Source: Pirellulales bacterium (lineage in GTDB: Bacteria > Planctomycetota > Planctomycetia > Pirellulales > UBA1268). From it: a stretch of DNA of 64,000 nt. The stretch covers positions 5,169 through 69,168 of the forward strand of contig JBBAVS010000003.1 in the NCBI GenBank assembly GCA_040397585.1, read 5' to 3'. The notes under the pieces were generated by a model. It worked only from the letters and a program-made list of their open reading frames with translations. It had not been told where the DNA came from and searched no databases. This document shows positions 1 to 64,000 of the stretch, piece by piece. Position 1 is the stretch's first letter, and each line of letters begins with the position of its first letter. The position numbers were made by a program, and so were the translations under genes.

Positions 1-165
1 CGTTGCCGCAGACGAAGATCCGCCGCCCCTCGACGCCAGCCCGCCGCACGAGGTCCGCCACCGCGGCGATCGCCGCCACGGGCACCGACTCGATCGCACG
101 GTTCTGCGCGGCGACATAGCCGCCGATCCAGGCGGCGAGCGCGGGCTGCCCGGATGGGTGCGTCA
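1..165 (-). CDS. SIS-domain sugar-phosphate isomerase-like protein (GmhA/DiaA-like), N-terminal fragment; the gene runs off the left edge
   Basis: Reverse translation from the ATG at 165-163 gives MTHPSGQPALAAWIGGYVAAQNRAIESVPVAAIAAVADLVRRAGVEGRRIFVCGN. It ends in the RIFVCGN(GGS) loop typical of SIS/phosphoheptose-isomerase N-termini. It is too short to appear in the ORF track. Confidence 0.55.
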
Positions 166-241
166 TGTCCATGGTGGGTCGTCCTCGGGTGGGTCGGAAG
201 GGAACGGGGAGGCCGGAGAGCGATGCCGACGACCGTCCAGT

Positions 242-1255
242 CTATCGGCGCTGGATTTCGAGCGCCGGTCCGGTCGACGTCTCCCGGAGCCGCGCCGCCG
301 CCAGCGCCGCCCCCACGGGCACGACGAGCCGGCCGAGCGCCGAGAGTCGCACGTCGGGCCCGGGGCGGAAGGGCTCCATGAGGAAGCCGGGCAGGTGGCG
401 GGCCACGGCCTCGCGCCACGGTTCGCCGATCCCGGCCACCCCGCCGCCGAGCACGATCACCTCCGGGTTGAGGAGATGCGCCGCGTGCGAGAGGGCGAAC
501 GCGTAGTGGCGGGCCACCCTATCGAGGATCGCGCCGGCTGCCGCATCACCCGCCGCGATCGCTGCCGCAAGGTGGCGGGCCGAGGGCGTCGCGCCGGCCG
601 CCGCGGCGATCCGCGCGAGCGGCCCGTCGGGGTGCGCTGCGGCGTAGTCACGGACCTGCCGATCGATCGACCAGCCGGACGCCACGTCCTCGGTGATCGT
701 GCCGTTGGGATCCATCCGCAGGTGGCCGATTTCGACCTCGCCGGGGGCGCGGCCGTGATAGATCCTGCCGCCGATGACGAACCCGCCGCCGATGCCGCTG
801 CCGACGTTGGAATAGAGGACGAGATTCGCGCCGCGGCCGGCGCCGAGGATCGCCTCGGCGAGGGCGGCGGCGTTGGAATCATTTTCCAGCGCGACGGGCA
901 GCCCGCCCACCTGGCTGGACACCCAGGCCGCAAGCGGAAACCCGCCCCAGCCGGAGACATGGAAGCTCGTGGCGACGACGCCGGCCACGCGGTCCACCGG
1001 CCCGCCGAAGCCGATGCCGACGGCGGCGATCGCCGGTGTCGCCATGGCGGTGGCGAACGCGGAAACCGGCGCGCCCGCGGCAGCCGCGGTCCGGCCGCAG
1101 AGGTCGGCGATCTGGAGTTCGAGGGCGTCGCGTACGCCGGCCGCGCCTCTGGCGGGCTCGACCTGGTCGGTCCGTTCGCGGATGATGCCGCCGGCGTCAT
1201 CGACGACCACCGATTGCAGCTTCGTGCCGCCGATCTCGATGCCGAGGAATGCCAT
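242..1255 (-). CDS. ROK-family sugar kinase (glucokinase-like)
   Basis: The N-terminus MAFLGIEIGGTK is the ROK/ASKHA phosphate-1 motif. GIGFGGPVD, ALENDSNAAALAE and VIVLGGGVAG are also typical of ROK kinases. An alternative GTG start at 1294 would overlap the upstream stop codon by 4 nt. Confidence 0.85.
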   Translation of the reverse strand: MAFLGIEIGGTKLQSVVVDDAGGIIRERTDQVEPARGAAGVRDALELQIADLCGRTAAAAGAPVSAFATAMATPAIAAVGIGFGGPVDRVAGVVATSFHVSGWGGFPLAAWVSSQVGGLPVALENDSNAAALAEAILGAGRGANLVLYSNVGSGIGGGFVIGGRIYHGRAPGEVEIGHLRMDPNGTITEDVASGWSIDRQVRDYAAAHPDGPLARIAAAAGATPSARHLAAAIAAGDAAAGAILDRVARHYAFALSHAAHLLNPEVIVLGGGVAGIGEPWREAVARHLPGFLMEPFRPGPDVRLSALGRLVVPVGAALAAARLRETSTGPALEIQRR

Positions 1256-1290
1256 GGCCGCGGGCCCTCTCGCTGGACGTTCACGTCGGC

Positions 1291-4113
1291 TCACGGGGCC
1301 GCTGGTTCGGGCGGCAACACGTTGATCACCACCGGGACCGACGCCTGGCCGCCGTCCGCCGTGGCGTGGAGATGAAACAGCCGACGGCAGGGCTTCGCGA
1401 TCGACGCCGCCGTGATGACAAAATCCCGCTCGTCCTGCTCCTCGACGATCAGGAGGCCGTTCAGCCCGACGTTGTCCACGAACACGCCGTGGGGCAGGTT
1501 GCGGCCGCAGTCGGCCCCCCCCAGTTCGATCTGTCCGGCGAAATCATGCCGCTGCGCCTTGACCCGCGCGGTGATCGTCTCGCCCGGCCGGATCGAAAAC
1601 TCGAGCGGCTCGCCCTCCCGCTGCCTCGCCGACGCGGCGCTGGCCCCCGGCAGGATCGCCACCGTCACCTTCGGCTTCTCGGCGATCTGAATGTCGCCGA
1701 GCGTGCCGAGTTCCTGCACCACCTCCCGCCCGGCAATCGTGGCCGTGGCCTTCACCACCACGGCCTTGTCGGCCTGCTCATCGGGCGCGGCGGCATCGGC
1801 CGCAGCCGTGAGCACGCCGATCGCCTGCCGCTGCCCAGCCTCGATCTCGATGGGCCCGTGAAAGGCGAAGCCCGCAGGCAGGTTTTCCATGGCGATGCGG
1901 ATCGAACCTTCGAAGCCCTCCGTGCGCGTGGCGGTAAACGTCAGCTCGCGACCGCTGCCCGGGCTCACCTTCGGATCCTTGCCGCCCACCGCGACGGTGA
2001 ACGCCGGCTGCGGCGGCCGGATCGTGAGCGCGTAGCGGTAATCGTCGGGCTTCGACTCCGACCCGGCTCCGCGGACGTCCGTGAGCCGAACCACGTAGTC
2101 GCCGTCGGCCGGCGGGGTGAAGAGCAGCTGCGAATCCGCACCGAACCGCTGCTCCGGTTCGTCGTCGTTCTCGGAGAAGATTCTGAACACCGGCAGCCCG
2201 TTGGGCACCGGCGTGCTCCCGCGTGGCAACGGCTCCACGATCCATGCCGGCTCGCCGAGTGCATGGGTCACCGCCGACGTGCCGAAGAACGTCCGCCGAT
2301 TGCCACTGCCGGGATAGACCGTGAAACCGGAGTCGGGCCCCTGCGGATACCGCCACAGCCGCACCACCTCGCCGTTGGCGTAGAGATACTCGTCGAGTTC
2401 CATCTCCATCCAGTTCTGGAGCCGGAAGTCACCCGACTGTGTGGAATCCTTGCCGAGAAACGTGAACCACGAGTCGCGCGTGGCCTGCAGGACGACCTGC
2501 TCCACGGGGTGGCCGGCGGCATCGAGCACCTCGATCCGCGAATCGAGGAGCGATTTGGACCGGGCGGCATTCACCTCCAGCAAGAGCGGCTGGCGGCGCT
2601 CGGCCGCGAACCGGAAGCAGTCGGCGTCGCCGGGCCGGCCGACCACTCCCTTGATCTCCACCGGAATCGAGATCGACTCGGCCTGCTGGGGAAGATCGTT
2701 GGGCTCCCGCTCCGTCGCCTCGATGGGGCTGCCAGCCAGGGCCGGCGCAGTCACGTCAGCCGTGTCGGCCGCGGCCGCGTCTGGCGTCGGGGTCGGGGTC
2801 GGCGTCGGGGTTGCTGACACGGCACCCGCGGCCGGATCGACCAGCACCGCGACGGTCTCGAGCGACCCGTCCAGCCGGCCCACCATGAACCCAGCGTCGG
2901 CCCGAGCGACCACCGCCGAGACGAGATCGGGCTGGCGGGCATGGTCGTGCTCCAGCACGAGGTCGGGCACGCTCCAGATCTTGAGCGACCGATCTTCGGC
3001 CGACGTGAGCAGGTGTTTTCCGTCGGCCGAAAGACCGATGGCGACGACCGGACTCTCGTGGGCGAACCGCGAGTGCAGCGCCGGGTTGCTCGCCGGGGCG
3101 TGAAGTGAAACGACCGACCAGAGATGAATCCGCTTGTCGCGGCCCGCCGCGATCACGTGCCGGCCGTCGGGGGTGAACGCCACGGCAGACACCTCCGCCA
3201 GCGGCTCCTTGAGCGTGTCGAGACGGACGCCGTCGGTCGCCCGCCAGAGCTTCACCGTCTCGTCAGCACTCGCGGAAGCGAGCAGCTGCCCGGTCGGATG
3301 CCAGGCGAGGTCGAAGATCGCCCCGTTGTGGACGTCGATCGAGCGGAGCAGCGTGCCGTCGGCGACGTTCCAGAGCTTGATCGACCGGTCATAGCCGGCC
3401 GTGGCCAGTGTCAGCTCGTCGGGCGAGAGTTCGGCGTCGTAGAGCAGGTCACGGTGGCCGCCGAACGACCGGACGAGTCTGCCGCTCGTCGCGTCGCGAA
3501 CTTCAGCGACGCCCGTCAGGCCCGCGATCCCGCCCGCGACCACGAGCCGCTGCCCGTCGCGGCTGAAATGCACCGCCGTCGCCGTGCCGGGAAGATCCTC
3601 GATCGTGCGGAGCCGGGTGCCGGCGGCATCGAAGACATCCACCGTGCGGCCACGGGCCACCGCCAGCCGTGAACCGTCGGCAGCCTCCGCGGCGGCCGTC
3701 ACCGGCTTGGCGCCGGCGTGGGGCGGGACGGCCGGAACCACGAGCGCTCTCAGGATCGACGCATCGACGGCGGGTCCGGTCGCGCCGCCCGCGATCCAGG
3801 CCTCGAGCACGGCCCGGTCGGCCGGCGGCACCTGCGGCTCGTCATCCGGAGGCATGTGGTCGCCGGCGGTGCTCGTGATCCGCTTGATCATCACGGAGGC
3901 GGCTGCATCACCGGGCACGATCGGATCCCCCGCCTCGGCACCGCCCCGGCGCAGCGCCGCGAACGTCTCGACCGACAATCCGCCCTCGCCGTCGCGGTCG
4001 TTGTGGCAACCGGAGCAGTAGACCCGCAGGATCGGCGCGACATCGCGGTCGAACGAAGGCGCCCCCGAGCACGGCAGCGCGGCCAACACGCACAGGAGGA
4101 CGGCGCATTTCAT
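1291..4113 (-). CDS. Secreted multidomain protein: planctomycete cytochrome-c-like (CxxCH) module + WD40 repeats + PPC (pre-peptidase C-terminal) domain + beta-rich C-terminus
   Basis: Signal peptide MKCAVLLCVLAALPCSGAP. PSCyt1-like FDRDVAPILRVYCSGCHNDRDGEGGLSVETF. WD40 repeats such as GYDRSIKLWNV, SADETVKLWR and GRDKRIHLWS. A TPTPTPTPTP linker. PPC-like EREPNDLPQQAESISIPVEIKGVVGRPGDADCFRF. The ATG at 4113 was chosen because it precedes the signal peptide. Confidence 0.85.
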   Translation of the reverse strand: MKCAVLLCVLAALPCSGAPSFDRDVAPILRVYCSGCHNDRDGEGGLSVETFAALRRGGAEAGDPIVPGDAAASVMIKRITSTAGDHMPPDDEPQVPPADRAVLEAWIAGGATGPAVDASILRALVVPAVPPHAGAKPVTAAAEAADGSRLAVARGRTVDVFDAAGTRLRTIEDLPGTATAVHFSRDGQRLVVAGGIAGLTGVAEVRDATSGRLVRSFGGHRDLLYDAELSPDELTLATAGYDRSIKLWNVADGTLLRSIDVHNGAIFDLAWHPTGQLLASASADETVKLWRATDGVRLDTLKEPLAEVSAVAFTPDGRHVIAAGRDKRIHLWSVVSLHAPASNPALHSRFAHESPVVAIGLSADGKHLLTSAEDRSLKIWSVPDLVLEHDHARQPDLVSAVVARADAGFMVGRLDGSLETVAVLVDPAAGAVSATPTPTPTPTPDAAAADTADVTAPALAGSPIEATEREPNDLPQQAESISIPVEIKGVVGRPGDADCFRFAAERRQPLLLEVNAARSKSLLDSRIEVLDAAGHPVEQVVLQATRDSWFTFLGKDSTQSGDFRLQNWMEMELDEYLYANGEVVRLWRYPQGPDSGFTVYPGSGNRRTFFGTSAVTHALGEPAWIVEPLPRGSTPVPNGLPVFRIFSENDDEPEQRFGADSQLLFTPPADGDYVVRLTDVRGAGSESKPDDYRYALTIRPPQPAFTVAVGGKDPKVSPGSGRELTFTATRTEGFEGSIRIAMENLPAGFAFHGPIEIEAGQRQAIGVLTAAADAAAPDEQADKAVVVKATATIAGREVVQELGTLGDIQIAEKPKVTVAILPGASAASARQREGEPLEFSIRPGETITARVKAQRHDFAGQIELGGADCGRNLPHGVFVDNVGLNGLLIVEEQDERDFVITAASIAKPCRRLFHLHATADGGQASVPVVINVLPPEPAAP

Positions 4114-4117
4114 GACG

Positions 4118-6385
4118 TCAATGCCGGAAGAGGAACTCACGGCTCGTGAGCAGCGACCACACCATGTCTTCGACGACCTCCCGCTGCTCCTCGGGCTTGG
4201 CGGCGACGAGCATCTCCTCGAAAGGCTTCTTCTCGGCATCGGTCGGCATGCGGCTCAAGCACCACAGCCAGGCGTCCTCGATGACGGCTTGCGGCGTGGG
4301 GTCGGTGGCCAGGATCTGTGTCACGCGGCCGGCCTTCGCCGCCAGCTTGTCGTTGATCGTGGGGCCGTTCGAGAGATGGAGCACCTGCACGAGACTGGGC
4401 TGATTCGACCGCTCGCACTCACAGGTGATCTCACGGGCGTTGCGGCCGAACACCTTGAGGAAGTAGTTCTTCACCGCGGAGTCGTGCAACTGGATCGCCC
4501 GCGTGGCCGCGCCGGAGCCGGCCAGTTTTTCGGTCGAGCCGTCGCTCATGGCGAGCTCCGTGTACTCGTCGCGAACGCCGGTCACGTCGGAGATGGCGTC
4601 GCTGAGCACCTCGGCCATCAGCCGCCGGGGATAGGCCCGCGCGAACCACTTTCGGTCGTCTCGATTCCCGGGCAGCGGGTCGCTCGCCCGGCCGTAGGTC
4701 TCCGAGAGGAGAATCAGCCGCATCAGGGCCTTGAGGTCGTAACCGTGCTCGGCGGTGTATTCGCAGAGGGCGGCGAGCAGCTTTTCATTGCTGGCGGGAT
4801 TGGTGGCCCGCAGGTCATCCACCGGCTCCACCAGCCCCAGGCTGAAGAAGTTGGCCCACACGCGGTTGACGATCGACCTGGTGAAGTAGGGATTCTCCGG
4901 CGACGTCAGCCAGCGGGCGAGCGGCTCCCGACGGTCACCCGGATCGTCGCTGGGGAGCGGTGTGCCGTCGAGCGGAGCGGGTGGCTGCGGCCTGCCGGTG
5001 CGCGGCTGCAGGAGATCGCCCCGGGTCTCCACGAACACCGTTCGCTGGCCGTTGCCGCTGCGGGCATCGCCCCCCCAGCCCTTCGCACGGACCCGCGCGA
5101 ACAGGTTGGCAAACGCGTAATACTGGTCGTTGGTCCACTTCTCGAGCGGATGGTTGTGGCATTTCGCGCAGCCGATCGAGAGCGACATGAACGCCTGGCT
5201 CACGTTCTCCGCCATGGCCTCCGGATCCTGATGCACGGCGAAGAAGTTGGTGGCACCGTTCTCCAGGCTCGCCCCCTGGGACGTCACCACCTCCCGCACG
5301 AGTCGGTCCCACGGGGCGTTCTCCGCAACGCGGTCGCGGATCCACATGGAGTAGGCGTTCACCGCTTCGGGCCGTAGCTTCAATCCGTTGACGAGCAGGA
5401 TGTCAGACCACTTGTAGGTCCAGTAGTCGATGAACTCCGGCCGTGCCAGCAGCAGATCGACCAGACGTCTCCGTTTGCCGGGCGAGGCGTCGGCCAGGTG
5501 GCCGCGGACCTCCTCGGGCGTCGGCAGGCGACCGATCGTGTCGAGGAAGGCACGGCGGATGAACGTGGCGTCGCTGCACGGGGGCGAGGGCTCGAGGTGC
5601 AGTTTCTGAAGCTGCTCGAGCACGAGGTCGTCGATGAGGTTCGCCCGAGCCGCACCGGCGAACACGTCGGGCGAAAGCACGTGCGGAAAGGGCACGAGCA
5701 CGCGAGCCAAGGCGATCTGCGAGGAGAACCAGGCGGTCACGGCTCCCTCGCCGTGCCCGACGACGGTCACCAGCCCGCCCGGATCGATCGTGGCGACCGT
5801 CTCGTCGGTCGACGTGAAGCGGGCCCAGCGGGTGACGTCGCGGGTGCTGCCATCGCTGTAGGTCGCGGTGACGCGGAACTGCTGCGTCCGGCCCGGCGTC
5901 AGTTCGACCTCCCCCGGCGTGAGCGTCACCGACGCGAGCTTCTTCTCCTGGGCGTCGGGGCCACGGCAGCCCGACGACATCCAGGCTGCCAGGAGCTGGT
6001 AGTCGGGCCCCTCGACCTCGAGTCGCCGGCCTCCCTTGTGGGGCACCGCCATCGTGGGCTTCGTCAGCAGCAGACTCGTGCCCGGGTCGGCGAGATCGAC
6101 CCGCCGACCACGGGCGTCGCGGGTGATGGCGAGATGGTCGGCAGCGGGGTCGTAGCCAAACAGCGACAGCCGGAAGCCCCCCTTGCCCGCCAGCGCTCCA
6201 TGGCAGCCGCCGCTGTTGCAGCCCGCCTTGGAGAGGATCGGCATCACGTCGAGTTCGAAGCTGACCGGGCCAGGAGCGGCGGGATCGGCGGCCGACGCGG
6301 CACACGCCAGGGCGAGCCGGAACATGAACAGACCGAGCATGCAGGCAACGGCACTGGCGCGGCGGCACGGCATGAAAAGCCTCAT
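4118..6385 (-). CDS. DUF1549 (PSCyt2) / Big_2 / DUF1553 (PSD1) domain protein
   Basis: Signal peptide MRLFMPCRRASAVACMLGLFMFRLALACAASA. N-terminal DVMPILSKAGCNSGGCHGALAGKGGFRLSLFGYD. Ig-like Big_2 segment TPGRTQQFRVTATYSDGSTRDVT. CAKCHNHPLEKWTNDQYYAFANLF. C-terminal SREFLFRH, typical of DUF1553 ends. Its start overlaps the DUF1501 stop as ATGA. Confidence 0.9.
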   Translation of the reverse strand: MRLFMPCRRASAVACMLGLFMFRLALACAASAADPAAPGPVSFELDVMPILSKAGCNSGGCHGALAGKGGFRLSLFGYDPAADHLAITRDARGRRVDLADPGTSLLLTKPTMAVPHKGGRRLEVEGPDYQLLAAWMSSGCRGPDAQEKKLASVTLTPGEVELTPGRTQQFRVTATYSDGSTRDVTRWARFTSTDETVATIDPGGLVTVVGHGEGAVTAWFSSQIALARVLVPFPHVLSPDVFAGAARANLIDDLVLEQLQKLHLEPSPPCSDATFIRRAFLDTIGRLPTPEEVRGHLADASPGKRRRLVDLLLARPEFIDYWTYKWSDILLVNGLKLRPEAVNAYSMWIRDRVAENAPWDRLVREVVTSQGASLENGATNFFAVHQDPEAMAENVSQAFMSLSIGCAKCHNHPLEKWTNDQYYAFANLFARVRAKGWGGDARSGNGQRTVFVETRGDLLQPRTGRPQPPAPLDGTPLPSDDPGDRREPLARWLTSPENPYFTRSIVNRVWANFFSLGLVEPVDDLRATNPASNEKLLAALCEYTAEHGYDLKALMRLILLSETYGRASDPLPGNRDDRKWFARAYPRRLMAEVLSDAISDVTGVRDEYTELAMSDGSTEKLAGSGAATRAIQLHDSAVKNYFLKVFGRNAREITCECERSNQPSLVQVLHLSNGPTINDKLAAKAGRVTQILATDPTPQAVIEDAWLWCLSRMPTDAEKKPFEEMLVAAKPEEQREVVEDMVWSLLTSREFLFRH

Positions 6386-7773
6386 GCGAAGAGCTCGTGG
6401 ATCGGCTCGGTGCCGAAGTCGGTGAGGGCGAACGGGCGGCCCGCAGGCCCCGACAGGTGGCTGGTGTGGTCGAGACCGAGGCTGTGGAAGATCGTGGCCA
6501 CGATGTCGCCGGGGCTGACCGGACGTTCGGCCGGGAACCCGCCAATCGTATCGCTCGCGCCCACCACCCGGCCCCCCGCCACGCCGCCACCGGCGAACGA
6601 GCAGGTGAAGCACTGCGGCCAGTGGTCGCGGCCACCGGCGGGATTCACCTTCGGGGTACGGCCGAATTCGGCGAGCCCCGCCACGAGCGTGTCTTCGAGC
6701 ATGCCGCGCTGGGCGAGATCCTCGATCAGCGCGGAGTAGGCCTGATCGTACATCGGGCAGACGATCTCCTTCATGCCCTCGATCGACGTGAAGGGCTTGG
6801 AGCCGTGGATGTCCCAGGTGATCTCATCGAACACCGTGAGGAACGTGTTGATCGTCACGAACCGCACGCCATTCTCAACCAGCCGCCGCGCCAACAGGCA
6901 GCACTGGCCGAACCGGTTCATGCCGTAGCGGTCGCGGACCGCCTGGGTCTCCTTCGACAGGTCGAAGGCCTCCCGGGCCTGCGGGCTCGTCATCAGCCGA
7001 TAGGCGGCGTGAAAATTCTCATCGAGCAGGCGGGCATCCTCGCTGGCCTCGAACTGCTTGGCGGCCCCTTCGACGATCTCGCGCATCTTCATCCGGCGGT
7101 CGAGCCGGGCCACGCCGATCTGGTCGGGCGGCAGCAGGTCGGGCACGCGGAAGTTGGGCTGCGACGGATCGGCCATGAGGGCGAAGGGATCCAGTGCCTT
7201 GCCCAAGAAGCCTCCTGCCTGGCCGTTGGGAAGGTTGCCGCCGCCGCGGCCCATGAGCTGCGGGAGCACGACGAACGGCGGCAGGTCGGTCCGCCGGCCG
7301 AGGAGATACGACGCCGCGCTGCCCGCGTGAGGCGTGTGGATACCGCCGGTGAACCGCCGGCCGGTCTGCATCATCTGCCAGCCGGCGTCGTGCACGGCGG
7401 CGCCGTCATGGCGGCACGACCGGACGAGCGAAAACCGGTCAGCAATGGCGGCGTGCTTCGGCAACAGCTCCGAGATCTCGAACGCGTCGCTCTTCGTGCG
7501 GATCGGCTTGAACGGCCCGCGGATTTCCGCCGGCGCGTCGGGCTTCATGTCCCAGAGGTCGAGCTGGCTCGGCCCCCCAAGGTTGAAGATCATGATGCAC
7601 GACCGCTGCTCGTGACCGGGCCGGACCTTCCCCTCACTTGCCGCCCGCACGTACTGCGGAAGCGACAGCCCCACCGCAGCAAGCGCTCCCACCTGAAGGA
7701 AATCGCGGCGGCTGGGGCCTGATCCGCAGAGCAGAGCCTTCTGGCCCGGCTGCCGTGACTGAAACTCAAACAT
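6382..7773 (-). CDS. DUF1501 domain protein (sulfatase/alkaline-phosphatase-like fold, Tat signal)
   Basis: Twin-arginine N-terminus MFEFQSRQPGQKALLCGSGPSRRDFLQVGALAAVGLSL. Conserved DUF1501 blocks IMIFNLGGPSQLDLWDMKPDAP, AEFGRTPKVNPAGGRDHW and DIVATIFHSLG. Confidence 0.9.
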   Translation of the reverse strand: MFEFQSRQPGQKALLCGSGPSRRDFLQVGALAAVGLSLPQYVRAASEGKVRPGHEQRSCIMIFNLGGPSQLDLWDMKPDAPAEIRGPFKPIRTKSDAFEISELLPKHAAIADRFSLVRSCRHDGAAVHDAGWQMMQTGRRFTGGIHTPHAGSAASYLLGRRTDLPPFVVLPQLMGRGGGNLPNGQAGGFLGKALDPFALMADPSQPNFRVPDLLPPDQIGVARLDRRMKMREIVEGAAKQFEASEDARLLDENFHAAYRLMTSPQAREAFDLSKETQAVRDRYGMNRFGQCCLLARRLVENGVRFVTINTFLTVFDEITWDIHGSKPFTSIEGMKEIVCPMYDQAYSALIEDLAQRGMLEDTLVAGLAEFGRTPKVNPAGGRDHWPQCFTCSFAGGGVAGGRVVGASDTIGGFPAERPVSPGDIVATIFHSLGLDHTSHLSGPAGRPFALTDFGTEPIHELFA

Positions 7774-7882
7774 CGGCTCCCCCTGATCGCTGAAGCAGAT
7801 CGCTGAAGCACGCCTGCGTGTACCGGAAGCATAGTCCGCACGGCACTGGCGTGTCATTCGCCGGCGCGGGCGATATGCCGGC

Positions 7883-10800
7883 TCAGGGCGCGGCGGGCCA
7901 GCGGTAGGTGGCGACGCTCTGCGGCGGCAGCGTGGTCGCGAACATCCGTCCGCCGCACGACACCGCGACCGGCACCGCGCTCCGGCCGGCGTTGGCGGCG
8001 ACGAGGACGAACTGCCCATCGGGGTCGAGGAAGACGACGTTCCGTGGCGCCCCCGGCGGCTGCGACGAGTCCACCCGGACGGCGCCGCGGCGGATGAACT
8101 TCATGAACTGCCCGTACATGTAGTAGTCGAAGTTGGTCCGCACCGTGCCGTCATCGAGGAGTTCGATGCAGGTGGCACTGGCGGAGTGTGGGCCGCGATT
8201 GGGCCGCCGGTGTTCGTCGAGCATCAGGACCCACGCGTTGTACGACCGTGACGAATGCCGAAGGATGTCGATCAGTTCGGTGGCGCCCCGCATGCCGAAG
8301 ACCGAGCCCTCGGTGAAGTAGAGGTGCTTGTCGGGAAACTCTCGCTGCAGCGCCGACTGGGCCTCGATCCGGCCCTCGTAGTGGTGGAAGGCGGTGCCGT
8401 CGACGAACCGCGCGGCGGCCGGGTCGGCGAGGATCGTCCGCGGAAACTCCGGCAGGTTCCAGTTGTGGTCCCAGCACCAGATGAGCGTCTTCAGTCCCTC
8501 GCGCTCGAAGAGCGGGCCGAGGTGATCGCGGATGAAGTCCCGCTGCTCCACGGCCGTCCAGAGCGTCGTCGGGTAGCCGGCGTGCGCCATGCGGGGCTCG
8601 TTCTGGACCGTGATCGCGTGGATCGGCAGCCCCTCCGCCTCGTAGGCCCGCACGAACGCGAGCAGGTAGCGGGCGTAGGCGGGATACCACTCCCGCGCGA
8701 CGCTGCCAGTGCCGAGTTTGCCAGACGTCTTCATCCACGCCGGCGGGCTCCATGGCGAGGCGAACAGAAGCAGGTCGGGATTCGCCTGCCGCGCCAGCTT
8801 GATCATGGGCAGGACATGGACGCGGTCCTTGTCGATCGAGAACCTCGCGAGTTCGGGGTCGGTCTGCCCCTCGGGCACGTCGTCGTAGGTGTAGTAGGGC
8901 ACGCCGGTGAAGTCCGAGGTGCCGATGCAGACCCGCATGAGGTTCATGCCGATTCCGCGATCCGGGGCGAAGAGGCTGGCGATCACGTCGCGCCGGCGGT
9001 CCTCGGAGAGCTTCGCGAGGTTTTCGCAGGTCGCGTGGTCGAAGGAGCCGCCGAGGCCGAGCACCGACTGGCCGCGGGTCGCGGGGTCGACCTGGATCAC
9101 GGCGGCGTTGGTCGCCTCGACGGGGCCGAGCGCGAGGTCGGCGCCCGACGTCAGCCGCTGCGAGCCGTCGGCACTGCTCGTCACGACGCTCACGCGGGCC
9201 GCGGCAGCTCGGACCGCACCCTCAGCAGGCCGGCTCACGCGGGGCCCGAGCAGCGCGGCCAACGCCGCAAAGTCGGCGTCGTCGCCGGCGGGATCGAAGC
9301 CGGTGGCCCGCTCCGCCGCGACGAGCCTGAGGCGCTCGTCGTCGAGCCGGCGGCGCAGCGTCGCGTCGGCCGTCGCCACGTGCACCGCGACGCGGCTGGC
9401 GCGGCCTTCGACGACGACGGCCGCCCCGTCCTTCCGCCACCGCGCGTCGTACACCCCGTCGGCGTCGATGCGGAACACGTCGGCCACGTCACCGAGGTAG
9501 CCCGGCAGGGCAAACCGCCATGTCGCGGCCCGCTCTTGCCCGAACACGAATGTCTTGGTGTCGGGGTCGGGGTGGTAGTCGAGGTCGAGGGAGAAGAGGA
9601 CCGCCCCGTTTGGACCGCAGACCGTGGCGATGTCCCAGTCGGGCGAGCCGTCGGCCGCGCGGAGCCGTTCGTGGCGGCCTGCCGCCCCTGCGAGCAGGAG
9701 GGGAGCGAGCACGAGCGCCTCGCGGTCGACGCGGGTGATGGGATCGATCAGGTCGCGAAACTTCACCACCGACTTGATGCCCAGATTGAACCAATAGAGC
9801 GACGTGATCCGCGCGGAGAGTGCGTGCCACGCCTGGAGTCGCAGTTCGTCGGGGGTCGGGCTCGACCGCGTCCGGCCTCCGGTGGGTCCCCAGCCGTGGT
9901 GCGGCCCCTGAGCCCAGGCGGCGATCGGCCCCGGGCGGTTGAGTTCGCGGAGGCTGCGGGTCAGGTCGCCGATCGTCTCCAACGGCGCGGCCCAGCGGAT
10001 CTTCGCGCCTCCCCAGCGGTCGTAGCGCTGCCATGCATCGGCCGCTGGTGCGCAGACCCGGTAGGCATCGAAGTGCGGATGGTCGGAGAGCCCGGCATAA
10101 TGCCGCCAGATCCGTTCTTCACTGTGCGTCACCGATGTGGGCAGCCGCGTCGCCTGATACGGCGCCAGCTTCCGCCACACCTCCTGCGGCGGCACCGGCC
10201 GGCCGCCTCCATACTGCGGCTCGCCGAGAAACTCGACGGCGTGCACCCGCGGCAGCACGGTGTCGGTGTCGTAGTGGTCGAACGGCCGGCACGCCGACAT
10301 CGATTCGAGCGGACAGGCGGCCCAGCGCTCGGGGTCGTCCGAGTAGCCGGACACGAGGCCATGCATCCCGCAGCCAACGTGCATGCGCCTCAGCGTCTTC
10401 AGGTAGTCGGCCGCATGCAGCGACCGGCCGGAAGGGAGCTCGCCGTCCAGCCACCCGCCGCCGATCACGAACCGCTCGCACTTCACTCGGACGTGGCCCC
10501 ACAGCGTCCGCTCCGCGCCGTCGTCGCTGCGGAGCCGGAGCTCCACGGCCGCGAACGAGAGGGGCAGATCCCGCACCTCCGCGACGAGCCCCCCCTGGTC
10601 GCCGATCGCAATCCTGCCGTCGGCGGGGAACATCGCCGGACGTTCAAGCCACGGTCCGGCCGTCAGCGCACGGTGCGATCCCCCGGGCCGTGGTGTCCAC
10701 AGGCGGCAGGCTGATATCGTCCACGCAACTTCGGAGGCGTTCGTCACGTGGAGCACGAGCGTGTCGGGGTGCACCGACTCGACGCTGTGATCGGCGACGG

Positions 10801-11302
10801 CCGCGCGACGCAGGAACGTCACCGTCGAGAGCCATGCGTCCGGCGCCTCGATCGCAAGCGGCAGCGGCGGCTGGCCCGCGACGCTGAGGTTGGTCGTCGT
10901 GCCGACACCCCCTCCCCCACCCGCTGCGTTGAACGACCATGCGGTCAGCGCCCCCGGAGGCAACACGAGCGGCTCGTCGGGCCATGCCGAGGGCAGGTCG
11001 TGCCACGTCCACGTGCCGAGCCGCACCAGTTCGTCTGCCGTCGCGCCCCCCAGGGTGATTTCCGTGGCGGCAGAGAGTTCTGCGGCCTCGGGGCCGTCGT
11101 TGCGAAGGAACACCTGCACCCGGCCCCCGTCCGTCGGTCCGCGCTCTTGCCCGTAGCGCATCTCGGTGGCCACGGTGGGGCCGTGGGGCACCACGCTGAT
11201 GCCGGCGATGTGAAGCGGCGCCGCACACGCGATCGACGTCCAGACGGCGGAGGCAGTGATCAAGGCCGTCGCGACGACGCGACCGTGGCTGAAGGACCCC
11301 AT
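7883..11302 (-). CDS. Secreted glycoside hydrolase family 30 (glucosylceramidase-like) catalytic domain fused to an uncharacterised ~700-aa N-terminal region
   Basis: The C-terminal ~438 aa (about 7883-9200) carry GH30 hallmarks: GLGGSFDHAT, MNLMRVCIGTSDF, FASPWSPPAWMK, acid/base ITVQNEPR and nucleophile LYFTEGSV. The N-terminal part (about 9200-11302) has no motif I recognise. Signal peptide MGSFSHGRVVATALITASAVWTSIACAAP. Confidence 0.85.
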   Translation of the reverse strand: MGSFSHGRVVATALITASAVWTSIACAAPLHIAGISVVPHGPTVATEMRYGQERGPTDGGRVQVFLRNDGPEAAELSAATEITLGGATADELVRLGTWTWHDLPSAWPDEPLVLPPGALTAWSFNAAGGGGGVGTTTNLSVAGQPPLPLAIEAPDAWLSTVTFLRRAAVADHSVESVHPDTLVLHVTNASEVAWTISACRLWTPRPGGSHRALTAGPWLERPAMFPADGRIAIGDQGGLVAEVRDLPLSFAAVELRLRSDDGAERTLWGHVRVKCERFVIGGGWLDGELPSGRSLHAADYLKTLRRMHVGCGMHGLVSGYSDDPERWAACPLESMSACRPFDHYDTDTVLPRVHAVEFLGEPQYGGGRPVPPQEVWRKLAPYQATRLPTSVTHSEERIWRHYAGLSDHPHFDAYRVCAPAADAWQRYDRWGGAKIRWAAPLETIGDLTRSLRELNRPGPIAAWAQGPHHGWGPTGGRTRSSPTPDELRLQAWHALSARITSLYWFNLGIKSVVKFRDLIDPITRVDREALVLAPLLLAGAAGRHERLRAADGSPDWDIATVCGPNGAVLFSLDLDYHPDPDTKTFVFGQERAATWRFALPGYLGDVADVFRIDADGVYDARWRKDGAAVVVEGRASRVAVHVATADATLRRRLDDERLRLVAAERATGFDPAGDDADFAALAALLGPRVSRPAEGAVRAAAARVSVVTSSADGSQRLTSGADLALGPVEATNAAVIQVDPATRGQSVLGLGGSFDHATCENLAKLSEDRRRDVIASLFAPDRGIGMNLMRVCIGTSDFTGVPYYTYDDVPEGQTDPELARFSIDKDRVHVLPMIKLARQANPDLLLFASPWSPPAWMKTSGKLGTGSVAREWYPAYARYLLAFVRAYEAEGLPIHAITVQNEPRMAHAGYPTTLWTAVEQRDFIRDHLGPLFEREGLKTLIWCWDHNWNLPEFPRTILADPAAARFVDGTAFHHYEGRIEAQSALQREFPDKHLYFTEGSVFGMRGATELIDILRHSSRSYNAWVLMLDEHRRPNRGPHSASATCIELLDDGTVRTNFDYYMYGQFMKFIRRGAVRVDSSQPPGAPRNVVFLDPDGQFVLVAANAGRSAVPVAVSCGGRMFATTLPPQSVATYRWPAAP

Positions 11303-11585
11303 GTTCTCAACTCCCCCGCGTGGCAGGTGACGGGCAATCAGCCCCACGCAGCCGCCTTGGCGCCGCGTCGCGCTGAAACCTCTGCGGCCATGAGGATAGG
11401 ACGACCGACGACTTTTTCACAAATCATGCCGGAACCCCGGGCTCCCGCGCGGGGCTTTCTGCCCGGTCGCACCCCGCACGGAGAATCGGCTGGGCGCTGA
11501 TACCATAATGGCCGAACCCCGCGATCGCGTTGACGCTGGCGGGCCGGATTGTGCTCCCCTGCCCTGCCCCGAGCCCACAACTGAG

Positions 11586-14213
11586 ATGCACCGCAGAGTC
11601 TCACGGTCTTCGTCGGCCCTCGTGGCGTCGGCTTCGCCGCACGTGATTCGTGCGTTCCTGATCGTGGCGTCGGGCTTGGCGTGTGTGTCTCCGGCTGCTG
11701 AAGGCAACGGCCCTCACCCGCCCTACCCTGACGTCCAAGAGATGATCCGGGAACCGCTCGACAACGTCCCGCAAGGGACTGTCGCCTGCGGTTGGGACGC
11801 GCTCCGCTACCGCATGCGCGGCAATATCTACCAAAGCAACCCCGGACGCCTCGAGAACCCAACGCTGACCCAGTTCGAGCGACTCGTGAGGGGTCAGCCC
11901 GAGGACGTGGCGGCGGTCAATCGCGACATCATCGCCTACTGCCAGCGGAAGCAGGCAGACATCGAGGCCGCCTGGCGCGAGCAAACGCTGCGAAATCCAG
12001 CCAAGGAAGTCTGCCAGTATCAGACCGAGTTGATTCCCCTCGCCATCCTGACACTGCGGATTGGCGAGCGCCTCACACCCGAGGCACATCGAGCAATCAA
12101 GGACGTCCTCGACGCGTTCCACCCACAGACCGCCGACGTGGAGCCGACGATGTGGATGCACGGGCCCGGCTACAACGGCGGGAATGCTCACGACTACCTG
12201 AGTTTTCTCGCCCTCACGTGGGCCGTCACCGGCAACCCAGAGGTGCGAGACGCTGCCTATTGGGGGCTGCGCGGCGAGCTGGACCACCTCAACCTCAGCG
12301 GCGACATCTCCGAGTTCAACGCGCTCGAAGGGCACTGGTGCAGCTCGAACGGCTATGACGCGATGAAGGCCTTCGTGCGCGATCCGGAGTTGGCCCGGAT
12401 GGCCCGGATGATCGCGGAACGTGTCTGGATCAACCGCTTCCTGATGTGGTCGCCGGCCGTGGAGCGGATTACAGGACCGGGCAGCCGCATGGCGCCCGGA
12501 GCCTGGTTGGGCACGAGCAGCGACCGCCTGCAGTTTGCGACCGGTGTCGAGAAGCCCATTTGGCTCAATGAGTTCTTTGACTGGGGTGTCTGGCAGTATC
12601 CCGTGACCCGCGGCCGCTGGGCGTTGGATGACGTCCAAGGCATGGTGCCCGACCTGCCCGCCTACTTGCAGGACGTCGCGTGGCGCAAACAACTCCCGAA
12701 CGAGCTCCGTTGCTCGGTGCAGCTCATCCCCTGGATGAATCGTTATCCGAAACTGGCGGACGTCTCCGACGCTCGGCCCGATCCGGTGCTCGGGGACATG
12801 GTCAACTACCAGACTGCCACGTATGCAGTGGGTTCCATCGACCAGCCCTACGAGGCGTCGGGCTGCATGGTGTATGCCTCCGCCTGGTGGAACGATCACC
12901 GCGCACCCAGCGATGCGCAGCTCGGCAGCCCCAGACGATTCACCGTGCTCTATCCGCATTACGTGCTGAACGGGGCGGCGTTCATGGATCGGACCGAGCT
13001 CGCCTTCGAGAACCAGCCGAACCAGCCGCTGAAAGATGAATGGACGGGATTGCCCGGCCCGTGGATGCGTGAGTTCGCTGAATGGGGCCGGGCTGGCGTC
13101 CTTCAGCACAAGAACACGCTGCTCTACGCCTACTCGGGACGAAACTGCGGCTCGAATGACGTCCGCCCCGTCGCCAACCAACTCCACCGCGCCTCGGCTG
13201 GCATGTTCCTGTTTCGTTGGCAGCCTGGGCTGGAGGGCCTGTTCGTCAACCGGCAGCCGATCACCCACCTCCCCGTGGAACTGAAACCGGGCGACTGGTG
13301 GTTCGTTCAAGACGGCGACACGTACGTGGGCGTTTTGCCCCTCGAGGCCACCCACCTCCGCGGTCCGTGCAAGACCATGATCGAGGAACGCACGCGGCAG
13401 ATCGTGCTGTATCAAGACAACTACGTGGGAGAATCAATCGAGGGCATCAGCGATGAGGACTGGGTGAAGGCGAGGAGCGGGTTCGTCGTCGAGATGGGTG
13501 ACGCCGCCGAATACGGGTCCTTCGATCGTTTCCGCGACACCATGCTCCAGGCCGCGGTCACGGAGTCGTCGGCGGGGTTCATCCGACACATTCGGTATCA
13601 GCGGCCGGGCCGCCAGCTCGAGATGAAATGGCACTGCTACGAGGAGAACTACCCCCTGCGCCGGATCGACGGCCACGATCAGCACGCGGTGCATTTCCTG
13701 CAGTCGCCCGAGTTCGCCGTTGGCGACACGGAGCTTCGCACGCACGACGCCCACCTGAAGACCAAACCGGGCGAGCCGGCCTGGCTCCTCTCTGCGGCGT
13801 CGTCCCGCACCTACGTCGCCTACCAACCGCAGCCGCACCACCAGGTTCCGCTTGCTCTGGAGACACCCATCGCCCGTGTTGACAGCGACCGGTTCCCTTT
13901 CGGAAAGCTGGTGGCCAGATCGACCGACGACGGCACGGTGGAACTGACGATCGACGCGGCGTTCCGCCCCTTTTGGAGCAGCGCCCATTGGAGAGCGAAA
14001 ATCTGGCAGGACATCGGCACCCACCCCAGCGACATACTCATTCGAACGGACGCGCCAAAGGTCACCGCGACGATCAACGGGGACGAGTTTCCCGTGACGC
14101 GCCAGGTGCGCCACGGGCAGCCCGTCTGGGTGCTGGACCCCTATGCCCGACTGCCGCGAGTGCTCGACCGCGTGAATACCAATCGGCCCAACAAGCCGCT
14201 GTCGGCACCATGA
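11586..14213 (+). CDS. Large secreted hypothetical protein (875 aa), function unknown; possibly a glycan-active alpha/alpha-toroid + beta-sandwich type
   Basis: Long ORF with non-repetitive, globular-looking composition, unlike the overlapping Arg/Gly/Pro-rich antisense ORF 11601..13415. A plausible signal peptide follows the ATG at 11586 (MHRRVSRSSSALVASASPHVIRAFLIVASGLACVSPAAEG). I recognised no diagnostic motif. Confidence 0.6.
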   Translation: MHRRVSRSSSALVASASPHVIRAFLIVASGLACVSPAAEGNGPHPPYPDVQEMIREPLDNVPQGTVACGWDALRYRMRGNIYQSNPGRLENPTLTQFERLVRGQPEDVAAVNRDIIAYCQRKQADIEAAWREQTLRNPAKEVCQYQTELIPLAILTLRIGERLTPEAHRAIKDVLDAFHPQTADVEPTMWMHGPGYNGGNAHDYLSFLALTWAVTGNPEVRDAAYWGLRGELDHLNLSGDISEFNALEGHWCSSNGYDAMKAFVRDPELARMARMIAERVWINRFLMWSPAVERITGPGSRMAPGAWLGTSSDRLQFATGVEKPIWLNEFFDWGVWQYPVTRGRWALDDVQGMVPDLPAYLQDVAWRKQLPNELRCSVQLIPWMNRYPKLADVSDARPDPVLGDMVNYQTATYAVGSIDQPYEASGCMVYASAWWNDHRAPSDAQLGSPRRFTVLYPHYVLNGAAFMDRTELAFENQPNQPLKDEWTGLPGPWMREFAEWGRAGVLQHKNTLLYAYSGRNCGSNDVRPVANQLHRASAGMFLFRWQPGLEGLFVNRQPITHLPVELKPGDWWFVQDGDTYVGVLPLEATHLRGPCKTMIEERTRQIVLYQDNYVGESIEGISDEDWVKARSGFVVEMGDAAEYGSFDRFRDTMLQAAVTESSAGFIRHIRYQRPGRQLEMKWHCYEENYPLRRIDGHDQHAVHFLQSPEFAVGDTELRTHDAHLKTKPGEPAWLLSAASSRTYVAYQPQPHHQVPLALETPIARVDSDRFPFGKLVARSTDDGTVELTIDAAFRPFWSSAHWRAKIWQDIGTHPSDILIRTDAPKVTATINGDEFPVTRQVRHGQPVWVLDPYARLPRVLDRVNTNRPNKPLSAP

Positions 14214-14344
14214 GTGGCTGTCGGACCCATGAGTCGCTGTTCAGCGGCACCACCTTCAGATCACGGCAACGACCGATCGAGATTCCCATGCCACAGCCGC
14301 GGAGAGCCTCAGGAGCTGTCCGATCGAGGAGCCAGGTCCATTCC

Positions 14345-15631
14345 ATGAAGACCAGCCTTGCGGTGCTGTTTGTCGCGAGCTTCCTTGCCCCGGGGCCGGC
14401 ATTCGCCGATCAGGCGGGCCGTAAGCACGCGGAAAACGAACTCCATGCACGTCCCGCCGTGCATGTCACGGTGGGCGTGCGCGATGCCGACATCATCGGC
14501 AGCGACAATCGCGCGCTGCAGGCCGCGGTGGACTACGTGGGCAACCTGGGAGGCGGCCTGGTCGAGATCGGTCCGGGCGAATACCTGATGCGCGATTCGT
14601 TGCATGTCCGCAGTCGCGTCACGGTGCGGGGTGCAGGCGAACAGACCGTGCTCAGGAAAGCCCGCGAGCATCGCTCACCGCTGGCGGCTGATGGCGACTT
14701 CGGCGAGGCGGCGATCACGGTGCAGAATCCCGAGGGCTTCGACATCGGCGGCGGGGTGTATGTGGCGTCGAAAACCCAGCGCAACTTCCTTGGTGTGTGC
14801 GCCACGATCCTCAACTCGCGGGATAACTATTTCACGCTCTCCCGCCCGATGAACGCCGACGTCTTGATGAGCGATGGGGGTTTTGCGGCCACGATCTTCC
14901 CGGTCATCAGCGGCCACACCCTCGAGGACGCCTGCGTGGAGAACCTCGTCGTGGACGGCAATCGCGCCGAGAATCCCACCGTCGTGGACGGGTGCCGCAC
15001 CGCCGGTATTTTTCTCTATCGCGGCGACCATTGCCTGATCCGAAACTGCTTTGTAAGGGACTGCAGCAGCGACGGCATCAGCTTCCAGCAGTCGAGCGAC
15101 GTCGAGGTGGATAGCTGCGTCGTCGAACGCTGTGCCGGATTTGGGCTGCATCCCGGCAGCGGGTCGCAGCGGCCAACCGTGAGGAACTGTCGCGCGATCG
15201 CCAATGGCGAAGACGGTTTCTTCTTCTGCTGGCGGGTGCGCGGCGGTGTGGCCGAGGACAACTGGCTGGAGCGGAATGGTGGTCATGGTATGTCCATCGG
15301 TCACAAGGACAGCGACAACGTCGTCCGCGGAAACACCGTCATCGGCAACAAACTCGGCGGCGTGTATTGGCGCCCGGAGACCGAGCCGATGGCTGCGCAT
15401 CGCGTCACGTTCGAGAACAACGTGGTCCGCGATAACGAAGGCTGGGGCTTGTTCGTGGACGGCGCCACGGACGGCACCATCATTCGTAAGAACGTCATTG
15501 AGGACACGGGGGCCGGACGGCAGACGACCGGCATCCGCATCGGGCCCGGCGCAGGGAGCGTGGTCCTGGAAGGCAACGCGATCACGGCCCGGTTACCCCT
15601 GCAGGACGATCGGCCCGCGGACCACCGCTGA
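14345..15631 (+). CDS. Secreted right-handed parallel beta-helix repeat protein (pectate-lyase-superfamily fold)
   Basis: Signal peptide MKTSLAVLFVASFLAPGPAFADQ. The N-terminal block DNRALQAAVDYVGNLGGGLVEIGPGEYLM resembles the pectate_lyase_3 type. Successive beta-helix turns: IRNCFVRDCSSDGISF, VDSCVVERCAGFGLH, VRNCRAIANGEDGFFF, AEDNWLERNGGHGMSI, VRGNTVIGN. Confidence 0.85.
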   Translation: MKTSLAVLFVASFLAPGPAFADQAGRKHAENELHARPAVHVTVGVRDADIIGSDNRALQAAVDYVGNLGGGLVEIGPGEYLMRDSLHVRSRVTVRGAGEQTVLRKAREHRSPLAADGDFGEAAITVQNPEGFDIGGGVYVASKTQRNFLGVCATILNSRDNYFTLSRPMNADVLMSDGGFAATIFPVISGHTLEDACVENLVVDGNRAENPTVVDGCRTAGIFLYRGDHCLIRNCFVRDCSSDGISFQQSSDVEVDSCVVERCAGFGLHPGSGSQRPTVRNCRAIANGEDGFFFCWRVRGGVAEDNWLERNGGHGMSIGHKDSDNVVRGNTVIGNKLGGVYWRPETEPMAAHRVTFENNVVRDNEGWGLFVDGATDGTIIRKNVIEDTGAGRQTTGIRIGPGAGSVVLEGNAITARLPLQDDRPADHR

Positions 15632-15672
15632 CCGCGAGGCCTGAAGCCGGCATCACCACGGAGACCAGAGCG

Positions 15673-17991
15673 ATGCGAGATGCTCACGGTAGGCGATTCG
15701 TCGACGGCCGCTGCACGGCAGCCCCGGGCCGGCTGACCCTCGCCGCGGTGATCGCCGCGGTGTTTCTCGGCGGCGCCGTCCCGGCAGCACCGGTCGACGG
15801 CGTCGCCCGGCAGCCCTTGGCATCGCAGGCCCGCCGTGTCCGCGAATCGCTCGAGTCGCTCGGCCAGCCGCTTCCCAGGGAGCAGGCCAGCCGGCTCGAC
15901 GAGGCCCTGCGGCTCGACGACGCCGAGCTGGCGGTGAAAGGGATCCAGGAGGCGCTCGATCCTCTCTGCGTCGCGATCGTGGAGATCAACCCCGAAAGCC
16001 GCCTCAAGGCCTCGATCGGGCCGGTGGCGAAGCGGCTGGTGCAGCACGGCTGGACCGTGTTTCTCGTCAAGGTCGTCAACCAGGCGGGCATCACCGCGCC
16101 TCTTGCGGCAACGAGCCCGAACGCCCGCCCTGTGGTCGCGCCGTCCAGTGGGTCGCCCGCACCGCCGCCCGGCCTCACGGCAGCCGAGGTCGCGAATCGC
16201 TGGGCCGACATTCGCATGCTCGACGAGCGGCCGATGACGCCCACGCTCTCGGGGCTCGGCGTGGAGTATCGGCTGATCCAGATCTACAGCCGGGATGCCG
16301 GGCCGCTCGAGGCACGGATCAGCTTCGATGCTGGCCAGGGCACGCAGGACCTCAGCTTCCGCTCCGAGGTCGATATTCTCTTTGAATCCGCACCGGCCAC
16401 GCGGGTGGTGCTGGAGGTTGTCGACGCCGATGGCGGTGACGCGATGGCCAGCTTCTTGGTCCGCGACCCTGGGGGCCGCGTCTACCCGGCGCAGAGTCGG
16501 CGGCTGGCCCCCGACTTCTTCTTCCATCCCCAGGTCTACCGCAGCAGTGGGGAGCACCTTCTCCTTCCCACCGGCACGTACGAGGTCACCTGGACCCGCG
16601 GCCCGGAATACCTGCCACGCAGCCGGCAGCTGGTGGTGCGCGGCGGGCCCGAGCAGCACGAGCGGTTCGAGCTCCAGCGGTGGATCCACCTCGCGAAGTA
16701 CGGCTGGTATTCCGGCGACCACCACGTGCATGCGGCCGGGTGCTCGCACTACGACAGCCCGACGGCGGGCGTCGGTCCCGACGACATGATGCGGCACATT
16801 CGCGGCGAGGATCTCAACGTCGGCTGTGTGCTCTCGTGGGGCCCGTGTTGGCAGCATCAGAAGCAGTTCTTCGCCGGCGCGGTGCATCCGCTCTCCACGC
16901 CGCGCAACCTGATGCGATACGACGTGGAGGTGTCGGGCTTTCCGTCGAGCCACGCGGGCCATCTCTGCCTGCTGCGGCTCGCCGAGGACGACTACCCCGG
17001 AGCCGACTCGATCGACGAGTGGCCCAGCTGGACGCTGCCGGTGCTCCGCTGGGGAAAGGCGCAGGGGGGCGTGGTCGGCTTCAGCCACTCCGGCTGGGGA
17101 CTGGAGATCACCGCCGACACCATTCCCTCGATGGAGATGCCCCGCTTCGACGGCATCGGCGCCAACGAGTACGTCGTCGACGTCACCCACGACGCCGTCG
17201 ACTTCATCTCCGCCGTCGACACGCCGATCACCTGGGAACTGAACGTCTGGTACCACACTCTCAACTGCGGCTTTCGCACGCGCATCAGCGGCGAGACCGA
17301 CTTTCCCTGCATCTACGGCGAGCGCGTCGGGATGGGGCGGCTGTACGTGAAGCTCGACGACGGACCGCTCGATTTCGACCGCTACGTCGAGGGCATCAAG
17401 GCTGGCCGGAGCTACGTCACCGACGGCAAGAGCCACCTCGTCGACTTCCAGATCGACGATGTCGAGGTGGGCCGCGGCGACTCCCAGGTGGCGCTCGATG
17501 CCCCCGGCGACGTGGACGTTTGCTGCCGCGTTGCGGCCATGCTGCCCGACCAGACGCCCGAGTCGCTCGCTGGCGTCGCCGCCCGGCCCCTCGACGAGAA
17601 GCCCTACTGGGAACTCGAGCGAGCGCGGCTCGGCACGAGCCGCCGCGTGCCGGTCGAGGTCGTCGTGAACGGCCAGGTTGCCGCTCGCCAGGAGATCGAT
17701 GCCGACGGGACGATCCGCGATCTCTCGTGGACGATTCCCATCGAGCGCTCGTCGTGGGTGGCGGTGCGAATCTGGCCGTCGAGCCACACCAATCCCGTCT
17801 GGGTGAGCGTTGCCGACCAGCCGGTGCGGGTCAGTGCAGACTCGGCCCGCTGGTGCCTCGACGCGGTCGACGTCTGCTGGGAGCAGAAGCGCGGCCAGGT
17901 TCGCGAGAGCGAGCTCGACGACGCCCGGGCCGCCTACGAGCATGCCCGCGAGACCTACCGGCGAATCGTCGCGGAGTCCGGCGGGCGCTGA
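15673..17991 (+). CDS. Secreted CehA/McbA-like (PHP-type) metallohydrolase-like protein
   Basis: N-terminal hydrophobic signal LTLAAVIAAVFLGGAVPAAP. The central GWYSGDHHVHAAGCSHYD motif resembles the metal-binding DxHxH entry of PHP/CehA-McbA hydrolases. The long ORF is clearly more protein-like than the antisense ORF 15301..18021. Confidence 0.65.
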   Translation: MRDAHGRRFVDGRCTAAPGRLTLAAVIAAVFLGGAVPAAPVDGVARQPLASQARRVRESLESLGQPLPREQASRLDEALRLDDAELAVKGIQEALDPLCVAIVEINPESRLKASIGPVAKRLVQHGWTVFLVKVVNQAGITAPLAATSPNARPVVAPSSGSPAPPPGLTAAEVANRWADIRMLDERPMTPTLSGLGVEYRLIQIYSRDAGPLEARISFDAGQGTQDLSFRSEVDILFESAPATRVVLEVVDADGGDAMASFLVRDPGGRVYPAQSRRLAPDFFFHPQVYRSSGEHLLLPTGTYEVTWTRGPEYLPRSRQLVVRGGPEQHERFELQRWIHLAKYGWYSGDHHVHAAGCSHYDSPTAGVGPDDMMRHIRGEDLNVGCVLSWGPCWQHQKQFFAGAVHPLSTPRNLMRYDVEVSGFPSSHAGHLCLLRLAEDDYPGADSIDEWPSWTLPVLRWGKAQGGVVGFSHSGWGLEITADTIPSMEMPRFDGIGANEYVVDVTHDAVDFISAVDTPITWELNVWYHTLNCGFRTRISGETDFPCIYGERVGMGRLYVKLDDGPLDFDRYVEGIKAGRSYVTDGKSHLVDFQIDDVEVGRGDSQVALDAPGDVDVCCRVAAMLPDQTPESLAGVAARPLDEKPYWELERARLGTSRRVPVEVVVNGQVAARQEIDADGTIRDLSWTIPIERSSWVAVRIWPSSHTNPVWVSVADQPVRVSADSARWCLDAVDVCWEQKRGQVRESELDDARAAYEHARETYRRIVAESGGR

Positions 17992-18090
17992 ATCTCGAGA
18001 GGCCGCACGGCAGCGAGCCACGGCGTGCCGCCGCGACGAGCAAGAGAGATGGGCATCGATGACGTCGATTCCGGATGTGATCTCGTCCGC

Positions 18091-20340
18091 TTACGGGAGC
18101 GTGTCGCTCGCTGGGATGTACGTGAAAGGTTCGTCCGTCTCGAAGGAGTCTGTCTTCAGCGGCGTGCCACGGGGATTGAAGACCACCCACTCAACACGCT
18201 CCTTGTCCATCTCCAGACGCAGGATCGAAGCCTCCACGTCATCGCGAATCACTTGAATCCCGGAGGCATGCGCGCTGGCCTGGAGCTCGTTGTCGTAGCC
18301 GCCTTGGGAACCAGGGTTGTTGGACATGGTCCGCGACCGGTACGGCGGATGCGGGTAATGCACCTGGGTGAACACGAGTTGCTGGCCGACCGTGGGCGTG
18401 CCTTCCCACACATACCGGACCTGGTTGGGGCAGGTGTCGGTCCGCGGATCGCTCTCCAGCCGATCCACGACATGCAGCCGGCGGTCGCCGCGCGGAGCGA
18501 ACCAGACCAGCAGATCCGCGGGCGGTGTCTTCAGGCTGCGATTGCCGTTGTCGTCAATCGGCGCGTGGATGAACGTGTTCACCCAATGACTGCCGATCTG
18601 CGGACCGATGTTGTGGGTGTTCCAGAGCGGCGCGACGCGTGCTTGAAACCCCTCCTCGAACGTCACGGTCTCACGGGAGGCGAGAAATCGGTTCTTCGCA
18701 AACACGAACTCGCGATCGCAGACGATCGGCAGACCGTCCGGGTTCCGCACCCTCACGGACGCAAACGTGGCCTGCGGGGTGTCTTTGAAATATGTCACTT
18801 CCGTTCGGATGTCGGGCGGGCGGCCATCCCACATCTCGTTGATGCGGATGGGATCGGGGTGCAGCCGACGTCTCACCGTGCCGCCGAGATCCTCCACGAG
18901 CAGTCGGTTCTCCACGGTCGCCCCCTTGCTGGCGGCGACTTGGGTGAAGGGGGTCCCCCACCGGCTGAGACCCATGATCCCGCTGGGATTGGCCGGGAAG
19001 CTGGTCGGATGCAGTTCCACCAGCGCGAAGAGGTCGCCGGGATTCCAGCCGCTGCGCAGGACCAGCTTGTCGGGCCACATCGTGCCGGTCTGGAACCATC
19101 CGCAACAGATGTGGCCGCAGTCGGGCCGCGGATCGGCATGGCCCAACAGCCGCTCGGTGAGCGTCTTGTCCGTGAGCGGGACGCGGGCGGTTTCCATCCG
19201 CTCGTTCCAGAGCGAACCCGCGTCGGGTTGAACCGGTGTCACCGATTCGTCGGCAAACAGCCACGCCAGCGACATCAGCCAGGCACTCGAAGCGTCCAGG
19301 TGAAAGGAAGCCTGGCCGGACGCCGTGGATTGATACCGCAGGTAGTTGAGCATTTTGTGGGCGACGAATCGGTAGCGTCCGTCACCTGTCTTGGCGGCGA
19401 TTCGCTCCAGCATGGCGACGCGCATGTCGGCCGAGCTGTTCCAGCCCGCGTTCGGCCCATAGGGAATCACCGCGCCGTCAGGGGAAGTCTCCACCATGAG
19501 CCGGTCCCACAGCCGCTTCATTCCCGGGTCGGTGTAGACCCGGTCGTCGCCGGTCCACTCGTCGGCGGCCCAGGCGAGGATGATGTAGGGCATCATCATG
19601 TAGTGGCTGTCGTTCTGGCCGACATCCTTGACCCGCCAGAAGTCGTTGAAGACGAGTTCCGAGTACCGCTTCCAATGCGTCGCCTCGGGGATGTCGGGAT
19701 ACCACGCGGCGGCGCGGCCTTTGGCATAGGCCTCCGGCATCGAACGGTGACAGCCGCCCCGCCACTCGACGGGAGCCGTGTCCCAGACGTGAACGTGCCG
19801 GCAGTAATACAGCCACATGTCACGAAACCAGCCGGCGTCTGGCTCCATCGCGCCGCCCTTGACGAGAAACATTCGGTAGATCGGCACCAGTGCGGGCGGG
19901 TGCTCGAACTGCCAGAACCACCCCCGCTCGGCGACCTGGCGTTTCATTTCCGCGTGAAACGCTTCGAGCATGGCGATGCATGCCGTGGCCCATTCCTGTT
20001 CGCCGGTCTGCACGTACTTCACGAGCACTGGCATGAACACGCGCGGACCATCCATCCCACGATTCGGATTACGGGCGATCTCAGCGGGGTTGTACGCCTC
20101 AACGCACCGCAGGTACGTGTCGCGAGTCACCGGCTCGCGCGGGACGGGATAGAACGAGGGATCGGAGAGGTCGCATGAGCCACGGAAGCGATAGTGCTCG
20201 ACGTCCGGTGCATACCGCGTCGGAGGGCCGTCGAGAACGGCTTCGGCCCAGGGGGGGCTCTGGTCCGCCGCACGAACCGGATGTGATGCCGTCACAACCA
20301 GGAGGGCGGCGCAGAGCACAAGCGGAAACGGTCGAGTCAT
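18091..20340 (-). CDS. Secreted hypothetical protein (749 aa), tentatively heparinase II/III-like polysaccharide-lyase fold
   Basis: Signal peptide MTRPFPLVLCAALLVVTASHPVRAADQ. The segment DKLVLRSGWNPGDLFALVELHP...ENRLLVEDL resembles the (V)MRSGW...HNT(L)xV region of heparinase II/III-type lyases, but the His/Tyr catalytic residues could not be confirmed by eye. Confidence 0.6.
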   Translation of the reverse strand: MTRPFPLVLCAALLVVTASHPVRAADQSPPWAEAVLDGPPTRYAPDVEHYRFRGSCDLSDPSFYPVPREPVTRDTYLRCVEAYNPAEIARNPNRGMDGPRVFMPVLVKYVQTGEQEWATACIAMLEAFHAEMKRQVAERGWFWQFEHPPALVPIYRMFLVKGGAMEPDAGWFRDMWLYYCRHVHVWDTAPVEWRGGCHRSMPEAYAKGRAAAWYPDIPEATHWKRYSELVFNDFWRVKDVGQNDSHYMMMPYIILAWAADEWTGDDRVYTDPGMKRLWDRLMVETSPDGAVIPYGPNAGWNSSADMRVAMLERIAAKTGDGRYRFVAHKMLNYLRYQSTASGQASFHLDASSAWLMSLAWLFADESVTPVQPDAGSLWNERMETARVPLTDKTLTERLLGHADPRPDCGHICCGWFQTGTMWPDKLVLRSGWNPGDLFALVELHPTSFPANPSGIMGLSRWGTPFTQVAASKGATVENRLLVEDLGGTVRRRLHPDPIRINEMWDGRPPDIRTEVTYFKDTPQATFASVRVRNPDGLPIVCDREFVFAKNRFLASRETVTFEEGFQARVAPLWNTHNIGPQIGSHWVNTFIHAPIDDNGNRSLKTPPADLLVWFAPRGDRRLHVVDRLESDPRTDTCPNQVRYVWEGTPTVGQQLVFTQVHYPHPPYRSRTMSNNPGSQGGYDNELQASAHASGIQVIRDDVEASILRLEMDKERVEWVVFNPRGTPLKTDSFETDEPFTYIPASDTLP

Positions 20341-20758
20341 GACCTGCCCTTGCATGGCGGAGCGGAAACCGACGGTCGTGTACGCGAGAGGCTGAAGGAC
20401 AAGGCAGCGAACCGACGCTGGTGCCAACAACACCCGCAGCCTACGAAGGGCAGGAATGATCAGCCCCCGGGCGAGGTTTTACGGTGTGCCTTTCGAGTTG
20501 TCCATTCGATCGCAGACACACGAGGCGGCAGCTTCGATGGCGCTCTCGCTACGTGTTGCATCAAGATGCGCTGGAGTGCGTCGCGAGAGAAAGCCGACCG
20601 GCCGTAAGGCCGCGGGCAAGCCACGCTGAACGCGGCGTCATCTGGCGGCCACGATGAGCCGGGACGATATACTTTCCGGTTCACCTGCGGGATCTGGTTG
20701 TCTGGCGGTGCGGAGGGCCGCCCCCAAGGGTTCGCGGACCTCCGCGAGGGGCCACGGT

Positions 20759-23569
20759 ATGTCGCAGCGTCTTCACATCCTCGTTGCGAGCCTCTCGTCA
20801 TTCGTCGTCTGCAACGCGACGGTGGCCGGCGAAGCCGTGGACCTGTTCGAGCGGCATGTGCGACCGCTGTTCGTCGACCGCTGCCAGAAATGCCACGGCG
20901 ATGCGAAGCAATGGGGGTCGCTGCGACTCGATTCCCTGCAGGGTGTGCTCGACGGGGGTGACAGCGGGCCGGCGGTGGTGCCGGGAAACGCGGCGGTCGG
21001 GGAGTTGGCAGCGCGGCTCGCAAGTCACGACGACGCGGTGCGCATGCCTCCTCCCGAGGAAGGCCCGCCGGTATCGCCGGACGTCCTCGACGCCGTGAAG
21101 GCATGGATCACCGCGGGGGCGGTCTGGCCCGCGGGCGATGCCCCCGTTACGTCTCCACGAGCAACCGCCCGTGAGACGCACTGGGCCTACCAGCCGATCA
21201 TCGCGCCGCCGTTGCCGTCGGTCGCGGACGAATCGTGGGTCCGTGGCCCGATAGACCGGTTCGTGCTCGCCGCCCTGGAGGCCGCGGGGCTTCGGCCGGC
21301 GGCCGAAGCCGATCGGGCCACGTTCATCCGCCGCGCCACCTACGACCTCCTCGGCCTGCCCCCGACGATCGACGAGATCAAGGCCTTCGAGAGCGATGCC
21401 TCGTCGCAAGCGTACGAAACGCTCATCGACCGGCTCCTCGCGTCTCCTCGTTATGGGGAGCACTGGGGGCGGCACTGGCTCGACGCCGCCCGCTATGCCG
21501 ACACGAAGGGCTACACCGACGTCGGTGAGACACGCTGGCACGTTCACGCGGCCCCCTACCGCGACTGGGTGATCCGGGCATTCAATGAGGACATGCCGTA
21601 CGATCGTTTCCTGCGGCTGCAGTTGGCCGCCGACCAGGCCGCCCCCCACGAGCCGGAACACCTCGCCGCGATGGGATTTCTCACGCTCGGCCGGCGGTTT
21701 CTCGGCAACACTCCCGACATCATCGACGACCGTATCGACGTGGTCACCCGGGGCATGCTCGGTCTCACCGTGGCCTGCGCCCGCTGTCACGACCACAAGT
21801 ACGACCCGATCCCGACCCGTGACTACTACTCGCTGTACGGCGTTTTCCAGAACTGCGTCGATCGGCTCGTGCCCCTCCCCAGGCGGTCCGGCGCGCCGCC
21901 CGTCCAGGAGGATTTCACACAGGGCCTGGCGGATCGCCAGCGCGACTACGACGCCCTGGTGACGCAGAAGCGCGGCGAGGCCAACGCTCGCCTGCGGAAG
22001 CGGTTTTCCGACTACCTGCTGGCGCAGCGCGATCTCGCAACGTATCCCGAACAGGAGTTTGTCCAACTCTCCAAAGAGGACGACATCCTGCCCGGGATCG
22101 TCCGTCGGTTCGAGGTGTTCCTCAGGCATGCGGAGCGGGTCGCCGACCCGGTGTTCCTGCCGTGGATTCGCTATGCCGCGCTCTCCGATGGCGAATTCCC
22201 GAGCCGCGCGTCGGAGGTCACCGCCAGCCTGCGGGCCGGCCCGCAGACGGTCAACCCGCTCGTCGCCGCCGCGTTCGCCGACCCGCCGGTGTCGATGGCG
22301 GACGTCGCGGCCCGCTACGCGGCGCTGCTGGCGGCGAGCGACGCCCGCTGGACCGAGGCTGTCTCGGCCGCGGGGCGTGACGGACTGCCGGAACCGACCT
22401 GCCTCGCCGACGTGGCCGAGGAGGAGGTTCGTCAGGCCTTCTCCGGCGAGGGGTCGCCGTGCGTGATTCCGGACGAGCCGCTGGTGCAGACCGACTACCT
22501 CTGGGATTTCGACACGCGGCAGGCGCTCTGGAAGGCACGTTCGGCCATCGACGCGTGGCTGCACGCTGAGAATCCTGACGCCGCGCCGTATGCGATGATC
22601 CTCGAGGACCGCCGCACGCTCATCGATCCGCTCGTGTTCCGCGGCGGCCGCGCGGCTGCGAAGGGCGATGCCGTTCCCCGACAGTTCCTGGAAGTGCTCG
22701 CGGATTCCGCACGGCGGCCATTTTCACGCGGCAGCGGCCGCCTGGAACTCGCCGAGGCGATTGCCGATCCAACCAATCCCCTCACGCCCCGCGTGTGGGT
22801 GAACCGCGTCTGGCTTCACCACTTCGGAGCGGGGCTCGTGACGACCCCGAGCGACTTCGGGGTCCGCGCGGCCGCTCCCAGCCACCCCGAACTGCTCGAC
22901 TGGCTGGCGACGCGGCTGCGGGCGGATGGCTGGCGGACCAAGCCGCTTCATCGCGAGATCATGCTGTCGGCAACCTATCGGCAGTCGTCGCGGAGCGATG
23001 CGGACCGCGCCGGGTCTGGCCACGCGGACACGATCGATCCATCCAACCGGCTGCTCTGGAGGATGAACCCACGGCGGCTGTCGTTCGAGCAGTTGCGCGA
23101 CACACTGCTCGCGGCCTCGGGCGACCTGGATCTCGCCACAGGGGGCCACGGAGACGGCGTTTTCGGCACCCGGCGGTCGGTCTACGTCACGGTCGAACGG
23201 CAGGCTTTACCCGCCGTGTTTGGCGTCTTCGACGTCGCCAACCCCGACCTCCACTCCCCGCAGCGGCCGGAGACGACGACGGCGCTGCAGGCCCTCTTCA
23301 TCCTCAATCATCCGTTTGTTGCCGACCGGGCGCGGCGTGCGGTCGTGCGGCACGCCGCCGACCCCGGCGCGGAGGGGGCGATCGAAGGGCTGTATCGCGG
23401 AATCCTCGGCCGCTCACCTTCCGACTCCGAACGGCAGGACGCGGCGCGGTTCGTCGCCGCAGCACTCGTCGAGCCTGCCGGCGAGCCCCCCGGTGAGACC
23501 GTGCTCGCGCCGCTGGAGCAGCTGGCCCAGGTGCTCCTGCTCTCCAATGAATTCATGTTCGTAGACTGA
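20759..23569 (+). CDS. PSCyt1 / DUF1549 (PSCyt2) / DUF1553 (PSD1) domain protein
   Basis: Signal peptide MSQRLHILVASLSSFVVCNATVAGEA. PSCyt1 FERHVRPLFVDRCQKCHGDAKQWGSLRLDS. CARCHDHKYDPIPTRDYYSLYGVF. C-terminal LLLSNEFMFVD. Confidence 0.9.
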   Translation: MSQRLHILVASLSSFVVCNATVAGEAVDLFERHVRPLFVDRCQKCHGDAKQWGSLRLDSLQGVLDGGDSGPAVVPGNAAVGELAARLASHDDAVRMPPPEEGPPVSPDVLDAVKAWITAGAVWPAGDAPVTSPRATARETHWAYQPIIAPPLPSVADESWVRGPIDRFVLAALEAAGLRPAAEADRATFIRRATYDLLGLPPTIDEIKAFESDASSQAYETLIDRLLASPRYGEHWGRHWLDAARYADTKGYTDVGETRWHVHAAPYRDWVIRAFNEDMPYDRFLRLQLAADQAAPHEPEHLAAMGFLTLGRRFLGNTPDIIDDRIDVVTRGMLGLTVACARCHDHKYDPIPTRDYYSLYGVFQNCVDRLVPLPRRSGAPPVQEDFTQGLADRQRDYDALVTQKRGEANARLRKRFSDYLLAQRDLATYPEQEFVQLSKEDDILPGIVRRFEVFLRHAERVADPVFLPWIRYAALSDGEFPSRASEVTASLRAGPQTVNPLVAAAFADPPVSMADVAARYAALLAASDARWTEAVSAAGRDGLPEPTCLADVAEEEVRQAFSGEGSPCVIPDEPLVQTDYLWDFDTRQALWKARSAIDAWLHAENPDAAPYAMILEDRRTLIDPLVFRGGRAAAKGDAVPRQFLEVLADSARRPFSRGSGRLELAEAIADPTNPLTPRVWVNRVWLHHFGAGLVTTPSDFGVRAAAPSHPELLDWLATRLRADGWRTKPLHREIMLSATYRQSSRSDADRAGSGHADTIDPSNRLLWRMNPRRLSFEQLRDTLLAASGDLDLATGGHGDGVFGTRRSVYVTVERQALPAVFGVFDVANPDLHSPQRPETTTALQALFILNHPFVADRARRAVVRHAADPGAEGAIEGLYRGILGRSPSDSERQDAARFVAAALVEPAGEPPGETVLAPLEQLAQVLLLSNEFMFVD

Positions 23570-23574
23570 AACCG

Positions 23575-24981
<1,407 letters not shown>

Positions 24982-25034
24982 TCCCACCGCGCCCCGGGGT
25001 GGCCATGTCCCGTCACCGTCACGTGGGGCGCGTT

Positions 25035-26324
25035 CTAGGCTTCCGGTAGTTCGAAGCCGCGGCGGCGTTCGCGGACGAGCAAGGCGTCGGCCTCGGCGTC
25101 GCCCGTGAACCGTTCGGCAACCGGATCCCAGGCCAGCGGTCGGCCGAGTTGCCGGGTGATGCCCACCAGATGGCAGACCGTGGCCGAGCGATGGCCGATC
25201 TCGACATCGGCGACCGGCCGCTCGCGGCTGCGGATGCAGTCGAGCCAGTTCTGCAGGTGTGCGCGGGCCTGCCAGAGGGCCGTTTCGTCGCTCCACTCCT
25301 TCTCCTCGGCCGCCGCATCGATCTCCGCAAGAATGCCGGCCGCGATCTCGGGCGGGTTCGATGCGATCTTGTTGCGGTTGATCTCCAGCTTTCCCTTTTC
25401 TCCCACGAACACGGCGCCCCCCATCGGACCTTTCTCGAGGATCAACTTCACCTCGACGCCGTCGGCATACCGCATCGCGACCGCGCCGGCCGGCCCTTCC
25501 GCGAGCGGGGCGAGGGCGACCGGCCCCGTGGCGTCGGCGCCCAGCGCCCACTGGAGCTGGTCGAGCCCGTGGGCGCCCCAGTTGGTGATCTGGCCCCCGG
25601 CGAAGTCGCGCCATGACATCCACGACATCCACGACGGATGGTAGGGGCGGTCGGCGGCCTGGTTGAGCCAGACGTTCCAGTCGAGGCCCGCGGGCACGGG
25701 TTCGCCCGCGGGATAGGGAATCGGACTCGGGGCCGCCGTGTCGTAGTTCACTCCGCGAACCTCGAGCAGCCTGCCGAGCCCACCGGACCGGACGAACTCG
25801 CAGGCCAGCCGGTTGATGGCCATCGAACGTTGCTGCGTGCCGACCTGCAGCACGCGGCCGTGCTTCCGCACGGCATCGGCGAGGACCCGGCCCTCCCGGA
25901 CGTAGAGCGTGAGCGGCTTCTCCGCATAGACGTCCTTGCCCGCCTGGCAGGCGTGAATACAGGGCAGGACCCGCTGGAAATCGCCGACGCCGACGATCAC
26001 GGCGTCGACGTCAGGCCGGTCGAGCACCCTGCGGTAGTCGGTGCACACGTCCCACGAGCCGCCGCGGGTGGCCTTGTACTGCTCCGCCCGCGGCAGATTG
26101 CAGTCGGCAAGGGCGATGATCCGGGCGGCTGGGGGGAGTTGGTCGAGCAGGAGCGACGCACGGTGGCCCACGCCGATCGCCGCCACGCCGATCGTCTCGT
26201 TGGCGGCGACGCCGGCCTCGGCACGACCGCGGAATGCCGCCGCACCGAGAAGGCCCAGTGAGGAACTGGAGAGAAACCGCCGCCGCGACGTGCGGCCGGC
26301 GGAACCATCAACACATCGGTTCAT
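25035..26324 (-). CDS. Tat-exported Gfo/Idh/MocA-family NAD(P)-dependent oxidoreductase
   Basis: Twin-arginine signal MNRCVDGSAGRTSRRRFLSSSSLGLLGAAAF. Rossmann entry IGVAAIGVGHRAS. DVYAEKPL, typical of the Gfo/Idh/MocA family. Confidence 0.85.
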   Translation of the reverse strand: MNRCVDGSAGRTSRRRFLSSSSLGLLGAAAFRGRAEAGVAANETIGVAAIGVGHRASLLLDQLPPAARIIALADCNLPRAEQYKATRGGSWDVCTDYRRVLDRPDVDAVIVGVGDFQRVLPCIHACQAGKDVYAEKPLTLYVREGRVLADAVRKHGRVLQVGTQQRSMAINRLACEFVRSGGLGRLLEVRGVNYDTAAPSPIPYPAGEPVPAGLDWNVWLNQAADRPYHPSWMSWMSWRDFAGGQITNWGAHGLDQLQWALGADATGPVALAPLAEGPAGAVAMRYADGVEVKLILEKGPMGGAVFVGEKGKLEINRNKIASNPPEIAAGILAEIDAAAEEKEWSDETALWQARAHLQNWLDCIRSRERPVADVEIGHRSATVCHLVGITRQLGRPLAWDPVAERFTGDAEADALLVRERRRGFELPEA

Positions 26325-26417
26325 GGGTTGCCCTTCACTTCGTTCGATCGCTTTGCATTGCATCCATTGCAGTTCGCCCGCGGCCTCACGGCCGGTCGGC
26401 TTTCATTCGACATCACT

Positions 26418-27848
26418 CTAGCCCAGAAGTTCCGGCACGACGCGGCCGTGGACGTCGGTGAGGCGGAAATCGCGGCCGCTGTGGCGGTAGGTGAGCCGCG
26501 TGTGGTCGAGGCCGAGCAGATGCAGCATGGTCGCCTGCAGGTCGTGCACGTGCACCGGCTTCTCCACGGCCTTGAACCCGAACTCGTCGGTCGCGCCGTG
26601 CACCGTGCCGCCGCGGACGCCGCCACCGGCCATCCAGACCGTGAACCCGTGGTGATTGTGGTCACGGCCCGAGGGCTCGCTCACCCCGGTGCCCGGCGCC
26701 GGGAGTTCGACCGTGGGCGTCCTGCCGAACTCACCCCCCCAGAGCACGAGCGTGCTGTCGAGCATTCCGCGACCGACGAGGTCGTCGAGGAGCGCGCCGA
26801 TCGCCCGATCACACTCGCCGGCCAATCGGCGGTGGTTGGTCTCGATCTTCTCGTGGCTGTCCCAGGGCTGCCCGGCGCCGTGCCAGACCTGCACGTAGCG
26901 CACGCCCCGTTCGACAAGCCGCCGCGCGATGAGCATCTGCCGCCCCTGCACGTCGTCGCCGTAGCGGGCGAGCACGTGTGCCGGTTCGCGAGACACGTCG
27001 AACGCATCGGTCGCCTCCGACTGCATCCGCCACGCGAGTTCCATCGACGCGAGCCGGGCTTCGAGTGCCGGGTCGTGCGGCCGTGCGGCCAGGTGTTGCC
27101 GATCGAGTTGGGAGATGAGGTCGAACTGCCGCCGCTGCGCAGCACGGTCGAGAACCGGATGGCGGACGTTCTCCACCAGGTCGGCCGCGTCGCGCTTCTT
27201 CGTGTCGATGTACGTGCCCTGGAAGGCGCCCGGCAGGAAGGCGCTTCGCCAGTTCTCGGACTCCTTGATCGGAAAGCCACCCGGGCACATCGCCACGAAC
27301 CCCGGCAGGTTCTGGTTTTCACTTCCCAGCGCGTAGGTCACCCACGCGCCGGCCGACGGCCGCACGAGCCGCGCGTCACCGCAGTTCATGAGCATCAGCG
27401 AGGGCTCGTGATTGGGCACGTCGGCATGCATCGATCGCACGACCAGCAGGCGGTCGGCATGCCGCGCCACCGACGGAAACAACTCGCTCACCTCCAGGCC
27501 GCTCTCGCCGTGCCGCGAAAACCGGAACGGGGACGGCAGGGCCGCGCCCGTGCGGCGCTCCGTCGGCAGGTTCGTGGGAATCTCCCGGCCGGCATGGGCG
27601 GCGAGCACGGGCTTCGGATCGAAGGTGTCGATGTGGCTCGGGCCGCCGTTGGCAAAGATGTGGATCACCGCCCGTGCCCGCGCCGGAAAGTGGGCCGCCC
27701 GCGGCGCGAGGGTCAGGCCCGACCCCGCCACGTCCGCCCGTTCGGCGGCGAGGAGGCTCGCCGCACCGAGCCAGCCCAGCCCCAGGCCGCCGCGGCAGAG
27801 CGCGTCGCGGCGGGAGAGGAATCGGTCGGGGGGCAGGTCGTCGTGCAT
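26418..27848 (-). CDS. DUF1501 domain protein (Tat signal)
   Basis: MHDDLPPDRFLSRRDALCRGGLGLGWLGAASLLA. VIHIFANGGPSHIDTFDPKP. WGGEFGRTP...GRDHN. VHVHDLQATMLHLLG. Paralogous to 23575..24981. Confidence 0.9.
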   Translation of the reverse strand: MHDDLPPDRFLSRRDALCRGGLGLGWLGAASLLAAERADVAGSGLTLAPRAAHFPARARAVIHIFANGGPSHIDTFDPKPVLAAHAGREIPTNLPTERRTGAALPSPFRFSRHGESGLEVSELFPSVARHADRLLVVRSMHADVPNHEPSLMLMNCGDARLVRPSAGAWVTYALGSENQNLPGFVAMCPGGFPIKESENWRSAFLPGAFQGTYIDTKKRDAADLVENVRHPVLDRAAQRRQFDLISQLDRQHLAARPHDPALEARLASMELAWRMQSEATDAFDVSREPAHVLARYGDDVQGRQMLIARRLVERGVRYVQVWHGAGQPWDSHEKIETNHRRLAGECDRAIGALLDDLVGRGMLDSTLVLWGGEFGRTPTVELPAPGTGVSEPSGRDHNHHGFTVWMAGGGVRGGTVHGATDEFGFKAVEKPVHVHDLQATMLHLLGLDHTRLTYRHSGRDFRLTDVHGRVVPELLG

Positions 27849-27875
27849 GGTGCGAGCTGTCTTTCCGAAGCTACT

Positions 27876-30764
27876 TCAATCGATGAACTGAAACTCGGCG
27901 ACCGCGAGCACCGCCTGGGCAAGCCGCTCGTATCGTCCGAACGCGCTCGTATCGGACGGCAGCTCTGCCGCGAGCCAGGCCAGGGCTGCATCCCGCTCCT
28001 CGGCTGACGGACTCCGCGACAGCGCCGCCCGCCACAGCGACTCGACGCGGAGATCGTCTCGCGCCGGATCAGCCACCTCCGCCTGCACCCGCGCCGCCAG
28101 CCGCCGCGCGGCATTGACGACGAGTTCGGAGTTGAGCACGGCCAGCGACTGCTGGGGCACGGTGGTCCGTACCCGCACGTGCACGGTCGTGTCGGGGTTG
28201 GCGACATCGAACGTCCGCAGCAGGCCCGGCACATCCTGGCGGTCGAGGCGGCCGTAGATCGACCGCACCGACATCGACTCCACCGCGAGCGGGTCGACGC
28301 CGCGGCCGCCAAACCGCCCATGATCGAGCGTGTCGGCGGCGACGAGCATGGAGTCGCGCCAGGCCTCCCAGTCGAGGCGGCGCCGATTGGCCCGGGCGAA
28401 GAGCCGGTTGTCGGGATCGCGGTCAGCGAGATCCTCGCGGGCGGCCGACGACTGCCGGAAGGTGCGGCTCGTCACGATCTCGCGATGCAGCCAACGCAGG
28501 CTCCAGCCGCCTTCGTCGACGAACCGACGGGCGAGGTCGTCGAGCAGTTCGCGGTGAGCGGGGGCCTCCCCGCGCAGCCCCAGGTCGCCGGCCGCGGGCA
28601 CGAGTCCGCCGCCGAAATGATGCGTCCACGCCCAGTTCACGATCATCCGCGCTGTCAGCGGGTTGCCGGGGCCCACGATCGCACGGGCCAGCTCGAGACG
28701 GCCGCTCGACCCGGCGCCCACCTCCGCCCCCCCCAGCAGCATCGGCATCCGCCGCTTCACGACCTCGCCGCGCCGCGCCGGACTGCCGCGGAGGAGGATC
28801 GGACTGTCCTGCGGCTGCGGGCGATCGACGAGCACCATCGCCCGCGGCGGGCCTCCGGCCGCTTCTGCTTGATGCTTCGTGATGTTCAGTTGCCGTCTGC
28901 GGAACTCCGTCTGCTCCGCCATGGTGGCAACGCGCATCACCTCCTTCTCCGGCACGACGAACGGCGCGCCGGCAGCGCCCAGCAACTCGCGGACCGCCTT
29001 CATGTCGTCCGTCTCGTCGCCGGCGACGGCAGGCCCGCCGGCCCAGTCCGGCGCGACCCGCATCACGATTCGACCGTATGCTTCGGCAAGGTCGGCGAGC
29101 GAGCCGGGACGGGCCGAGGCGAGCTCTTCGCGGATCACGGCATTCAGGTTGGCTGCAGGCTGGCCGGCGGCGTCAGCGTCAAGCAGCCGCGCGAGCCGCG
29201 ACGGCACCTCGGGATCGGATCCCGACGCCGCGGCCACCCATGGCCCGAGGATCGGGTGCCGCTCGGTCTGCCCACCGACGAGACGGGTGAGCTTGTCGAT
29301 GATCAGCTGCTGCAGTTCATAACCGTCGGCCAGCCGCGGCGGCCGCTTGTCGGCACCGCGAACCGCGGGCCGCGCCACCTCGAGAAAGTAGGCGGCCGCG
29401 TGGGCGACGGCCTCGCGCACCGCCCGCGCCCGGACAGCGGCCTGGTGATCGGTCACCGCCTGCCGGAGTTCGGCATAGGTGGCCGCGAAGGCCGCCCCCT
29501 CCGGCCCCGGAGGGGACGGGCCGATCTCGGGCAGTTCCTCTGGGATCTGGCAGCTGGCGAAGATGCCGTGCAGGGCGTAGTAGTCGGCCGTCGTGACGGG
29601 CTCGTACTTATGGTCGTGGCAGCGGGCGCAGGCCACGGTGAGTCCCATCAGCCCGCGGGTCACGAGGTCGATGCGGTCGTCAATGATGTCGTTCGCGTTG
29701 CCGAGGAACGACCTCCCCACGGTGAGGAAGCCGAGCGCGGCCAGATCCGACGGTGGCACCGGCGGCACCACGAGGTCGGCGGCGATCTGCAGGGTGATGA
29801 ACTGGTCATACGGCCGATCGGCCGCAAGCGCTGCGACGACCCAGTCGCGATACGTCCAGGCAAACGGGTAGCGTTTGTCCTGGCTGTCGAACGCGTACCC
29901 CATGGTGTCGGCATACCGCGCCACGTCGAGCCATTTCCGGGCCCAGTGCTCCGCGTGGTGTCGCGATGCCAGCAACCTGTCGACGAGCGCCTGGTACGAC
30001 TCCTCCGTCGGCTGGGCCGCAAACGCATCGACCTCCGCGGCTGGCGGCGGCATGCCGGTCAGATCGAACCACACCCTTCGCACGAGGTCCCGCGGACTTG
30101 CCGCCGGCGACGGTGAGACGCCTGCCGCAGTGGCAGCCGCGAGGATAAAACGGTCGATCCGCGAATGAGCCCACTCAGGGGGAGCCTGCGGCGCGGGTGC
30201 CGGGGGCTCGTGCCGCAGCAGCGGCTGAAACGCCCAGTGGGCACGGAGCGCATCCTCGAGCCGCCGCTGCATGTCGACCGGCCCGGCTGCCGGGGTGGAC
30301 GTGTCGTCATCGCCCCCGGGACCGCTCCACGGCGCCCCTGCCGCAATCCAGGTCTCGAGAGCCGAGATCTCGTCGTCCGAGAGTTTGCCCTCCGGAGGCA
30401 TCGTGACGGCGTCGGCGTGCCGGACCACCGCGAGGAGCCGGCTCTCGGCGGCCTTGCCTGGCACGATCACCGGGCCCGAGTCAGCGCCCCGGATCAGCGC
30501 CTGGCGGCTGTCGAGCCGCAGCCCCGCTTCGGCGATTCCGGCGCCGTGGCACTCCTGGCACCTGGTGGAAAGGAGCGGTCTCACGCGGGATTCGAAGAAC
30601 TGCTGGTGGAGATCCGCGGTCGGCGCCGTTTCGGCCCCGGCCGGCCGGCCCATGCCGCAGCATGCGACGACCGCGATCCCGACGCCCATCCCGACGCCCA
30701 TCCTGAAACCCAGAGCACGCCGGCTGCGCGTCCAGATTCGTGCCGGCACGCCGGGTCGGAGCAT
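27876..30764 (-). CDS. PSCyt1 / DUF1549 / DUF1553 domain protein
   Basis: PSCyt1 FESRVRPLLSTRCQECHGAGIAEAGLRLDS. CARCHDHKYEPVTTADYYALHGIF. C-terminal AVLAVAEFQFID. The start is uncertain: the ATG at 30764 is followed by the hydrophobic GVGIAVVACCGMG, and ATGs further upstream lie inside a tandem repeat. Confidence 0.85.
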   Translation of the reverse strand: MLRPGVPARIWTRSRRALGFRMGVGMGVGIAVVACCGMGRPAGAETAPTADLHQQFFESRVRPLLSTRCQECHGAGIAEAGLRLDSRQALIRGADSGPVIVPGKAAESRLLAVVRHADAVTMPPEGKLSDDEISALETWIAAGAPWSGPGGDDDTSTPAAGPVDMQRRLEDALRAHWAFQPLLRHEPPAPAPQAPPEWAHSRIDRFILAAATAAGVSPSPAASPRDLVRRVWFDLTGMPPPAAEVDAFAAQPTEESYQALVDRLLASRHHAEHWARKWLDVARYADTMGYAFDSQDKRYPFAWTYRDWVVAALAADRPYDQFITLQIAADLVVPPVPPSDLAALGFLTVGRSFLGNANDIIDDRIDLVTRGLMGLTVACARCHDHKYEPVTTADYYALHGIFASCQIPEELPEIGPSPPGPEGAAFAATYAELRQAVTDHQAAVRARAVREAVAHAAAYFLEVARPAVRGADKRPPRLADGYELQQLIIDKLTRLVGGQTERHPILGPWVAAASGSDPEVPSRLARLLDADAAGQPAANLNAVIREELASARPGSLADLAEAYGRIVMRVAPDWAGGPAVAGDETDDMKAVRELLGAAGAPFVVPEKEVMRVATMAEQTEFRRRQLNITKHQAEAAGGPPRAMVLVDRPQPQDSPILLRGSPARRGEVVKRRMPMLLGGAEVGAGSSGRLELARAIVGPGNPLTARMIVNWAWTHHFGGGLVPAAGDLGLRGEAPAHRELLDDLARRFVDEGGWSLRWLHREIVTSRTFRQSSAAREDLADRDPDNRLFARANRRRLDWEAWRDSMLVAADTLDHGRFGGRGVDPLAVESMSVRSIYGRLDRQDVPGLLRTFDVANPDTTVHVRVRTTVPQQSLAVLNSELVVNAARRLAARVQAEVADPARDDLRVESLWRAALSRSPSAEERDAALAWLAAELPSDTSAFGRYERLAQAVLAVAEFQFID

Positions 30765-30860
30765 GGGGCCGCCTCTCGAACAGAAACCACGTGACACACT
30801 AGTATAGTTGGCATGGGTTATGGAATAACCAGCAACTGGTTTCGAAAAAGATGGCGCTGC

Positions 30861-30909
30861 GGTCCTCATGGGGCCTCATAAGGCCTCATGGGCCTCATGG
30901 GTCCTCATG
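30861..30909. repeat. Tandem repeat, 5 copies of a 9-10 bp unit (GGYCCTCATR)
   Basis: Read directly: ggtcctcatg / gggcctcata / aggcctcatg / ggcctcatg / ggtcctcatg. The last copy contains the stop codon (tca at 30905-30907) of the minus-strand gene 30905..34996. The repeat lies ~100 nt upstream of the start of gene 27876..30764. Confidence 0.85.
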
Positions 30910-33900
30910 GCGGCGGTGCTTCCGGCACCGAGGCCGGCACGACTTCCAGCCAGCGTTTGAGCGGCAGGCAGTCGCCCGTGACCCGCAGGACGTAGTGCCC
31001 TGGCACGGTCCCTTTCGTCGTCTGGATCGCCGCCGTGGCCGGCAGATCCGCCTGACGTGGCGAAGCTTCTAGGCCGGGTACGTCAATCCTTACGTGGGGA
31101 GGTGTGTGATTCGGCATCGGCCAGGATGAGAGGCCGACCTCCAGGCTTTGGCCAGCACTACAGACGAGCGGTCTGGGGTCCGCCAGCACGAGTGGCGGGC
31201 AGTCGGTCCGCGGCAGCAGTACCGCGGAGAACCCGAAGACGGTGTCGATGAAGGTGCCATCGGCAGTTCGCTCGATCACGACGGGCCTCGTTTGGAGGGT
31301 CTCGGTATCGATCTCGAGTCCATGCGCGACGTCCGCCGGGAGGTCCGGCAGCCTTACGCGGAGGGCCTGGGCCGGTTTGACGGCCGCGCGATTGCCACAG
31401 GTCAACAGCCAGTAGCGCGGCGACCGCCACAGCCGCCCCGCCCAGTCGTCGCGGTCTCGCGCGTCGAGCGCGGGCGCGGATGGATTCTCATCGGTCGGAT
31501 CGCAGGCGAGCATCGCCTCCTGGAACGTGACCCGCAGCAGGTCCCACTGCAGGTCGGCCGCCGGCGGCCAGGTCCACTCGTTGACCTGGGGCGGATAGCA
31601 CGCAGGCTTTCGCTCCAGGCCGACGCCCCAGATGGACTCGTGGTGCTCGGTGACGAAGCCCTGCCGCGTGCAGGCGCCGGAGCCAGCGCAGGCGAAGCCC
31701 TGGAGCGCGGAGTCGACCTGGCCGTAGTGGTAGGCCAGGCCCTGGTAGCTGGGCACGGCGAGCCGCAACGGGGCGATGTCGGCGCCCGCGTTCCAGATCC
31801 CCAGCATACCGTTGGCGTGGAGGTTCATGACGTCGACGCCTCCCTCGGTGAACAGCATCGAGTCGGGATCGACCGCGTCCATCGCCGCGCGGACCTTTCG
31901 TAGCAACTCCAACTTGCACGGCACCAGGTCGTAGGGCGACGCGTGATGGTGTGCCGGGTTGTGGCAGGTTTCGAACAGCTCCCCCAGTTCATCGAGGCGG
32001 ATGTACTGTGCCCCCGACTCCCGGAGCAGCCGTCCGCAGGTCTGCGCGAGGTGATCCTGCCACGCCTCGTCGCTCAGGCACATCCAGATGCTCTTCGCGT
32101 CCGGCCGCAGCGTGGCGTCGGGCGTCTCCATCGCCATCGCAGCGCGGGGATCACGGCCGCGGAAGAATTCGCTATCGATGCGGACGGTCTTCGCGCCGAT
32201 GTAAAGCCCCAGGTGGCGGCCGATCCGCTCGACGCCGGCGACACCGCGCCGCATCGCCGCGGCCCCGCCCAGATCGCTGCGGAACTCGTAGATGCCGTCG
32301 CAGTGGTCGAAGGCGTCGACGTGCCCGGTGGTGACGACTCCCTGCCAGTACTGAGCCCATTCCTGCAGATCGAACCGGCCCCCGAGGTATGCCCGCGGCA
32401 GGTCTGCGAAGGACGTGAATGGACCGGCAGGTGTGGCTGTGGCCTGCGGCACGGGGCGGGCCTGATTTGCCTGCGCTGCCGCGACTTCCTTCGGGCCCGG
32501 GATCCATGCTCCCGAGTAGGATCCGATCTCCGCGAACCACGCGGGCGCATGACGGAGTGAAAATGTTGCGGCGAACCACTCCCGGTATCTCCGGGCGGTC
32601 ACCTTCCAATCGCCGCTAGTCACCAGCAGTTGGCTTGTGGGAAACGAGGCGGCCGCTCCTGGCGCCAGGCGAACCTGGTCGAAATAGAAGATCTCCATGC
32701 CTCCGCCCGGCCAGCGGCGCAGGATCTTGTTGCGGATCGACTCGTCGAGGGCGATCATCCCGAGCGTCCCGTTCGTGGCCGGGTCGTAGACGGCGTTCCA
32801 CGGCATCGACCAGTCGCGGGTGTAGACACCGCCCTGCAGCGACCACGCCGGCGCCCGCGACTGCCCCACGTCACGAAGGCGTACTCCGAGGTTAGCCGCG
32901 GGGTCAGCGCCCAGACCAAGACCGGTGAGATGCGGGATGGCCGCCATCACGCTCTTGGGGGCGGTCCCCGTGTTCCGAATCGTGAGGTCCAAGCCGAGGG
33001 CACAGTCGCCGTCGGGCAGCGTCGCATCAAGGTCGAACCTGAGCCCGTGGGCCGCATCGACGAGCTCGAGCGTCAGTCGCCCCTCCTGCGGCCCACGGAC
33101 GAATCGGCTCGTCTCCAGGCGGCACCCACGGGGATCGACGATGTCACCTCCGAGCGCATCATCGGGCGGCTGGATCGGCCAGGGAAACGGCAGTCTCAGC
33201 GCCGAAGGCACCTCCGTCGGATCGACGTGCACTCGGAACGGATTCCCTGCCGCCCCGGGTTGCTTCAGATACTCGTCGTCGCCGTCGAGGTTTCGCAGGC
33301 TCACGAGTTCACCGGTGCCGCGGTCGAACGCGACGCTGACCCGGTCGTTTGCCAGTCCAAGCAGTTCGGTCGTATCGATCAATCGTGTTCGCGTCTGCTC
33401 GGTGGGATCCGGTGCGGCCTGCTCGCGAGCAGCTTGCTCCAGGGCCTCGGCCATCTCGCGGCGCAGGCCGTCGAGCACCAGCGGGTCGGTCGTGGAGTCG
33501 TTCAGGCTCGTCGTCGCCCGGCGGGTCAGCGCCTGCATCGCCTCCGGGCCGCGGAGCTTCTCGAACAGCGTCAGGTATTCGAAGTCATCCATACCGTCGC
33601 GGAGCAGCTCGAGACGGATCGAAGTCACCGGGCCATCGATTCCCACTCGGTCGCCGGGATAGACGAGCGAGCCGTCGCCGTAGCAGTCGCTCTTGAACGT
33701 GTAGGTGTGGATGTCGGTCCAGGGGTCGCGGGTGTAGGCGGGATCCCAATACGTCGCCGACCAGTAGAGGAATCCGTCGATGCCCCGCTGCTTCTGCTGC
33801 CAGAACAGCGCCCGATGGGCGGCCCCCGGCCAGTCGACCATCACGTTGGCGCGGGGCTGCCGGGGCACGCAGCACACGTACCACCAGGAACCCTCGCCGC

Positions 33901-34996
33901 GGGCTGCCCGCGCCTGCTGCTCGTCCACATCGACGGCGCTCGAGAGCGGACACCACTGATCGACCAGACCGTCGAGGCGGTCATAGGTGGAGCGGCCCGA
34001 CGCCTGCTGCGGGTTGCCGTTGAACGGCACCATGATCGCCGCCCGTGGCTCGATCGCTCGGATGCGCCGCGCCCGCCGGGCCAGTTGCTCGAAGTCGGCC
34101 TCGGTCTGCGGCTCGTCCCAGACGTAAAAGAAGCCTTTCTTCAGCCAGTCATGCGCACGAAGATGCTCCACGAGCCGCCGCAGTTCCGCGTCGTCCTCGC
34201 TGCAGGGGATCACGAAACTCGTCAGCCGTGGATCGTCGAGCCACCGAGCCGCCTCGGGCGAGAAGAGGTCGCAGGGAGGGGTGAACGGGGAGAGCCGCCG
34301 TTCGAGGAAGAACTGGTAGTAGTTCCGCTCCAGTTCGGCGGCCTCTGGCGTTCCCGGCTGCACACCGTGCTGCCGCAGGACGAAATCCATGGAGATGCCG
34401 ATGGCCGTGCGCAGGGCCGGGCGTTCCGGGAGTCGAAACCCGAACACCCGCAGGCTCACCGGGACCTCGCGTTCGGGCTGCGTGTCGAACGACAGCCGGA
34501 GTGTCGCCCGGTAGGTGCCGGCCGGCGCCGTCGGCGGCACCCGCACGCTCAGCCAGAGCGGCTGCGCCAGTCCGGGCAGGAGCGGCAGCGGGCCGCGAAA
34601 CGGGGGCAGCGGATCGGGCCAGGCGCGGTTGAGTCTGGGCAGGTAGACATGGTCCACCCGCAGGAGGTCGGCATGGATGTCGGGGCAAGCGCTGCCCCGG
34701 TCGTCGCGGAACTCCGACACCGTAGCGCTCGTCAGCACGCATGCCGCCCCTTGTGCCCGCAGCACCACCTGGGTCGATTCGGTCTCGCCACCAGCCGCCT
34801 CCAGCCGCACCTCCGTCTCGGCATCTCCGGGCGGGCCGTCCTCGCGGAAAACCTTGCGGGCAGCGGGAGCGGTCCACAGCTGGAGTGCGGATGCTGGCGG
34901 GATCACTTCCGCCGCTGCCCAGCAGCCACACAACGTCGATGCCAGGGCGGCCAGCATCGCTCTTCGGCATGGGATCCGCAGACGCGCAAGCGGCAT
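30905..34996 (-). CDS. Secreted 1363-aa protein: N-terminal DUF4091 / GH123-like region fused to a ~830-aa uncharacterised C-terminal region
   Basis: Signal peptide MPLARLRIPCRRAMLAALASTLCGCWAAAEV. DUF4091-type signature GIDGFLYWSATYW...CYGDGSLVYPG...GPVTSIRLELLRDGMDDFEYL, roughly at 33400-34000. For the C-terminal part (30905 to about 33400) I recognise no motif. Confidence 0.8.
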   Translation of the reverse strand: MPLARLRIPCRRAMLAALASTLCGCWAAAEVIPPASALQLWTAPAARKVFREDGPPGDAETEVRLEAAGGETESTQVVLRAQGAACVLTSATVSEFRDDRGSACPDIHADLLRVDHVYLPRLNRAWPDPLPPFRGPLPLLPGLAQPLWLSVRVPPTAPAGTYRATLRLSFDTQPEREVPVSLRVFGFRLPERPALRTAIGISMDFVLRQHGVQPGTPEAAELERNYYQFFLERRLSPFTPPCDLFSPEAARWLDDPRLTSFVIPCSEDDAELRRLVEHLRAHDWLKKGFFYVWDEPQTEADFEQLARRARRIRAIEPRAAIMVPFNGNPQQASGRSTYDRLDGLVDQWCPLSSAVDVDEQQARAARGEGSWWYVCCVPRQPRANVMVDWPGAAHRALFWQQKQRGIDGFLYWSATYWDPAYTRDPWTDIHTYTFKSDCYGDGSLVYPGDRVGIDGPVTSIRLELLRDGMDDFEYLTLFEKLRGPEAMQALTRRATTSLNDSTTDPLVLDGLRREMAEALEQAAREQAAPDPTEQTRTRLIDTTELLGLANDRVSVAFDRGTGELVSLRNLDGDDEYLKQPGAAGNPFRVHVDPTEVPSALRLPFPWPIQPPDDALGGDIVDPRGCRLETSRFVRGPQEGRLTLELVDAAHGLRFDLDATLPDGDCALGLDLTIRNTGTAPKSVMAAIPHLTGLGLGADPAANLGVRLRDVGQSRAPAWSLQGGVYTRDWSMPWNAVYDPATNGTLGMIALDESIRNKILRRWPGGGMEIFYFDQVRLAPGAAASFPTSQLLVTSGDWKVTARRYREWFAATFSLRHAPAWFAEIGSYSGAWIPGPKEVAAAQANQARPVPQATATPAGPFTSFADLPRAYLGGRFDLQEWAQYWQGVVTTGHVDAFDHCDGIYEFRSDLGGAAAMRRGVAGVERIGRHLGLYIGAKTVRIDSEFFRGRDPRAAMAMETPDATLRPDAKSIWMCLSDEAWQDHLAQTCGRLLRESGAQYIRLDELGELFETCHNPAHHHASPYDLVPCKLELLRKVRAAMDAVDPDSMLFTEGGVDVMNLHANGMLGIWNAGADIAPLRLAVPSYQGLAYHYGQVDSALQGFACAGSGACTRQGFVTEHHESIWGVGLERKPACYPPQVNEWTWPPAADLQWDLLRVTFQEAMLACDPTDENPSAPALDARDRDDWAGRLWRSPRYWLLTCGNRAAVKPAQALRVRLPDLPADVAHGLEIDTETLQTRPVVIERTADGTFIDTVFGFSAVLLPRTDCPPLVLADPRPLVCSAGQSLEVGLSSWPMPNHTPPHVRIDVPGLEASPRQADLPATAAIQTTKGTVPGHYVLRVTGDCLPLKRWLEVVPASVPEAPPP

Positions 34997-35203
34997 GCAG
35001 TCGCTCCAGTGGGTGGCGGGCATTTCGTACGGTCGGCAGGCCTCGCCGAGTGAGTCGCGAGCATACCCCATCGATGGATAGAATAGGGGCCTGGAAAGCG
35101 CTGGCTTGATGGAGCGGTATCCCATTCCCATGCAGAGGCTCATGCGGCCTTTTTCGTTCGTGATGATCCTCGGGCTCGCCGCCCCCCACCGGGAGATACT
35201 CGG

Positions 35204-36670
35204 ATGAAGAAGCCCACGACCCGTCGCACGTTTCTCGCCTCGTCAGCAGCCGCTGGATCGCTGCTGCTCGCTTCGCCGCGCGCTTCGGCCTCGATGCGGA
35301 GTGCGAACGATCGCGTCCGCATCGCCGTGCTCGGCCTCAACGGCCGCGGCAAGGCCCACCTGAGCGGCTTCATGGGCCTCGACAACGTCGAGATCGCGGC
35401 CGTCGTCGATCCCGACGCGGAGGTGCTCGGCCGCACCGTCGAGATGCTGAAGAAGAAGGCCGGCAAAGCGACCGCCGCGCCTGCGGCAGTGGCCGACTTT
35501 CGCAGCGTGCTCGACGACAAGAGCATCGATGCCGTCTCGATTGCCGCCCCCAACCACTGGCACTCGCTGATGACGATCCTCGCAGCCCAGGCCGGTAAGC
35601 ACGTCTACGTGGAGAAGCCCCTCAGCCACGACGTCGCCGAAGGCCGGATCGCCGTCGCCGCGGCGACGAAGTATGGAGTGGTGGTGCAGCATGGCACGCA
35701 GCGACGGAGCGATGCGAACATCGCCGGGCTCCACGAAGCCCTGAAGAACGGCACCCTGCCGAGGCTCGCGCTCGCCTACGGGTACTGCTGCAAGCCGCGG
35801 GACGGGATCGGCTTCATGCCCGACACGGATCCCCCGGCAGCGCTCGACTGGAACCTCTGGAAGGGTCCGGCCGTGATCGACCACTATCACGCGAACCTGG
35901 TGCACTACAACTGGCACTGGTTCTGGAAGACCGGCAACGGCGATCTCAACAACCAGGGAACGCATCAGCTCGACGTGGCCTGCTGGGCGATCGACGACGA
36001 CCAGGTGCATCCCGTGCGGGCCCTGGCCCTCGGCGGCCGCTTCGCCTGGCACGACCAGGGAGAAACGCCCAACACCATGTTCGCGATGGCGGAGTATGCC
36101 AACGGGCAGAAGGTGCTGTTCAACGTGCGGAACGTGAAATACGACGGCTACACGCGGCAGGTTGAGAACGAATACTACCTCGAAGATGGCAGCGTCATCA
36201 TCGGTGAGGGGCCCTTCCGCATCCGGCGGCCGGGCGGAAAGGAGTTCGAGCCGCTCGACATCCCGCCGGGCCGGGTGACGCCCGGCGGAAACTGGCAGAG
36301 CTTCGTCACGGCTGTCCGGGCCGGGGATCCGAAACTCGCCAACGGCGGCGTGCAGGACGCCCACCGGGGCTGCGTGCTCGGCCACCTGATGAACAACTCC
36401 TACCGGCTGGGCGTCGAGATGCCGTTTGATGAGAAGGCGGTGCGATTTGGAGACCGAGCCGATGTCGCCGAGCACTTCCTCGCCCTGCATTCGATCATGC
36501 GAGATGGAGTGGGGATTCCGGAGCACGGCACGTCGTATCGCGTCGGTCCGCTGCTGACGTTTGATCCCGCCACCGAGCGGCACGTGGGAGAGCATGCGGA
36601 CGACGCGAACCGCCTGCTCAAGGATCCCAACAACCCGGCCTTCACAGTGCCGTCGCTCGATCGGATCTGA
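35204..36670 (+). CDS. Tat-exported Gfo/Idh/MocA-family oxidoreductase
   Basis: GGGAGA RBS-like sequence upstream. Twin-arginine signal MKKPTTRRTFLASSAAAGSLLLASPRASA. Rossmann entry VRIAVLGLNGRGKAH. HVYVEKPLSH. Confidence 0.9.
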   Translation: MKKPTTRRTFLASSAAAGSLLLASPRASASMRSANDRVRIAVLGLNGRGKAHLSGFMGLDNVEIAAVVDPDAEVLGRTVEMLKKKAGKATAAPAAVADFRSVLDDKSIDAVSIAAPNHWHSLMTILAAQAGKHVYVEKPLSHDVAEGRIAVAAATKYGVVVQHGTQRRSDANIAGLHEALKNGTLPRLALAYGYCCKPRDGIGFMPDTDPPAALDWNLWKGPAVIDHYHANLVHYNWHWFWKTGNGDLNNQGTHQLDVACWAIDDDQVHPVRALALGGRFAWHDQGETPNTMFAMAEYANGQKVLFNVRNVKYDGYTRQVENEYYLEDGSVIIGEGPFRIRRPGGKEFEPLDIPPGRVTPGGNWQSFVTAVRAGDPKLANGGVQDAHRGCVLGHLMNNSYRLGVEMPFDEKAVRFGDRADVAEHFLALHSIMRDGVGIPEHGTSYRVGPLLTFDPATERHVGEHADDANRLLKDPNNPAFTVPSLDRI

Positions 36671-36806
36671 TCCGCGCCGAGATTCGCCCGATTTCGAGGG
36701 CCGCACGAGCGAGGCCAGGAATCGGGAGCGTGAACCATTTCCATTCGCACCCGTCGCCACGCAGACGGCAGAGCAGCCCTACGATGTGATCGGGGGCCCA
36801 TCGCCG

Positions 36807-39800
36807 TCATGGCTCGGCCTCGTCCCGGCCGCGAATCTGCCGGAACTGCGGGCTGAGCACGATCGCCTCGATGGCGACGCCGGCCCGGTGATCGGCCGCT
36901 GCCAGCCGCGCCTGAATCTCGTCGAGCAGGGGCTCGTCGGAGAGCTGCACCCCGCGTCCGAGGGCGAAGCCGAGCAGCTTACGGAGGAAGTGACGTTCGA
37001 AGCCGTGGGCGTGGACGGTCGCCAGGTAGCCCCGGAGATCGGCGGCACCGGCCACCCTGGTGCCGTCGGGCAGCACGGCGGCGGCGTCGATCGGCCTGCC
37101 GACCGTGTCGCTCGCCCGTCGCCGACCGATCGCGTCGAACTCCTCGAGCGCGAAGCCATAGGCGTCGAACCGCGCGTGGCAGCCGGCACAGGCGGCGTGG
37201 CTGGAATGGAGGGCCGTCAGCTCCCGCTCGGAGAGGCCCGCCGGGGGCGCCTCGGCCAGGAGAGGCACGTTCTTCGGCGGCTTTGGCAGCCGTTGGCCGA
37301 GGAGGCCCTCGCTGAACCACGTGCCCCGGAGGATCGGGCTGGTCCGCGACGCCCCGGACTGTTTCGAGAGCGTGGCCGCCAGCGTGAGGATGCCCCCCCG
37401 GCCGTGCTCCCGCACGCCCTCCACCCGCCGCCACCCGGCCCCGGTCACGCCCGGGATTCCATAGTGGAGGGCGAGGGACTCGTTGAGAAACGTGTGGTCG
37501 GCGTCGATGAGCGAGAGGATCGACCGGTCGTTCTGGAAGAGGTCGGTCAGCAGGAGCACCACCTCCTCGTGCATCGCAGCCCGCAGGCCGGCGAACTCCG
37601 GGAACTCCTCCTCGCTTTTCTCGTCGTGGACGTCGAAGCCGTGGACGTGGAGCCAGTGCGTGCCGAACTCCACCGCGAGCCGACGGATCCGCGGATAGCG
37701 GACCATCCGTCGCGTCTCGGCGAGCAGCACGTCGGGATCCTGGAGGCGGTCGGCCACAGTGGCGAGCGGCTCGTCGGGCAGGGACGACCAGAGGAAGTAG
37801 CCCAGCCGCGTGGCCAGCTCGCGGCCCGTCACGGGCTCCGGCGCGGGGCCCGATCCGGGCGTCTCGAGCTTGTAGAGAAAGGCCGGCGCCACGAGCACCC
37901 GGGCGATCAGCAGCCTCACGGCCTCGTCGTGGGCGAGGCCGTCGCGCCGCAGACGATCGTAGAGATCCCGCAGGGCGGCCGACTCCCGCCCGTCCAGCGG
38001 CCGCCGCCAGGCCCGGTCCGCCAGGGCGAGCACCGCCGCGACCTGGACCGGTTCGGCGGCCAGCAGCCGCTTCTCGAAGGCCTCGATTCGGGCCTCGATT
38101 GCCGGTCTCAGGGTCACGAAGCTGCTGGTGAGGTCGCTGCGATCCTGCGTGGTGAACTGCACGAGCTGCTCGTGGGCGTCCTGCAGCCGATAGGGCTCCT
38201 GGGCTATGAAGAGCAGCTCGTCCCAGAGACGGTCGAGGTGGGCGGCCTCGGCCTCGTCGAGCAGGAGCCGCCTGAGCCGCTCGTCCTCGCGGTAGAACAC
38301 GTTGAGCGTGATCACCTCGTCGACCGGCACGATCCGCGCGTAGCACACCGCGGGAGGAAAGAGCTCGCGAAAATCCGCGAAGGCGGCGGCAAACCGTTTC
38401 CAGGCGGCGCCGTCCGGGGCGGCGATCACGGGGTCGGCCGGGGAGAGCGCTGGCCCGGCGGCGGCGGCGGCATCGGCGGCGGCGACCACGAACGCCTGCA
38501 CCGCGGCCTCACCCGCCGTCGCCGGATGCACCGTGGCGGCGACCACGAACTCCCGGCCGGCGGCCAGATTGGCGGGGATGCGGAACTCGACCGTCGCCGG
38601 AGCCCGCAGGCACAGGTCGTCCGCCGCGACGGGACCGTGACCCGCCGGATGCCGGCCGAAGACGGGAGCGTCGGCGGCGGGCTGGGCCTCGTCGCCGGCG
38701 GGCTCCGACCCGAGGGATCCGAGCCGAGGCAGCAGCGGGCCGGCGGCGGCGAGGAGTTCGTCGCGGAACCGGCGATCGGCCTCGTCGGCCTGCTCGGGGG
38801 CGGCCGCGCCGGCGAACAACTGCTCCAGGTCGGCGACGATTGTCCCGCGGTCGGCTGCCGATGCTTCCTGCCATCGGGCCAGGAGGGACCCGCCGGGCAC
38901 CTGCCAGCCGTCCGCGCCGGCCGGCTCGCTGCCGAGTTCCCAGACACCCTCGCGGCCAGAGGCATCGGCCACCGGGTTGCCCGCGCGGATGCCGCGGCCG
39001 GGGGCGGTGTCGGCCAGCTCGGCGGCGAGGTTCCACGCCGCGCCGTCGGCATGGATCACGAGGTCGACCGCCGTGGAATCGCAGGAATGGTCGCCGTCGC
39101 GGGCATCGATGACCAGGCACAGCCGGTCGTGCTTCCGCATGACGACGCCCGTGATCGGCTCGATCGGCACCATTTCGGAGCGGTTGGTCGCGGTCGTGCC
39201 CGACGCCAGCTGCCGCCGGGTCGCACCCCGGCGGACCTCCAGGCTCCAGGCGACGCCGTTGCCACACCCCACGTGAGCCTGCCCGACGGCCCCCTCGACC
39301 CGCACCGTGAGCGGCTGCGGACTCCTCCAGGCGACCACGGCGCGGCGATCGGGCGCCGGGTGCATGACGACTCCGCCGGGCTTGAACTCCGCGGGGGTCT
39401 TCAGCGACTCGCCGCCGCTGTTGGCGAGGATGCTCAGCGCCTGCTCGCCCGACCAGCCGGCGAGGCTCTCGTGGCCCGCCACCGCGGCGGCCTTGGCGGT
39501 CAGGAGGAAGCCGCCCGCCGGCGCGGGCGGGGACGCCCCGAGAAGATCGACCCACGCCGCCAGCACGCCCGGATCCACGCCGTGCTTGGCGGCGAGGTCG
39601 GCGAGCGGCGCGGGCTCGCGGCCGACGGCCCGGGCCGCCTCGGCCTCCCCGAGCGCCTCGAAGCATCCCCGCACGGCCGTTGCGACCGCCGCGCGGTCAC
39701 GGGTGACGGCGGCCGCCCCGCGGTTGAGGTGCCGCACATGCAGGTCCGGAATGTCGGTCGCGATGAGCCGCGGGTTCTCCCAGACGATGAAATCCTGGTC

Positions 39801-41003
39801 GCTTCCGTCGCCCGCATCGGTGGCCACGAGCCGGACGACCGCCGCATCGCTACCGGGCGGTACCGCAAGCTTCACGCGAAACTCCCGCCGGTGCACGAGC
39901 GGCTCGACGGGCTCCATCCAGGCGGCCGGGCCGTCCGTGCGGCCGAGGTGCCGGGCGATCTGGCCGACGGTGTTGAACTTCCACAGGGCCCGCTGCCACG
40001 GGGCGATCGTGTCGGCGACGATCCGGCCGCCGGCTTCCGGGTCCGTCGGCTTCGAATCCCGCCACGCTCGGTGGACGCTCTCCACGAGGGGCGACCGCGC
40101 CTCGTTCGCCGCGGCGACCGCCTGCCAGACGGTCGCCAGATACGTGCGGCTCAGTCCCCGCTCGCCGGCGACGGCCGCGGTCTCGCCGGCGGCGAGGGCC
40201 TCGCGCCGGTCGGAGATGGCCGCGAGATACCGGGCGACGGGCAGGCCCCCCTCGCGGCCCATGTCGAGTTCGACACCCTGGGCGACCGTCTGCATCGCCT
40301 CGTCGAGCGGCGCCGTGAAGCGGCGGTAGAAAGACCGCAGCCGTTCGAGGCACTCGTCGGTCCAATCGGCGCGGCTGGTGCCCTCCGCGAATCGCAGGCC
40401 GTCGGGCAGCAGCACCGCATGGGCCGCGACTCCCTTCGCCGCCTCGAGATACTTCTCCGCGAGGGCGGGCGACATCACCAGCGCCTGTCCGGTGTTGCTG
40501 AACCCCTCGCCCGCGGCGCCGTCGACGGGAAACTCCCGGGCGGGATCGAGCGTGGCCACGCCGGTCAGGTCGCGGATCGTGGAGGTGTATTCCGCGTTGT
40601 CGAGGCGGCGGAGCACGACCGCTCCCGGATCCCCGGCCCGGGCGACCGCCTCGCGCCTGAGAAAGTCCTGGAGGAAGGCTTCGAGCAGATCCCGTTCGGC
40701 CGTGGTTGGCTGTGCGGCGTCCTTGGGGGGCATCTGACCGTCGTGGATCACCTCCCGCGCCCGCTGCCAGGTGCCAAGGGTGCCGCGAAGATCCTCGAGC
40801 GACGTCGCCGACGCCAGGTCGACGTCGCCCTCGACGGCGTCGCCGGCATGACATTCGTGGCAGTAACGGGCCACGAGCGGCCTCACGTCGCGAGCGAGCC
40901 GGGCGTCGAGATCGTCGGCCGCGAGACAGCACACGCCTGCCGCCACGAGCATGACGCCCGCCAAGCTTGCCACCATGATGATGCGAGTGCGGCGCACCGG
41001 CAT
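36807..41003 (-). CDS. DUF1592-family giant (PSCyt3 + DUF1587/DUF1592/DUF1595/DUF1588/DUF1585-type modules)
   Basis: Strong SD (AAGGAGG, 6 nt) before the ATG at 41003. N-terminal TM/signal IIMVASLAGVMLVAAGVCCLA. CxxCH module VRPLVARYCHECHAGDAVEGDVDL. DUF1588-like TSPILRGTWFSEGLLGQRLPKPPKNVP. DUF1585-like CAGCHARFDAYGFALEEFDAIGRRR. Confidence 0.9.
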   Translation of the reverse strand: MPVRRTRIIMVASLAGVMLVAAGVCCLAADDLDARLARDVRPLVARYCHECHAGDAVEGDVDLASATSLEDLRGTLGTWQRAREVIHDGQMPPKDAAQPTTAERDLLEAFLQDFLRREAVARAGDPGAVVLRRLDNAEYTSTIRDLTGVATLDPAREFPVDGAAGEGFSNTGQALVMSPALAEKYLEAAKGVAAHAVLLPDGLRFAEGTSRADWTDECLERLRSFYRRFTAPLDEAMQTVAQGVELDMGREGGLPVARYLAAISDRREALAAGETAAVAGERGLSRTYLATVWQAVAAANEARSPLVESVHRAWRDSKPTDPEAGGRIVADTIAPWQRALWKFNTVGQIARHLGRTDGPAAWMEPVEPLVHRREFRVKLAVPPGSDAAVVRLVATDAGDGSDQDFIVWENPRLIATDIPDLHVRHLNRGAAAVTRDRAAVATAVRGCFEALGEAEAARAVGREPAPLADLAAKHGVDPGVLAAWVDLLGASPPAPAGGFLLTAKAAAVAGHESLAGWSGEQALSILANSGGESLKTPAEFKPGGVVMHPAPDRRAVVAWRSPQPLTVRVEGAVGQAHVGCGNGVAWSLEVRRGATRRQLASGTTATNRSEMVPIEPITGVVMRKHDRLCLVIDARDGDHSCDSTAVDLVIHADGAAWNLAAELADTAPGRGIRAGNPVADASGREGVWELGSEPAGADGWQVPGGSLLARWQEASAADRGTIVADLEQLFAGAAAPEQADEADRRFRDELLAAAGPLLPRLGSLGSEPAGDEAQPAADAPVFGRHPAGHGPVAADDLCLRAPATVEFRIPANLAAGREFVVAATVHPATAGEAAVQAFVVAAADAAAAAGPALSPADPVIAAPDGAAWKRFAAAFADFRELFPPAVCYARIVPVDEVITLNVFYREDERLRRLLLDEAEAAHLDRLWDELLFIAQEPYRLQDAHEQLVQFTTQDRSDLTSSFVTLRPAIEARIEAFEKRLLAAEPVQVAAVLALADRAWRRPLDGRESAALRDLYDRLRRDGLAHDEAVRLLIARVLVAPAFLYKLETPGSGPAPEPVTGRELATRLGYFLWSSLPDEPLATVADRLQDPDVLLAETRRMVRYPRIRRLAVEFGTHWLHVHGFDVHDEKSEEEFPEFAGLRAAMHEEVVLLLTDLFQNDRSILSLIDADHTFLNESLALHYGIPGVTGAGWRRVEGVREHGRGGILTLAATLSKQSGASRTSPILRGTWFSEGLLGQRLPKPPKNVPLLAEAPPAGLSERELTALHSSHAACAGCHARFDAYGFALEEFDAIGRRRASDTVGRPIDAAAVLPDGTRVAGAADLRGYLATVHAHGFERHFLRKLLGFALGRGVQLSDEPLLDEIQARLAAADHRAGVAIEAIVLSPQFRQIRGRDEAEP

Positions 41004-41116
41004 GTGATCCTCCTTCCACGCAGCTTGGGCGTTGATGCCCCGGCCCGAAGCCGGAACCACGCCAATGAAGTTTATCGCGACCCGGCCTTGCTGGCCGCCG
41101 CGCGAGATCCCGCCCC

Positions 41117-42154
41117 TCACAGCTTGAACAGCCGCCGGGCGTTGCCGCCCAGGATCTTGGCCTCGGTCTCCGCAGGCAGGCCGAGCTGCTCGAACGCCCC
41201 GAAGATCTCGGCCGCTTCAACCCAGGGATGGTCGCTGGCGAACAGGAGCTTGTCGGCCGACGTGAAGTCGAGGGCGAACCGCATCGCCTCCGGCAGCGGC
41301 GAAACGATGTCCATGAAGATGTCGCGGAGGTAGTCGCTCGGCTTCTTCCGCAGGTGCTGCGGCCCGCGCTTCAAGACCCTCACCTGATGATCCATCCGGC
41401 CGCAGAGGTAGGGCAGCGCACCGCCGAGGTGCGGGCAGACGACCGCCAGGTCCGGATGCCGGTCGAGGAGGCCGCTGGCGATGATCCGGGCCAGCGCGAT
41501 CGTGTCCTCGAACATGTTGCCGAGCGTGCCGGTGAGCTCGTAGCCGCAGACCGCATCGGTAGTCAGCGGCTTGGCGGGGTGGAGCAGCACGGGCAGGCCG
41601 AGTTCCTCGGCCCGCGCGTAAAGCCAGTGGAAGGGAGCCTCGTCGCACCAGACGCCCGCGAGGTTCGAGTAGAGCAGGATGCCGCGGAAGCCAGGCAGGC
41701 CCAGGCAGCGCGTGAGCTCCGCACGGGCCGCCTGCTCGTCCTGCAGCGGCAGGGTGGCGAGCCAGCTGAAGCGGCCCGGATGGAGCGGCACGAGCGCCGC
41801 CAGCGCGTCGTGGATCCGCTCCGCGATCCGCAGGCCGTCGGCGCCGAACCATTCCGGTCCCGGATCGTTGGTGCTCAGCAGGGCGTGGTCGATGCCGCTG
41901 GCGTCCATCATCGCCAGCTTGTCGGCCACGCTGGCGTAATGCGGCGGCACCTTGCGGAGCCAGCCGCCCATCCGCAGCATCGTCGCGCCGTCCTGGTCGT
42001 AGACGAGCGGCTCGGTGGTCCGCCGCCGCATCTCCTCGAGCACCTCGGGCAGAAAGAGATGGGTCTGGCAGTCGACGACATACGGCCGTGACACCGGTCG
42101 GTCCGGGACGGCAGACTGCGTGGTCGGGCCGGGCGGGCGGGGTATGGACGGCAT
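41117..42154 (-). CDS. Amidohydrolase-2 (ACMSD/TIM-barrel metal-dependent hydrolase) family protein
   Basis: N-terminal metal-ligand region YVVDCQTHLF. C-terminal LLFASDHPWV...KILGGNARRLFKL, typical of the amidohydrolase_2 family. It starts 11 nt after the sulfatase stop. Confidence 0.8.
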   Translation of the reverse strand: MPSIPRPPGPTTQSAVPDRPVSRPYVVDCQTHLFLPEVLEEMRRRTTEPLVYDQDGATMLRMGGWLRKVPPHYASVADKLAMMDASGIDHALLSTNDPGPEWFGADGLRIAERIHDALAALVPLHPGRFSWLATLPLQDEQAARAELTRCLGLPGFRGILLYSNLAGVWCDEAPFHWLYARAEELGLPVLLHPAKPLTTDAVCGYELTGTLGNMFEDTIALARIIASGLLDRHPDLAVVCPHLGGALPYLCGRMDHQVRVLKRGPQHLRKKPSDYLRDIFMDIVSPLPEAMRFALDFTSADKLLFASDHPWVEAAEIFGAFEQLGLPAETEAKILGGNARRLFKL

Positions 42155-42165
42155 GGCGGCGGGGA

Positions 42166-43680
42166 TCACTTGCCCTCCTCTGCCCACGCCTTCATCAGCG
42201 CGATCGTGTGGCGGATGCTGTCGGTCCTGGCATCCCACGGCCGGCCGAGGTACACCGCCATGTCGCTATCGTACATGGCCTCGGGTTCGGATCCCGGGTC
42301 GTGCGTCTCGGCCATCCACGCGTCGAGGCGGGTCCGGAGCTCGGCGAGCGTCTCCCGGTGGGCGGGATCGGCCGCGAGGTCGTTCACCTGCCAGCGGTCG
42401 GCGGGCCATTCGTAGAGCTCCTCCTCCGGACGCGTCGGGCTGAAGAGCAGCCTTTCCTGCAGCGGATCGAGCCGGCGGGCGTCGTGCCAAGCCCGGAGCG
42501 TCTGGAGGATGCTCTTGGAGTCCTTGTAGGCATTCGGCTGGAGCAGCGGCCGCCGGGGATGGAAGTTGCGGATGTAGAGAAACCGGTCCGTGCGGACGCT
42601 GCGGATTCGATCGACCGTCTCGTCGCAGCGGTCGCGGGCCGCGAACACCGCCTCGCGGGGCCGGTGGTCGGCGGCGAACAGATCGCGGGCCTGCATGGTC
42701 GCCGGCGGCGGGATGCCGGCGGCGGCCAGCGAGACCGCGGCGATGTCGATGAGTTCGACGAGGTCGTCGCGGACGCCCCCCCGGGCGATGCCCGGCCCGC
42801 GGACGACGAGCGGCGTCCAGGTGCCCTCGTCGTAGAGAAACTGCTTGCCCCGGGCATGGCTGATGCCGTTGTCGCCGCAGAGGATGATCACGGTCTCGTC
42901 GAGGATGCCCTCCGCCTCGAGCCGGGCCACGATGCGGCCGACGTGCTCGTCGGTGAGGCGGATGGCGTCGAGATACGCCGCCCAGTCGCCGAGCAGCACC
43001 GGGTCGCGGGGGTAGTACGGGGGCAGGGTGACCGCGGCCGGATCGGTGGCGCCGTCCAGGTCGGCGGCGGCACGTTCCGCGAGCCTCCGCGCCGACTCGA
43101 CGCTGTTGCCGCGGAGCTTGCCCCCCGCCAGCTGGGCCTGCATGAAGAAGGGCTGGCCGGCCGTGCGGCCGGACCAGTCGCTGCCGGCGAAGATCTCCGG
43201 GTTCCAGTCGAAGTTGTAGTCGGTCTTGCCCAGTTCGCCGTCCGTGCCGGTGCCGCGGCGGTTCTCCGTCGGCAGACCGCTGCCGATGCAGGTGTAGTAT
43301 CCCGCCTCCTGGAACAGCTCCGGGATCGGCCGCACGCCCGGCGGCAGCCGGATCCTCTCGACCCCGCGGCCGCTGCGGTGGTGGTGGGCGCCAATCATGG
43401 TCTGGTAGCAGCCCGTGATCACCGCCGAGCGGCATGGCGAGCAGACCGGCGCGGTGACGAACGCCCGCGTGAACCGCGTGCCCTCGCGGGCCAGCCGATC
43501 CACGTGCGGCGTCCGGATCGTCCGCTCGCCGTAGCAGGAGAAGTGCGGTGAGACGTCGTCGAGGACGATCCAGAGGATGTTGGGCCGCGCCGCCGCTCCG
43601 GCCCGACCGGCGAGCAAGGCGGCCACCAGCAGGACCACGCTGAACCCGCGGACGGCGAATCTGATCAGGGGTCGATGCAT
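42166..43680 (-). CDS. Secreted formylglycine-dependent sulfatase (arylsulfatase family)
   Basis: Signal peptide MHRPLIRFAVRGFSVVLLVAALLAGRAGAAA. PNILWIVLDD. Sulfatase signature CSPCRSAVITG (CxPxR). Only the last 504 codons of track ORF 42166..46038 are taken, because the rest runs out of frame over the RND gene. Confidence 0.9.
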   Translation of the reverse strand: MHRPLIRFAVRGFSVVLLVAALLAGRAGAAARPNILWIVLDDVSPHFSCYGERTIRTPHVDRLAREGTRFTRAFVTAPVCSPCRSAVITGCYQTMIGAHHHRSGRGVERIRLPPGVRPIPELFQEAGYYTCIGSGLPTENRRGTGTDGELGKTDYNFDWNPEIFAGSDWSGRTAGQPFFMQAQLAGGKLRGNSVESARRLAERAAADLDGATDPAAVTLPPYYPRDPVLLGDWAAYLDAIRLTDEHVGRIVARLEAEGILDETVIILCGDNGISHARGKQFLYDEGTWTPLVVRGPGIARGGVRDDLVELIDIAAVSLAAAGIPPPATMQARDLFAADHRPREAVFAARDRCDETVDRIRSVRTDRFLYIRNFHPRRPLLQPNAYKDSKSILQTLRAWHDARRLDPLQERLLFSPTRPEEELYEWPADRWQVNDLAADPAHRETLAELRTRLDAWMAETHDPGSEPEAMYDSDMAVYLGRPWDARTDSIRHTIALMKAWAEEGK

Positions 43681-43699
43681 GCGATCCTCGCAGGGCTCA

Positions 43700-43725
43700 T
43701 TGGATGATCGAGTTGGATGATCGAG
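43700..43725. repeat. Perfect 13-bp tandem direct repeat (TTGGATGATCGAG x2), 20-45 nt upstream of the sulfatase start codon
   Basis: Read directly: ttggatgatcgag at 43700-43712 and ttggatgatcgag at 43713-43725. It lies in the 104-nt spacer between the RND pump stop (43785) and the sulfatase ATG (43680). Possibly a regulator binding site. Confidence 0.8.
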
Positions 43726-43784
43726 GTTCGCCGCGGACGGTGAAAGGCGGCGCGGGCGCGTTCCGGCGCCGACGGTGGTCGCGG

Positions 43785-46700
43785 TCATGATCGCTCCTCG
43801 TCGCCGAGCGGGATCCGCCCGGCGGAGCCGCCGAGCCCGGCCTCGTCTTCGGGCGTGCGACCGGGGCCCACCACCCGACTGCCGAAGGCGTAGAAGAGCG
43901 CGGGTGTCACGATCTGGTCGAGGATCGTGGAGCCGAGCATGCCGCCGAAGACCACCACGGTCAGCGGGTAGAGGATCTCCTTGCCGGGCTGGCCGGCCCC
44001 GAAGAGGAGCGGGAGCAGCCCGAAGAACGACGTGAAGGCCGTCATCAGCACCGGGGCGAGCCGCTCCAGGCTGCCGCGGATCACCATCCGCTCGCCGAAG
44101 GGCTCCCCCTCGTGCTGCATGAGGTGGATGTAGTGCGAGATCATCATGATCCCGTTGCGGCTCACGATGCCGATCAGCGTGATGAACCCGACCCAGTGGG
44201 CGACCGAGAGGTTCGTGGCGGAGGCCCAGACCCGTGGCCACTGCCACCAGGGAGCCGCCGCGAGCGCCTCCGCCGAGGGCTGGTTGACGATCAGCAGCGC
44301 CACCACCGACCCCAGCGCGGCCAGGGGCACGTTGACCAGCACCTGGACCGCGGCCCGCCACGATCCCAGCGCCTTGCAGAGCAGGAGGAACACGCCCACC
44401 ACCGCGGCCGTGCCGAGCACCAGGAGCCGGAAGGTGGCATCCTGCTGGGCCGCGAACTGGCCGCCAAGCTCCACCGTGTAGTCGCCCGGCAGCGCCTGCA
44501 GGTCCGTCCTCACCGGCTCGATCGCCGTGAGCACGTCGGCGACGACGCCCGAGAGGTCGCGGTCGGCCACGTTGCAGGAGACGACGATCCGCCGCTGCAC
44601 GTGCTCCCGGTTGATCGTGTTCGGGCCGGTCGTGTCGAGCACCTCGGCCACCTGCCCCAGCGCGACGCGGCGGCCCGACGGGGTGTCGAGGATGGTCTGG
44701 TTGATGATTGCGGGGCTGTTCCGCGAGTCCTCGTCGTACCAGACGACGAGGCTGAAGTAGCGGTCGTCGTCGAACACCTGCGACACCACCCGCCCCTTGT
44801 AGGCGGTCTCCAGGAGCTCGGCGACGTCCCCGGGGGCCAGCCCGTGCCGCGCCGCCTCGCGGTGGTCGACCCGGAGCCTCACCTGGGGGATCTCCACCTG
44901 GGGCTCGACCTGCAGGTCGACCACGCCGGGGATGTCGTGCATCCGGCTCTCGATGTCGGCCGCCGCCGCCCGCAGCGCGCCGAGGTCGGGCCCGAACACC
45001 TTGACCACGATCTGGGCGCGGACGCCCGAGAGGATGTGGTCGAGGCGGTGTGAGATCGGCTGGCCGATGTTGAGCCGCACCGAGGGAATGTTGGTGATCC
45101 GGTCGCGGATGTCGGCCACCACCTCCTCCCGCGGGCGGCCGACCCGCTCCGAGCCCCAGAGGTGGAGCACCGGCACGAGCCGCAGCGCCGCGGCCGCCCA
45201 GCCAGGCGCGGGCCGCTCGTGGGGCACCAGCCGGACGTCGATCTCGGAGGAGTGGACCCCTTCGGCGTGCTCGTCGAGCTCGGCCCGGCCGGTCCGCCGG
45301 GAAAGGCTCACCACCTCCGGCACGTCGAGCACGAGGGCCTCGACCAGCCGCGCCACGCGGCTGCTCTCCGCCAGGCTCGTGCCCGGCTCGGTCTGCACCC
45401 CGATGGTGAGCGTGCCCTCGTTGAAGGGAGGCAGGAACTCGCCCCCCATCCAGCCGATCATCGCCAGGCTGGCGATCACGAGCACGGCCACGACGGCGAG
45501 CACGGCCCGGGCGTGGCGGAGCGTGAACCGCAGCACCGCCTCGTCGAGCCGCTTCAGCCACCGCAGCAGAAACGAGTCTGCGGCGTCGTCCAGCAGCCGC
45601 GACTTCGCGAGCAGCAGATACCCGAGCACCGGCGTGACGGTCAGCGAGACCGCCAGCGAGCAGAGCAGCGAGATGATGTAGGCCAGGCCGAGCGGCGCGA
45701 ACAGCCGCCCCTCGAGTCCGGCCAGGGAGAACAGCGGCAGCACGACCAGGGCCACGATCAGCGTGGCGTAGACGATCGAGTTGCGGACCTCGGCCGACGC
45801 CTGGAACACCACCCGCAGCGGATGCTCGGGCCGCGCCGCGTGGCGGTTTTCCCGCAGGCGGCGGTAGATGTTCTCGATGTCGACGATCGAGTCGTCGACG
45901 AGGTCGCCGATCGCCACGGCGATGCCGCCGAGGGTCATGGTGTTGATGGTGATGCCGAAGCACCGGAACACCAGGATCGTCGCCAGGATCGAGAGCGGCA
46001 TCGCCGTGAGTGAGCTGACGCTGACCCGCAGGTTCCACATGAACAGGAACAGCACGACCACCACCCAGATGGCCCCGTCACGGACCGCCTCGACGACGTT
46101 GTCGACGGCGGCCCGGATGAAGTCGGCCTGCCGGAAGATCCGCCGCTCGATCATCACGCCCGGCGGCAGGTCGGCCTCGAGCTGGTCGAGCGAGGCGTCG
46201 ATGCGGCGATCGAGCGCCAGGGTGTCGGCGTTGGGCTGCTTCTGGATCGCCAGGATCACGGCCGAGCCCCCCTCGAGGCGGTCGTCGACCTTCACCTGCA
46301 CGGCGCCGTCGCCCCGCTTCACCGGCCCGCCGAACACCACGTCGGCGACGTCCTTGATGAGCACCGGCCTGGGCACCCGCCACACCAGCGGCGTGTTGCC
46401 CACGTCGGCGAGCGTGAACGACTGGCCGCTGATCCGGATCAGCGACTCGCGGTTGGCGTTTTCCATCACGCCGCCGCCGGCGATGGCATTGGCCTTCTGG
46501 GCCGCGTCGACGAGCTGCCGCAGGGTGACGTCCTGCGCCGCCAGCCGGGCCGGCGAGGTGATGATCTGGTACTGCTTGAGGATCCCGCCCATCACCGTCA
46601 CCTGGGCCACGCCCTCGAGGGCCAGCAGGCGGTTGCGGATGGTGAACTCGGCCAGGGTCCGCAGCGCCAGCCCCTGCTCCCGGGCCTCGGCGGCCGTCGT

Positions 46701-47150
46701 CGGGGGCCGGGTGTCGCGGAGCCCGAGCAGCACGATCTCGCCCATGATCGACGAGACCGGCGCCATCACGGGATTGGCGTCGGCGGGAAGCTTCGCGCGG
46801 GCGAGCTGGAGCTTCTCGGCGACGATCTGCCGGTCACGGAAGATGTCGGTGCCCCACTCGAACTCCACCCACACGATCGACAGGCCGATGCCCGACGCCG
46901 ACCGCACCCGGCGGACGCCGGTGGCCCCGTTGAGCAGGTATTCGATCGGCCGCGTGACGAGTGTCTCGACTTCCTCGGGGGCCAACCCCGGCGCCTCCGT
47001 CATCACCGTGACCGTGGGCCTGTTGAGGTCGGGGAAGACGTCAATCGGCATCTGCTCCAGCGCCAGCCCGCCGGCCACGGCCACCGCCAGCGCGGCGACG
47101 ATCACCAGCAGCCGGTTGCGGAGCGAGAAGGCGATGATCGCGTCGAGCAT
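43785..47150 (-). CDS. cusA: Heavy-metal efflux RND inner-membrane pump, CusA-like (HME family)
   Basis: N-terminus MLDAIIAFSLRNRLLVIVAALAVAVAGGLALEQMPIDVFPDLNRPTVTVMTEAPGLAPEEVETLVTRPIE is classic CusA/CzcA. The TM4 motif LGGIAVAIGDLVDDSIVDIEN resembles, from memory, E. coli CusA ([20 protein letters not shown]) rather than CzcA (DFGIIVDGAVV). The symbol is used in the family sense only. Confidence 0.9.
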   Translation of the reverse strand: MLDAIIAFSLRNRLLVIVAALAVAVAGGLALEQMPIDVFPDLNRPTVTVMTEAPGLAPEEVETLVTRPIEYLLNGATGVRRVRSASGIGLSIVWVEFEWGTDIFRDRQIVAEKLQLARAKLPADANPVMAPVSSIMGEIVLLGLRDTRPPTTAAEAREQGLALRTLAEFTIRNRLLALEGVAQVTVMGGILKQYQIITSPARLAAQDVTLRQLVDAAQKANAIAGGGVMENANRESLIRISGQSFTLADVGNTPLVWRVPRPVLIKDVADVVFGGPVKRGDGAVQVKVDDRLEGGSAVILAIQKQPNADTLALDRRIDASLDQLEADLPPGVMIERRIFRQADFIRAAVDNVVEAVRDGAIWVVVVLFLFMWNLRVSVSSLTAMPLSILATILVFRCFGITINTMTLGGIAVAIGDLVDDSIVDIENIYRRLRENRHAARPEHPLRVVFQASAEVRNSIVYATLIVALVVLPLFSLAGLEGRLFAPLGLAYIISLLCSLAVSLTVTPVLGYLLLAKSRLLDDAADSFLLRWLKRLDEAVLRFTLRHARAVLAVVAVLVIASLAMIGWMGGEFLPPFNEGTLTIGVQTEPGTSLAESSRVARLVEALVLDVPEVVSLSRRTGRAELDEHAEGVHSSEIDVRLVPHERPAPGWAAAALRLVPVLHLWGSERVGRPREEVVADIRDRITNIPSVRLNIGQPISHRLDHILSGVRAQIVVKVFGPDLGALRAAAADIESRMHDIPGVVDLQVEPQVEIPQVRLRVDHREAARHGLAPGDVAELLETAYKGRVVSQVFDDDRYFSLVVWYDEDSRNSPAIINQTILDTPSGRRVALGQVAEVLDTTGPNTINREHVQRRIVVSCNVADRDLSGVVADVLTAIEPVRTDLQALPGDYTVELGGQFAAQQDATFRLLVLGTAAVVGVFLLLCKALGSWRAAVQVLVNVPLAALGSVVALLIVNQPSAEALAAAPWWQWPRVWASATNLSVAHWVGFITLIGIVSRNGIMMISHYIHLMQHEGEPFGERMVIRGSLERLAPVLMTAFTSFFGLLPLLFGAGQPGKEILYPLTVVVFGGMLGSTILDQIVTPALFYAFGSRVVGPGRTPEDEAGLGGSAGRIPLGDEERS

Positions 47151-47168
47151 GCGTCGGGCTCCTGCTGG

Positions 47169-49412
47169 TCAGCGGATGGAAGCGAAGGCCGTCTGCAGGT
47201 CGGCCACCCCCGCCACGGCCACGATCTCGCCCGGCGCGAGCCCGTCCCTGACGGTCACCAGCCGGTCGTCGCCGGCGCCCAGCGTGACGGCCTGCCGCCG
47301 GAACGAGCCGTCGGCGGCGCGGATGAAGAGGTAGGGCTGCGTACCCTGCCGCACGACCGCGGAGACGGGCACCGCCAGGGCCGGGGCGGCGCTCGCGATC
47401 GGCAGCGACACCCGCGCGAGCATGTTGTGCTGGAGGGCGCGGCCCGGCGGCACGTCGATCCCCACCCACACCGGCAGCGTGCGGTCGCGGGCGTCGATCA
47501 CGTTGCCGCGGCGGGTGACGGCGCCGCTGAAGACCTGACCGGGCAGCGACATGAACCGGACGCGGGCCGCGCCGGCCGGGTCGTGGGAGTGCAGCCGGCC
47601 GACCTCGTTCTCCGTGAGGTGCCCCCGCACCCAGGCGTGGCGGGAATCGTGGATCTCCGCGACCGCCTCGTTCGGCTGGATCACCTGGCCAACGACCGCG
47701 TCGAGCCGGACGACCGTGCCCCGCGCCGGCGCCCGGATCACGAGCGTCGGGAAGACCTCCCCGCGGCGGCCGATGCGGTCCACCTCCGCCGCCGAGAAGC
47801 CCACGCCCCGGAGCGTGCGGTCGAGCGCCTCGACCCGCTCGGCCAGCGAGAGGGAGGCCGTCTGGGCCTCCCAGACCCGCTTCCGCGGCACGCTCTGGGT
47901 GGCATCGAGCTCCTCGAGCCGCACCAGGCTCTCGTCGGCGAGCCGGCGCTGCGCGGCGGCCTGGATCAGCTGCAGCTGGATGTCGAGGGCCGCGAGGCTC
48001 GCGACCTCGGCGATCACCTCCCCCTCCGTGACCTCCTGCCCGATCCGCCCGTGCATCCGCGTGATCCGCCCCTCGACCTGCGCGGCGGCCACGGTCCGGG
48101 CACCCGGCGGCACGTCGACCATGCCGTCGAACTCGAGCACCTCGTCGACGGCGTGCAGGGCCGCGGGTTCCGTCCGCAGGCCCATGTTCGCCTCGGCCTC
48201 GGGGCTGAGCCGGAGGACGCCGCTGACGAAGAAGCTGCCGAGCTCGTGGCTGCCCTTGGTGACGACGCGGTCGCCCGGAAACACGCCGCCGTCCCGGAGC
48301 GTCACCACGCCCGCGTTCATCGCGTCGACCACCACGTTCTGCTTGCGATACTCGAAGCCCCTCTCGGTGGCGGCCTCCTCGAGGAGCACGAACTTCTCGA
48401 TCCCGTTGGTGATCAGGGCCTCCGCGGGCACGGCCGTCCGCTCGACGCCCGTGCCCGACACGATCTGCGTCTGGCCCGTCATCCCCGGGAGGAACCGGGC
48501 GGGCCGGCCGGCCGGATTGACCACCGTCGCCCAGGCGGTTCCGAGCTTCGTCTCCGGATCGAGCATTATTCCGGTCGTATGGATCGTGGAGGCGAGCCGC
48601 TCGGCGGGCCACGCCGGCAGGGCCAGTTCGACCCGCTGCCCCGCGACGACGGCGTTGACATCGCGTTCGAGGAGGCTGATCTCGGCCCAGACCTCCGCGA
48701 GGTCGACCACCTCGGCGAGATGCTCGTTCGCCGGCACGACGTCGCCCACGGTGACGTCGATGTGCATCACCGTGCCGGCGATCGGGCTGATGATCTCCAC
48801 GGCGCTCGTCAGGGGCCGGTCGGCGTCCGCCAGGAGCGCCGCGACCACCTCTTCCGGCACATCGAGGCTGCGGAGCTTCGCCGCCGCCACGTCGACCGAT
48901 CCCTGCGTCTGCTCCAGCCGCGCCCGCGCCTCGGAGCGGTCGCGGATCGCGGCCGCCTGGGCCTCCGCGAGCGCCTGGATCCGCTCGAAGGTCCGCTCGG
49001 CCAGCTCGTGCTCGGCCCGGGCCGTGAGCAGCTCCAGCTGGATCGTCTCGAGCGCGAGGCTCTCGATCGTCGCCAGCGGCTGGCCGGCCGCGACCACGTC
49101 GCCGGCGCGGACGTGCAGGGCCGTCACGCGGCCGCCGATGCCGGTCGCGGCGAAGGCATGCCGGTTCCTGGCGGGAACGAGCCGGGCGTAGGCCATGATC
49201 CGGGTGTCGATCGCGTGGCCCGTCACGTCGGCCGTCTCGATCATCAGGGCGCGATGGGCCGTGGGGCTGAGCGCGAGGGTGCCCCGCTCCGCGTTGATCA
49301 AGACGCCCTTGGTGGGCAGCGGCTCGTGTCCCTCGTGGGCCCGCGCACCAGACGCCGCCCCCACGACGCACACGGCCGCCAGAAGCCCGACGATCAGGCT
49401 CCTCCAACGCAT
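47169..49412 (-). CDS. Periplasmic adaptor (membrane fusion protein) of the RND pump, internally duplicated: two complete MFP modules in one 747-aa polypeptide
   Basis: Signal/anchor MRWRSLIVGLLAAVCVVGAASGARA. Module 1 (48219-49412) and module 2 (47169-48218) each contain a lipoyl half (GGRVTALHVRAGDVVAAGQPLATIES / EGRITRMHGRIGQEVTEGEVIAEVAS) and a coiled-coil hairpin. Each also has a second lipoyl half (ISPIAGTVMHIDVTVGDVV / IRAPARGTVVRLDAVVGQVI), a beta-barrel and a membrane-proximal end (GDRVVTKGSHEL / GEIVAVAGVADL). Confidence 0.85.
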   Translation of the reverse strand: MRWRSLIVGLLAAVCVVGAASGARAHEGHEPLPTKGVLINAERGTLALSPTAHRALMIETADVTGHAIDTRIMAYARLVPARNRHAFAATGIGGRVTALHVRAGDVVAAGQPLATIESLALETIQLELLTARAEHELAERTFERIQALAEAQAAAIRDRSEARARLEQTQGSVDVAAAKLRSLDVPEEVVAALLADADRPLTSAVEIISPIAGTVMHIDVTVGDVVPANEHLAEVVDLAEVWAEISLLERDVNAVVAGQRVELALPAWPAERLASTIHTTGIMLDPETKLGTAWATVVNPAGRPARFLPGMTGQTQIVSGTGVERTAVPAEALITNGIEKFVLLEEAATERGFEYRKQNVVVDAMNAGVVTLRDGGVFPGDRVVTKGSHELGSFFVSGVLRLSPEAEANMGLRTEPAALHAVDEVLEFDGMVDVPPGARTVAAAQVEGRITRMHGRIGQEVTEGEVIAEVASLAALDIQLQLIQAAAQRRLADESLVRLEELDATQSVPRKRVWEAQTASLSLAERVEALDRTLRGVGFSAAEVDRIGRRGEVFPTLVIRAPARGTVVRLDAVVGQVIQPNEAVAEIHDSRHAWVRGHLTENEVGRLHSHDPAGAARVRFMSLPGQVFSGAVTRRGNVIDARDRTLPVWVGIDVPPGRALQHNMLARVSLPIASAAPALAVPVSAVVRQGTQPYLFIRAADGSFRRQAVTLGAGDDRLVTVRDGLAPGEIVAVAGVADLQTAFASIR

Positions 49413-49559
49413 CCTGAATGGGTGGATCGCCGGCTCGGGGGCGGCAAAAGTCTCGTCGCCGGGGCGAGGATACGCCCCAGGCTCCTCGAGCGTTCGCCGA
49501 CCCCCTCGCCTTCCCCTCTCCGTTCGCTGGATCATCGCTTCACCTGTCCTGGATGCTCC

Positions 49560-50381
49560 CTAACGCTTGACATAGGCCTCGGGATCCTTGAGCTCGTCGG
49601 GCTTTTCCTTGGCCGTGCGGACGAATTCCTCCACGCACGGCGGGCAGCAGAACTCGTAGGTCTTCCCGCCGATGACCCAGGCACACAGCGGGTTGGCCTT
49701 GGTCTCGGAGATCGGGCAGAGCCGATCGCCCGGCTTGGGGTTCGCGTCGTGCTTCGCCTGGAAGCCCTTGAACTTCTGCTGGGCCGTGAGCCGGCCGTTG
49801 GCCGCGATGTCGGCCTCCGTGTACTTGCCGCCCGGCGTGAGGAACAGCTTCGTCGATTCGTCGTCGGCGAGGGCGGCGGGCATCGCCGCGGCGTGGCCGG
49901 GAGGCGGCGCCGACGTGAAGCCGACGCGAAACCTCTCGTTCTCGATCCGCAGGTTGGGGATCGTGATGTCCACCGGCTTGCCCCGCAGCGACTCGGGGAG
50001 CACGCCCCTGAACCGCGACGTCTTCTCGGCGGCGTCGCCTTCTTGCGGATCGGACTCGAACATCAGGGCCACCGTCTCGCTCCCGCCGGCCGGCTTCACG
50101 TAGGCGGTGAGCGTCTGCCGCTGCGTCTCGTGGATGCGGGTCTCGTCGGAGCCGAGCAGGTAGAGGCGGAGGATCCCGCCGGACTCGAACACCGGCTCGA
50201 CGTGGTAGCTGTCGCGGCCGAGCGGAACGATCAGGCCGCCGTGGGCGCCGACGCCGTGTTCGTGGTCGCCATGCTTCGGTTCCGCGGGGTCCGCCGCCGG
50301 CGCGGCGGCGAAGGCTTCGGGAGCTGCAAGCAGGCAGAGGCAGGCGGCGATCGCGAGCGAACGTGGACGAAGAGCACTCAT
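49560..50381 (-). CDS. Periplasmic His-rich protein with C-terminal TRASH/YHS-type Cys motif (putative metal-binding accessory protein of the efflux operon)
   Basis: Signal peptide MSALRPRSLAIAACLCLLAAPEAFAAAP. His cluster EPKHGDHEHGVGAHGG. C-terminal CPISETKANPLCAWVIGGKTYEFCCPPCVEEF (49636-49719) fits the TRASH pattern C-x22-C-x3-C. AGGAG lies 8 nt before the ATG. Confidence 0.7.
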   Translation of the reverse strand: MSALRPRSLAIAACLCLLAAPEAFAAAPAADPAEPKHGDHEHGVGAHGGLIVPLGRDSYHVEPVFESGGILRLYLLGSDETRIHETQRQTLTAYVKPAGGSETVALMFESDPQEGDAAEKTSRFRGVLPESLRGKPVDITIPNLRIENERFRVGFTSAPPPGHAAAMPAALADDESTKLFLTPGGKYTEADIAANGRLTAQQKFKGFQAKHDANPKPGDRLCPISETKANPLCAWVIGGKTYEFCCPPCVEEFVRTAKEKPDELKDPEAYVKR

Positions 50382-50430
50382 GGCACACTCCTGGTGGATG
50401 GAGAGGTCGGGTCTGGGAAGAAGCCGATGG

Positions 50431-50471
50431 AAAAAACTGCGGACGCACGCCGACGCGGGCCAGTGCCGCAG
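50431..50471 (-). terminator. Terminator/attenuator-like hairpin followed by a U6 tract, ~50 nt upstream of the efflux-operon start codon
   Basis: The minus strand reads CTGCGGCAC-(14 nt)-GTGcgtCCGCAG-TTTTTT: a 6+3 bp stem with a bulge, then six U. A U-tract is rare in this GC-rich sequence. It sits between the small Cys-rich ORF stop (50523) and the ATG at 50381. Confidence 0.4.
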
Positions 50472-50492
50472 TCCGTGGGATGCCGGATCGGG

Positions 50493-50512
50493 GGCCGCAC
50501 CGGGGTGCGGCC
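50493..50512 (-). other. GC-rich palindromic stem-loop 10 nt downstream of the small Cys-rich ORF stop
   Basis: GGCCGCACC-GG-GGTGCGGCC has perfect 9-nt inverted arms. The effective stem is about 7 bp once a sterically possible loop is allowed. It is part of the same leader region as the U-tract hairpin. Confidence 0.4.
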
Positions 50513-50522
50513 ATGGCCCCAA

Positions 50523-50978
50523 TCAACAGCGAAGCGTGCTCAGCGCGCGCAAGAGTTCCCGGCCGGAGAGGCGGGGCGTCTCATCGGGGCCCGGCCACCG
50601 GCCCCCCAGGGAAGCTGTGTCGGGCCCGATCTGCGGGCACCAGGCGAGAGGCCAGGCCGCCTGCCAGCCGGCCCAGGGCGACAGGTCGGGTTGGCCGACT
50701 ACAACCGCCGTGTCGCCAGACGTCGCCACGGGCCGCAGTTTGGCTCGGCAGGGGCACCCCTCGTCGCCTGCCGGGTGACTCTCGAGCGGACACGACGAGC
50801 CCGCCGCCGATATCGGAGCCTCGCAGCAGCAGCAAGCCGCCTCCGCACTGGCCGCCGCGTTGCCGGCCGGCAGGGCCGCCAGTGTCTTGAACGTGCAGCA
50901 GCACCAATGCGGACCGGTGATCACTGCCCACGCGGCAATCGTCACGACGGTTCGCCACGCTCCTCGCCGCTGCCGCAT
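50523..50978 (-). CDS. Candidate small Cys/Trp-rich membrane protein (151 aa), unknown family
   Basis: The ATG at 50978 is preceded by GGAGG with a 5-nt spacer. One predicted TM helix (WRTVVTIAAWAVITGPHW). Cys clusters HWCCCTF, AACCCCEAP and CPLESHPAGDEGCPCR. In two 60-nt samples, G/C is highest at the third codon position of this frame, but that position is shared with an antisense ORF, so coding status is not secure. Confidence 0.35.
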   Translation of the reverse strand: MRQRRGAWRTVVTIAAWAVITGPHWCCCTFKTLAALPAGNAAASAEAACCCCEAPISAAGSSCPLESHPAGDEGCPCRAKLRPVATSGDTAVVVGQPDLSPWAGWQAAWPLAWCPQIGPDTASLGGRWPGPDETPRLSGRELLRALSTLRC

Positions 50979-50983
50979 CGTCG

Positions 50984-50988
50984 CCTCC
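50984..50988 (-). promoter_or_regulatory. Shine-Dalgarno-like GGAGG for the candidate ORF 50523..50978
   Basis: The plus strand cctcc at 50984-50988 is GGAGG on the minus strand, 5 nt before the ATG. Confidence 0.35.
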
Positions 50989-51130
50989 AGAACACCTGCC
51001 GGCACGCTACCTCCGCGCCGCCGGGCTCGCCATCCGAACTCTATCAGCATTCTACACAGGGGCTTCCCCAGAGAGTGAAGACCATCCTGACCGCGGACCG
51101 CCTTCACGACGGATCCGGCCGCGCCGGGGG

Positions 51131-51170
51131 GGCCGACCGAGGGAAGCAGGTGTGCTTCCATCGGTCGGCC
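51131..51170 (-). terminator. Long GC-rich hairpin 47 nt downstream of the PEP-CTERM gene stop (putative factor-independent terminator, no U-tract)
   Basis: GGCCGACCGA-g-GGAAGCA-ggtg-TGCTTCC-a-TCGGTCGGCC forms 17 bp with one G/A mismatch and a 4-nt loop. Confidence 0.45.
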
Positions 51171-51216
51171 GAGAACCCCGTAGCGCGTCTCCGGGACGAC
51201 CCCGGGGCGGCGGCGG

Positions 51217-53634
51217 CTAAGCCGTCCGCCGGCGGAGCCGCCAGCCCAGCAGGAGCCCCGCCATGCCGATGGCGACGCCAGCCGATGCTGGCTCCGGAAC
51301 GGCCGCGATCGAGCCCGCCGAGGGTGCCGGCGCGTTGTAGAACCCGGCGTCGAACAGCCCCGTCGAGAGGAAGTCGGCGGCATCGAGGATGTCGACGACC
51401 CCGTCGTAGGTGAAGTCGCCCTGGTTCCAGGTCGCCGGGTCGCCCGAGTCGAACTTGCCGGCCGACAGGAAGTTGGCCGCATCGAGGATGTCGACCATCC
51501 AGTCGAGGTTCGTGTCGCCCCCCGCCGCATAGGCGACGGCCAGCGAGCCATCGCCGTTGTCGAGCCAGCCCACCGTCCGTAAGCCGCCGCTGCTCGCCGC
51601 CGCACTGGACGTGATGCCGCTCGTGCCGGTCCACGTGCCGCCAGCGCGGCCGGCGAGAATGTCGGCGACGAGGTCAGCAGCGGAACCGGACGCGATGTTG
51701 ATCAAGCCCCGGCCCAGATCGACCAAGCCGCCAGAGGCCTGATCGACCGTGAGCGACGAGACCGTCATGGAAACGGCGGACGAGCCCGAAAGCGCCACCG
51801 AGCCGGTGTTGCTGACCACCACCGCCGGCGAGCCGACCACACTGCCTGCCGCCCCGATCACCAGCGACTTGATGCCGGAGTTGGAGTCGGCCTTGATGGT
51901 GGCACCGGCGCCGTCGAGCGTGCCGTTGACCGAGACCCGCGACGCGATCACGTTCGCGCCCGGATCGACCCTCAGCGTGGCGCCGGGCTGCACGGTCGTG
52001 GTGCCCGACCAGTTCACGAATGCCTGCGAGCCCGACACCCGCAGCGTGCCCTGGGAAACGGTCGTCGAATACGTCCACGAGTTCGAGCCGCTGAGCACGA
52101 ACTCGCCGGCACCCGTCTTCGTGAACGTCTTGGTGTTCATGGGGCTGAACACCGTGAGATTCATGTTGGAAACATCGGAGCCCACGGTGAACCCGGGATC
52201 GCTCTGGCTCACGGTGCCGCTCGCCACATTCATGGCTTGATCCTTGGCGAACTGGAAGGCTCCGTCGGTCCTCCGCTGCCCGACTCTGGCCTGCCAGACG
52301 GCCAAGTCGACGGCGTCGACCTTCGAATCGCCGTTGCCGTCCGCGCCCCAGTAGCTGAGCCCATTGGCGTTCACGGTTGCCCAGTCGAGCGGCGCCGCGC
52401 CGCTATAGGTGAGTCCATTTTGGCTCTGCCAGTAGACGTAATCTCCCTGGTCGACCACGCCGTCCGTATTGAAATCCGCCACGTCGAATGCGGCCACGGT
52501 GGCCACCTTCGTCACCAGGGTGTCGAGGCGAGCGGGACTCACGCCGGTGGACATGTTCACCTTGATGGCCGTGTTGGCGAGCGATGTCCATGCGGCACCA
52601 GTTTCGGGCCCAACATCGACGAAGCCGCGTTTTGCACCCCGATTTATATCAGCTTGCGTATACGCCACTGACGGGTCCGGTGCATCCGTCTGCACGTAGT
52701 AAATGACGCCCTCGTTGCGATCCGTGTAGACCTGCATCATTCCGCCCGCATATTGGATGCCGACCGTCCCGGAGGCAATGAGCGGAGCGATCTGCGCCGT
52801 GTGCGTGGTCCCCTGGCGAAAACCATCTCGGGCAGACAGGTCGGTTCCGATCATCTGGCCACCGGAAAACTGAAAACCGCCGCCCTGAAAGCGGAGCGTG
52901 CCTCGGTCATCCTGAGCGATGTCCCCGGGACTTCCCGCCGCGAAGAACCTCGTCGCCATCAGCACGCCACCGGAGATCGTCCCCGTCGCGAACGCTGCGT
53001 TGCCGTTCGACGCGGACTGCCCCATCGAGATGGCGGCGCTGGACACCGTCGTTCCGCCGGTAATGTTGAACAACGTACGGTACCCGACGTTTCCACCACC
53101 GGTCGAAAACTGGATCGAGTTGTTATTCACCGTGGCATTGGCGAACAGCGTTCCAGCCGACTGGTTGTAGACGGCAACCGAGTTGTTCCCACTGCGGCCG
53201 TCGGTCGTGAAGAACTCTCCATCCACCTGCAGACTTCCACCGGTCACGTTCAGCGTGGAGGTGCCAGTGGCGGTGTTGGCACCGAGGGAAAGCCGGGTGT
53301 CACCCGATCCCTGCGAAAGCAGGTAGTTCCCGCCCGTCATGTTGAAGACGCCGCCGTAGTTGACGTTCAATCGCCTGACGCTCGGCCCGCTGCTGAATGA
53401 AGGATTGTTCGACGCAGCGCCGACCTGTGCGATGTTGGTTGTGCCGTTCGGAACGCTACCGCCGTCCCAGTTGGCCCCATCGTTGTAGTCGGTGCTCACC
53501 GAACCGTTCCAATTCACGGTCGTTTGAGCAACCGCCGCACCGCTCCATGCGACTCCCAGGGTGACCGCGAGGCACGCGGTAAGCACCGTTCCTGTGTTCA
53601 ACGTTCGCCGAGATACGCCGTGCAAAATAAACAT
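51217..53634 (-). CDS. Secreted PEP-CTERM-anchored protein with autotransporter-associated beta-strand (PATR-like) repeats and dockerin/EF-hand-like D-x-D-x-DG repeats
   Basis: Signal peptide MFILHGVSRRTLNTGTVLTACLAVTLGVAWSGAAVAQ. PATR-like FTKTGAGEFVLSGSNSWTYSTTVSQGTLRVSG. Dockerin-like DFNTDGVVDQGDYVYW, DGNGDSKVDAVDLAVW, GDTNLDWMVDILDAANF and GDFTYDGVVDILDAADF. C-terminal VPEPASAGVAIGMAGLLLGWRLRRR, which is PEP motif + TM + basic tail. Confidence 0.85.
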   Translation of the reverse strand: MFILHGVSRRTLNTGTVLTACLAVTLGVAWSGAAVAQTTVNWNGSVSTDYNDGANWDGGSVPNGTTNIAQVGAASNNPSFSSGPSVRRLNVNYGGVFNMTGGNYLLSQGSGDTRLSLGANTATGTSTLNVTGGSLQVDGEFFTTDGRSGNNSVAVYNQSAGTLFANATVNNNSIQFSTGGGNVGYRTLFNITGGTTVSSAAISMGQSASNGNAAFATGTISGGVLMATRFFAAGSPGDIAQDDRGTLRFQGGGFQFSGGQMIGTDLSARDGFRQGTTHTAQIAPLIASGTVGIQYAGGMMQVYTDRNEGVIYYVQTDAPDPSVAYTQADINRGAKRGFVDVGPETGAAWTSLANTAIKVNMSTGVSPARLDTLVTKVATVAAFDVADFNTDGVVDQGDYVYWQSQNGLTYSGAAPLDWATVNANGLSYWGADGNGDSKVDAVDLAVWQARVGQRRTDGAFQFAKDQAMNVASGTVSQSDPGFTVGSDVSNMNLTVFSPMNTKTFTKTGAGEFVLSGSNSWTYSTTVSQGTLRVSGSQAFVNWSGTTTVQPGATLRVDPGANVIASRVSVNGTLDGAGATIKADSNSGIKSLVIGAAGSVVGSPAVVVSNTGSVALSGSSAVSMTVSSLTVDQASGGLVDLGRGLINIASGSAADLVADILAGRAGGTWTGTSGITSSAAASSGGLRTVGWLDNGDGSLAVAYAAGGDTNLDWMVDILDAANFLSAGKFDSGDPATWNQGDFTYDGVVDILDAADFLSTGLFDAGFYNAPAPSAGSIAAVPEPASAGVAIGMAGLLLGWRLRRRTA

Positions 53635-53837
53635 CGTGATCCTCGCTACATCATGGGTGAAAAGAAGAGCAATCATGCCGTGACGGTGTTCGCTGGGGCG
53701 CCGCCGAAACACACCTGATGGCGGACGAGCCAGCCGATTTCGGTCGATCCCCCAACACGTTTAATTGTCGCCCCTAGGCAAGTTAGAGCGATGTCGGCCC
53801 CACCTGTCAACGAGGCGGCGATGGGGTATCAGCGCAC

Positions 53838-54236
53838 TTAAGGGAAAAGCGCTGCGGGCGGCTGCCGAACCTCCGAAACGCCTGATGAACCGCCGCGTGG
53901 ACCATGATGGACAGCCGCTGTGCCGGGCCGTGCGATCCGGGTCATCGCTGGAGCGAAAACGCCACGACGGCAGGCCCCGCCGCGGCTGACGACGGACGTG
54001 CACGAGCCATCCGCACCGACCTCGCCCCCCGCCACTACCTCGGGCGGCTCGTTTCGCATCACCACGACCGCGCAGCCGGCCGCCGGATTGCCGTCGGCGA
54101 CCCGTAGCTCGAGTCGAACCGGATAGACCCTTTCGCCGCCGCAGCCCGAGACCGCGGTCGCCGCAAGCAAAAGCAGCCTGGCTCCGCGGATCGAAGGCCG
54201 GCGCTGCGCCGAGATCGGATGAGGGGCGCGCGTCAT
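53838..54236 (-). CDS. Small lipoprotein, carboxypeptidase-regulatory-like beta-sandwich type (partner of the DUF1559 gene)
   Basis: It starts 10 nt after the DUF1559 stop. Lipobox LLLLAATAVSGCGG. It continues VYPVRLELRVADGNPAAGCAVVV...GADGSC, similar in pattern to 55376..55831. The C-terminal third looks low-complexity, so a frameshift or wrong end is possible. Confidence 0.5.
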   Translation of the reverse strand: MTRAPHPISAQRRPSIRGARLLLLAATAVSGCGGERVYPVRLELRVADGNPAAGCAVVVMRNEPPEVVAGGEVGADGSCTSVVSRGGACRRGVFAPAMTRIARPGTAAVHHGPRGGSSGVSEVRQPPAALFP

Positions 54237-54245
54237 GGGCTTGGG

Positions 54246-55265
54246 TCAGCGATTCGAGTCGTCGACCGGCATGCCATCGCCGCGGTCGGCGAGCCGGCGC
54301 AGGGTTTCGAGATCCGTGGCGGGCGCCACGGGCCGCACGGACCCGTCGCAGAACACGAACATCACGGCGCCGCCGGCGTGGGCACTGCCGAATACCCGGA
54401 ACCGTTCCTGGCCCACGATCGACGCGTCTGCCGGACCATCGGCGAGTCGATTGGTTTCTTCGCTGGCGGTCTTCAGGCCCGTGCTGTCGCTGTAGGTGAA
54501 ATCCTTGCCCGCCGCACGCATCGAGTAGAAGCCATTGTCTCCGTTGTAGATCGAGGCATCGAAGCCCGGGTCTCCAGCCTTGCCCGCGGGGATGAACTTC
54601 TCGCCCGCGAGCAAGGTCTTGCTCAGCCCGTCGGAGATGTTCTTGGGCTGGATGTCGCCGCGCGGCTGGTCGGTGCTCGCCTTGAAACCGCTGCTGGTGA
54701 TGATCGTGCCCCGATACCTGTCCGGAAAATACTTCGATCCACTCTCCTCGCTGTACACGGGGCCGATACTCCCCGCATAGTCGCCGAGCAGGCCGGGGTA
54801 AAAACCGCTGCCGCCCGGCATCATGTCGAGCGACAGGAACGCGGTGCGGTCGCGGGAGGGGCAGAAATACGCGGGTACCCGATACTCGCGGGCCGCGCGG
54901 TTCTGGTCGTCGTAATACTCCAGGTTGAGCTTCCAGAGCGCGAGCCCCGCCGCGTCCTCCATGTAGGGCAGGATCAGTCCGAACCAGGTCACGCGCCGGT
55001 CGCGCCAGCGGCCGGGCGGCAGCACCTTCTTCGCCGACATGTGGCCGTGCACGGCCAGGCCCATCTGCTTGAGGTTGTTGGCACACTGCATCCGGCGGCC
55101 GGCCTCCCGGGCCGACTGCACGGCCGGCAGGAGCAGGCCGATGAGCGTGGCGATGATCGCGATCACCACCAAGAGCTCAACGAGCGTGAAACCATGGCGA
55201 CGGCCGGGGCATGAACCCGAGACAACCGAACCAAACGCTCGCGGCGACGGCCGGAACGGTGGCAT
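54246..55265 (-). CDS. DUF1559 protein with prepilin-type N-terminal cleavage/methylation domain
   Basis: [51 protein letters not shown] is the canonical type IV pilin-like N-terminus + DUF1559 head. The C-terminal [18 protein letters not shown] block is also typical. Confidence 0.9.
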
Positions 55266-55375
55266 GCGAACGCCCCCCCTGTGGAGCATGAGGATTGCCT
55301 CACGAGACCTGCGTCACGCTGTGGATCACGATCCGAGCAGTGCGGCGGCGAGATCCTGCGGATCACCGCCGGGCG

Positions 55376-55831
55376 TCACTTCGCCTCGAGTGCGAAATCG
55401 GCCTTGTCAGTTCCCGCCGCCGGCACGTCGAACGTGAGGGTGCTCTTGTAGTTGTAGCGCGGAGGCACCCTCTCCCGCTCGTGGGTGCCATTTGCCGAAC
55501 GCTTGGCGGTTTCCGCGTTGAAAGAACAGATCTTCACTCGATGCTTGCCCACGACCGCCCCCGGCTCGCCGCGAATGGTGGCCAGGGTAAAGCGACCGTC
55601 GGTTCCGGTTCGGGCTGTGGACCCCGGGCCCGCGTTCACCTCGGAACCGACGACGATCGGCTGGAAGCTCACGATGCCGCCGGCGAGCGGCTGGCCATCC
55701 AGCGACACGATTCCCGAAACAGGCACGAGCTTGAAGGGCGACGGACTGCACCCCGCGCACGCGACGGCGATCGTCAACGCCGTCACGCCCAGATGGCAAG
55801 CTCGCGATAAGCCGATGGGGATGATCCTCAT
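55376..55831 (-). CDS. Small lipoprotein, carboxypeptidase-regulatory-like beta-sandwich type (partner of the DUF1559 gene)
   Basis: Its ATG overlaps the upstream DUF1559 stop as ATGA (55828-55831). Lipobox LTIAVACAGCSP. VSGIVSLDGQPLAGGIVSFQP...TGTDGRFTL...GKHRVKI is the pattern of CarboxypepD_reg-like domains. Confidence 0.75.
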   Translation of the reverse strand: MRIIPIGLSRACHLGVTALTIAVACAGCSPSPFKLVPVSGIVSLDGQPLAGGIVSFQPIVVGSEVNAGPGSTARTGTDGRFTLATIRGEPGAVVGKHRVKICSFNAETAKRSANGTHERERVPPRYNYKSTLTFDVPAAGTDKADFALEAK

Positions 55832-56904
55832 TGCAGCGACTGGGACTCGCCCCCTTGGATCGTGGCAGCCGCACTGAACACGGTCATGTCGATATTCGGA
55901 TCGACGATCCCGACAGACCCGTCGCAGCGGGCGAACACGATCCCGCCCCCCGAGTGGAGGCTTCCCCAGGCCCGCTTGCAGGTGTGCTCCCCGAGGCCAC
56001 CGATCTCCAGGCACCGGTTGTAGTCCGGCAGCAACGTGCGGCTCTCGGGAAACGCGCTCGATTGGTTGTACGAGGTGTATGGATACGACCAGAGCGTCCG
56101 CCGTTCCGGGGTATTCGACGTGTGGAACTCGCCCACCAAGAGGGTCTTGGATACGCCATCGGTCACCTGCCGGATGCGAACGGGCAGCAGGGCTCGCTGC
56201 CCTCCGGAACGACTCGTGGAAATGTTGTGCATCGCCCCACGCCATGCCGTCGGCAGGGTTGCCTCCGACAGATCGACGTGCGTCGGGTCATCCCAGTATT
56301 CGCTCCCACCCTGACCGAGCGAATAGCCCGACACGGCCCGGTATGACCCAGGGGCCCATCGATACGAGGCGCCAGGGCCGGGCTGGCTCGGTTGCTGCAA
56401 CACCGTGGTGTTGACGTCGCTGGGGCACACGAAGACCGGAAGCAACGCCTGCTGCACGATCTGCGCGGCCTTGAGTTCCGCCATGGTGGTCCCACCAGAA
56501 AGCGGCGCGGGCACGCCCCCCGTCCCCGCGGAGATGCTGGCGTTCTTCCAGCTGTCGAACAGTGTTCCCTGCTCGATGTACGGCAGAACATCGACAGACC
56601 ACGTGGTGTAGTACGGCCCGTTCAAGCTTGCGGTCCTGGTCGTCGAGCCGGCGGGAAATGCCCGCTTCCCCGATTCGTAGGAGACGACGGACAAGGCGAC
56701 TTGCTTCATGTTGCCCATGCACTGCGTCCGCCGGCCCGCCTCACGGGCACTCTGCACGGCCGGGAGCAGCAGGCCGATGAGCGTGGCAATGATCGCGATC
56801 ACGACCAGGAGTTCGACAAGCGTGAAGCCCTGCACTGACGGCCGCTTCGGCGCAGGCGAGCGACCCGTGCGCCAACCGTGCGGCATGCGGAAACGCGTAG
56901 TCAT
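55828..56904 (-). CDS. DUF1559 protein with prepilin-type N-terminal cleavage/methylation domain
   Basis: [53 protein letters not shown], and C-terminal HSGGGIVFARCDGSV. The first 29 residues of the mature N-terminus ([29 protein letters not shown]) are identical to those of 54246..55265. Confidence 0.9.
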   Translation of the reverse strand: MTTRFRMPHGWRTGRSPAPKRPSVQGFTLVELLVVIAIIATLIGLLLPAVQSAREAGRRTQCMGNMKQVALSVVSYESGKRAFPAGSTTRTASLNGPYYTTWSVDVLPYIEQGTLFDSWKNASISAGTGGVPAPLSGGTTMAELKAAQIVQQALLPVFVCPSDVNTTVLQQPSQPGPGASYRWAPGSYRAVSGYSLGQGGSEYWDDPTHVDLSEATLPTAWRGAMHNISTSRSGGQRALLPVRIRQVTDGVSKTLLVGEFHTSNTPERRTLWSYPYTSYNQSSAFPESRTLLPDYNRCLEIGGLGEHTCKRAWGSLHSGGGIVFARCDGSVGIVDPNIDMTVFSAAATIQGGESQSLQ

Positions 56905-56973
56905 GACAGACCCCCCGTAAGGCTGATCACTCGCGGGAATTTGATCCCCGCACTCCCCTGCTTTGATCCTCAA

Positions 56974-57003
56974 ATTCTACGGTGCTTATCCAGTCCGCTG
57001 CAA
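56974..57003 (-). promoter_or_regulatory. Sigma70-like promoter candidate (TTGCAG-N18-TAGAAT) upstream of the DUF1559 cluster
   Basis: The minus strand reads TTGCAGcggactggataagcaccgTAGAAT inside a locally AT-richer patch, ~70 nt upstream of the ATG at 56904. This is a pattern match only. Confidence 0.3.
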
Positions 57004-57222
57004 GGGGGCGTCAACCACATATCACTTACAAATTTTTGCGCAACTATCGCACTGGCTGTCGAAGTCGACCAACCCTGCCAAGGCCGAGGTTTTTCATCTG
57101 AGGACGTCCGTGGCAACCGCCGCCAGACCGCCTCCTTGACCGCTTCCTGACCGGCACGGCTCGTCACGGCGGACCAGCGTGCGAGGACCGCAGCGGCCGG
57201 CCGGGGGCGGTGGATGGTGGCC

Positions 57223-58011
57223 TCAGCGGCGGCTGATCACCAGGTCGAGGCAGCGGAGCCAGAAGTCGGCGTATTTCTTCCAGAACACGAGGTTGCAGCC
57301 CCAATGCGGCGCCGGGTCGGAGGAGTAGCAGAGCACCGTGCCCCGGCCTTCCTGGGCCGCGACCACCAGCGGGTCGCCCGTCTCCTTGATCGTGAGCAGG
57401 GCTTCGCGGCCCGGCTTGAGCCGCACCTGGTTGTAGCCCAGCAGGGGCGGGCAGTCGGTGAGATCGAGCCCCGCGAAGGCCTTCTTGCCCGCCGCGGTCG
57501 CCACCGGCTGATAGCCCTCGGTGCTCTCCACGAGATCCTCGTGGTCGAGGCACTCCACGGGCATCACCTCGCGGAGCAGGGTCCGCCCCCAGCCCCCCTT
57601 GCCCTGCTCGCCGGTAAACGAATACCAGCCCCCGAGCAGCATGAGTCCTTTCCCTTGCCGCACCGCGTCGATCGTGAGTCGGACGCGGTCGGGAAAGGTG
57701 AGCACGCCGTGGCCGAACTTCGCCCGGTCGAAGAAGCTCGGCGCGAGCTGGAAGAGCTTTCCCTCGACGTCGCTGAAGATGATCACGTCGTACTCTGCCA
57801 GGATCCGCTCGTAGGCCCCGGGACCGAGCTTGTAGAACTCCCAGGACGGCACGCTCGTCACCTGGTGGACGCCGGTCGATTCGACCGCCTCCTTGAGCCA
57901 GGTGCCGTAGTTGAAGACGTCGAGCCCCTTCATCGCGTTCTGGAAGGGGGACTCGGCGAACCAGGGGCCGGTCAGCACGGCCCAGTCGCCGACGTAATAC
58001 ACCTTCGCCAT
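57223..58011 (-). CDS. Class-I glutamine-amidotransferase-like (GATase1_like / former DUF1355-type) cytoplasmic protein
   Basis: MAKVYYVGDWAVLTGPWF..., YDVIIFSDVEG..., LMLLGGWYSFTGEQGKGGW... and CYSSDPAPHWG match the conserved pattern of putative-glutamine-amidotransferase family proteins. GGAGGA lies 7 nt before the ATG at 58011. The track start at 58014 is a GTG. Confidence 0.75.
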   Translation of the reverse strand: MAKVYYVGDWAVLTGPWFAESPFQNAMKGLDVFNYGTWLKEAVESTGVHQVTSVPSWEFYKLGPGAYERILAEYDVIIFSDVEGKLFQLAPSFFDRAKFGHGVLTFPDRVRLTIDAVRQGKGLMLLGGWYSFTGEQGKGGWGRTLLREVMPVECLDHEDLVESTEGYQPVATAAGKKAFAGLDLTDCPPLLGYNQVRLKPGREALLTIKETGDPLVVAAQEGRGTVLCYSSDPAPHWGCNLVFWKKYADFWLRCLDLVISRR

Positions 58012-58136
58012 CACGCTCCTCCGCAGCCGCGGATTTGAAAGACCGGCCTCGATCGGGGTAGCCTAGCACGGTCGGTGGGAGCGTCGAGAGCGGAAGCGGC
58101 CGGTCGACGCGGCGGACAACCCTCGTGGAGAAGCCC

Positions 58137-59381
58137 ATGCGAACCCTGCCATCGGTCTGCTGCGGAGTCGTGGCGGCGCTCCTGGTCGCGCTGCCGGTGA
58201 TGGCCCGCGAACGCGCGGTGGCTCCGGCGGCCGATCGCACGGTGGTTGCCCGCTGCGGCGCCGGCTTCCTCGAGGAGGTCGGCGGCCATGCCGTCCTGCA
58301 CGTCGCCGGCACGCCCTACGAGATGGGCTTCCAGCACGGCCGGCTGCTCCGGGAGCACGTGCACGCCGTGGTCCGGTTCCTGCTCGACGAGAAGGCCAAG
58401 GAGATGACGGCCGAGGTGGCGGGCATGGAACTGATGTCGCCGCAGCTCATCATCCAGGGCATCCAGGCGGTGCAGCAGCCTTTCCTGCCCGACTGGTACG
58501 ACGAGGAACTCCGCGGGCTGGCCGACGGCTCGGGCGTGCCGCTGGCCGACATCCGCACGGCCAACTTCATCCCGGAGCTCTTCCACTGCTCCGGATTTGC
58601 GGTCTCGGGGGCGGCCACGGGCAACGAGCACACCTACCACGGCCGTGTGCTCGACTACGGCTGCGACTGGCGGCTCCAGGAGCACCCGGTCGTGATCGTG
58701 GCCAGGCCCGCCGGCAAGATCCCGTTCGTCAACGTCGGCTACGCCGGCTTCATCGGCAGCGTGACCGGGATGAACGCGGAACGGATCAGTGCGGGGGAGA
58801 TGGGGGGCGCGGGGCTGGGCAAGTGGCTGGGCGTGCCGATGGCGGTGCTGATGCGGGAGGTGCTCCAGGGAGCTGACACGCTCGCCGAGGCGGTGGCGGT
58901 GTTCCGCGACAACCCGCGAACCTGCGAATACTACTACGTGCTCGCCGACGGCAAGACCGGCGAGGCCGTGGCCCTTGAGGCCGGCGCCGACGAGTTTCGG
59001 GCGGTGGAGATGGGCGCCACGTGCGAGCGGCTGCCGCATGCCGTCGAGGACGCGGTGCTGCTCTCGGCGGGGGATCGCTACGAGCTGCTCGTGAAGCGGG
59101 TGCGGGAGGCCCATGGCCGGATCGACGCCGAGGCGGCACTGGCGCTGATGGATCGGCCGGTGAGCATGACGTCGAACCTGCACAACGTGCTCTTCGAGAC
59201 GTCGACCGGGCGGTTCTGGGTGGCGCATGCCTCTCCCGACGGCAAGCCTGCGGCCGAGCAGGCTTACCTGGGCTTCGACCTGCGGGCGCTGCTCGCGCAC
59301 GAGCCCGGCCCAGACGCGAAGGAACTGCCGGGACCGGAACCGGCGGCCGTTGGCAAGACGGTGGCCGCCGGCGCGGACTGA
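58137..59381 (+). CDS. Secreted peptidase C45 family protein (acyl-CoA:6-APA acyltransferase-like Ntn hydrolase)
   Basis: Signal peptide MRTLPSVCCGVVAALLVALPVMARE. LHVAGTPYEMGFQHGRLLREHV is the C45 N-terminal block. The candidate nucleophile is in LFHCSGFAVSGAAT, then YHGRVLDYG. The track start at 58125 is a GTG, so the ATG at 58137 is preferred. Confidence 0.8.
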   Translation: MRTLPSVCCGVVAALLVALPVMARERAVAPAADRTVVARCGAGFLEEVGGHAVLHVAGTPYEMGFQHGRLLREHVHAVVRFLLDEKAKEMTAEVAGMELMSPQLIIQGIQAVQQPFLPDWYDEELRGLADGSGVPLADIRTANFIPELFHCSGFAVSGAATGNEHTYHGRVLDYGCDWRLQEHPVVIVARPAGKIPFVNVGYAGFIGSVTGMNAERISAGEMGGAGLGKWLGVPMAVLMREVLQGADTLAEAVAVFRDNPRTCEYYYVLADGKTGEAVALEAGADEFRAVEMGATCERLPHAVEDAVLLSAGDRYELLVKRVREAHGRIDAEAALALMDRPVSMTSNLHNVLFETSTGRFWVAHASPDGKPAAEQAYLGFDLRALLAHEPGPDAKELPGPEPAAVGKTVAAGAD

Positions 59382-59415
59382 GCGACCGGCACACGTGCCT
59401 CGAGAGGACCGGCGG

Positions 59416-61446
59416 ATGACGATCGAAGCGGCCGGCCTGGAGGCATCCAGCGGCTGGTCTGCCGGGGTCATCGAGGGCTTCTACGGGCCGCCTTGGACGC
59501 GGGCCGAGCGGGAGCAACTCCTCGACTGGATGGCGCGGTTCGGCCTGACGACCTATCTGCACGCGCCGAAGGACGACCCCCACCATCGCGCCGTCTGGCG
59601 GCGGCCGCTGCCGCCGGCGGCCGTCGCCGACCTGGCCGACCTCGTCGCCGCCTGCCGCCGCCGGGGCATCGCCTTCGTGTGGGCAATCCATCCCGGCCTC
59701 GACATCCGGTATTCGTCGGCCGCCGATCTCGCGGCCTTGATCGCCCGGCTGGAGCAGGTCGCTGCTGCGGGCGGCCGGGACTTCGCCCTCCTGTTCGACG
59801 ACGTGCCGGGAACACTCGAGCCCGAAGACGCCCGGGCCTTCGCGAGCCTGGCCGCCGCGCAGGCGCACGTCGCCAACCGCGTGCACGAGTGGCTCCGCGG
59901 CCGCGATGCCGCCGGGCGGATGCTCATCTGCCCGACGGCGTATTGCACCCGAATGGCCGACGCGGGCCTCGGCGGCGCCGGCTACCTGCGGGAGCTCGGC
60001 GAGCGGCTCGCGCCGGGCATCGACGTGCTCTGGACCGGCCCTGAGATCATCTCCCGGGAGATCACGGTCGACCATCTGACCGGCGTGGCGAGCCTCCTGA
60101 AGCGGCCCCCCGTGCTCTGGGACAATCTGTTCGCCAACGACTACGACATCGGCCGCTTCTTCGCCGGCCCGTTCGCCGGCCGGCCCACCGCCATCCGCGA
60201 CCACGTTCGCGGCGTGCTCGTGAATCCCAACAACGAACTGCCCCTCAACTTCGGGCCGCTGCACACGCTCGGGGCCTTCATGCGGTCCGGCCCCGACTTC
60301 GACCCGCGGGCGGCCCACCTGGAGGCCATGCGGGACTGGCTGCCGGCCTTCACGCTGCTGCCTCGCGGCGCCGAGCCCCGCCCCGCCATCAATGAGGACG
60401 AGGTCATTCTCCTGGGCGACTGCTTCTACCTGCCGCACGAGTACGGCGCCGGGGCCCGGCAGCTGCTCGAGACCGCCGGCCGGTTGCTCGCCGCGCCGGG
60501 CCTGCCCGGACAGGACGCCGACCTGCGCCGCACGGCGAGCGGGCTGATCGCGTTGACCAATCGCCTCGCCGACCTGCAGGACCGCGGCCTGGCGCACGCC
60601 ATGGCCCGGCGGCTGTGGGCGCTCCGCGACGAACTCACGCTCCTGCTCGTGCGGCTCGACGCCGCGGCGGGACGACCCCGCCCCGACGACGACCATCTGC
60701 CGGGCACGTTTCGCGGCGGCCTCGTCGCCGACCTCCGGCGGCTGCTCCCCTTCGATCCGGGACCGTCGCTGGCGGGCGTCCGCGAGCTCCGGCCGCGGCC
60801 GGCGATCCTGCGGCCGGCCCGGGGCGACGACCTGGCGGGCTGCGCGCGAGTGTGCCTGGAGACCGGCGATCACGGCGCGGACGGCACGCCCTTCTACACC
60901 GACGACCCCGACGCGCTGGCGCGGATCTACGTCGCCCCCTATCTCGCGCTCGAGCCGGGGTTGGCCTTCGTGCTCGAGGACGAGCAGGGGGTCTGCGGCT
61001 ACGTGCTCGCGGCGGTCGACTCGCGGTCGTTTTACGCCCGCTACGACTCCGAACTGCGGCCGCAGCTCGTGGCCGCGTTTCCAGAGCCGACCGGCGACCC
61101 GGCCGGGTGGACCCGCGCCCAGCAGGTGCATCGCTCCTACCACCATCCCGACTACCACTGCCCCGAACCCGCCGCCGAGTATCCCGCCCACGCGCACATC
61201 GATCTCGCCCCCCGGGCCCAGGGGCTGGGCTACGGCGGGCCGATGATGCGGCACATCCTCGCGGAACTCGCCCGCCGCGGGGCGCCGGGCGTGCACCTCG
61301 GCGTGAGCGGAAAGAACCCGCGGGCTCTGGCCTTCTACGCCCGGCTCGGCTTCGTGGAGCTGGAGCGGCGCGGGCCGCCCGACGACCAGACCGTCTATCT
61401 CGGGCTGAAGCTGGCGGCCGCCCCGTCGGGAGCCACGCGGCCATGA
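59416..61446 (+). CDS. Cytoplasmic GH84 beta-N-acetylglucosaminidase (O-GlcNAcase-like) fused to a C-terminal GNAT acetyltransferase domain
   Basis: GH84 blocks are present: GVIEGFYGPPWTRAEREQLLDWM, TYLHAPKDDPHHRAVWR, the catalytic pair in FALLFDDVPG (DD at 59797-59802), VLWDNLFANDYD and GVLVNPNNELPLNF. The C-terminal ~200 aa (about 60800-61400) has the GNAT motif A RAQGLGYGG (61213-61236) and NPRALAFYARLGFVEL. No signal peptide is visible. Confidence 0.88.
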   Translation: MTIEAAGLEASSGWSAGVIEGFYGPPWTRAEREQLLDWMARFGLTTYLHAPKDDPHHRAVWRRPLPPAAVADLADLVAACRRRGIAFVWAIHPGLDIRYSSAADLAALIARLEQVAAAGGRDFALLFDDVPGTLEPEDARAFASLAAAQAHVANRVHEWLRGRDAAGRMLICPTAYCTRMADAGLGGAGYLRELGERLAPGIDVLWTGPEIISREITVDHLTGVASLLKRPPVLWDNLFANDYDIGRFFAGPFAGRPTAIRDHVRGVLVNPNNELPLNFGPLHTLGAFMRSGPDFDPRAAHLEAMRDWLPAFTLLPRGAEPRPAINEDEVILLGDCFYLPHEYGAGARQLLETAGRLLAAPGLPGQDADLRRTASGLIALTNRLADLQDRGLAHAMARRLWALRDELTLLLVRLDAAAGRPRPDDDHLPGTFRGGLVADLRRLLPFDPGPSLAGVRELRPRPAILRPARGDDLAGCARVCLETGDHGADGTPFYTDDPDALARIYVAPYLALEPGLAFVLEDEQGVCGYVLAAVDSRSFYARYDSELRPQLVAAFPEPTGDPAGWTRAQQVHRSYHHPDYHCPEPAAEYPAHAHIDLAPRAQGLGYGGPMMRHILAELARRGAPGVHLGVSGKNPRALAFYARLGFVELERRGPPDDQTVYLGLKLAAAPSGATRP

Positions 61447-62732
61447 GCGGCGGAGACGAACTCGTCGCCGGGTCGCCCCGCCGGCTCGCCCAGCGGCTGG
61501 CCAACTTCGCGGAGCGACCGATCATGGCCTCGATCCGCTCGGGCGTGGCGGCGGTGGTGCCGCTGACGATCGTCGGCGGCCTGTTCATGCTCCTGGCCAA
61601 CCCGCCGCTGCCGGTTCTCGAGCGGCTGCTCGCCCCCTGGGCCGACCTGCTGCGGATTCCGGTCACCGCCACGTTCGGCATCCTGGGCCTGTTCGTCTGC
61701 CTCGCCGTGGCCCACGAGCTCGGTGGCCGCCGCGGTCAGGATCCGCTCTCGAGCACGATCCTCGCCGGCGCGAGTTTTTTGCTGCTCGCCGTCGACCCGG
61801 CGACCGGCCGGCTCGCCCCGGAGCCGCTCGGCTCGCAGGGGATCTTGGTGGCGATCCTCGTCGGCGTCGTGGCGGTGGAGGTGCAGGCCCTCCTCGCCCG
61901 TCGCGGCCTGGTGATCAAGATGCCGGCGGGCGTGCCCCGGATCATCTACGAGTCGTTCGCGGCGCTGGTGCCGCTGACGGTGCTCGTGACCGGCTTCTGG
62001 TGCCTGCGGTTCGTGCTGGGCATCGACCTGGCGGCCGTGGTCGAGCGGATCTTCCGGCCGCTCGTGTTCGCCCTCGACACGCTGCCCGGGATCGTGACGT
62101 TCGCGTTTCTGGTCACGCTGCTCTGGTCGGTGGGCATCAACGGCGACAACGCCCTCGACCCGATCGTGGGCCCGTTCTTCCTGCAGTACCTGGCCGCGAA
62201 CGTGGAGGCCTGGGAGCGGGGCGCGCCGCCGCCCCATCCGACGGCCCTCGGGTTCTTCACCACCTTCGTCAACGTCGGCGGCACCGGCGCGACGCTCGCG
62301 CTGGCACTGGTGCTGCTCAACTCCCGCAATCCGGTCCATCGCCGCGTCAGCCGGCTCTCGCTGCCCGCGCAGGTGTTCCAGATCAATGAGCCGTTGTTCT
62401 TCGGCCTGCCGGTCGTGCTCAATCCGATCCTGATGCTGCCCTACGTGATCAACGCGGTGCTCCTGGCCGGCGCCACGTTCCTGCTGATGGAGTGGGGCCT
62501 CGTGGGCCGGCCGGTGGTCGGTATTCCCTGGACCACGCCGCCGATCGTCGGCCACTACCTCGCCACGGGAGGCGACTGGCGGGCCGCCGCGTGGGGCGGC
62601 GTGTCGATCCTCGTGGCGATGGCGGTCTACTGGCCCTTCGTCCGGCTCTGGGAGCGGCAGGGGGTCGGGCCGGACCCGGCAGCGGAGCCGTCGTCCGCCG
62701 GGTCGAAAACCCTGCCGCGGAGCCAGCCATGA
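61443..62732 (+). CDS. PTS EIIC-type permease (lactose/cellobiose/chitobiose family), stand-alone
   Basis: Its ATG overlaps the GH84 stop as ATGA. The profile is polytopic and hydrophobic. LANFAERPIMASIRSGVAAVVPLTIVGGLFMLLANPP and SVGINGDNALDPIVGPFFLQYLAANVEAWERG resemble ChbC/CelB-type EIIC. Confidence 0.8.
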   Translation: MSGGDELVAGSPRRLAQRLANFAERPIMASIRSGVAAVVPLTIVGGLFMLLANPPLPVLERLLAPWADLLRIPVTATFGILGLFVCLAVAHELGGRRGQDPLSSTILAGASFLLLAVDPATGRLAPEPLGSQGILVAILVGVVAVEVQALLARRGLVIKMPAGVPRIIYESFAALVPLTVLVTGFWCLRFVLGIDLAAVVERIFRPLVFALDTLPGIVTFAFLVTLLWSVGINGDNALDPIVGPFFLQYLAANVEAWERGAPPPHPTALGFFTTFVNVGGTGATLALALVLLNSRNPVHRRVSRLSLPAQVFQINEPLFFGLPVVLNPILMLPYVINAVLLAGATFLLMEWGLVGRPVVGIPWTTPPIVGHYLATGGDWRAAAWGGVSILVAMAVYWPFVRLWERQGVGPDPAAEPSSAGSKTLPRSQP

Positions 62733-63793
62733 CGAGCATCCTCGCGACCGGCCACGAGTTCACCACGATCTTCGGCCGCAACCTCCTCGGCGAGATTCCC
62801 GCGATCGCCCGGCCGCCGTATCTGGTGGTCACGATGGCCGACCTCTGGGAGAAGTTCCGGCACCACTTCACCGGCGACCTGGCCGGGCCGTATTTCGTCC
62901 ACACGATCGACGGCGCCGAGCTGGCCGCCGAGCTGCCGGCGCTGCCCGCCTGCGGCTCGGTGGTGGGACTGGGCGGCGGCCAGGCGATCGACGTGGCGAA
63001 GTTCATCGCCTGGTCGCGAAGGCTGCCGCTGTTCCAGATTCCGACGTCGCTGTCGGTCGACGCGGCCTACGGCCACCGGGCCGGGCTGCGCTACGGGGGC
63101 TACGTGAAGTACGTCGGCTTCGCCGTGCCCGAGGCGGTGTATGTCGATTTCGACGTGATCGCGGCCGCGCCGCCCCACCTCAACCGCAGCGGGATCTGCG
63201 AGGTGCTCTGCTTCCATACGGCCCACGCCGACTGGCGGCTGGCCCGCGACCGCGGCCGCACGCCCGCGAAGTGGCCCTACGACCAGCGGCTCGTCGACGA
63301 GGCCCAGGGCGTGATGCGGGGGGTGCTGGAGCGGCTCGACGACATCCACGCCGTGAACGAGGCCGGCATCCGCACGCTGGCGACGGCGCAGCGCTGGGCC
63401 GGGGCCTCCTTCCACAACGCCGGCTGGAACCCCTGCCATATCGAGGCCACCGACCACTTCGTCTTCTATGCGTTGGAGTATTTCACCGGCCGGAAGTTCC
63501 TCCACGGGCAGCCGGTCTGCCTGGGGATCGTGGTCGGCTCGATGCTGCACGACGACCGGGCCGACGAGATGCTGGCGGCGATCCGCCGCGTGGGCGTGGA
63601 CATCCGGCCCGAGGCGATGGGCATCGGCTGGGACGATGTCGCCTTCGCCCTCACGCGGATCCGGTCGTTCGTCCGCGAGGCTGGGTTGTGGTATTCGATC
63701 CTCGACGAGGTGGAGATCACGCCCGCGTTCGTGGCCGCGCTGCGGGAGCGGATCACCGCGGCGTACGGCCCGTGGACGGAGCCATCGGCATGA
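62729..63793 (+). CDS. Iron-containing alcohol dehydrogenase superfamily protein, sn-glycerol-1-phosphate dehydrogenase (AraM/EgsA)-like
   Basis: Its ATG overlaps the EIIC stop as ATGA. NAD-binding VVGLGGGQAIDVAKFIA. IPTSLSVDAAYGHRAGL. DFDVIAAAPPHLNRSGICEVL...HADWRLA matches the G1PDH/AraM-type pattern (PTxxSxDG ... GxGD ... DWxLA) with substitutions. Confidence 0.75.
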   Translation: MTSILATGHEFTTIFGRNLLGEIPAIARPPYLVVTMADLWEKFRHHFTGDLAGPYFVHTIDGAELAAELPALPACGSVVGLGGGQAIDVAKFIAWSRRLPLFQIPTSLSVDAAYGHRAGLRYGGYVKYVGFAVPEAVYVDFDVIAAAPPHLNRSGICEVLCFHTAHADWRLARDRGRTPAKWPYDQRLVDEAQGVMRGVLERLDDIHAVNEAGIRTLATAQRWAGASFHNAGWNPCHIEATDHFVFYALEYFTGRKFLHGQPVCLGIVVGSMLHDDRADEMLAAIRRVGVDIRPEAMGIGWDDVAFALTRIRSFVREAGLWYSILDEVEITPAFVAALRERITAAYGPWTEPSA

Positions 63794-63872
63794 CGCGCTG
63801 CCCGACGCCCTTCGCATGATCGCGAAGGGCGCCGAGGCGCCGCCCCACCTGGCAGGCCGGGCTGCGGGAGCC

Positions 63873-64000
63873 CTACCAGGTGATCCGGATCGGCGTGACG
63901 AAACGGCGGACGGTGGTCATCGGCACCTCGTCGGTGTCGAGGGCGCGACGCTGGTAGAGCGTGTACAGGTCGCCGTCGTGGCTCGGCGTGACCTCGATCA
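63873..64000 (-). CDS. 3' end of an unidentified minus-strand gene running off the right edge
   Basis: The reverse frame is open to the window edge (...IEVTPSHDGDLYTLYQRRALDTDEVPMTTVRRFVTPIRITW-stop at 63873-63875), with mostly G/C at third positions. It is too short to classify. Confidence 0.3.
   Translation of the reverse strand, partial: IEVTPSHDGDLYTLYQRRALDTDEVPMTTVRRFVTPIRITW

Follow-up and report, generated by a model that had tools for sequence, protein, structure and literature searches.

A conserved bacterial gene module linking an OGA-like GH84-GNAT protein to a ChbC-like EIIC permease

Introduction

Why would a bacterium keep a counterpart of human O-GlcNAcase (OGA) in a tightly packed operon with a sugar permease? 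The question is raised by a 64-kb stretch of Pirellulales DNA (64,000 nucleotides, here called the window), in which four genes, g1 to g4 from 5' to 3', encode a C45-family hydrolase, a GH84-GNAT fusion, a PTS EIIC permease and a G1P dehydrogenase (G1PDH)-like enzyme; a further gene, g0, is the divergent neighbour. The original prediction, made from the sequence, took the four genes as one functional unit for a GlcNAc-type route, with trimming outside the cell by the C45 enzyme, import by the EIIC and cleavage inside. We find that this interpretation is partly supported, and that the old conserved unit is smaller than the operon.

Results

Operon architecture

The coordinates were re-read and match the predicted layout of 58137-63793: four genes on one strand, with a single 34-nt gap and two ATGA overlaps (Table 1). 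A GGAG lies 8 nt 5' of the g1 ATG at 58137, with GTG 58125 as an alternative start. The 4-nt g2/g3 overlap is shared by orthologues with identities as low as about 57%, and its recurrence indicates that the tight packing is not due to chance. We read the four genes as a single transcription unit: a consensus scan of 57000-64000 returned no promoter-like sites, and the 3 terminator-like sites in the same interval represent no excess over shuffled sequence (1.8 ± 1.4). A search for Rfam elements at the locus found none. The candidate operon promoter between g0 and g1, below the reach of the consensus scan, is suggested by the g0/g1 intergenic alignment of the window with three relatives (L001, L002 and L003), in which the TTGAA and GGTAGCCTA blocks are invariant.

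Table 1 Features of the g0-g4 region (window coordinates).
Feature	Position	Strand	Details
g0	57223..58014	-	GATase1_like, 263 aa, PF07090 1.7e-44
Candidate operon promoter	58035..58064	+	TTGAAA, 18 nt, TAGCCT
g1	58137..59381	+	ATG start, TGA stop at 59381; 414 aa
g1/g2 gap	59382-59415		34 nt
g2	59416..61446	+	ATG to TGA; 676 aa
g2 GH84 catalytic domain	59416..60375	+	residues 1-320; PF07555 6e-76
g2 OGA-type helical stalk	60376..60780	+	about residues 321-455; aligns with human OGA stalk
g2 OGA-type GNAT domain	60781..61446	+	residues 456-676
g2/g3 overlap	61443-61446		ATGA
g3	61443..62732	+	429 aa
g3/g4 overlap	62729-62732		ATGA
g4	62729..63793	+	354 aa

The fusion protein g2

HMM annotation upheld all four predicted family assignments. 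For g2, matches to PF07555 (NAGidase) and to GNAT PF00583 (7e-9) are accompanied by an end-to-end alignment with human OGA (E 7e-103), and the isolated stalk chain 5uhk_B also matches (2e-4). Over 280 aligned columns the GH84 domain is 41% identical to its counterpart in human OGA. This alignment preserves equivalents of hOGA K98, D174/D175, Y219, W278, N280 and D285, and the Asp-Asp pair is found at residues 128-129 (59797-59802). The GNAT domain is closer to OgpAT of O. granulosus (3zj0; 1.1e-45, 47% identity) than to the human pseudo-HAT (pHAT; 31% identity). Unlike the latter, it retains the acetyl-CoA P-loop, as RAQGLGYG at 61213-61236, together with OgpAT's candidate catalytic His; a His592/His594 pair is encoded at 61189-61206. 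Equivalents of OgpAT His135, Gly144, Asn175 and Tyr182 are conserved in g2, and conservation at these four positions is 95% or higher across 54 bacterial homologues, with other residues in the human protein. Judged by these motifs, both the GH84 and the GNAT domain look active. That g2 is a full-length OGA counterpart with a competent-looking GNAT had been overlooked in the original prediction, as had the membership of g3 in a subfamily that has lost the otherwise conserved His. Hydropathy analysis showed no such hydrophobic segments as those of g1 and g3 (below) in g2, g4 or g0.

The fusion occurs in the window, in its planctomycete relatives at L001-L006, L082 and L083, and throughout P0001-P0058 from the database, with the exception of the truncated P0053; of these, P0056 is labelled Verrucomicrobiae by NCBI and P0057 Luteitalea.

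The EIIC permease g3

g3 is a stand-alone EIIC of the lactose/cellobiose/chitobiose family, with at least 9 hydrophobic segments by hydropathy. It matches PF02378 (3e-40) and scores 287.5 bits against TIGR00410 lactose/cellobiose IIC (cut-off 236); it also matches B. cereus ChbC (3qnq; 7e-58) and shares 29% identity with E. coli ChbC by tblastn. His250 of ChbC is reportedly a key residue in transporters of the phosphotransferase type. The corresponding position in g3 is Asn233, within GINGDN at 62133-62150, and Asn occupies this position in all 41 module-linked EIICs (motif G[IV]NGDN) and in 115 of the best 120 database homologues, the other 5 having His. The equivalent of ChbC Glu334 is retained (FQINE, 62376-62390). 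Given that Glu334 is kept and that His is present in those 5 of the 120 closest EIICs, phosphoryl transfer may not have been lost.

The EIIC had been described as an orphan, with neither Nag nor PTS partner genes in the window, and its orphan status was upheld. A tblastn search of the 64-kb window with E. coli ChbA, ChbB, HPr, EI, Crr, NagA, NagB and NagE gave no match at E ≤ 0.1; a NagC (ROK) query gave one weak match (E 0.006, 883-347). EIIA, EIIB, HPr and EI were found neither in the window nor in 77 loci. Taken together with the His-to-Asn change, this is consistent with g3 transporting its substrate without phosphorylation.

A conventional PTS, in which g3 is served by IIB, IIA, HPr and EI encoded elsewhere and g2 processes the resulting 6-phosphorylated disaccharide, appears improbable. 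It would agree with the TIGR00410 score, with the retained Glu334 and with the few close homologues that keep His, and the evidence covers the window and the loci rather than the rest of the genome, where genes for EIIB, EIIA, EI and HPr could lie. However, His250 is replaced in every linked EIIC, no IIA or IIB gene adjoins any of more than 50 loci, and the characterised phospho-disaccharide routes employ GH1 or GH4 enzymes (E. coli ChbF), not GH84. The kinase-like gene found in EIIC-less loci (below), implying free GlcNAc, likewise counts against it.

Conservation of the g2-g3 linkage

The old conserved unit consists of an OGA-like GH84 with stalk, an OGA-type GNAT and a ChbC-like EIIC. The EIIC is present in 38 of 50 loci encoding GH84+GNAT relatives and in 28 of the 30 informative ones (at least 2.5 kb on each side), which fall in Planctomycetota and Verrucomicrobiota. 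Nearly all of the loci compared are MAG contigs, several of them doubtfully labelled as to taxon, and gene calls came from a simple ORF heuristic. The 38 linked loci represent 20 EIIC clusters at 90% identity, and the EIIC lies downstream in 25, upstream in 8 and divergently in 5. By comparison, of 10 loci whose GH84 gene lacks the GNAT, just 1 has an EIIC. Reverse look-ups from five EIIC homologues all led to adjoining GH84+GNAT, with 4-nt overlaps, and PTS_IIA and PTS_IIB Pfam domains were absent among the called neighbours.

Other genes join the module. In the two informative loci that lack an EIIC, GH84-GNAT is followed by a BadF/BadG-type ATPase, whose sole NCBIfam match is GlcNAc kinase, and a SIS isomerase; the kinase-like gene implies that free GlcNAc is produced. 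A NagA-like gene follows the EIIC in L084, a NagB gene is present at L004, and a DegT sugar aminotransferase lies within the module in 14 loci. Separately, a Deinococcus OGA-like gene was seen to be adjoined by MurR/RpiR regulator, GH3 and D-aminoacylase genes.

These neighbourhoods bear on whether g2 might instead serve protein O-GlcNAc cycling, stripping O-GlcNAc from bacterial proteins and perhaps acetylating them, a role modelled on eukaryotes and on the proposal for Thermobaculum terrenum, with the EIIC unrelated or regulatory. The end-to-end alignment with human OGA, stalk included, would fit such a role, as would the conservation of the hOGA peptide-binding groove in OgOGA (PMC3814719) and the bacterial OGA/OGT pair already described (PMC4683255). 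We nevertheless regard it as very unlikely: the permease linkage is conserved, withstands rearrangement and is translationally overlapping, and NagA-like, kinase-like, SIS and aminotransferase genes join the module. No OGT-like gene was seen adjoining the module in loci with annotated neighbours, and reversible intracellular O-GlcNAc was undetected in bacteria according to Rao et al. (PMC3814719). The presence of g2 in an operon with a transporter points to small-molecule rather than protein substrates.

Lineage-specific genes g0, g1 and g4

g1 is a predicted exported C45-family Ntn acyl- or amidohydrolase, with a C45_proenzyme NF040521 score of 166.7 bits (cut-off 85), a PF03417 match slightly under cut-off, a candidate nucleophile Cys151 in ELFH|CSGF, and one signal-peptide-like hydrophobic N-terminal segment by hydropathy; within the PDB it is remotely related to NAAA, acid ceramidase and penicillin acyltransferase. 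g4 is a predicted cytoplasmic metal-dependent polyol dehydrogenase of the Fe-ADH_2/G1PDH-like family (PF13685, 5e-15). Its best NCBIfam match is G1P dehydrogenase NF002022 (1.7e-28), at 99.6 bits against an equivalog cut-off of 413, and its best PDB matches are an annotated glycerol dehydrogenase and G1P dehydrogenases. The GATase1-like g0 is present as predicted, but 122 nt from g1 and not 125. It is homologous to Salmonella STM1381 (PDB 3soz, function unassigned; 1.4e-32) and adjoins or lies near the module in 10 loci, a link confined to the fused-gene planctomycete clade.

The four-gene unit is young: g1 and g4 both join g2/g3 in none but the nearest relatives, at 81% identity or above. One conserved four-gene functional unit was not borne out. 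Outside the window, a C45 gene was seen with the module at L001-L003 alone, whereas the GH84+GNAT/EIIC linkage extends across two phyla. Both are lineage-specific additions, weakly tied to the core. They could be mere passengers that share the transcript but not the pathway, leaving only g2 and g3 functionally coupled, a reading to which we give appreciable weight while tending to doubt it. Among the neighbourhoods compared, g4 occurs only in the window, L001-L003 and L044, its relatives at 67-75% identity adjoin unrelated transporters (APC or ABC) in places where GH84 is missing, and in L004, L005 and L011 g0 directly faces g2 without an intervening C45 gene. On the other hand, the g3/g4 ATGA overlap is maintained in L001-L003, and the g4 homologue in L044 directly follows a stand-alone OGA-type GNAT (and precedes an APC permease). 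In other lineages, unrelated dehydrogenases (HIBADH-like, Gfo/Idh/MocA) take the same module end as g4, and their recurrence suggests that a redox step may be genuinely required.

Discussion

The recurrence of an OGA-like enzyme with a permease in dozens of bacteria suggests that imported amino-sugar glycosides serve as food. With moderate confidence, we read the conserved core as a three-function module for using such a glycoside. The EIIC would bring in, unphosphorylated, a disaccharide or other small glycoside that ends in β-linked GlcNAc or GlcN; the GNAT domain, with acetyl-CoA as donor, would N-acetylate a free amino group, that of a non-reducing-end GlcN being the likeliest; and the GH84 domain would then free GlcNAc, which may enter amino-sugar catabolism through an ATP-dependent kinase. 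We infer that acetylation precedes cleavage because the substrate-assisted catalysis of GH84 requires a 2-acetamido group. GH84 enzymes are best known for acting on O-GlcNAc peptides and mucin-type linkages rather than chitobiose-type disaccharides, which counts against this model. In its favour, bacterial glucosaminide N-acetyltransferases act ahead of β-N-acetylglucosaminidase cleavage, a fungal GH3-GNAT fusion shows GlcN N-acetyltransferase activity (PMC4680927), and a small-molecule acceptor is suggested by the pocket of SsAT from S. sviceus (PMC3919268). Three simple steps may not cover all of the chemistry, to judge from the DegT aminotransferase and the several unrelated dehydrogenases.

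In the window's lineage, g1 may act extracellularly, releasing the substrate or removing acyl groups from it, and g4 may oxidise the aglycone or some other imported polyol. Of the predicted GlcNAc-type route, import by the EIIC and cleavage inside agree with the linkage in 28 of 30 loci and with the amino-sugar genes found at some of them, but C45 trimming outside is at best a lineage-specific add-on, as g1 and g4 are confined to few loci.

The glycoside might be a muropeptide fragment, with the EIIC taking up GlcNAc-MurNAc or de-N-acetylated GlcN-MurNAc, the GNAT re-acetylating it, the GH84 in the role of NagZ and the exported C45 amidase attacking peptide or acyl moieties extracellularly. 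We think this unlikely, and it would be one instance of the amino-sugar glycoside reading more than a rival to it. It shares its logic with the recovery of non-acetylated peptidoglycan fragments by glucosaminide N-acetyltransferase and NagZ (PMC4680927), and both the exported amidohydrolase of this lineage and the genes beside the Deinococcus OGA-like gene would suit it; yet a MurQ-type etherase, an amidase or an anhydro-MurNAc kinase was seen in none of the loci, and the C45 gene is present in 4 only.

The chitobiose PTS, known from E. coli (ChbBCA and ChbF/ChbG) and from ChbC of B. cereus, has an EIIC of the g3 family, and the proposed import and cytoplasmic splitting of a β-linked amino-sugar disaccharide would be shared. 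However, g3 has no IIB or IIA gene, carries Asn for His and falls under both equivalog cut-offs, GH84 replaces the GH4 phospho-glycosidase ChbF, and an acetyltransferase takes the place of the E. coli deacetylase ChbG. The pairing of a GNAT with a β-N-acetylglucosaminidase recalls the Clostridium acetobutylicum glucosamine/glucosaminide N-acetyltransferase and NagZ, where the non-reducing-end GlcN is N-acetylated first and hydrolysis follows, and the fungal RmNag, with its fused, active GNAT region (PMC4680927); both employ GH3 hydrolases rather than GH84 and other GNAT subfamilies, the Clostridium enzyme being compared by description. Thermobaculum terrenum OGA (5diy) is another bacterial GH84 of the cytoplasm with kinship to the eukaryotic enzyme, but its match to g2 (1.2e-52) spans the catalytic part only; its proposed targets, in partnership with an OGT, are O-GlcNAc proteins (PMC4683255). 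Human OGA (5m7r, 9qen) has GH84, stalk and GNAT-fold domain in the same order as g2. Its GNAT-fold domain is a pseudo-HAT unable to bind acetyl-CoA (PMC3814719; PMC12494797), whereas the bacterial domain keeps acetyl-CoA-binding and candidate catalytic residues, and the long disordered insert of human OGA is missing from the bacterial protein. A close parallel is O. granulosus OgOGA and OgpAT (2xsa, 3zj0; g2 against OgOGA 3.5e-89), a stalked OGA-like GH84 followed by an acetyl-CoA-binding OGA-type GNAT (PMC3814719). There, two genes encode what is here, as in eukaryotes, one fusion, and g2 additionally has the EIIC permease as a conserved partner. Rao et al. 2013 (PMC3814719) gave the function of OgOGA/OgpAT and the acceptor of OgpAT as unknown; the conserved linkage offers the bacterial OGA/AT pair a physiological role that is open to testing.

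Gene organisation of the region

Reading of the DNA bore out the proposed same-strand packing of the genes for a C45 hydrolase (g1), the GH84-GNAT protein (g2), an EIIC permease (g3) and a G1PDH-like dehydrogenase (g4), with a spacing of 34 nt between g1 and g2 and ATGA start/stop overlaps at 61443-61446 (g2/g3) and 62729-62732 (g3/g4). The divergent GATase1_like gene (g0) is likewise present, at a distance of 122 nt from g1 and not 125 nt as originally given. The G+C content of the region is ~70-75%, and the closest related contig is a Planctomycetota MAG, with a protein identity of 92%. A profile search placed DUF1559/N-methyl protein genes next to the region, a family presumably associated with Planctomycetota. 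Two paralogous DUF1559 (SBP_bac_10) proteins are encoded upstream on the minus strand (54246-55289 and 55828-56973), both bearing N-terminal prepilin-type methylation motifs; no operon link was seen, and pairs of this kind are common in Planctomycetota.

Positions of the g0-g4 genes and of the gene pair following GH84-GNAT in two related loci
Feature	Sequence	Position	Strand	Remark
g0, GATase1_like	window	57223-58014	-	divergent from g1
g1, C45 hydrolase	window	58137-59381	+	DNA read
g2, GH84-GNAT	window	59416-61446	+	DNA read
g3, EIIC	window	61443-62732	+	DNA read
g4, G1PDH-like dehydrogenase	window	62729-63793	+	DNA read
BadF/BadG-type ATPase and SIS-domain sugar isomerase	L038	8957-10578		
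BadF/BadG-type ATPase and SIS-domain sugar isomerase	L057	8924-10550		

A consensus promoter scan returned 0 promoter-like sites in 57000-64000, and terminator-like sites occur there at the chance rate only, at positions within coding sequence; no internal promoter or above-chance terminator was found. No family was matched in an Rfam scan of 56900-64000 (E<=0.1). In the g0/g1 intergenic region the blocks TTGAA, GGTAGCCTA and GCGTCG are invariant between the window and the related loci L001, L002 and L003, and can be read as a weak candidate -35/-10 pair, TTGAAA-N18-TAGCCT (58035-58064). The more distant loci L004, L005 and L011 have a GTTATA[GA]CA motif in common instead, and the intergenic region gave no alignment with these three. 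Inverted repeats within it are limited to one 8-nt pair and a short palindrome.

The g2 protein resembles full-length O-GlcNAcase

Profile searches confirmed the predicted family for each of the four proteins. The GH84 domain of g2 matches PF07555 with 256 bits (cut-off 25; E 6e-76), and the protein has a C-terminal GNAT domain besides. Its top match among solved structures is full-length human O-GlcNAcase (hOGA; E 7e-103), the alignment comprising a first stretch of 280 columns that covers the catalytic domain with 41% identity and a second, residues 324-663, that spans the human stalk and pseudo-HAT (pHAT) domain. GH84, stalk and C-terminal GNAT fold form one polypeptide in g2, as in eukaryote-type OGA. 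The g2 motifs ALLFDDV, HAPKDD, CPTAYC and VLWDNLFANDYD align with motifs of the human enzyme, and equivalents are present for the catalytic D174/D175 and for K98, Y219, W278, N280 and D285 of the -1 subsite, residues whose roles are established in the OGA literature. With these sequence features, which are those of an OGA-type GH84, g2 is the full equivalent of the eukaryotic enzyme. Homologues of g2 are labelled 'protein O-GlcNAcase/histone acetyltransferase' by JGI pipelines. Searching a plasmid collection with g2 gave matches confined to the catalytic domain, one of them in Deinococcus (L081, described below for comparison).

What the GNAT-fold domain of OGA does has been a matter of dispute ever since it was described as a histone acetyltransferase. 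Work published between 2013 and 2025 concludes that the eukaryotic domain is a pseudo-enzyme and leaves the bacterial OgOGA/OgpAT pair, a GH84 and acetyltransferase from Oceanicola granulosus, without a known role or acceptor (PMC3814719, PMC12494797). OgpAT, encoded directly downstream of OgOGA, binds acetyl-CoA, and Rao et al. name its His135, a P-loop with Gly144, Asn175 and Tyr182, the human domain being a pseudo-enzyme without the binding residues (PMC3814719). In a 2025 study, OgAT again served only as an acetyl-CoA-binding control (PMC12494797).

The g2 GNAT domain aligns with hOGA at an E of 2e-18 and is 47% identical to OgpAT. Its P-loop (Q/R-x-x-G-x-G/A, which binds the acetyl-CoA pyrophosphate) reads R600-A-Q-G-L-G605-Y-G607, and the equivalents of His135 (the candidate base), Asn175 and Tyr182 are H594, N634 and Y641. 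Among 54 non-identical bacterial homologues, 50 positions are at least 95% conserved, and these include exactly those replaced in the human protein; R600, G605 and G607 are conserved to this level in the bacterial set and replaced in the human sequence. With the P-loop, H594, N634 and Y641 all kept, the g2 domain looks like a working enzyme, catalytically competent and of the OgpAT type.

GH84 and GNAT genes are linked to an EIIC gene

Using g2 itself as the seed, a scan of one genome per species gave 77 loci encoding g2 relatives, onto which the five window proteins (tblastn of g0-g4) and several neighbours were mapped. The comparison loci are nearly all MAG contigs, and genes were called by a longest-ORF heuristic together with tblastn. 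A g3 homologue was found in 38 of the 50 loci with both GH84 and GNAT, and in 28 of the 30 where the flanks extend at least 2.5 kb on each side. The linked EIICs fall into 20 clusters at 90% identity. They lie downstream on the same strand in 25 loci, upstream on the same strand in 8 (Opitutaceae) and divergently in 5 (Pirellulales-like), so that the linkage has persisted through rearrangement. Where GH84 occurs without GNAT (WOR-3, Bdellovibrionia and others, all more distant), an EIIC is present in only 1 of 10 loci. Reverse look-ups from EIIC homologues of 58-71% identity led in five out of five cases to adjoining GH84 and GNAT genes, with 4-nt overlaps in several of these EIIC-seeded loci. 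We refer to GH84, OGA-type GNAT (fused or split) and ChbC-like EIIC as the module.

Fusion of GH84 to GNAT is restricted among the scanned loci to the planctomycete clade of the window (L001-L006) and is seen again in L082 and L083. It is found in all of the database proteins P0001-P0058 except the truncated P0053, one of them being labelled Verrucomicrobiae and one Luteitalea by NCBI. Other Planctomycetota and the Verrucomicrobiota have the two as separate neighbouring genes, most often with an overlap, an arrangement like that of O. granulosus.

The original prediction had g1-g4 as one co-translated unit for salvage or remodelling of a GlcNAc-containing glycopeptide or oligosaccharide. Its expectation that homologues would co-occur in other genomes holds for GH84, GNAT and EIIC in the well-flanked loci, but conservation of all four genes had to be rejected: by tblastn across the 77 loci, g1 accompanies the module only in L001-L003, where g2 is at least 81% identical, while g4 does so in these three and L044 only. 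Since g0 directly faces g2 in L004, L005 and L011, insertion of the C45 gene into the g0/g2 intergenic region appears to be recent.

The taxon names of L003, L014, L017, L021, L025, L027 and L042 are at odds with their content and relatives, and the MAG labels Candidatus Kuenenia, Bifidobacteriaceae, Akkermansia muciniphila and Chromulinivoraceae are implausible. Such labels are probably binning or labelling errors.

Further genes adjoining the module

L038 and L057 are the only well-flanked loci without EIIC, and in both GH84-GNAT continues with two overlapping genes, the one encoding a BadF/BadG-type ATPase and the other a SIS-domain sugar isomerase. The sole NCBIfam match of the ATPase is a weak one to GlcNAc kinase. 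Upstream in L038 lie genes for an ECF sigma factor and a Ser/Thr kinase. In L084 the next gene after the EIIC encodes a NagA-like deacetylase, which scores 208.7 bits (cut-off 225.65), and NagB is encoded in L004. A role of g2 in protein O-GlcNAc cycling would fit its likeness to human OGA; it leaves both the translationally coupled permease and these amino-sugar genes unexplained, and we consider it very improbable.

A DegT/PseC/ArnB-like sugar aminotransferase is encoded within the module in 14 loci (e.g. L026 5735-6985; L089 2268-3512), either between GNAT and EIIC, where the codons overlap, or immediately upstream of GH84, where it is transcribed divergently to EIIC. A simple scheme of import, acetylation and cleavage does not explain this gene. 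In 15 loci from Opitutaceae and Pirellulales-like genomes the module adjoins a gene for a family of 530-730 aa (e.g. L084 6465-8060; L047 129-2312), which shows some Reg_prop repeats and, towards the C-terminus, ~500 aa of conserved sequence; beyond the repeats there was no Pfam, NCBIfam or PDB match. This family may be an extracytoplasmic partner that the C45 protein has replaced in the lineage of the window.

Dehydrogenases at the end of the module are unrelated from lineage to lineage: G1PDH-like here, HIBADH-like in Opitutaceae and Gfo/Idh/MocA in L086. Gfo/Idh/MocA, AP_endonuc_2 and 3keto-disac_hyd genes lie near the module in L084 and L086. A 3-keto-glycoside or inositol route was left unsupported, because these genes are common in genomes of the Planctomycetes-Verrucomicrobia-Chlamydiae (PVC) group and do not adjoin the module with any consistency.

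A cytoplasmic OGA-like GH84 without GNAT is encoded on a Deinococcus psychrotolerans plasmid (L081; NZ_CP034185.1, 345786-353969), next to genes for an Opp/Dpp-type ABC importer, a GH3 protein, a MurR/RpiR regulator and a D-aminoacylase. This could be an analogous import-and-cleave locus in another phylum.

The linked EIICs carry asparagine in place of the ChbC histidine

g3 matches PF02378 (138.7 bits, cut-off 30.7) and the lactose/cellobiose IIC model TIGR00410 (287.5 bits, cut-off 236) but scores below the equivalog cut-offs for cellobiose/chitobiose IIC (287.5 vs 434 for TIGR00359; 141.6 vs 760 for NF007634). JGI pipelines label its homologues 'cellobiose-specific IIC', and those of the database set are all stand-alone IIC domains. 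Cao et al. (2011) reportedly placed His250 and Glu334 of ChbC on either side of the phosphate-accepting hydroxyl. In an alignment with B. cereus ChbC (3qnq; 7e-58), g3 has Asn233 in place of His250 and keeps the Glu334 equivalent (FQINE). All 41 linked EIICs have Asn at the first position, within the motif G[IV]NGDN, and Glu at the second; E. coli and B. cereus ChbC read GIHG. Among the best 120 of 2,503 database matches to g3, 115 have the Asn, and the 5 that keep His belong to the same kind of module.

The predicted lack of NagA, NagB, EIIA, EIIB, HPr and EI genes in the window held for the E. coli proteins used as tblastn queries: ChbA, ChbB, HPr, EI, Crr, NagA, NagB and NagE have no counterpart in the 64-kb window. 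NagC (ROK) gave a single weak match there (E 0.006, at 883-347), and the Chb/Pts/Nag queries otherwise matched only the EIIC in the window and the NagB of L004. E. coli-type IIA, IIB, HPr and EI are likewise encoded in none of the 77 loci by tblastn, and the called neighbours in EIIC-seeded look-ups contained no PTS_IIA or PTS_IIB Pfam domain.

A conventional PTS route would require partner proteins encoded elsewhere in the genome, where they could lie given that our view covers the window and related loci, and the retained Glu334 equivalent would suit it. Against it stand the missing His, the lack of IIB/IIA genes in over 50 loci, the use of a GH84 as hydrolase and the kinase-like gene of the EIIC-less loci; we regard this route as unlikely. 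g3 thus appears to be no ordinary PTS component, and Asn-for-His EIICs with no IIB/IIA neighbour probably work without the PTS.

The g1, g4 and g0 proteins

g1 is a C45 autoproteolytic acyltransferase/hydrolase by NF040521 (166.7 bits, cut-off 85), falling just under the cut-off of Pfam PF03417 (22.5 vs 23.2). Cys151 is a candidate for the N-terminal nucleophile of a self-processing site: in an alignment with acid ceramidase, the ELFxx motif that precedes the ceramidase nucleophile stands opposite ELFH-Cys151 of g1, other alignments shifting by a few residues; we take the ceramidase nucleophile to lie one residue from Cys151. g0 belongs to GATase1_like and is related to Salmonella STM1381, a protein of unknown function. 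Hydropathy gives one N-terminal hydrophobic segment in g1, at least 9 in g3 and none in g2, g4 or g0, consistent with export of g1, a membrane location for g3 and a cytoplasmic one for g2 and g4.

g4 matches PF13685 (Fe-ADH_2; 56.3 bits, cut-off 28), its PDB matches reaching only 4.5e-18 to 1e-11. Its best named relative is glycerol-1-phosphate dehydrogenase (NF002022), and since it scores 99.6 bits against a cut-off of 413 it is G1PDH-like and not a G1PDH. The best 120 matches to g4 (P0241-P0360) are 61-85% identical, with NCBI source names that include Planctomycetota, Verrucomicrobia, Chloroflexi and Trueperaceae; such unusually strong conservation suggests a precise, unnamed function. A transporter gene is often the neighbour: outside the module, some g4 homologues have an APC permease and a HAD hydrolase next to them, others a sugar ABC transporter, and others again stand by themselves. 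The Verrucomicrobia contig L091 has the g4, APC permease and HAD hydrolase genes. L044 (5236-8489) encodes a stand-alone OGA-type GNAT (74% to the g2 domain), then a g4 homologue (84%) and an APC-family amino-acid permease, and this stretch has no GH84 or EIIC. It is a serious possibility, if still the lesser one, that g1 and g4 are passengers on the transcript; roles for g1, g4, g0 and the DegT aminotransferase are conjectural.

Proposed role and comparison with known systems

We lean, with some reserve, towards a general model in which the core of the module serves the utilisation of an imported amino-sugar glycoside. What is observed is the conserved linkage, the intact motifs and the change from His to Asn; as to transport mode, order of reactions and substrate, we infer that the EIIC would import the substrate, probably without phosphorylation; the GNAT would then acetylate an amine on it, and GH84, whose catalysis depends on the 2-acetamido group, would cleave off GlcNAc for a kinase to feed into catabolism. 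The substrate might be chitobiose or a partly deacetylated chitin dimer, a peptidoglycan disaccharide or some other beta-GlcNAc glycoside. Muropeptide recycling, to which we give little weight, would be a plausible special case of the general model.

There are precedents for acetylation ahead of cleavage: PMC4680927 describes bacterial glucosaminide N-acetyltransferases that recover non-acetylated GlcN ends before cleavage by beta-N-acetylglucosaminidase, and a fungal GH3 hexosaminidase with a fused GNAT that has GlcN N-acetyltransferase activity. In the Streptomyces sviceus GNAT homologue, the dimensions of the acceptor cavity suit a small, polar compound (PMC3919268). The specific reading, acetylation followed by cleavage, is put forward tentatively; if true, it would explain the fusion of hexosaminidase and acetyltransferase in the lineage leading to eukaryotic OGA.

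The conserved linkage to a chitobiose-type permease, at times with NagA-like, kinase-like and aminotransferase genes, gives the OGA/acetyltransferase pair a concrete physiological setting. It yields a short list of substrates and offers the bacterial pair a physiological role that can be put to the test and, with it, a source from which the human pseudo-HAT domain may derive. The large set of Asn-for-His EIICs would be natural PTS-type permeases that work without the PTS in Planctomycetota and Verrucomicrobiota. Taken furthest, and speculatively, the OGA-type GNAT would be the active, ancestor-like form of the human pseudo-HAT, a glucosaminide N-acetyltransferase that re-acetylates imported de-N-acetylated glycosides and so makes them cleavable by GH84; the Asn-for-His EIICs would form a phosphorylation-independent 'PTS' permease subfamily; and the eukaryotic OGA architecture would derive from a bacterial amino-sugar salvage enzyme.

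We found no paper linking GH84/OGA with EIIC in the PVC group, nor any on such EIICs in Planctomycetota or Verrucomicrobiota. The locus departs from a chitobiose PTS in having neither the His nor IIB/IIA, and in scores under the equivalog level. With G1P dehydrogenase (EgsA/AraM), g4 shares the Fe-ADH_2 fold but stays below the equivalog level. Systems of the GlmA/NagZ type likewise bring together a GNAT and an exo-beta-N-acetylglucosaminidase, which form one protein in g2 and are encoded by neighbouring, overlapping genes in the split loci; the hydrolase here is a GH84, whereas NagZ is a GH3, and the analogy is a functional one. The component families are all known, and the locus is a variant sugar-utilisation locus.

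What the first reader, a model, noticed from the sequence alone, without database searches (positions are those of the whole stretch)
59416..61446. Bacterial GH84 fused to a GNAT domain: same two-domain plan as metazoan O-GlcNAcase, but with an intact-looking acetyl-CoA motif
The N-terminal half has the GH84 catalytic Asp-Asp in FALLFDDVPG and blocks closely resembling animal OGA (YxHAPKDD, WDNxxANDYD, NPNxE). The C-terminal ~200 aa is a GNAT fold with a canonical motif A (R/Q-x-x-G-x-G: RAQGLGYG). Animal OGA also ends in a GNAT-like domain, generally regarded as a pseudo-acetyltransferase. Most characterised bacterial GH84 enzymes instead carry CBM/FN3/cohesin-type modules and are secreted. 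This protein has no signal peptide, so it may be a cytoplasmic hexosaminidase with a potentially active acetyltransferase. That bears on the evolutionary origin of OGA, and on a possible coupled de-glycosylation and acetylation (or HexN re-acetylation) activity.
Basis: partly seen in the sequence, partly recalled or inferred. Interest (0 to 1): 0.75.

Follow-up and report, generated by a model that had tools for sequence, protein, structure and literature searches.

The report
Bacterial O-GlcNAcase-like enzyme fused to acetyltransferase
A planctomycete gene encodes one cytoplasmic protein that joins a GlcNAc-cleaving enzyme of the human O-GlcNAcase type to an acetyltransferase domain that still looks active; it is a fused version of a known bacterial gene pair and most likely works in amino-sugar scavenging, not signalling.

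Summary
ORF 59416..61446 (+) encodes 676 aa with four parts: GH84 catalytic barrel, helical stalk, short flexible linker and a C-terminal GNAT domain. It is collinear with full-length human OGA (E 1e-102).

The GNAT half is 50-60% identical to OgpAT, the acetyl-CoA-binding acetyltransferase of Oceanicola granulosus (E 1e-44). It keeps every acetyl-CoA contact residue that metazoan pseudo-HAT domains have lost.

The fusion is real. The exact protein sits in a 112-member cluster from independent assemblies, and about 57 further clusters share the architecture. It is a variant of something published: OgOGA and OgpAT are adjacent genes. Here most relatives proved to be such overlapping (ATGA) gene pairs, and fusion arose several times.

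The gene is translationally coupled to an orphan cellobiose/chitobiose-family EIIC permease. In other phyla the pair lies inside ABC sugar-importer or GlcNAc-utilisation loci (kinase, NagA-like, SIS, GntR).

Best reading: cytoplasmic beta-N-acetylglucosaminidase plus amino-sugar N-acetyltransferase for imported oligosaccharides. The acceptor is inferred, not shown. A rough tree does not place metazoan OGA next to this fused clade. Moderate interest.

The parts
59416..61446 (+). Whole gene: 676-aa GH84-stalk-linker-GNAT fusion protein (OGA-like)
   Evidence: ORF and translation. Collinear with full-length human OGA, E 1e-102. The exact protein is in a 112-member cluster.
59402..59408 (+). GAGAGGA, possible ribosome-binding site 7 nt upstream of the ATG
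   Evidence: Read directly from the sequence. Inference only.
59464..60339 (+). GH84 catalytic (beta/alpha)8 barrel, aa 17-308
   Evidence: Pfam PF07555 E 6e-76. hOGA aa 59-335 aligns at 250 bits. The AF2 model matches OgOGA with TM 0.90 normalised to the target.
59797..59802 (+). Catalytic Asp128-Asp129 (equivalent to hOGA D174-D175)
   Evidence: Aligned to the hOGA DD pair. Invariant in 28 homologues.
60340..60753 (+). Helical stalk domain, aa 309-446, ending in the conserved HLPGTFRGG...LRRLLP motif
   Evidence: Aligns to hOGA stalk residues 554-700 within the second stretch, E 1e-26, and to isolated stalk chains 5uhk_B at E 2e-4. Helices are predicted at 275-443.
60754..60795 (+). Interdomain linker, aa 447-460
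   Evidence: pLDDT below 50. This is the most variable region in length and sequence in the family alignment. It corresponds to the stop/start overlap of split gene pairs.
60796..61413 (+). OGA-type GNAT acetyltransferase domain, aa 461-666
   Evidence: OgpAT 3ZJ0 E 1e-44, SsAT 4BMH E 1e-31, Trichoplax pHAT 6R45 E 5e-17. Pfam GNAT families also match. pLDDT is about 90 or higher.
61189..61206 (+). Beta4 strand HAHIDL: His594 (OgpAT His135, proposed base) and Asp596 (OgpAT Asp137)
   Evidence: Alignment to OgpAT. Residue roles come from PMC3814719. Invariant in the family.
61213..61236 (+). Motif A / P-loop RAQGLGYG (Q602-G603-L-G605-Y-G607) for the acetyl-CoA pyrophosphate
   Evidence: Matches Q/R-x-x-G-x-G/A and OgpAT Q143-G148. 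hOGA has T-D-P-S-V-A at these positions.
61443..62732 (+). Orphan PTS EIIC-type permease (lactose/cellobiose/chitobiose family). Its start overlaps the OGA stop (ATGA).
   Evidence: Sequence. Pfam PF02378 E 3e-40. NCBIfam TIGR00410 scores 287.6 bits against a cut-off of 236. A homologue lies beside or near the GH84/GNAT genes in 23 loci.
62729..63793 (+). Fe-ADH_2 / glycerol(-1-phosphate) dehydrogenase-like gene. Its start overlaps the EIIC stop (ATGA).
   Evidence: Sequence. Pfam PF13685. PDB glycerol dehydrogenase 3CE9 E 4.5e-18. The same family is found fused to OGA-type GNAT domains elsewhere, in P0137 and P0153.

Best explanation
The gene encodes a soluble cytoplasmic bifunctional enzyme. 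It arose by read-through fusion of a widespread, translationally coupled bacterial gene pair: an OgOGA-like GH84 gene followed by an OgpAT-like GNAT gene.

The N-terminal GH84 barrel plus stalk is a retaining beta-N-acetylglucosaminidase. It uses the substrate's own 2-acetamido group for catalysis, with Asp128/Asp129. The C-terminal domain is an acetyl-CoA-dependent N-acetyltransferase.

The three-gene unit (fusion gene, EIIC permease, polyol-dehydrogenase-like gene) takes up a beta-linked amino-sugar oligosaccharide. Candidates are chitobiose, partly deacetylated chito-oligosaccharides or cell-wall fragments. The hydrolase then releases GlcNAc for catabolism.

The most likely job of the GNAT domain is to N-acetylate glucosamine or a terminal glucosaminide. 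A GH84 cannot cleave a residue that lacks the acetamido group, so acetylation would make it a substrate ('acetylate, then cleave'). It would also let a GlcNAc-specific kinase take the product.

Shown: architecture, conserved catalytic and cofactor residues, gene coupling, conserved context. Inferred: both activities, the identity of the imported sugar, and the acceptor of the acetyl group.
For: Architecture and active sites:
- The protein is collinear with hOGA, and its parts match OgOGA and OgpAT.
- All sugar-binding and catalytic GH84 residues are invariant in 28 homologues: Y23, K52, D53, D128, D129, Y176, W235, N237, D242, Y243, N270.
- All OgpAT acetyl-CoA contacts are kept: T483, H594, D596, Q602-G603-x-G605-x-G607, N634, Y641. 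They are conserved in 67-71 of 73 family members (56 and 60 of 73 for Q602 and G603), but lost in hOGA and TaOGA (residue roles).
- OgpAT binds AcCoA with Kd about 8 uM and SsAT with Kd 20 uM (PMC3814719, PMC3919268).

Localisation: no signal peptide or membrane segment.

Origin by fusion: in 26 of 32 loci with both parts, the GH84 ORF stops and the GNAT gene follows in another frame or after an in-frame stop. In the split pairs inspected the stop and start overlap (L021, L030, L037). The window's linker spans that junction.

Context:
- ATGA coupling to the EIIC gene and the dehydrogenase-like gene.
- EIIC is linked to the GH84/GNAT genes in 23 loci of Planctomycetota and Verrucomicrobiota.
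- In Dongia sedimenti the pair lies inside an SBP-permease-permease-GH84-GNAT-MalK operon.
- In an acI actinobacterium the locus also holds a PIG-L deacetylase, a GntR/UTRA regulator, a NagA-like amidohydrolase, a SIS protein, an ABC importer and a BadF/G-type kinase.
- A kinase of that type directly follows the fused gene in L005 and the split pair in L030.

Domain fusions: this GNAT family is also found fused to GKRP/MurQ-like SIS plus ROK kinase, to SIS_2, to Fe-ADH_2 and to an LD-carboxypeptidase.

Precedent: the fungal GH3-GNAT enzyme RmNag needs its acetyltransferase to cleave (GlcN)2 (PMC4680927). The SsAT acceptor pocket suits a small polar molecule.
Against: - No activity of this protein or of any close relative has been measured. 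No acceptor is known for OgpAT or SsAT.
- The GNAT domain shows no detectable sequence similarity to a sugar acetyltransferase in the PDB search. The RmNag and GlmA parallels are therefore analogies, not homology.
- The EIIC has no IIA or IIB partner within 4 kb in 20 loci. Its transport mode and its sugar are unknown.
- Two recurrent neighbours are not explained by a simple GlcNAc pathway: a DegT-family aminotransferase in 10 verrucomicrobial loci, and the Fe-ADH_2-like gene here.
- OgOGA removes O-GlcNAc from a glycopeptide in vitro (PMC2973230), so a protein substrate is not excluded.
Confidence: 0.6

Rival explanations
1. It is a true bacterial counterpart of animal OGA. It would remove O-GlcNAc from cytoplasmic proteins, with the GNAT domain acetylating proteins (lysine or N-terminus), giving a glycosylation/acetylation switch.
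For: - It is closer in sequence to hOGA than to the secreted bacterial GH84 enzymes.
- Several hOGA groove residues are kept: Y23, S144, T174, Y243, D244 (mapped onto PMC2973230).
- OgOGA deglycosylates a glycopeptide in vitro.
- The nearest structural neighbours of OgpAT are the protein N-acetyltransferases Naa50 and RimI.
Against: - Across four phyla the pair sits in sugar-uptake and GlcNAc-catabolic operons, not next to an OGT.
- None of the about 25 larger ORFs of the window that were scanned (one 1412-aa ORF was not) matches GT41.
- The equivalents of hOGA E218, F223 and K289, which are needed for protein substrates, are A, M and G here.
- Modelling a peptide acceptor into SsAT gives steric clashes, and its pocket favours small molecules.
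- Reversible intracellular O-GlcNAc had not been detected in bacteria at the time of the OgpAT paper.
Confidence: 0.1
2. The GNAT domain is not a catalyst. It would act as an acetyl-CoA-sensing or purely structural module that regulates the hydrolase, foreshadowing the allosteric pseudo-HAT of animal OGA.
For: In human OGA the catalytically dead pHAT and its linker regulate activity allosterically (PMC12494797). Fusion to the hydrolase would favour such coupling. No acceptor has ever been found for OgpAT or SsAT.
Against: The putative base His594 is invariant, as are Asp596, Asn634 and Tyr641, even at 47% overall identity and in free-standing homologues. The domain mostly exists as a separate about 205-aa protein, and it is also fused to unrelated sugar enzymes. 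That pattern fits an enzyme better than a regulator of GH84.
Confidence: 0.1
3. The acetyltransferase acts on a different amine made in the same cluster. An example would be an amino sugar or aminocyclitol produced by the dehydrogenase plus DegT-type aminotransferase neighbours. The module would then belong to a modification, biosynthetic or detoxification route rather than to GlcN salvage.
For: - A DegT/DnrJ/EryC1 aminotransferase lies next to the GH84 and GNAT genes in 10 loci (between GNAT and EIIC in most).
- GFO/IDH/MocA oxidoreductases recur nearby.
- GNAT-Fe-ADH_2 fusions exist, and an Fe-ADH_2-like gene is coupled here.
- Oxidoreductase, aminotransferase and acetyltransferase together form the classic route to acetamido sugars (general knowledge).
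Against: These neighbours are lineage-specific. The only partners shared across all phyla are a sugar importer and GlcNAc-catabolic genes. No nucleotidyl-sugar or glycosyltransferase genes were seen.
Confidence: 0.15
4. The fusion is an artefact: a frameshift or assembly error that joins two adjacent genes.
For: Most relatives are two overlapping genes, so a single-base error could mimic a fusion.
Against: The exact 676-aa protein recurs in a cluster of 112 members from independent assemblies. About 57 further 90% clusters of 660-705 aa, down to 47% identity, are single ORFs. L001, L003, L005, L006 and L007 have no stop between the two halves.
Confidence: 0.01

Closest known systems
Oceanicola granulosus OgOGA (PDB 2XSA) plus OgpAT (PDB 3ZJ0), adjacent genes in one operon
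   Same: Same GH84 barrel plus stalk (E 3e-89; AF2 model TM 0.90) and same OGA-type GNAT (E 1e-44, 50-60% identity). The gene order matches. The AcCoA P-loop and the His/Asp/Asn/Tyr residues are intact, and there is no signal peptide.
   Different: Here the two are one polypeptide joined by a linker of about 14 residues. The context is an EIIC permease operon in a planctomycete. The biological function of the Oceanicola pair is itself unknown.
Metazoan O-GlcNAcase (human OGA, 5M7R/9QEN; Trichoplax OGA, 9QEP/6R45)
   Same: Collinear GH84-stalk-GNAT architecture. There are two aligned stretches covering aa 13-292 and 324-663 (E 1e-102). The FRGG...LLP motif at the end of the stalk is conserved.
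   Different: The animal enzymes have a long disordered insert (916 aa against 676 aa) and a degenerate P-loop (T-D-P-S-V-A), with Lys/Glu in place of His594. They do not bind AcCoA and they act on nucleocytoplasmic proteins opposite OGT. In the NJ tree they are not sister to this fused clade.
Streptomyces sviceus SsAT (PDB 4BMH)
   Same: Same GNAT subfamily (E 1e-31). It binds AcCoA and has an occluded, tunnel-like acceptor pocket thought to suit a small polar molecule.
   Different: It is free-standing. In the four actinobacterial loci seen here the GNAT gene lies 2-3 kb from the GH84 gene on the opposite strand.
Rhizomucor miehei RmNag (GH3 beta-N-acetylglucosaminidase fused to a glucosamine N-acetyltransferase); Candida Ngs1
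   Same: A hexosaminidase and a GNAT in one chain. In RmNag the acetyltransferase acetylates GlcN and is required for cleavage of (GlcN)2. This is the mechanism proposed here.
   Different: The hydrolase family is different (GH3, not GH84). The GNAT is a tandem pair that this GNAT domain did not find in the PDB search. These enzymes are eukaryotic. The comparison is an analogy, not homology.
Clostridium acetobutylicum GlmA, glucosamine/glucosaminide N-acetyltransferase (Reith & Mayer 2011, cited in PMC4680927; details from my own knowledge)
   Same: A cytoplasmic GNAT that re-acetylates GlcN and non-reducing-end GlcN of chitosan oligomers and muropeptides for amino-sugar recycling.
   Different: It is not fused to a hydrolase.
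Thermobaculum terrenum TtOGA (PDB 5DIY)
   Same: A cytoplasmic bacterial GH84 with a helical bundle (E 1e-52).
   Different: It has no GNAT domain and was studied as part of a putative OGT/OGA pair.

Membership tests
CAZy GH84 beta-N-acetylglucosaminidases | Match to the family profile (PF07555) above the curated threshold | tested here: met
   256 bits against a cut-off of 25, aa 17-308.
CAZy GH84 beta-N-acetylglucosaminidases | Adjacent catalytic Asp-Asp and the GlcNAc-binding residues (hOGA G67, K98, Y219, W278, N280, D285, N313) | tested here: met
   D128-D129, G21, K52, Y176, W235, N237, D242 and N270 align with these residues and are invariant in 28 homologues.
CAZy GH84 beta-N-acetylglucosaminidases | Hydrolysis of beta-GlcNAc glycosides with retention, and inhibition by PUGNAc or thiamet-G | not testable with these tools
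   Needs an enzyme assay.
OgOGA/hOGA-type GH84 with stalk (cytoplasmic type) | Helical stalk domain after the barrel; no CBM, FN3 or cohesin modules; no signal peptide | tested here: met
   The stalk aligns to hOGA 554-700 and to OgOGA up to residue 411. The fold match has TM 0.85-0.90. Apart from a sub-threshold overlapping TIM-barrel match, only GH84 and GNAT Pfam domains are found. No hydrophobic N-terminus.
GNAT superfamily | Motif A P-loop Q/R-x-x-G-x-G/A at the start of the helix after beta4 | tested here: met
   Q602-G-L-G605-Y-G607. The model has a strand at 591-597 followed by a helix at 607-620.
GNAT superfamily | Binding of acetyl-CoA and acetyl transfer to an amine | not testable with these tools
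   Inferred only, from conservation of the OgpAT contact residues.
OGA-type acetyltransferase subfamily (OgpAT / SsAT / animal pHAT) | The two subfamily-specific insertions: a long alpha1-alpha2 loop, and two extra helices between beta3 and beta4 that form the acceptor tunnel | tested here: met
   Near-gapless alignment to OgpAT residues 19-193 covers both insertions (27-41 and 78-125) (definition). Helices are predicted at 536-554 and 567-576 between strands 525-533 and 591-597.
Metazoan O-GlcNAcase orthologue (protein O-GlcNAc eraser) | C-terminal domain is a pseudo-acetyltransferase unable to bind AcCoA | tested here: not met
   The P-loop and the catalytic-site residues are intact here, unlike in hOGA and TaOGA.
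Metazoan O-GlcNAcase orthologue (protein O-GlcNAc eraser) | Long disordered region interrupting the catalytic and stalk parts | tested here: not met
   hOGA residues 336-553 have no counterpart. The query runs from aa 292 to 324 across that gap.
Metazoan O-GlcNAcase orthologue (protein O-GlcNAc eraser) | Works opposite a GT41 O-GlcNAc transferase on intracellular proteins | not tested
   No GT41 among the window ORFs scanned, but the rest of the genome is not available.
PTS lactose/cellobiose/chitobiose-family EIIC (downstream gene) | Match to the subfamily model above the cut-off | tested here: met
   TIGR00410 scores 287.6 bits against a cut-off of 236. The equivalog models for cellobiose, lactose and chitobiose IIC are all below their cut-offs.
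PTS lactose/cellobiose/chitobiose-family EIIC (downstream gene) | Accompanied by IIA and IIB phosphotransfer components | tested here: not met
   No PF02302 or PF02255 match among 64 coding-like small ORFs within 4 kb of EIIC in 20 loci. Only the local neighbourhood was tested.
Bifunctional hexosaminidase / glucosamine N-acetyltransferase (RmNag type) | GH3 hydrolase plus tandem GNAT with a GlcN pocket | tested here: not met
   The hydrolase is GH84 and there is a single GNAT. RmNag is absent from the PDB hits of the GNAT domain at E <= 1. The protein may work like RmNag but is not a member.

The most novel reading that the evidence does not exclude
The fused protein is a mechanistically coupled 'acetylate-then-cleave' enzyme for de-N-acetylated amino-sugar oligosaccharides. 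The whole OGA plan (GH84, stalk, acetyltransferase) would then have originated as a bacterial chito-oligosaccharide or cell-wall salvage cassette. On this reading the enigmatic pseudo-HAT of animal OGA is the relic of a glucosamine N-acetyltransferase.
Probability: 0.3. Interest if true: 0.65.

Novelty: new variant of a known kind. Interest (0 to 1): 0.45.

Why it matters
The C-terminal domain of animal O-GlcNAcase has been a puzzle for twenty years. It was first reported as a histone acetyltransferase and later shown to be a pseudo-enzyme. The only bacterial clue so far was the OgOGA/OgpAT gene pair, whose function is unknown.

This locus and its relatives add two things:
- Natural single-chain bacterial versions in which the acetyltransferase site is intact. 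These are ready-made material for biochemistry and for structures of the two domains together.
- A consistent genomic context (sugar importers, GlcNAc kinase, NagA-like, SIS, GntR) that points to amino-sugar salvage as the ancestral job of the module. It gives a concrete acceptor hypothesis, GlcN or glucosaminides, that can be tested in a day with a DTNB assay.

It does not by itself change the picture of OGA evolution. The module was already known in split form, and the fused clade is not demonstrably the source of the animal gene.

Tried and rejected
- **tblastn coverage as evidence of fusion.** Coverage of residues 16-670 in the genome scan at first suggested about 30 fused species. An ORF and frame check showed that most are two genes in different frames, so that count was withdrawn.
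- **GH84 tree.** NJ trees with 100 bootstraps were used to ask whether animal OGA descends from the fused clade. hOGA and TaOGA nest in the OgOGA-like clade, but the nearest neighbours have only 28-47% support.
- **GNAT tree.** The animal pHATs are long branches that simply take the midpoint root, so this tree is uninformative.
- **Fold search of the full model.** It returned only GH84 hits in the top 50. The GNAT assignment therefore rests on sequence.
- **PTS partners.** A search for IIA/IIB genes near EIIC found none.
- **Downstream 800-aa protein.** The protein encoded after the dehydrogenase-like gene in L001/L006 has no Pfam or PDB match and appears to carry a signal peptide. It was not pursued.
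- **Upstream neighbours.** The C45-family gene (58125-59381) is present in L006 but absent in L001. The GATase1-like gene is conserved only among close relatives. Neither is treated as part of the system.
- **Promoter and terminator scans.** No promoter-like sites, and 3 terminator-like hairpins against 1.2 +/- 1.0 expected, all inside coding sequence.
- **Literature.** Searches for a described bacterial GH84-GNAT fusion found none in the held library. The GlmA paper could not be opened.
Full report
**1. The observation**

The ORF runs from the ATG at 59416 to the TGA at 61444-61446 and encodes 676 aa. A longer reading frame from 59227 overlaps the preceding gene, and homologues begin at the 59416 position. 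A GAGAGGA lies 7 nt upstream of the ATG.

- YLHAPKDD, aa 47-54
- FALLFDDVPG, aa 123-132
- WDNLFANDYD, aa 235-244
- NPNNE, aa 270-274
- RAQGLGYG, aa 600-607

Pfam gives GH84 (PF07555) over aa 17-308 at E 6e-76, and GNAT families over aa 556-648 at E 7e-9 to 4e-7.

The N-terminus has no hydrophobic core. Maximum Kyte-Doolittle(11) is 0.61, against 2.96 for the signal peptide of the neighbouring C45 protein. No segment reaches transmembrane hydrophobicity.

**2. Anatomy**

Against the PDB sequences the protein is collinear with full-length human OGA, total E 1e-102. There are two aligned stretches:
- aa 13-292 with hOGA 59-335 (250 bits)
- aa 324-663 with hOGA 554-913 (96 bits), covering the stalk and the C-terminal pseudo-HAT domain

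The roughly 220-residue disordered insert of hOGA is absent.

The first 423 residues match OgOGA of Oceanicola granulosus at E 3e-89. The last 200 residues match OgpAT (3ZJ0) at E 1e-44, SsAT (4BMH) at E 1e-31, and the Trichoplax and human pHAT domains at about 1e-17.

An AlphaFold2 model built on 28 homologues has mean pLDDT 84.8. Confidence is low only at aa 1-12, 419-434, 447-460 and 671-676. Its hydrolase and stalk part superposes on OgOGA and hOGA with target-normalised TM 0.85-0.90.

I therefore divide the protein as follows:
- GH84 barrel, aa 17-308
- stalk, aa 309-446
- linker, aa 447-460
- GNAT, aa 461-666

**3. Are both active sites intact?**

In an alignment of 28 single-chain homologues (47-93% identity), the catalytic D128-D129 are invariant. 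So are the residues that bind GlcNAc in hOGA and OgOGA: G21, Y23, K52, D53, Y176, W235, N237, D242, Y243, N270 (roles).

For the GNAT half I used the residue roles defined in the OgpAT-AcCoA crystal structure:

| Role in OgpAT | OgpAT residue | Window residue |
|---|---|---|
| P-loop | Q143-G148 | Q602-G-L-G605-Y-G607 |
| Candidate general base | His135 | His594 |
| AcCoA contact | Asp137 | Asp596 |
| AcCoA contact | Asn175 | Asn634 |
| AcCoA contact | Tyr182 | Tyr641 |
| AcCoA contact | Thr25 | Thr483 |
| 3'-phosphate contact | His184 | Arg643 |

In a 73-sequence alignment of the subfamily these positions are conserved in 67-71 sequences (56 and 60 for Q602 and G603). Human OGA instead has Met, Lys, T-D-P-S-V-A and Asp, and Trichoplax OGA is equally degenerate.

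OgpAT binds AcCoA with Kd about 8 uM. Swapping its G-R-G for the human D-P-S abolishes binding. SsAT binds with Kd 20 uM. Binding and catalysis by this protein remain inferred.

**4. Is the fusion real, and how common is it?**

The exact protein is in a 90%-identity cluster of 112 members, most of them 676 aa, from many independent JGI, ENA and NCBI assemblies. One member is MEI6636573.1, 'MAG: GNAT family N-acetyltransferase [Planctomycetota bacterium]'. About 57 further clusters of 660-705 aa carry both domains. They include MAGs labelled Verrucomicrobiae and Luteitalea.

A scan of one genome per GTDB species gave many loci in which tblastn matched residues 16-670. Checking frames and stops showed that only L006 and L007 (plus L001, L003 and L005 from the other collection) are single ORFs. 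In 26 of 32 loci with both parts the GH84 ORF ends after 429-472 aa, and the GNAT follows in another frame or after an in-frame stop. In the split pairs inspected the stop and start overlap (L021, L030, L037), with the GNAT protein beginning MS..(I/L)RPARP.

That is the arrangement Rao et al. described for OgOGA and OgpAT. The window's linker (..LRRLLPFDPGPSLAGVRELRPRPAILRPARGDD..) spans exactly that junction. The fusion is therefore a read-through of a translationally coupled gene pair.

Other GH84-GNAT single chains (P0132, P0146, P0148, P0160, P0164, P0168, P0268) fall elsewhere in the GNAT tree, among free-standing proteins. Within Planctomycetota both states occur: L016 and L026 are split, while L006, L007 and the window are fused. 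Fusion has thus happened several times.

**5. Context**

The window is planctomycete DNA. It carries DUF1559/N-methyl proteins and PSCyt/PSD/DUF1501 genes, and has about 70% GC.

The fusion gene's stop overlaps the start of an EIIC permease gene (ATGA at 61443-61446). The EIIC stop in turn overlaps the start of an Fe-ADH_2-type gene (ATGA at 62729-62732).

The EIIC passes the NCBIfam lactose/cellobiose-family subfamily cut-off (287.6 against 236 bits) but none of the sugar-specific equivalogs. No IIA or IIB domain was found among coding-like small ORFs within 4 kb of EIIC in 20 loci. The dehydrogenase-like protein is a distant relative of glycerol and glycerol-1-phosphate dehydrogenases.

Across related loci the picture is as follows:
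- An EIIC homologue lies next to or within a few kb of the GH84/GNAT genes in 23 loci of Planctomycetota and Verrucomicrobiota.
- In 10 of the related loci a DegT-family aminotransferase gene sits beside the pair, usually between the GNAT and EIIC genes.
- In the cultured alphaproteobacterium Dongia sedimenti the pair is embedded in an ABC importer operon: SBP, two permeases, GH84, GNAT, MalK-type ATPase.
- In L005 (fused) and L030 (split pair) a BadF/G-type kinase follows directly. This is the family of eukaryote-type GlcNAc kinases, by my own knowledge. A SIS_2 protein comes after it in L030.
- In an acI actinobacterium (L063) a more distant GH84 and an OGA-type GNAT flank a PIG-L-family de-N-acetylase and a GntR/UTRA regulator. 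Next to them are a NagA-like amidohydrolase, a SIS_2 protein, ABC permeases, an SBP and a BadF/G kinase. That is a textbook amino-sugar utilisation locus.

An exhaustive HMMER search with the GNAT domain found 918 cluster representatives at E <= 1e-10. Most are free-standing proteins of about 205 aa. Some are fused to GKRP/MurQ-like SIS domains with or without a ROK kinase, to SIS_2, to Fe-ADH_2 (the family of the window's third gene), or to an LD-carboxypeptidase. Every one of these partners handles sugars, sugar phosphates or cell-wall fragments.

**6. Mechanism proposed**

Shown:
- a cytoplasmic single chain with an intact GH84 site and an intact AcCoA site
- translational coupling to a permease
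- conserved association with sugar import and GlcNAc catabolism across four phyla

Inferred:
- The permease brings in a beta-linked amino-sugar oligosaccharide.
- The GH84 part removes terminal beta-GlcNAc.
- The GNAT part N-acetylates GlcN or a non-reducing-end glucosaminide.

The logic is chemical. GH84 enzymes use the substrate's 2-acetamido group as the nucleophile, so a de-N-acetylated residue is uncleavable until it is re-acetylated.

The fungal GH3-GNAT enzyme RmNag behaves this way: its transferase is dispensable for (GlcNAc)2 but required for (GlcN)2. C. acetobutylicum GlmA re-acetylates GlcN and glucosaminides for recycling (cited; details from my own knowledge). He et al. concluded from the SsAT structure that the acceptor is probably a small polar molecule and that a peptide clashes with the tunnel.

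My confidence by step:
- bifunctional cytoplasmic enzyme: about 0.9
- amino-sugar uptake and salvage role: about 0.65
- GlcN or glucosaminide as the specific acceptor: about 0.4

**7. Rivals**

- *A genuine protein O-GlcNAc/acetylation system.* This is not excluded. OgOGA cleaves a glycopeptide in vitro, and five groove residues are kept. However, three residues needed by hOGA for protein substrates differ (E218 to A, F223 to M, K289 to G), no OGT was seen in the window, and the context is catabolic.
- *A purely regulatory, non-catalytic GNAT.* This is unlikely given the invariant catalytic-site residues and the abundance of free-standing homologues.
- *A different amine acceptor, linked to the DegT and dehydrogenase neighbours.* This remains possible. 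It is the main unexplained element.
- *An artefact.* Excluded.

**8. Relation to animal OGA**

In an NJ tree of the catalytic domain (71 sequences, 313 columns, 100 bootstraps), hOGA and TaOGA group together (100%). They nest inside the OgOGA-like cytoplasmic clade rather than with secreted-type GH84s. Their nearest neighbours are unfused forms from Deinococcota, Hydrogenedentota and Chloroflexia MAGs, with only 28-47% support. They are not sister to the window's fused clade. The GNAT tree is uninformative for the long pHAT branches.

The data are compatible with a bacterial origin of the whole module. They do not show that animals inherited an already fused gene from this lineage.

**9. Novelty**

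The module, its gene order and the AcCoA-binding competence of the bacterial AT are published (PMC3814719, PMC3919268). Databases already label the fused proteins automatically.

I found no paper in the held library that describes a bacterial single-chain GH84-GNAT or analyses its genomic context. A 2025 structural paper still contrasts bacterial GH84 accessory modules with the metazoan pHAT fusion.

I therefore rate it a new variant of a known kind. It has moderate interest as convenient experimental material and as a source of a testable hypothesis for the ancestral function of the OGA C-terminal domain.

Noticed in passing
window 61443-62732 and 62729-63793: Three genes are chained by ATGA stop/start overlaps: the OGA-GNAT gene, an EIIC gene and an Fe-ADH_2-like gene. 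The EIIC has no IIA/IIB partner nearby, so it may work as a PTS-independent carrier. The dehydrogenase-like gene has no obvious role in GlcNAc catabolism.
   Followed up: partly
P0123, P0150, P0196, P0202, P0137, P0153, P0126, P0262: The OGA-type GNAT domain also occurs fused to other modules: GKRP/MurQ-like double-SIS proteins with or without a ROK kinase, Fe-ADH_2 dehydrogenases, SIS_2 proteins and an LD-carboxypeptidase. This set of domain fusions points to amino-sugar or murein recycling and seems undescribed.
   Followed up: partly
L011 11634-12881; L019 12414-13730; also L013, L014, L016, L017, L021, L022, L024, L026: A DegT/DnrJ/EryC1-family aminotransferase gene lies next to the GH84/GNAT genes in 10 related loci, in most of them between the GNAT and EIIC genes. 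In L019 a type I phosphodiesterase/nucleotide pyrophosphatase gene is also inserted. The proposed pathway does not explain either.
   Followed up: no
L001 12384-14786 (homologue in L006; only its start lies in the window, at about 63790-64000): An 800-aa protein is encoded directly after the dehydrogenase-like gene. It has an apparent signal peptide and an HxH-containing motif (GDHHVHAAGCSH), but no Pfam or PDB sequence match.
   Followed up: partly
window 58125-59381 (+) and 57223-58014 (-): Upstream neighbours. One is a C45-family autoproteolytic acyltransferase/hydrolase-like protein with a clear signal peptide; it is present in L006 but absent in L001. The other is a divergently oriented PF07090 'GATase1_like' gene, conserved only among the closest relatives (L001, L003, L006).
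   Followed up: partly
L006 (CAZDTC010000020.1): The genome record with the closest GTDB match (81% identity, same gene order including the C45 gene) is labelled 'uncultured Candidatus Kuenenia sp.'. That label sits oddly with this high-GC, Gemmata-like gene content and may reflect mis-binning.
   Followed up: no
(loci L008-L041): Method trap: tblastn joined hits in different frames, so adjacent GH84 and GNAT genes were reported as near full-length matches. A frame and stop check was needed to separate split pairs from true fusions.
   Followed up: yes
window 51217-53712 (-), with GC dropping to 0.62 at about 52-54 kb: An 831-aa protein with a passenger-associated-transport repeat lies in a stretch of lower GC than the surrounding roughly 70%. 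This may be a recently acquired segment.
   Followed up: no
window 7883-11347 (-); 20654-30869; 36807-41120: Typical planctomycete content: a 1154-aa protein with a GH30 domain at its C-terminus, two PSCyt1/PSCyt2/PSD1 plus DUF1501 gene pairs, and a 1437-aa PSD2-5/PSCyt3 protein. Several large ORFs have no Pfam match (11508-14213, 15673-17991, 18091-20433). A ROK-family gene lies at 242-1294.
   Followed up: no
L063 6183-6977 and 5484-6104: In an acI actinobacterial locus a PIG-L-family de-N-acetylase and the OGA-type N-acetyltransferase are divergent neighbours next to the GH84 gene. This is an opposing deacetylase/acetyltransferase pair on (presumably) the same class of amino sugar.
   Followed up: no
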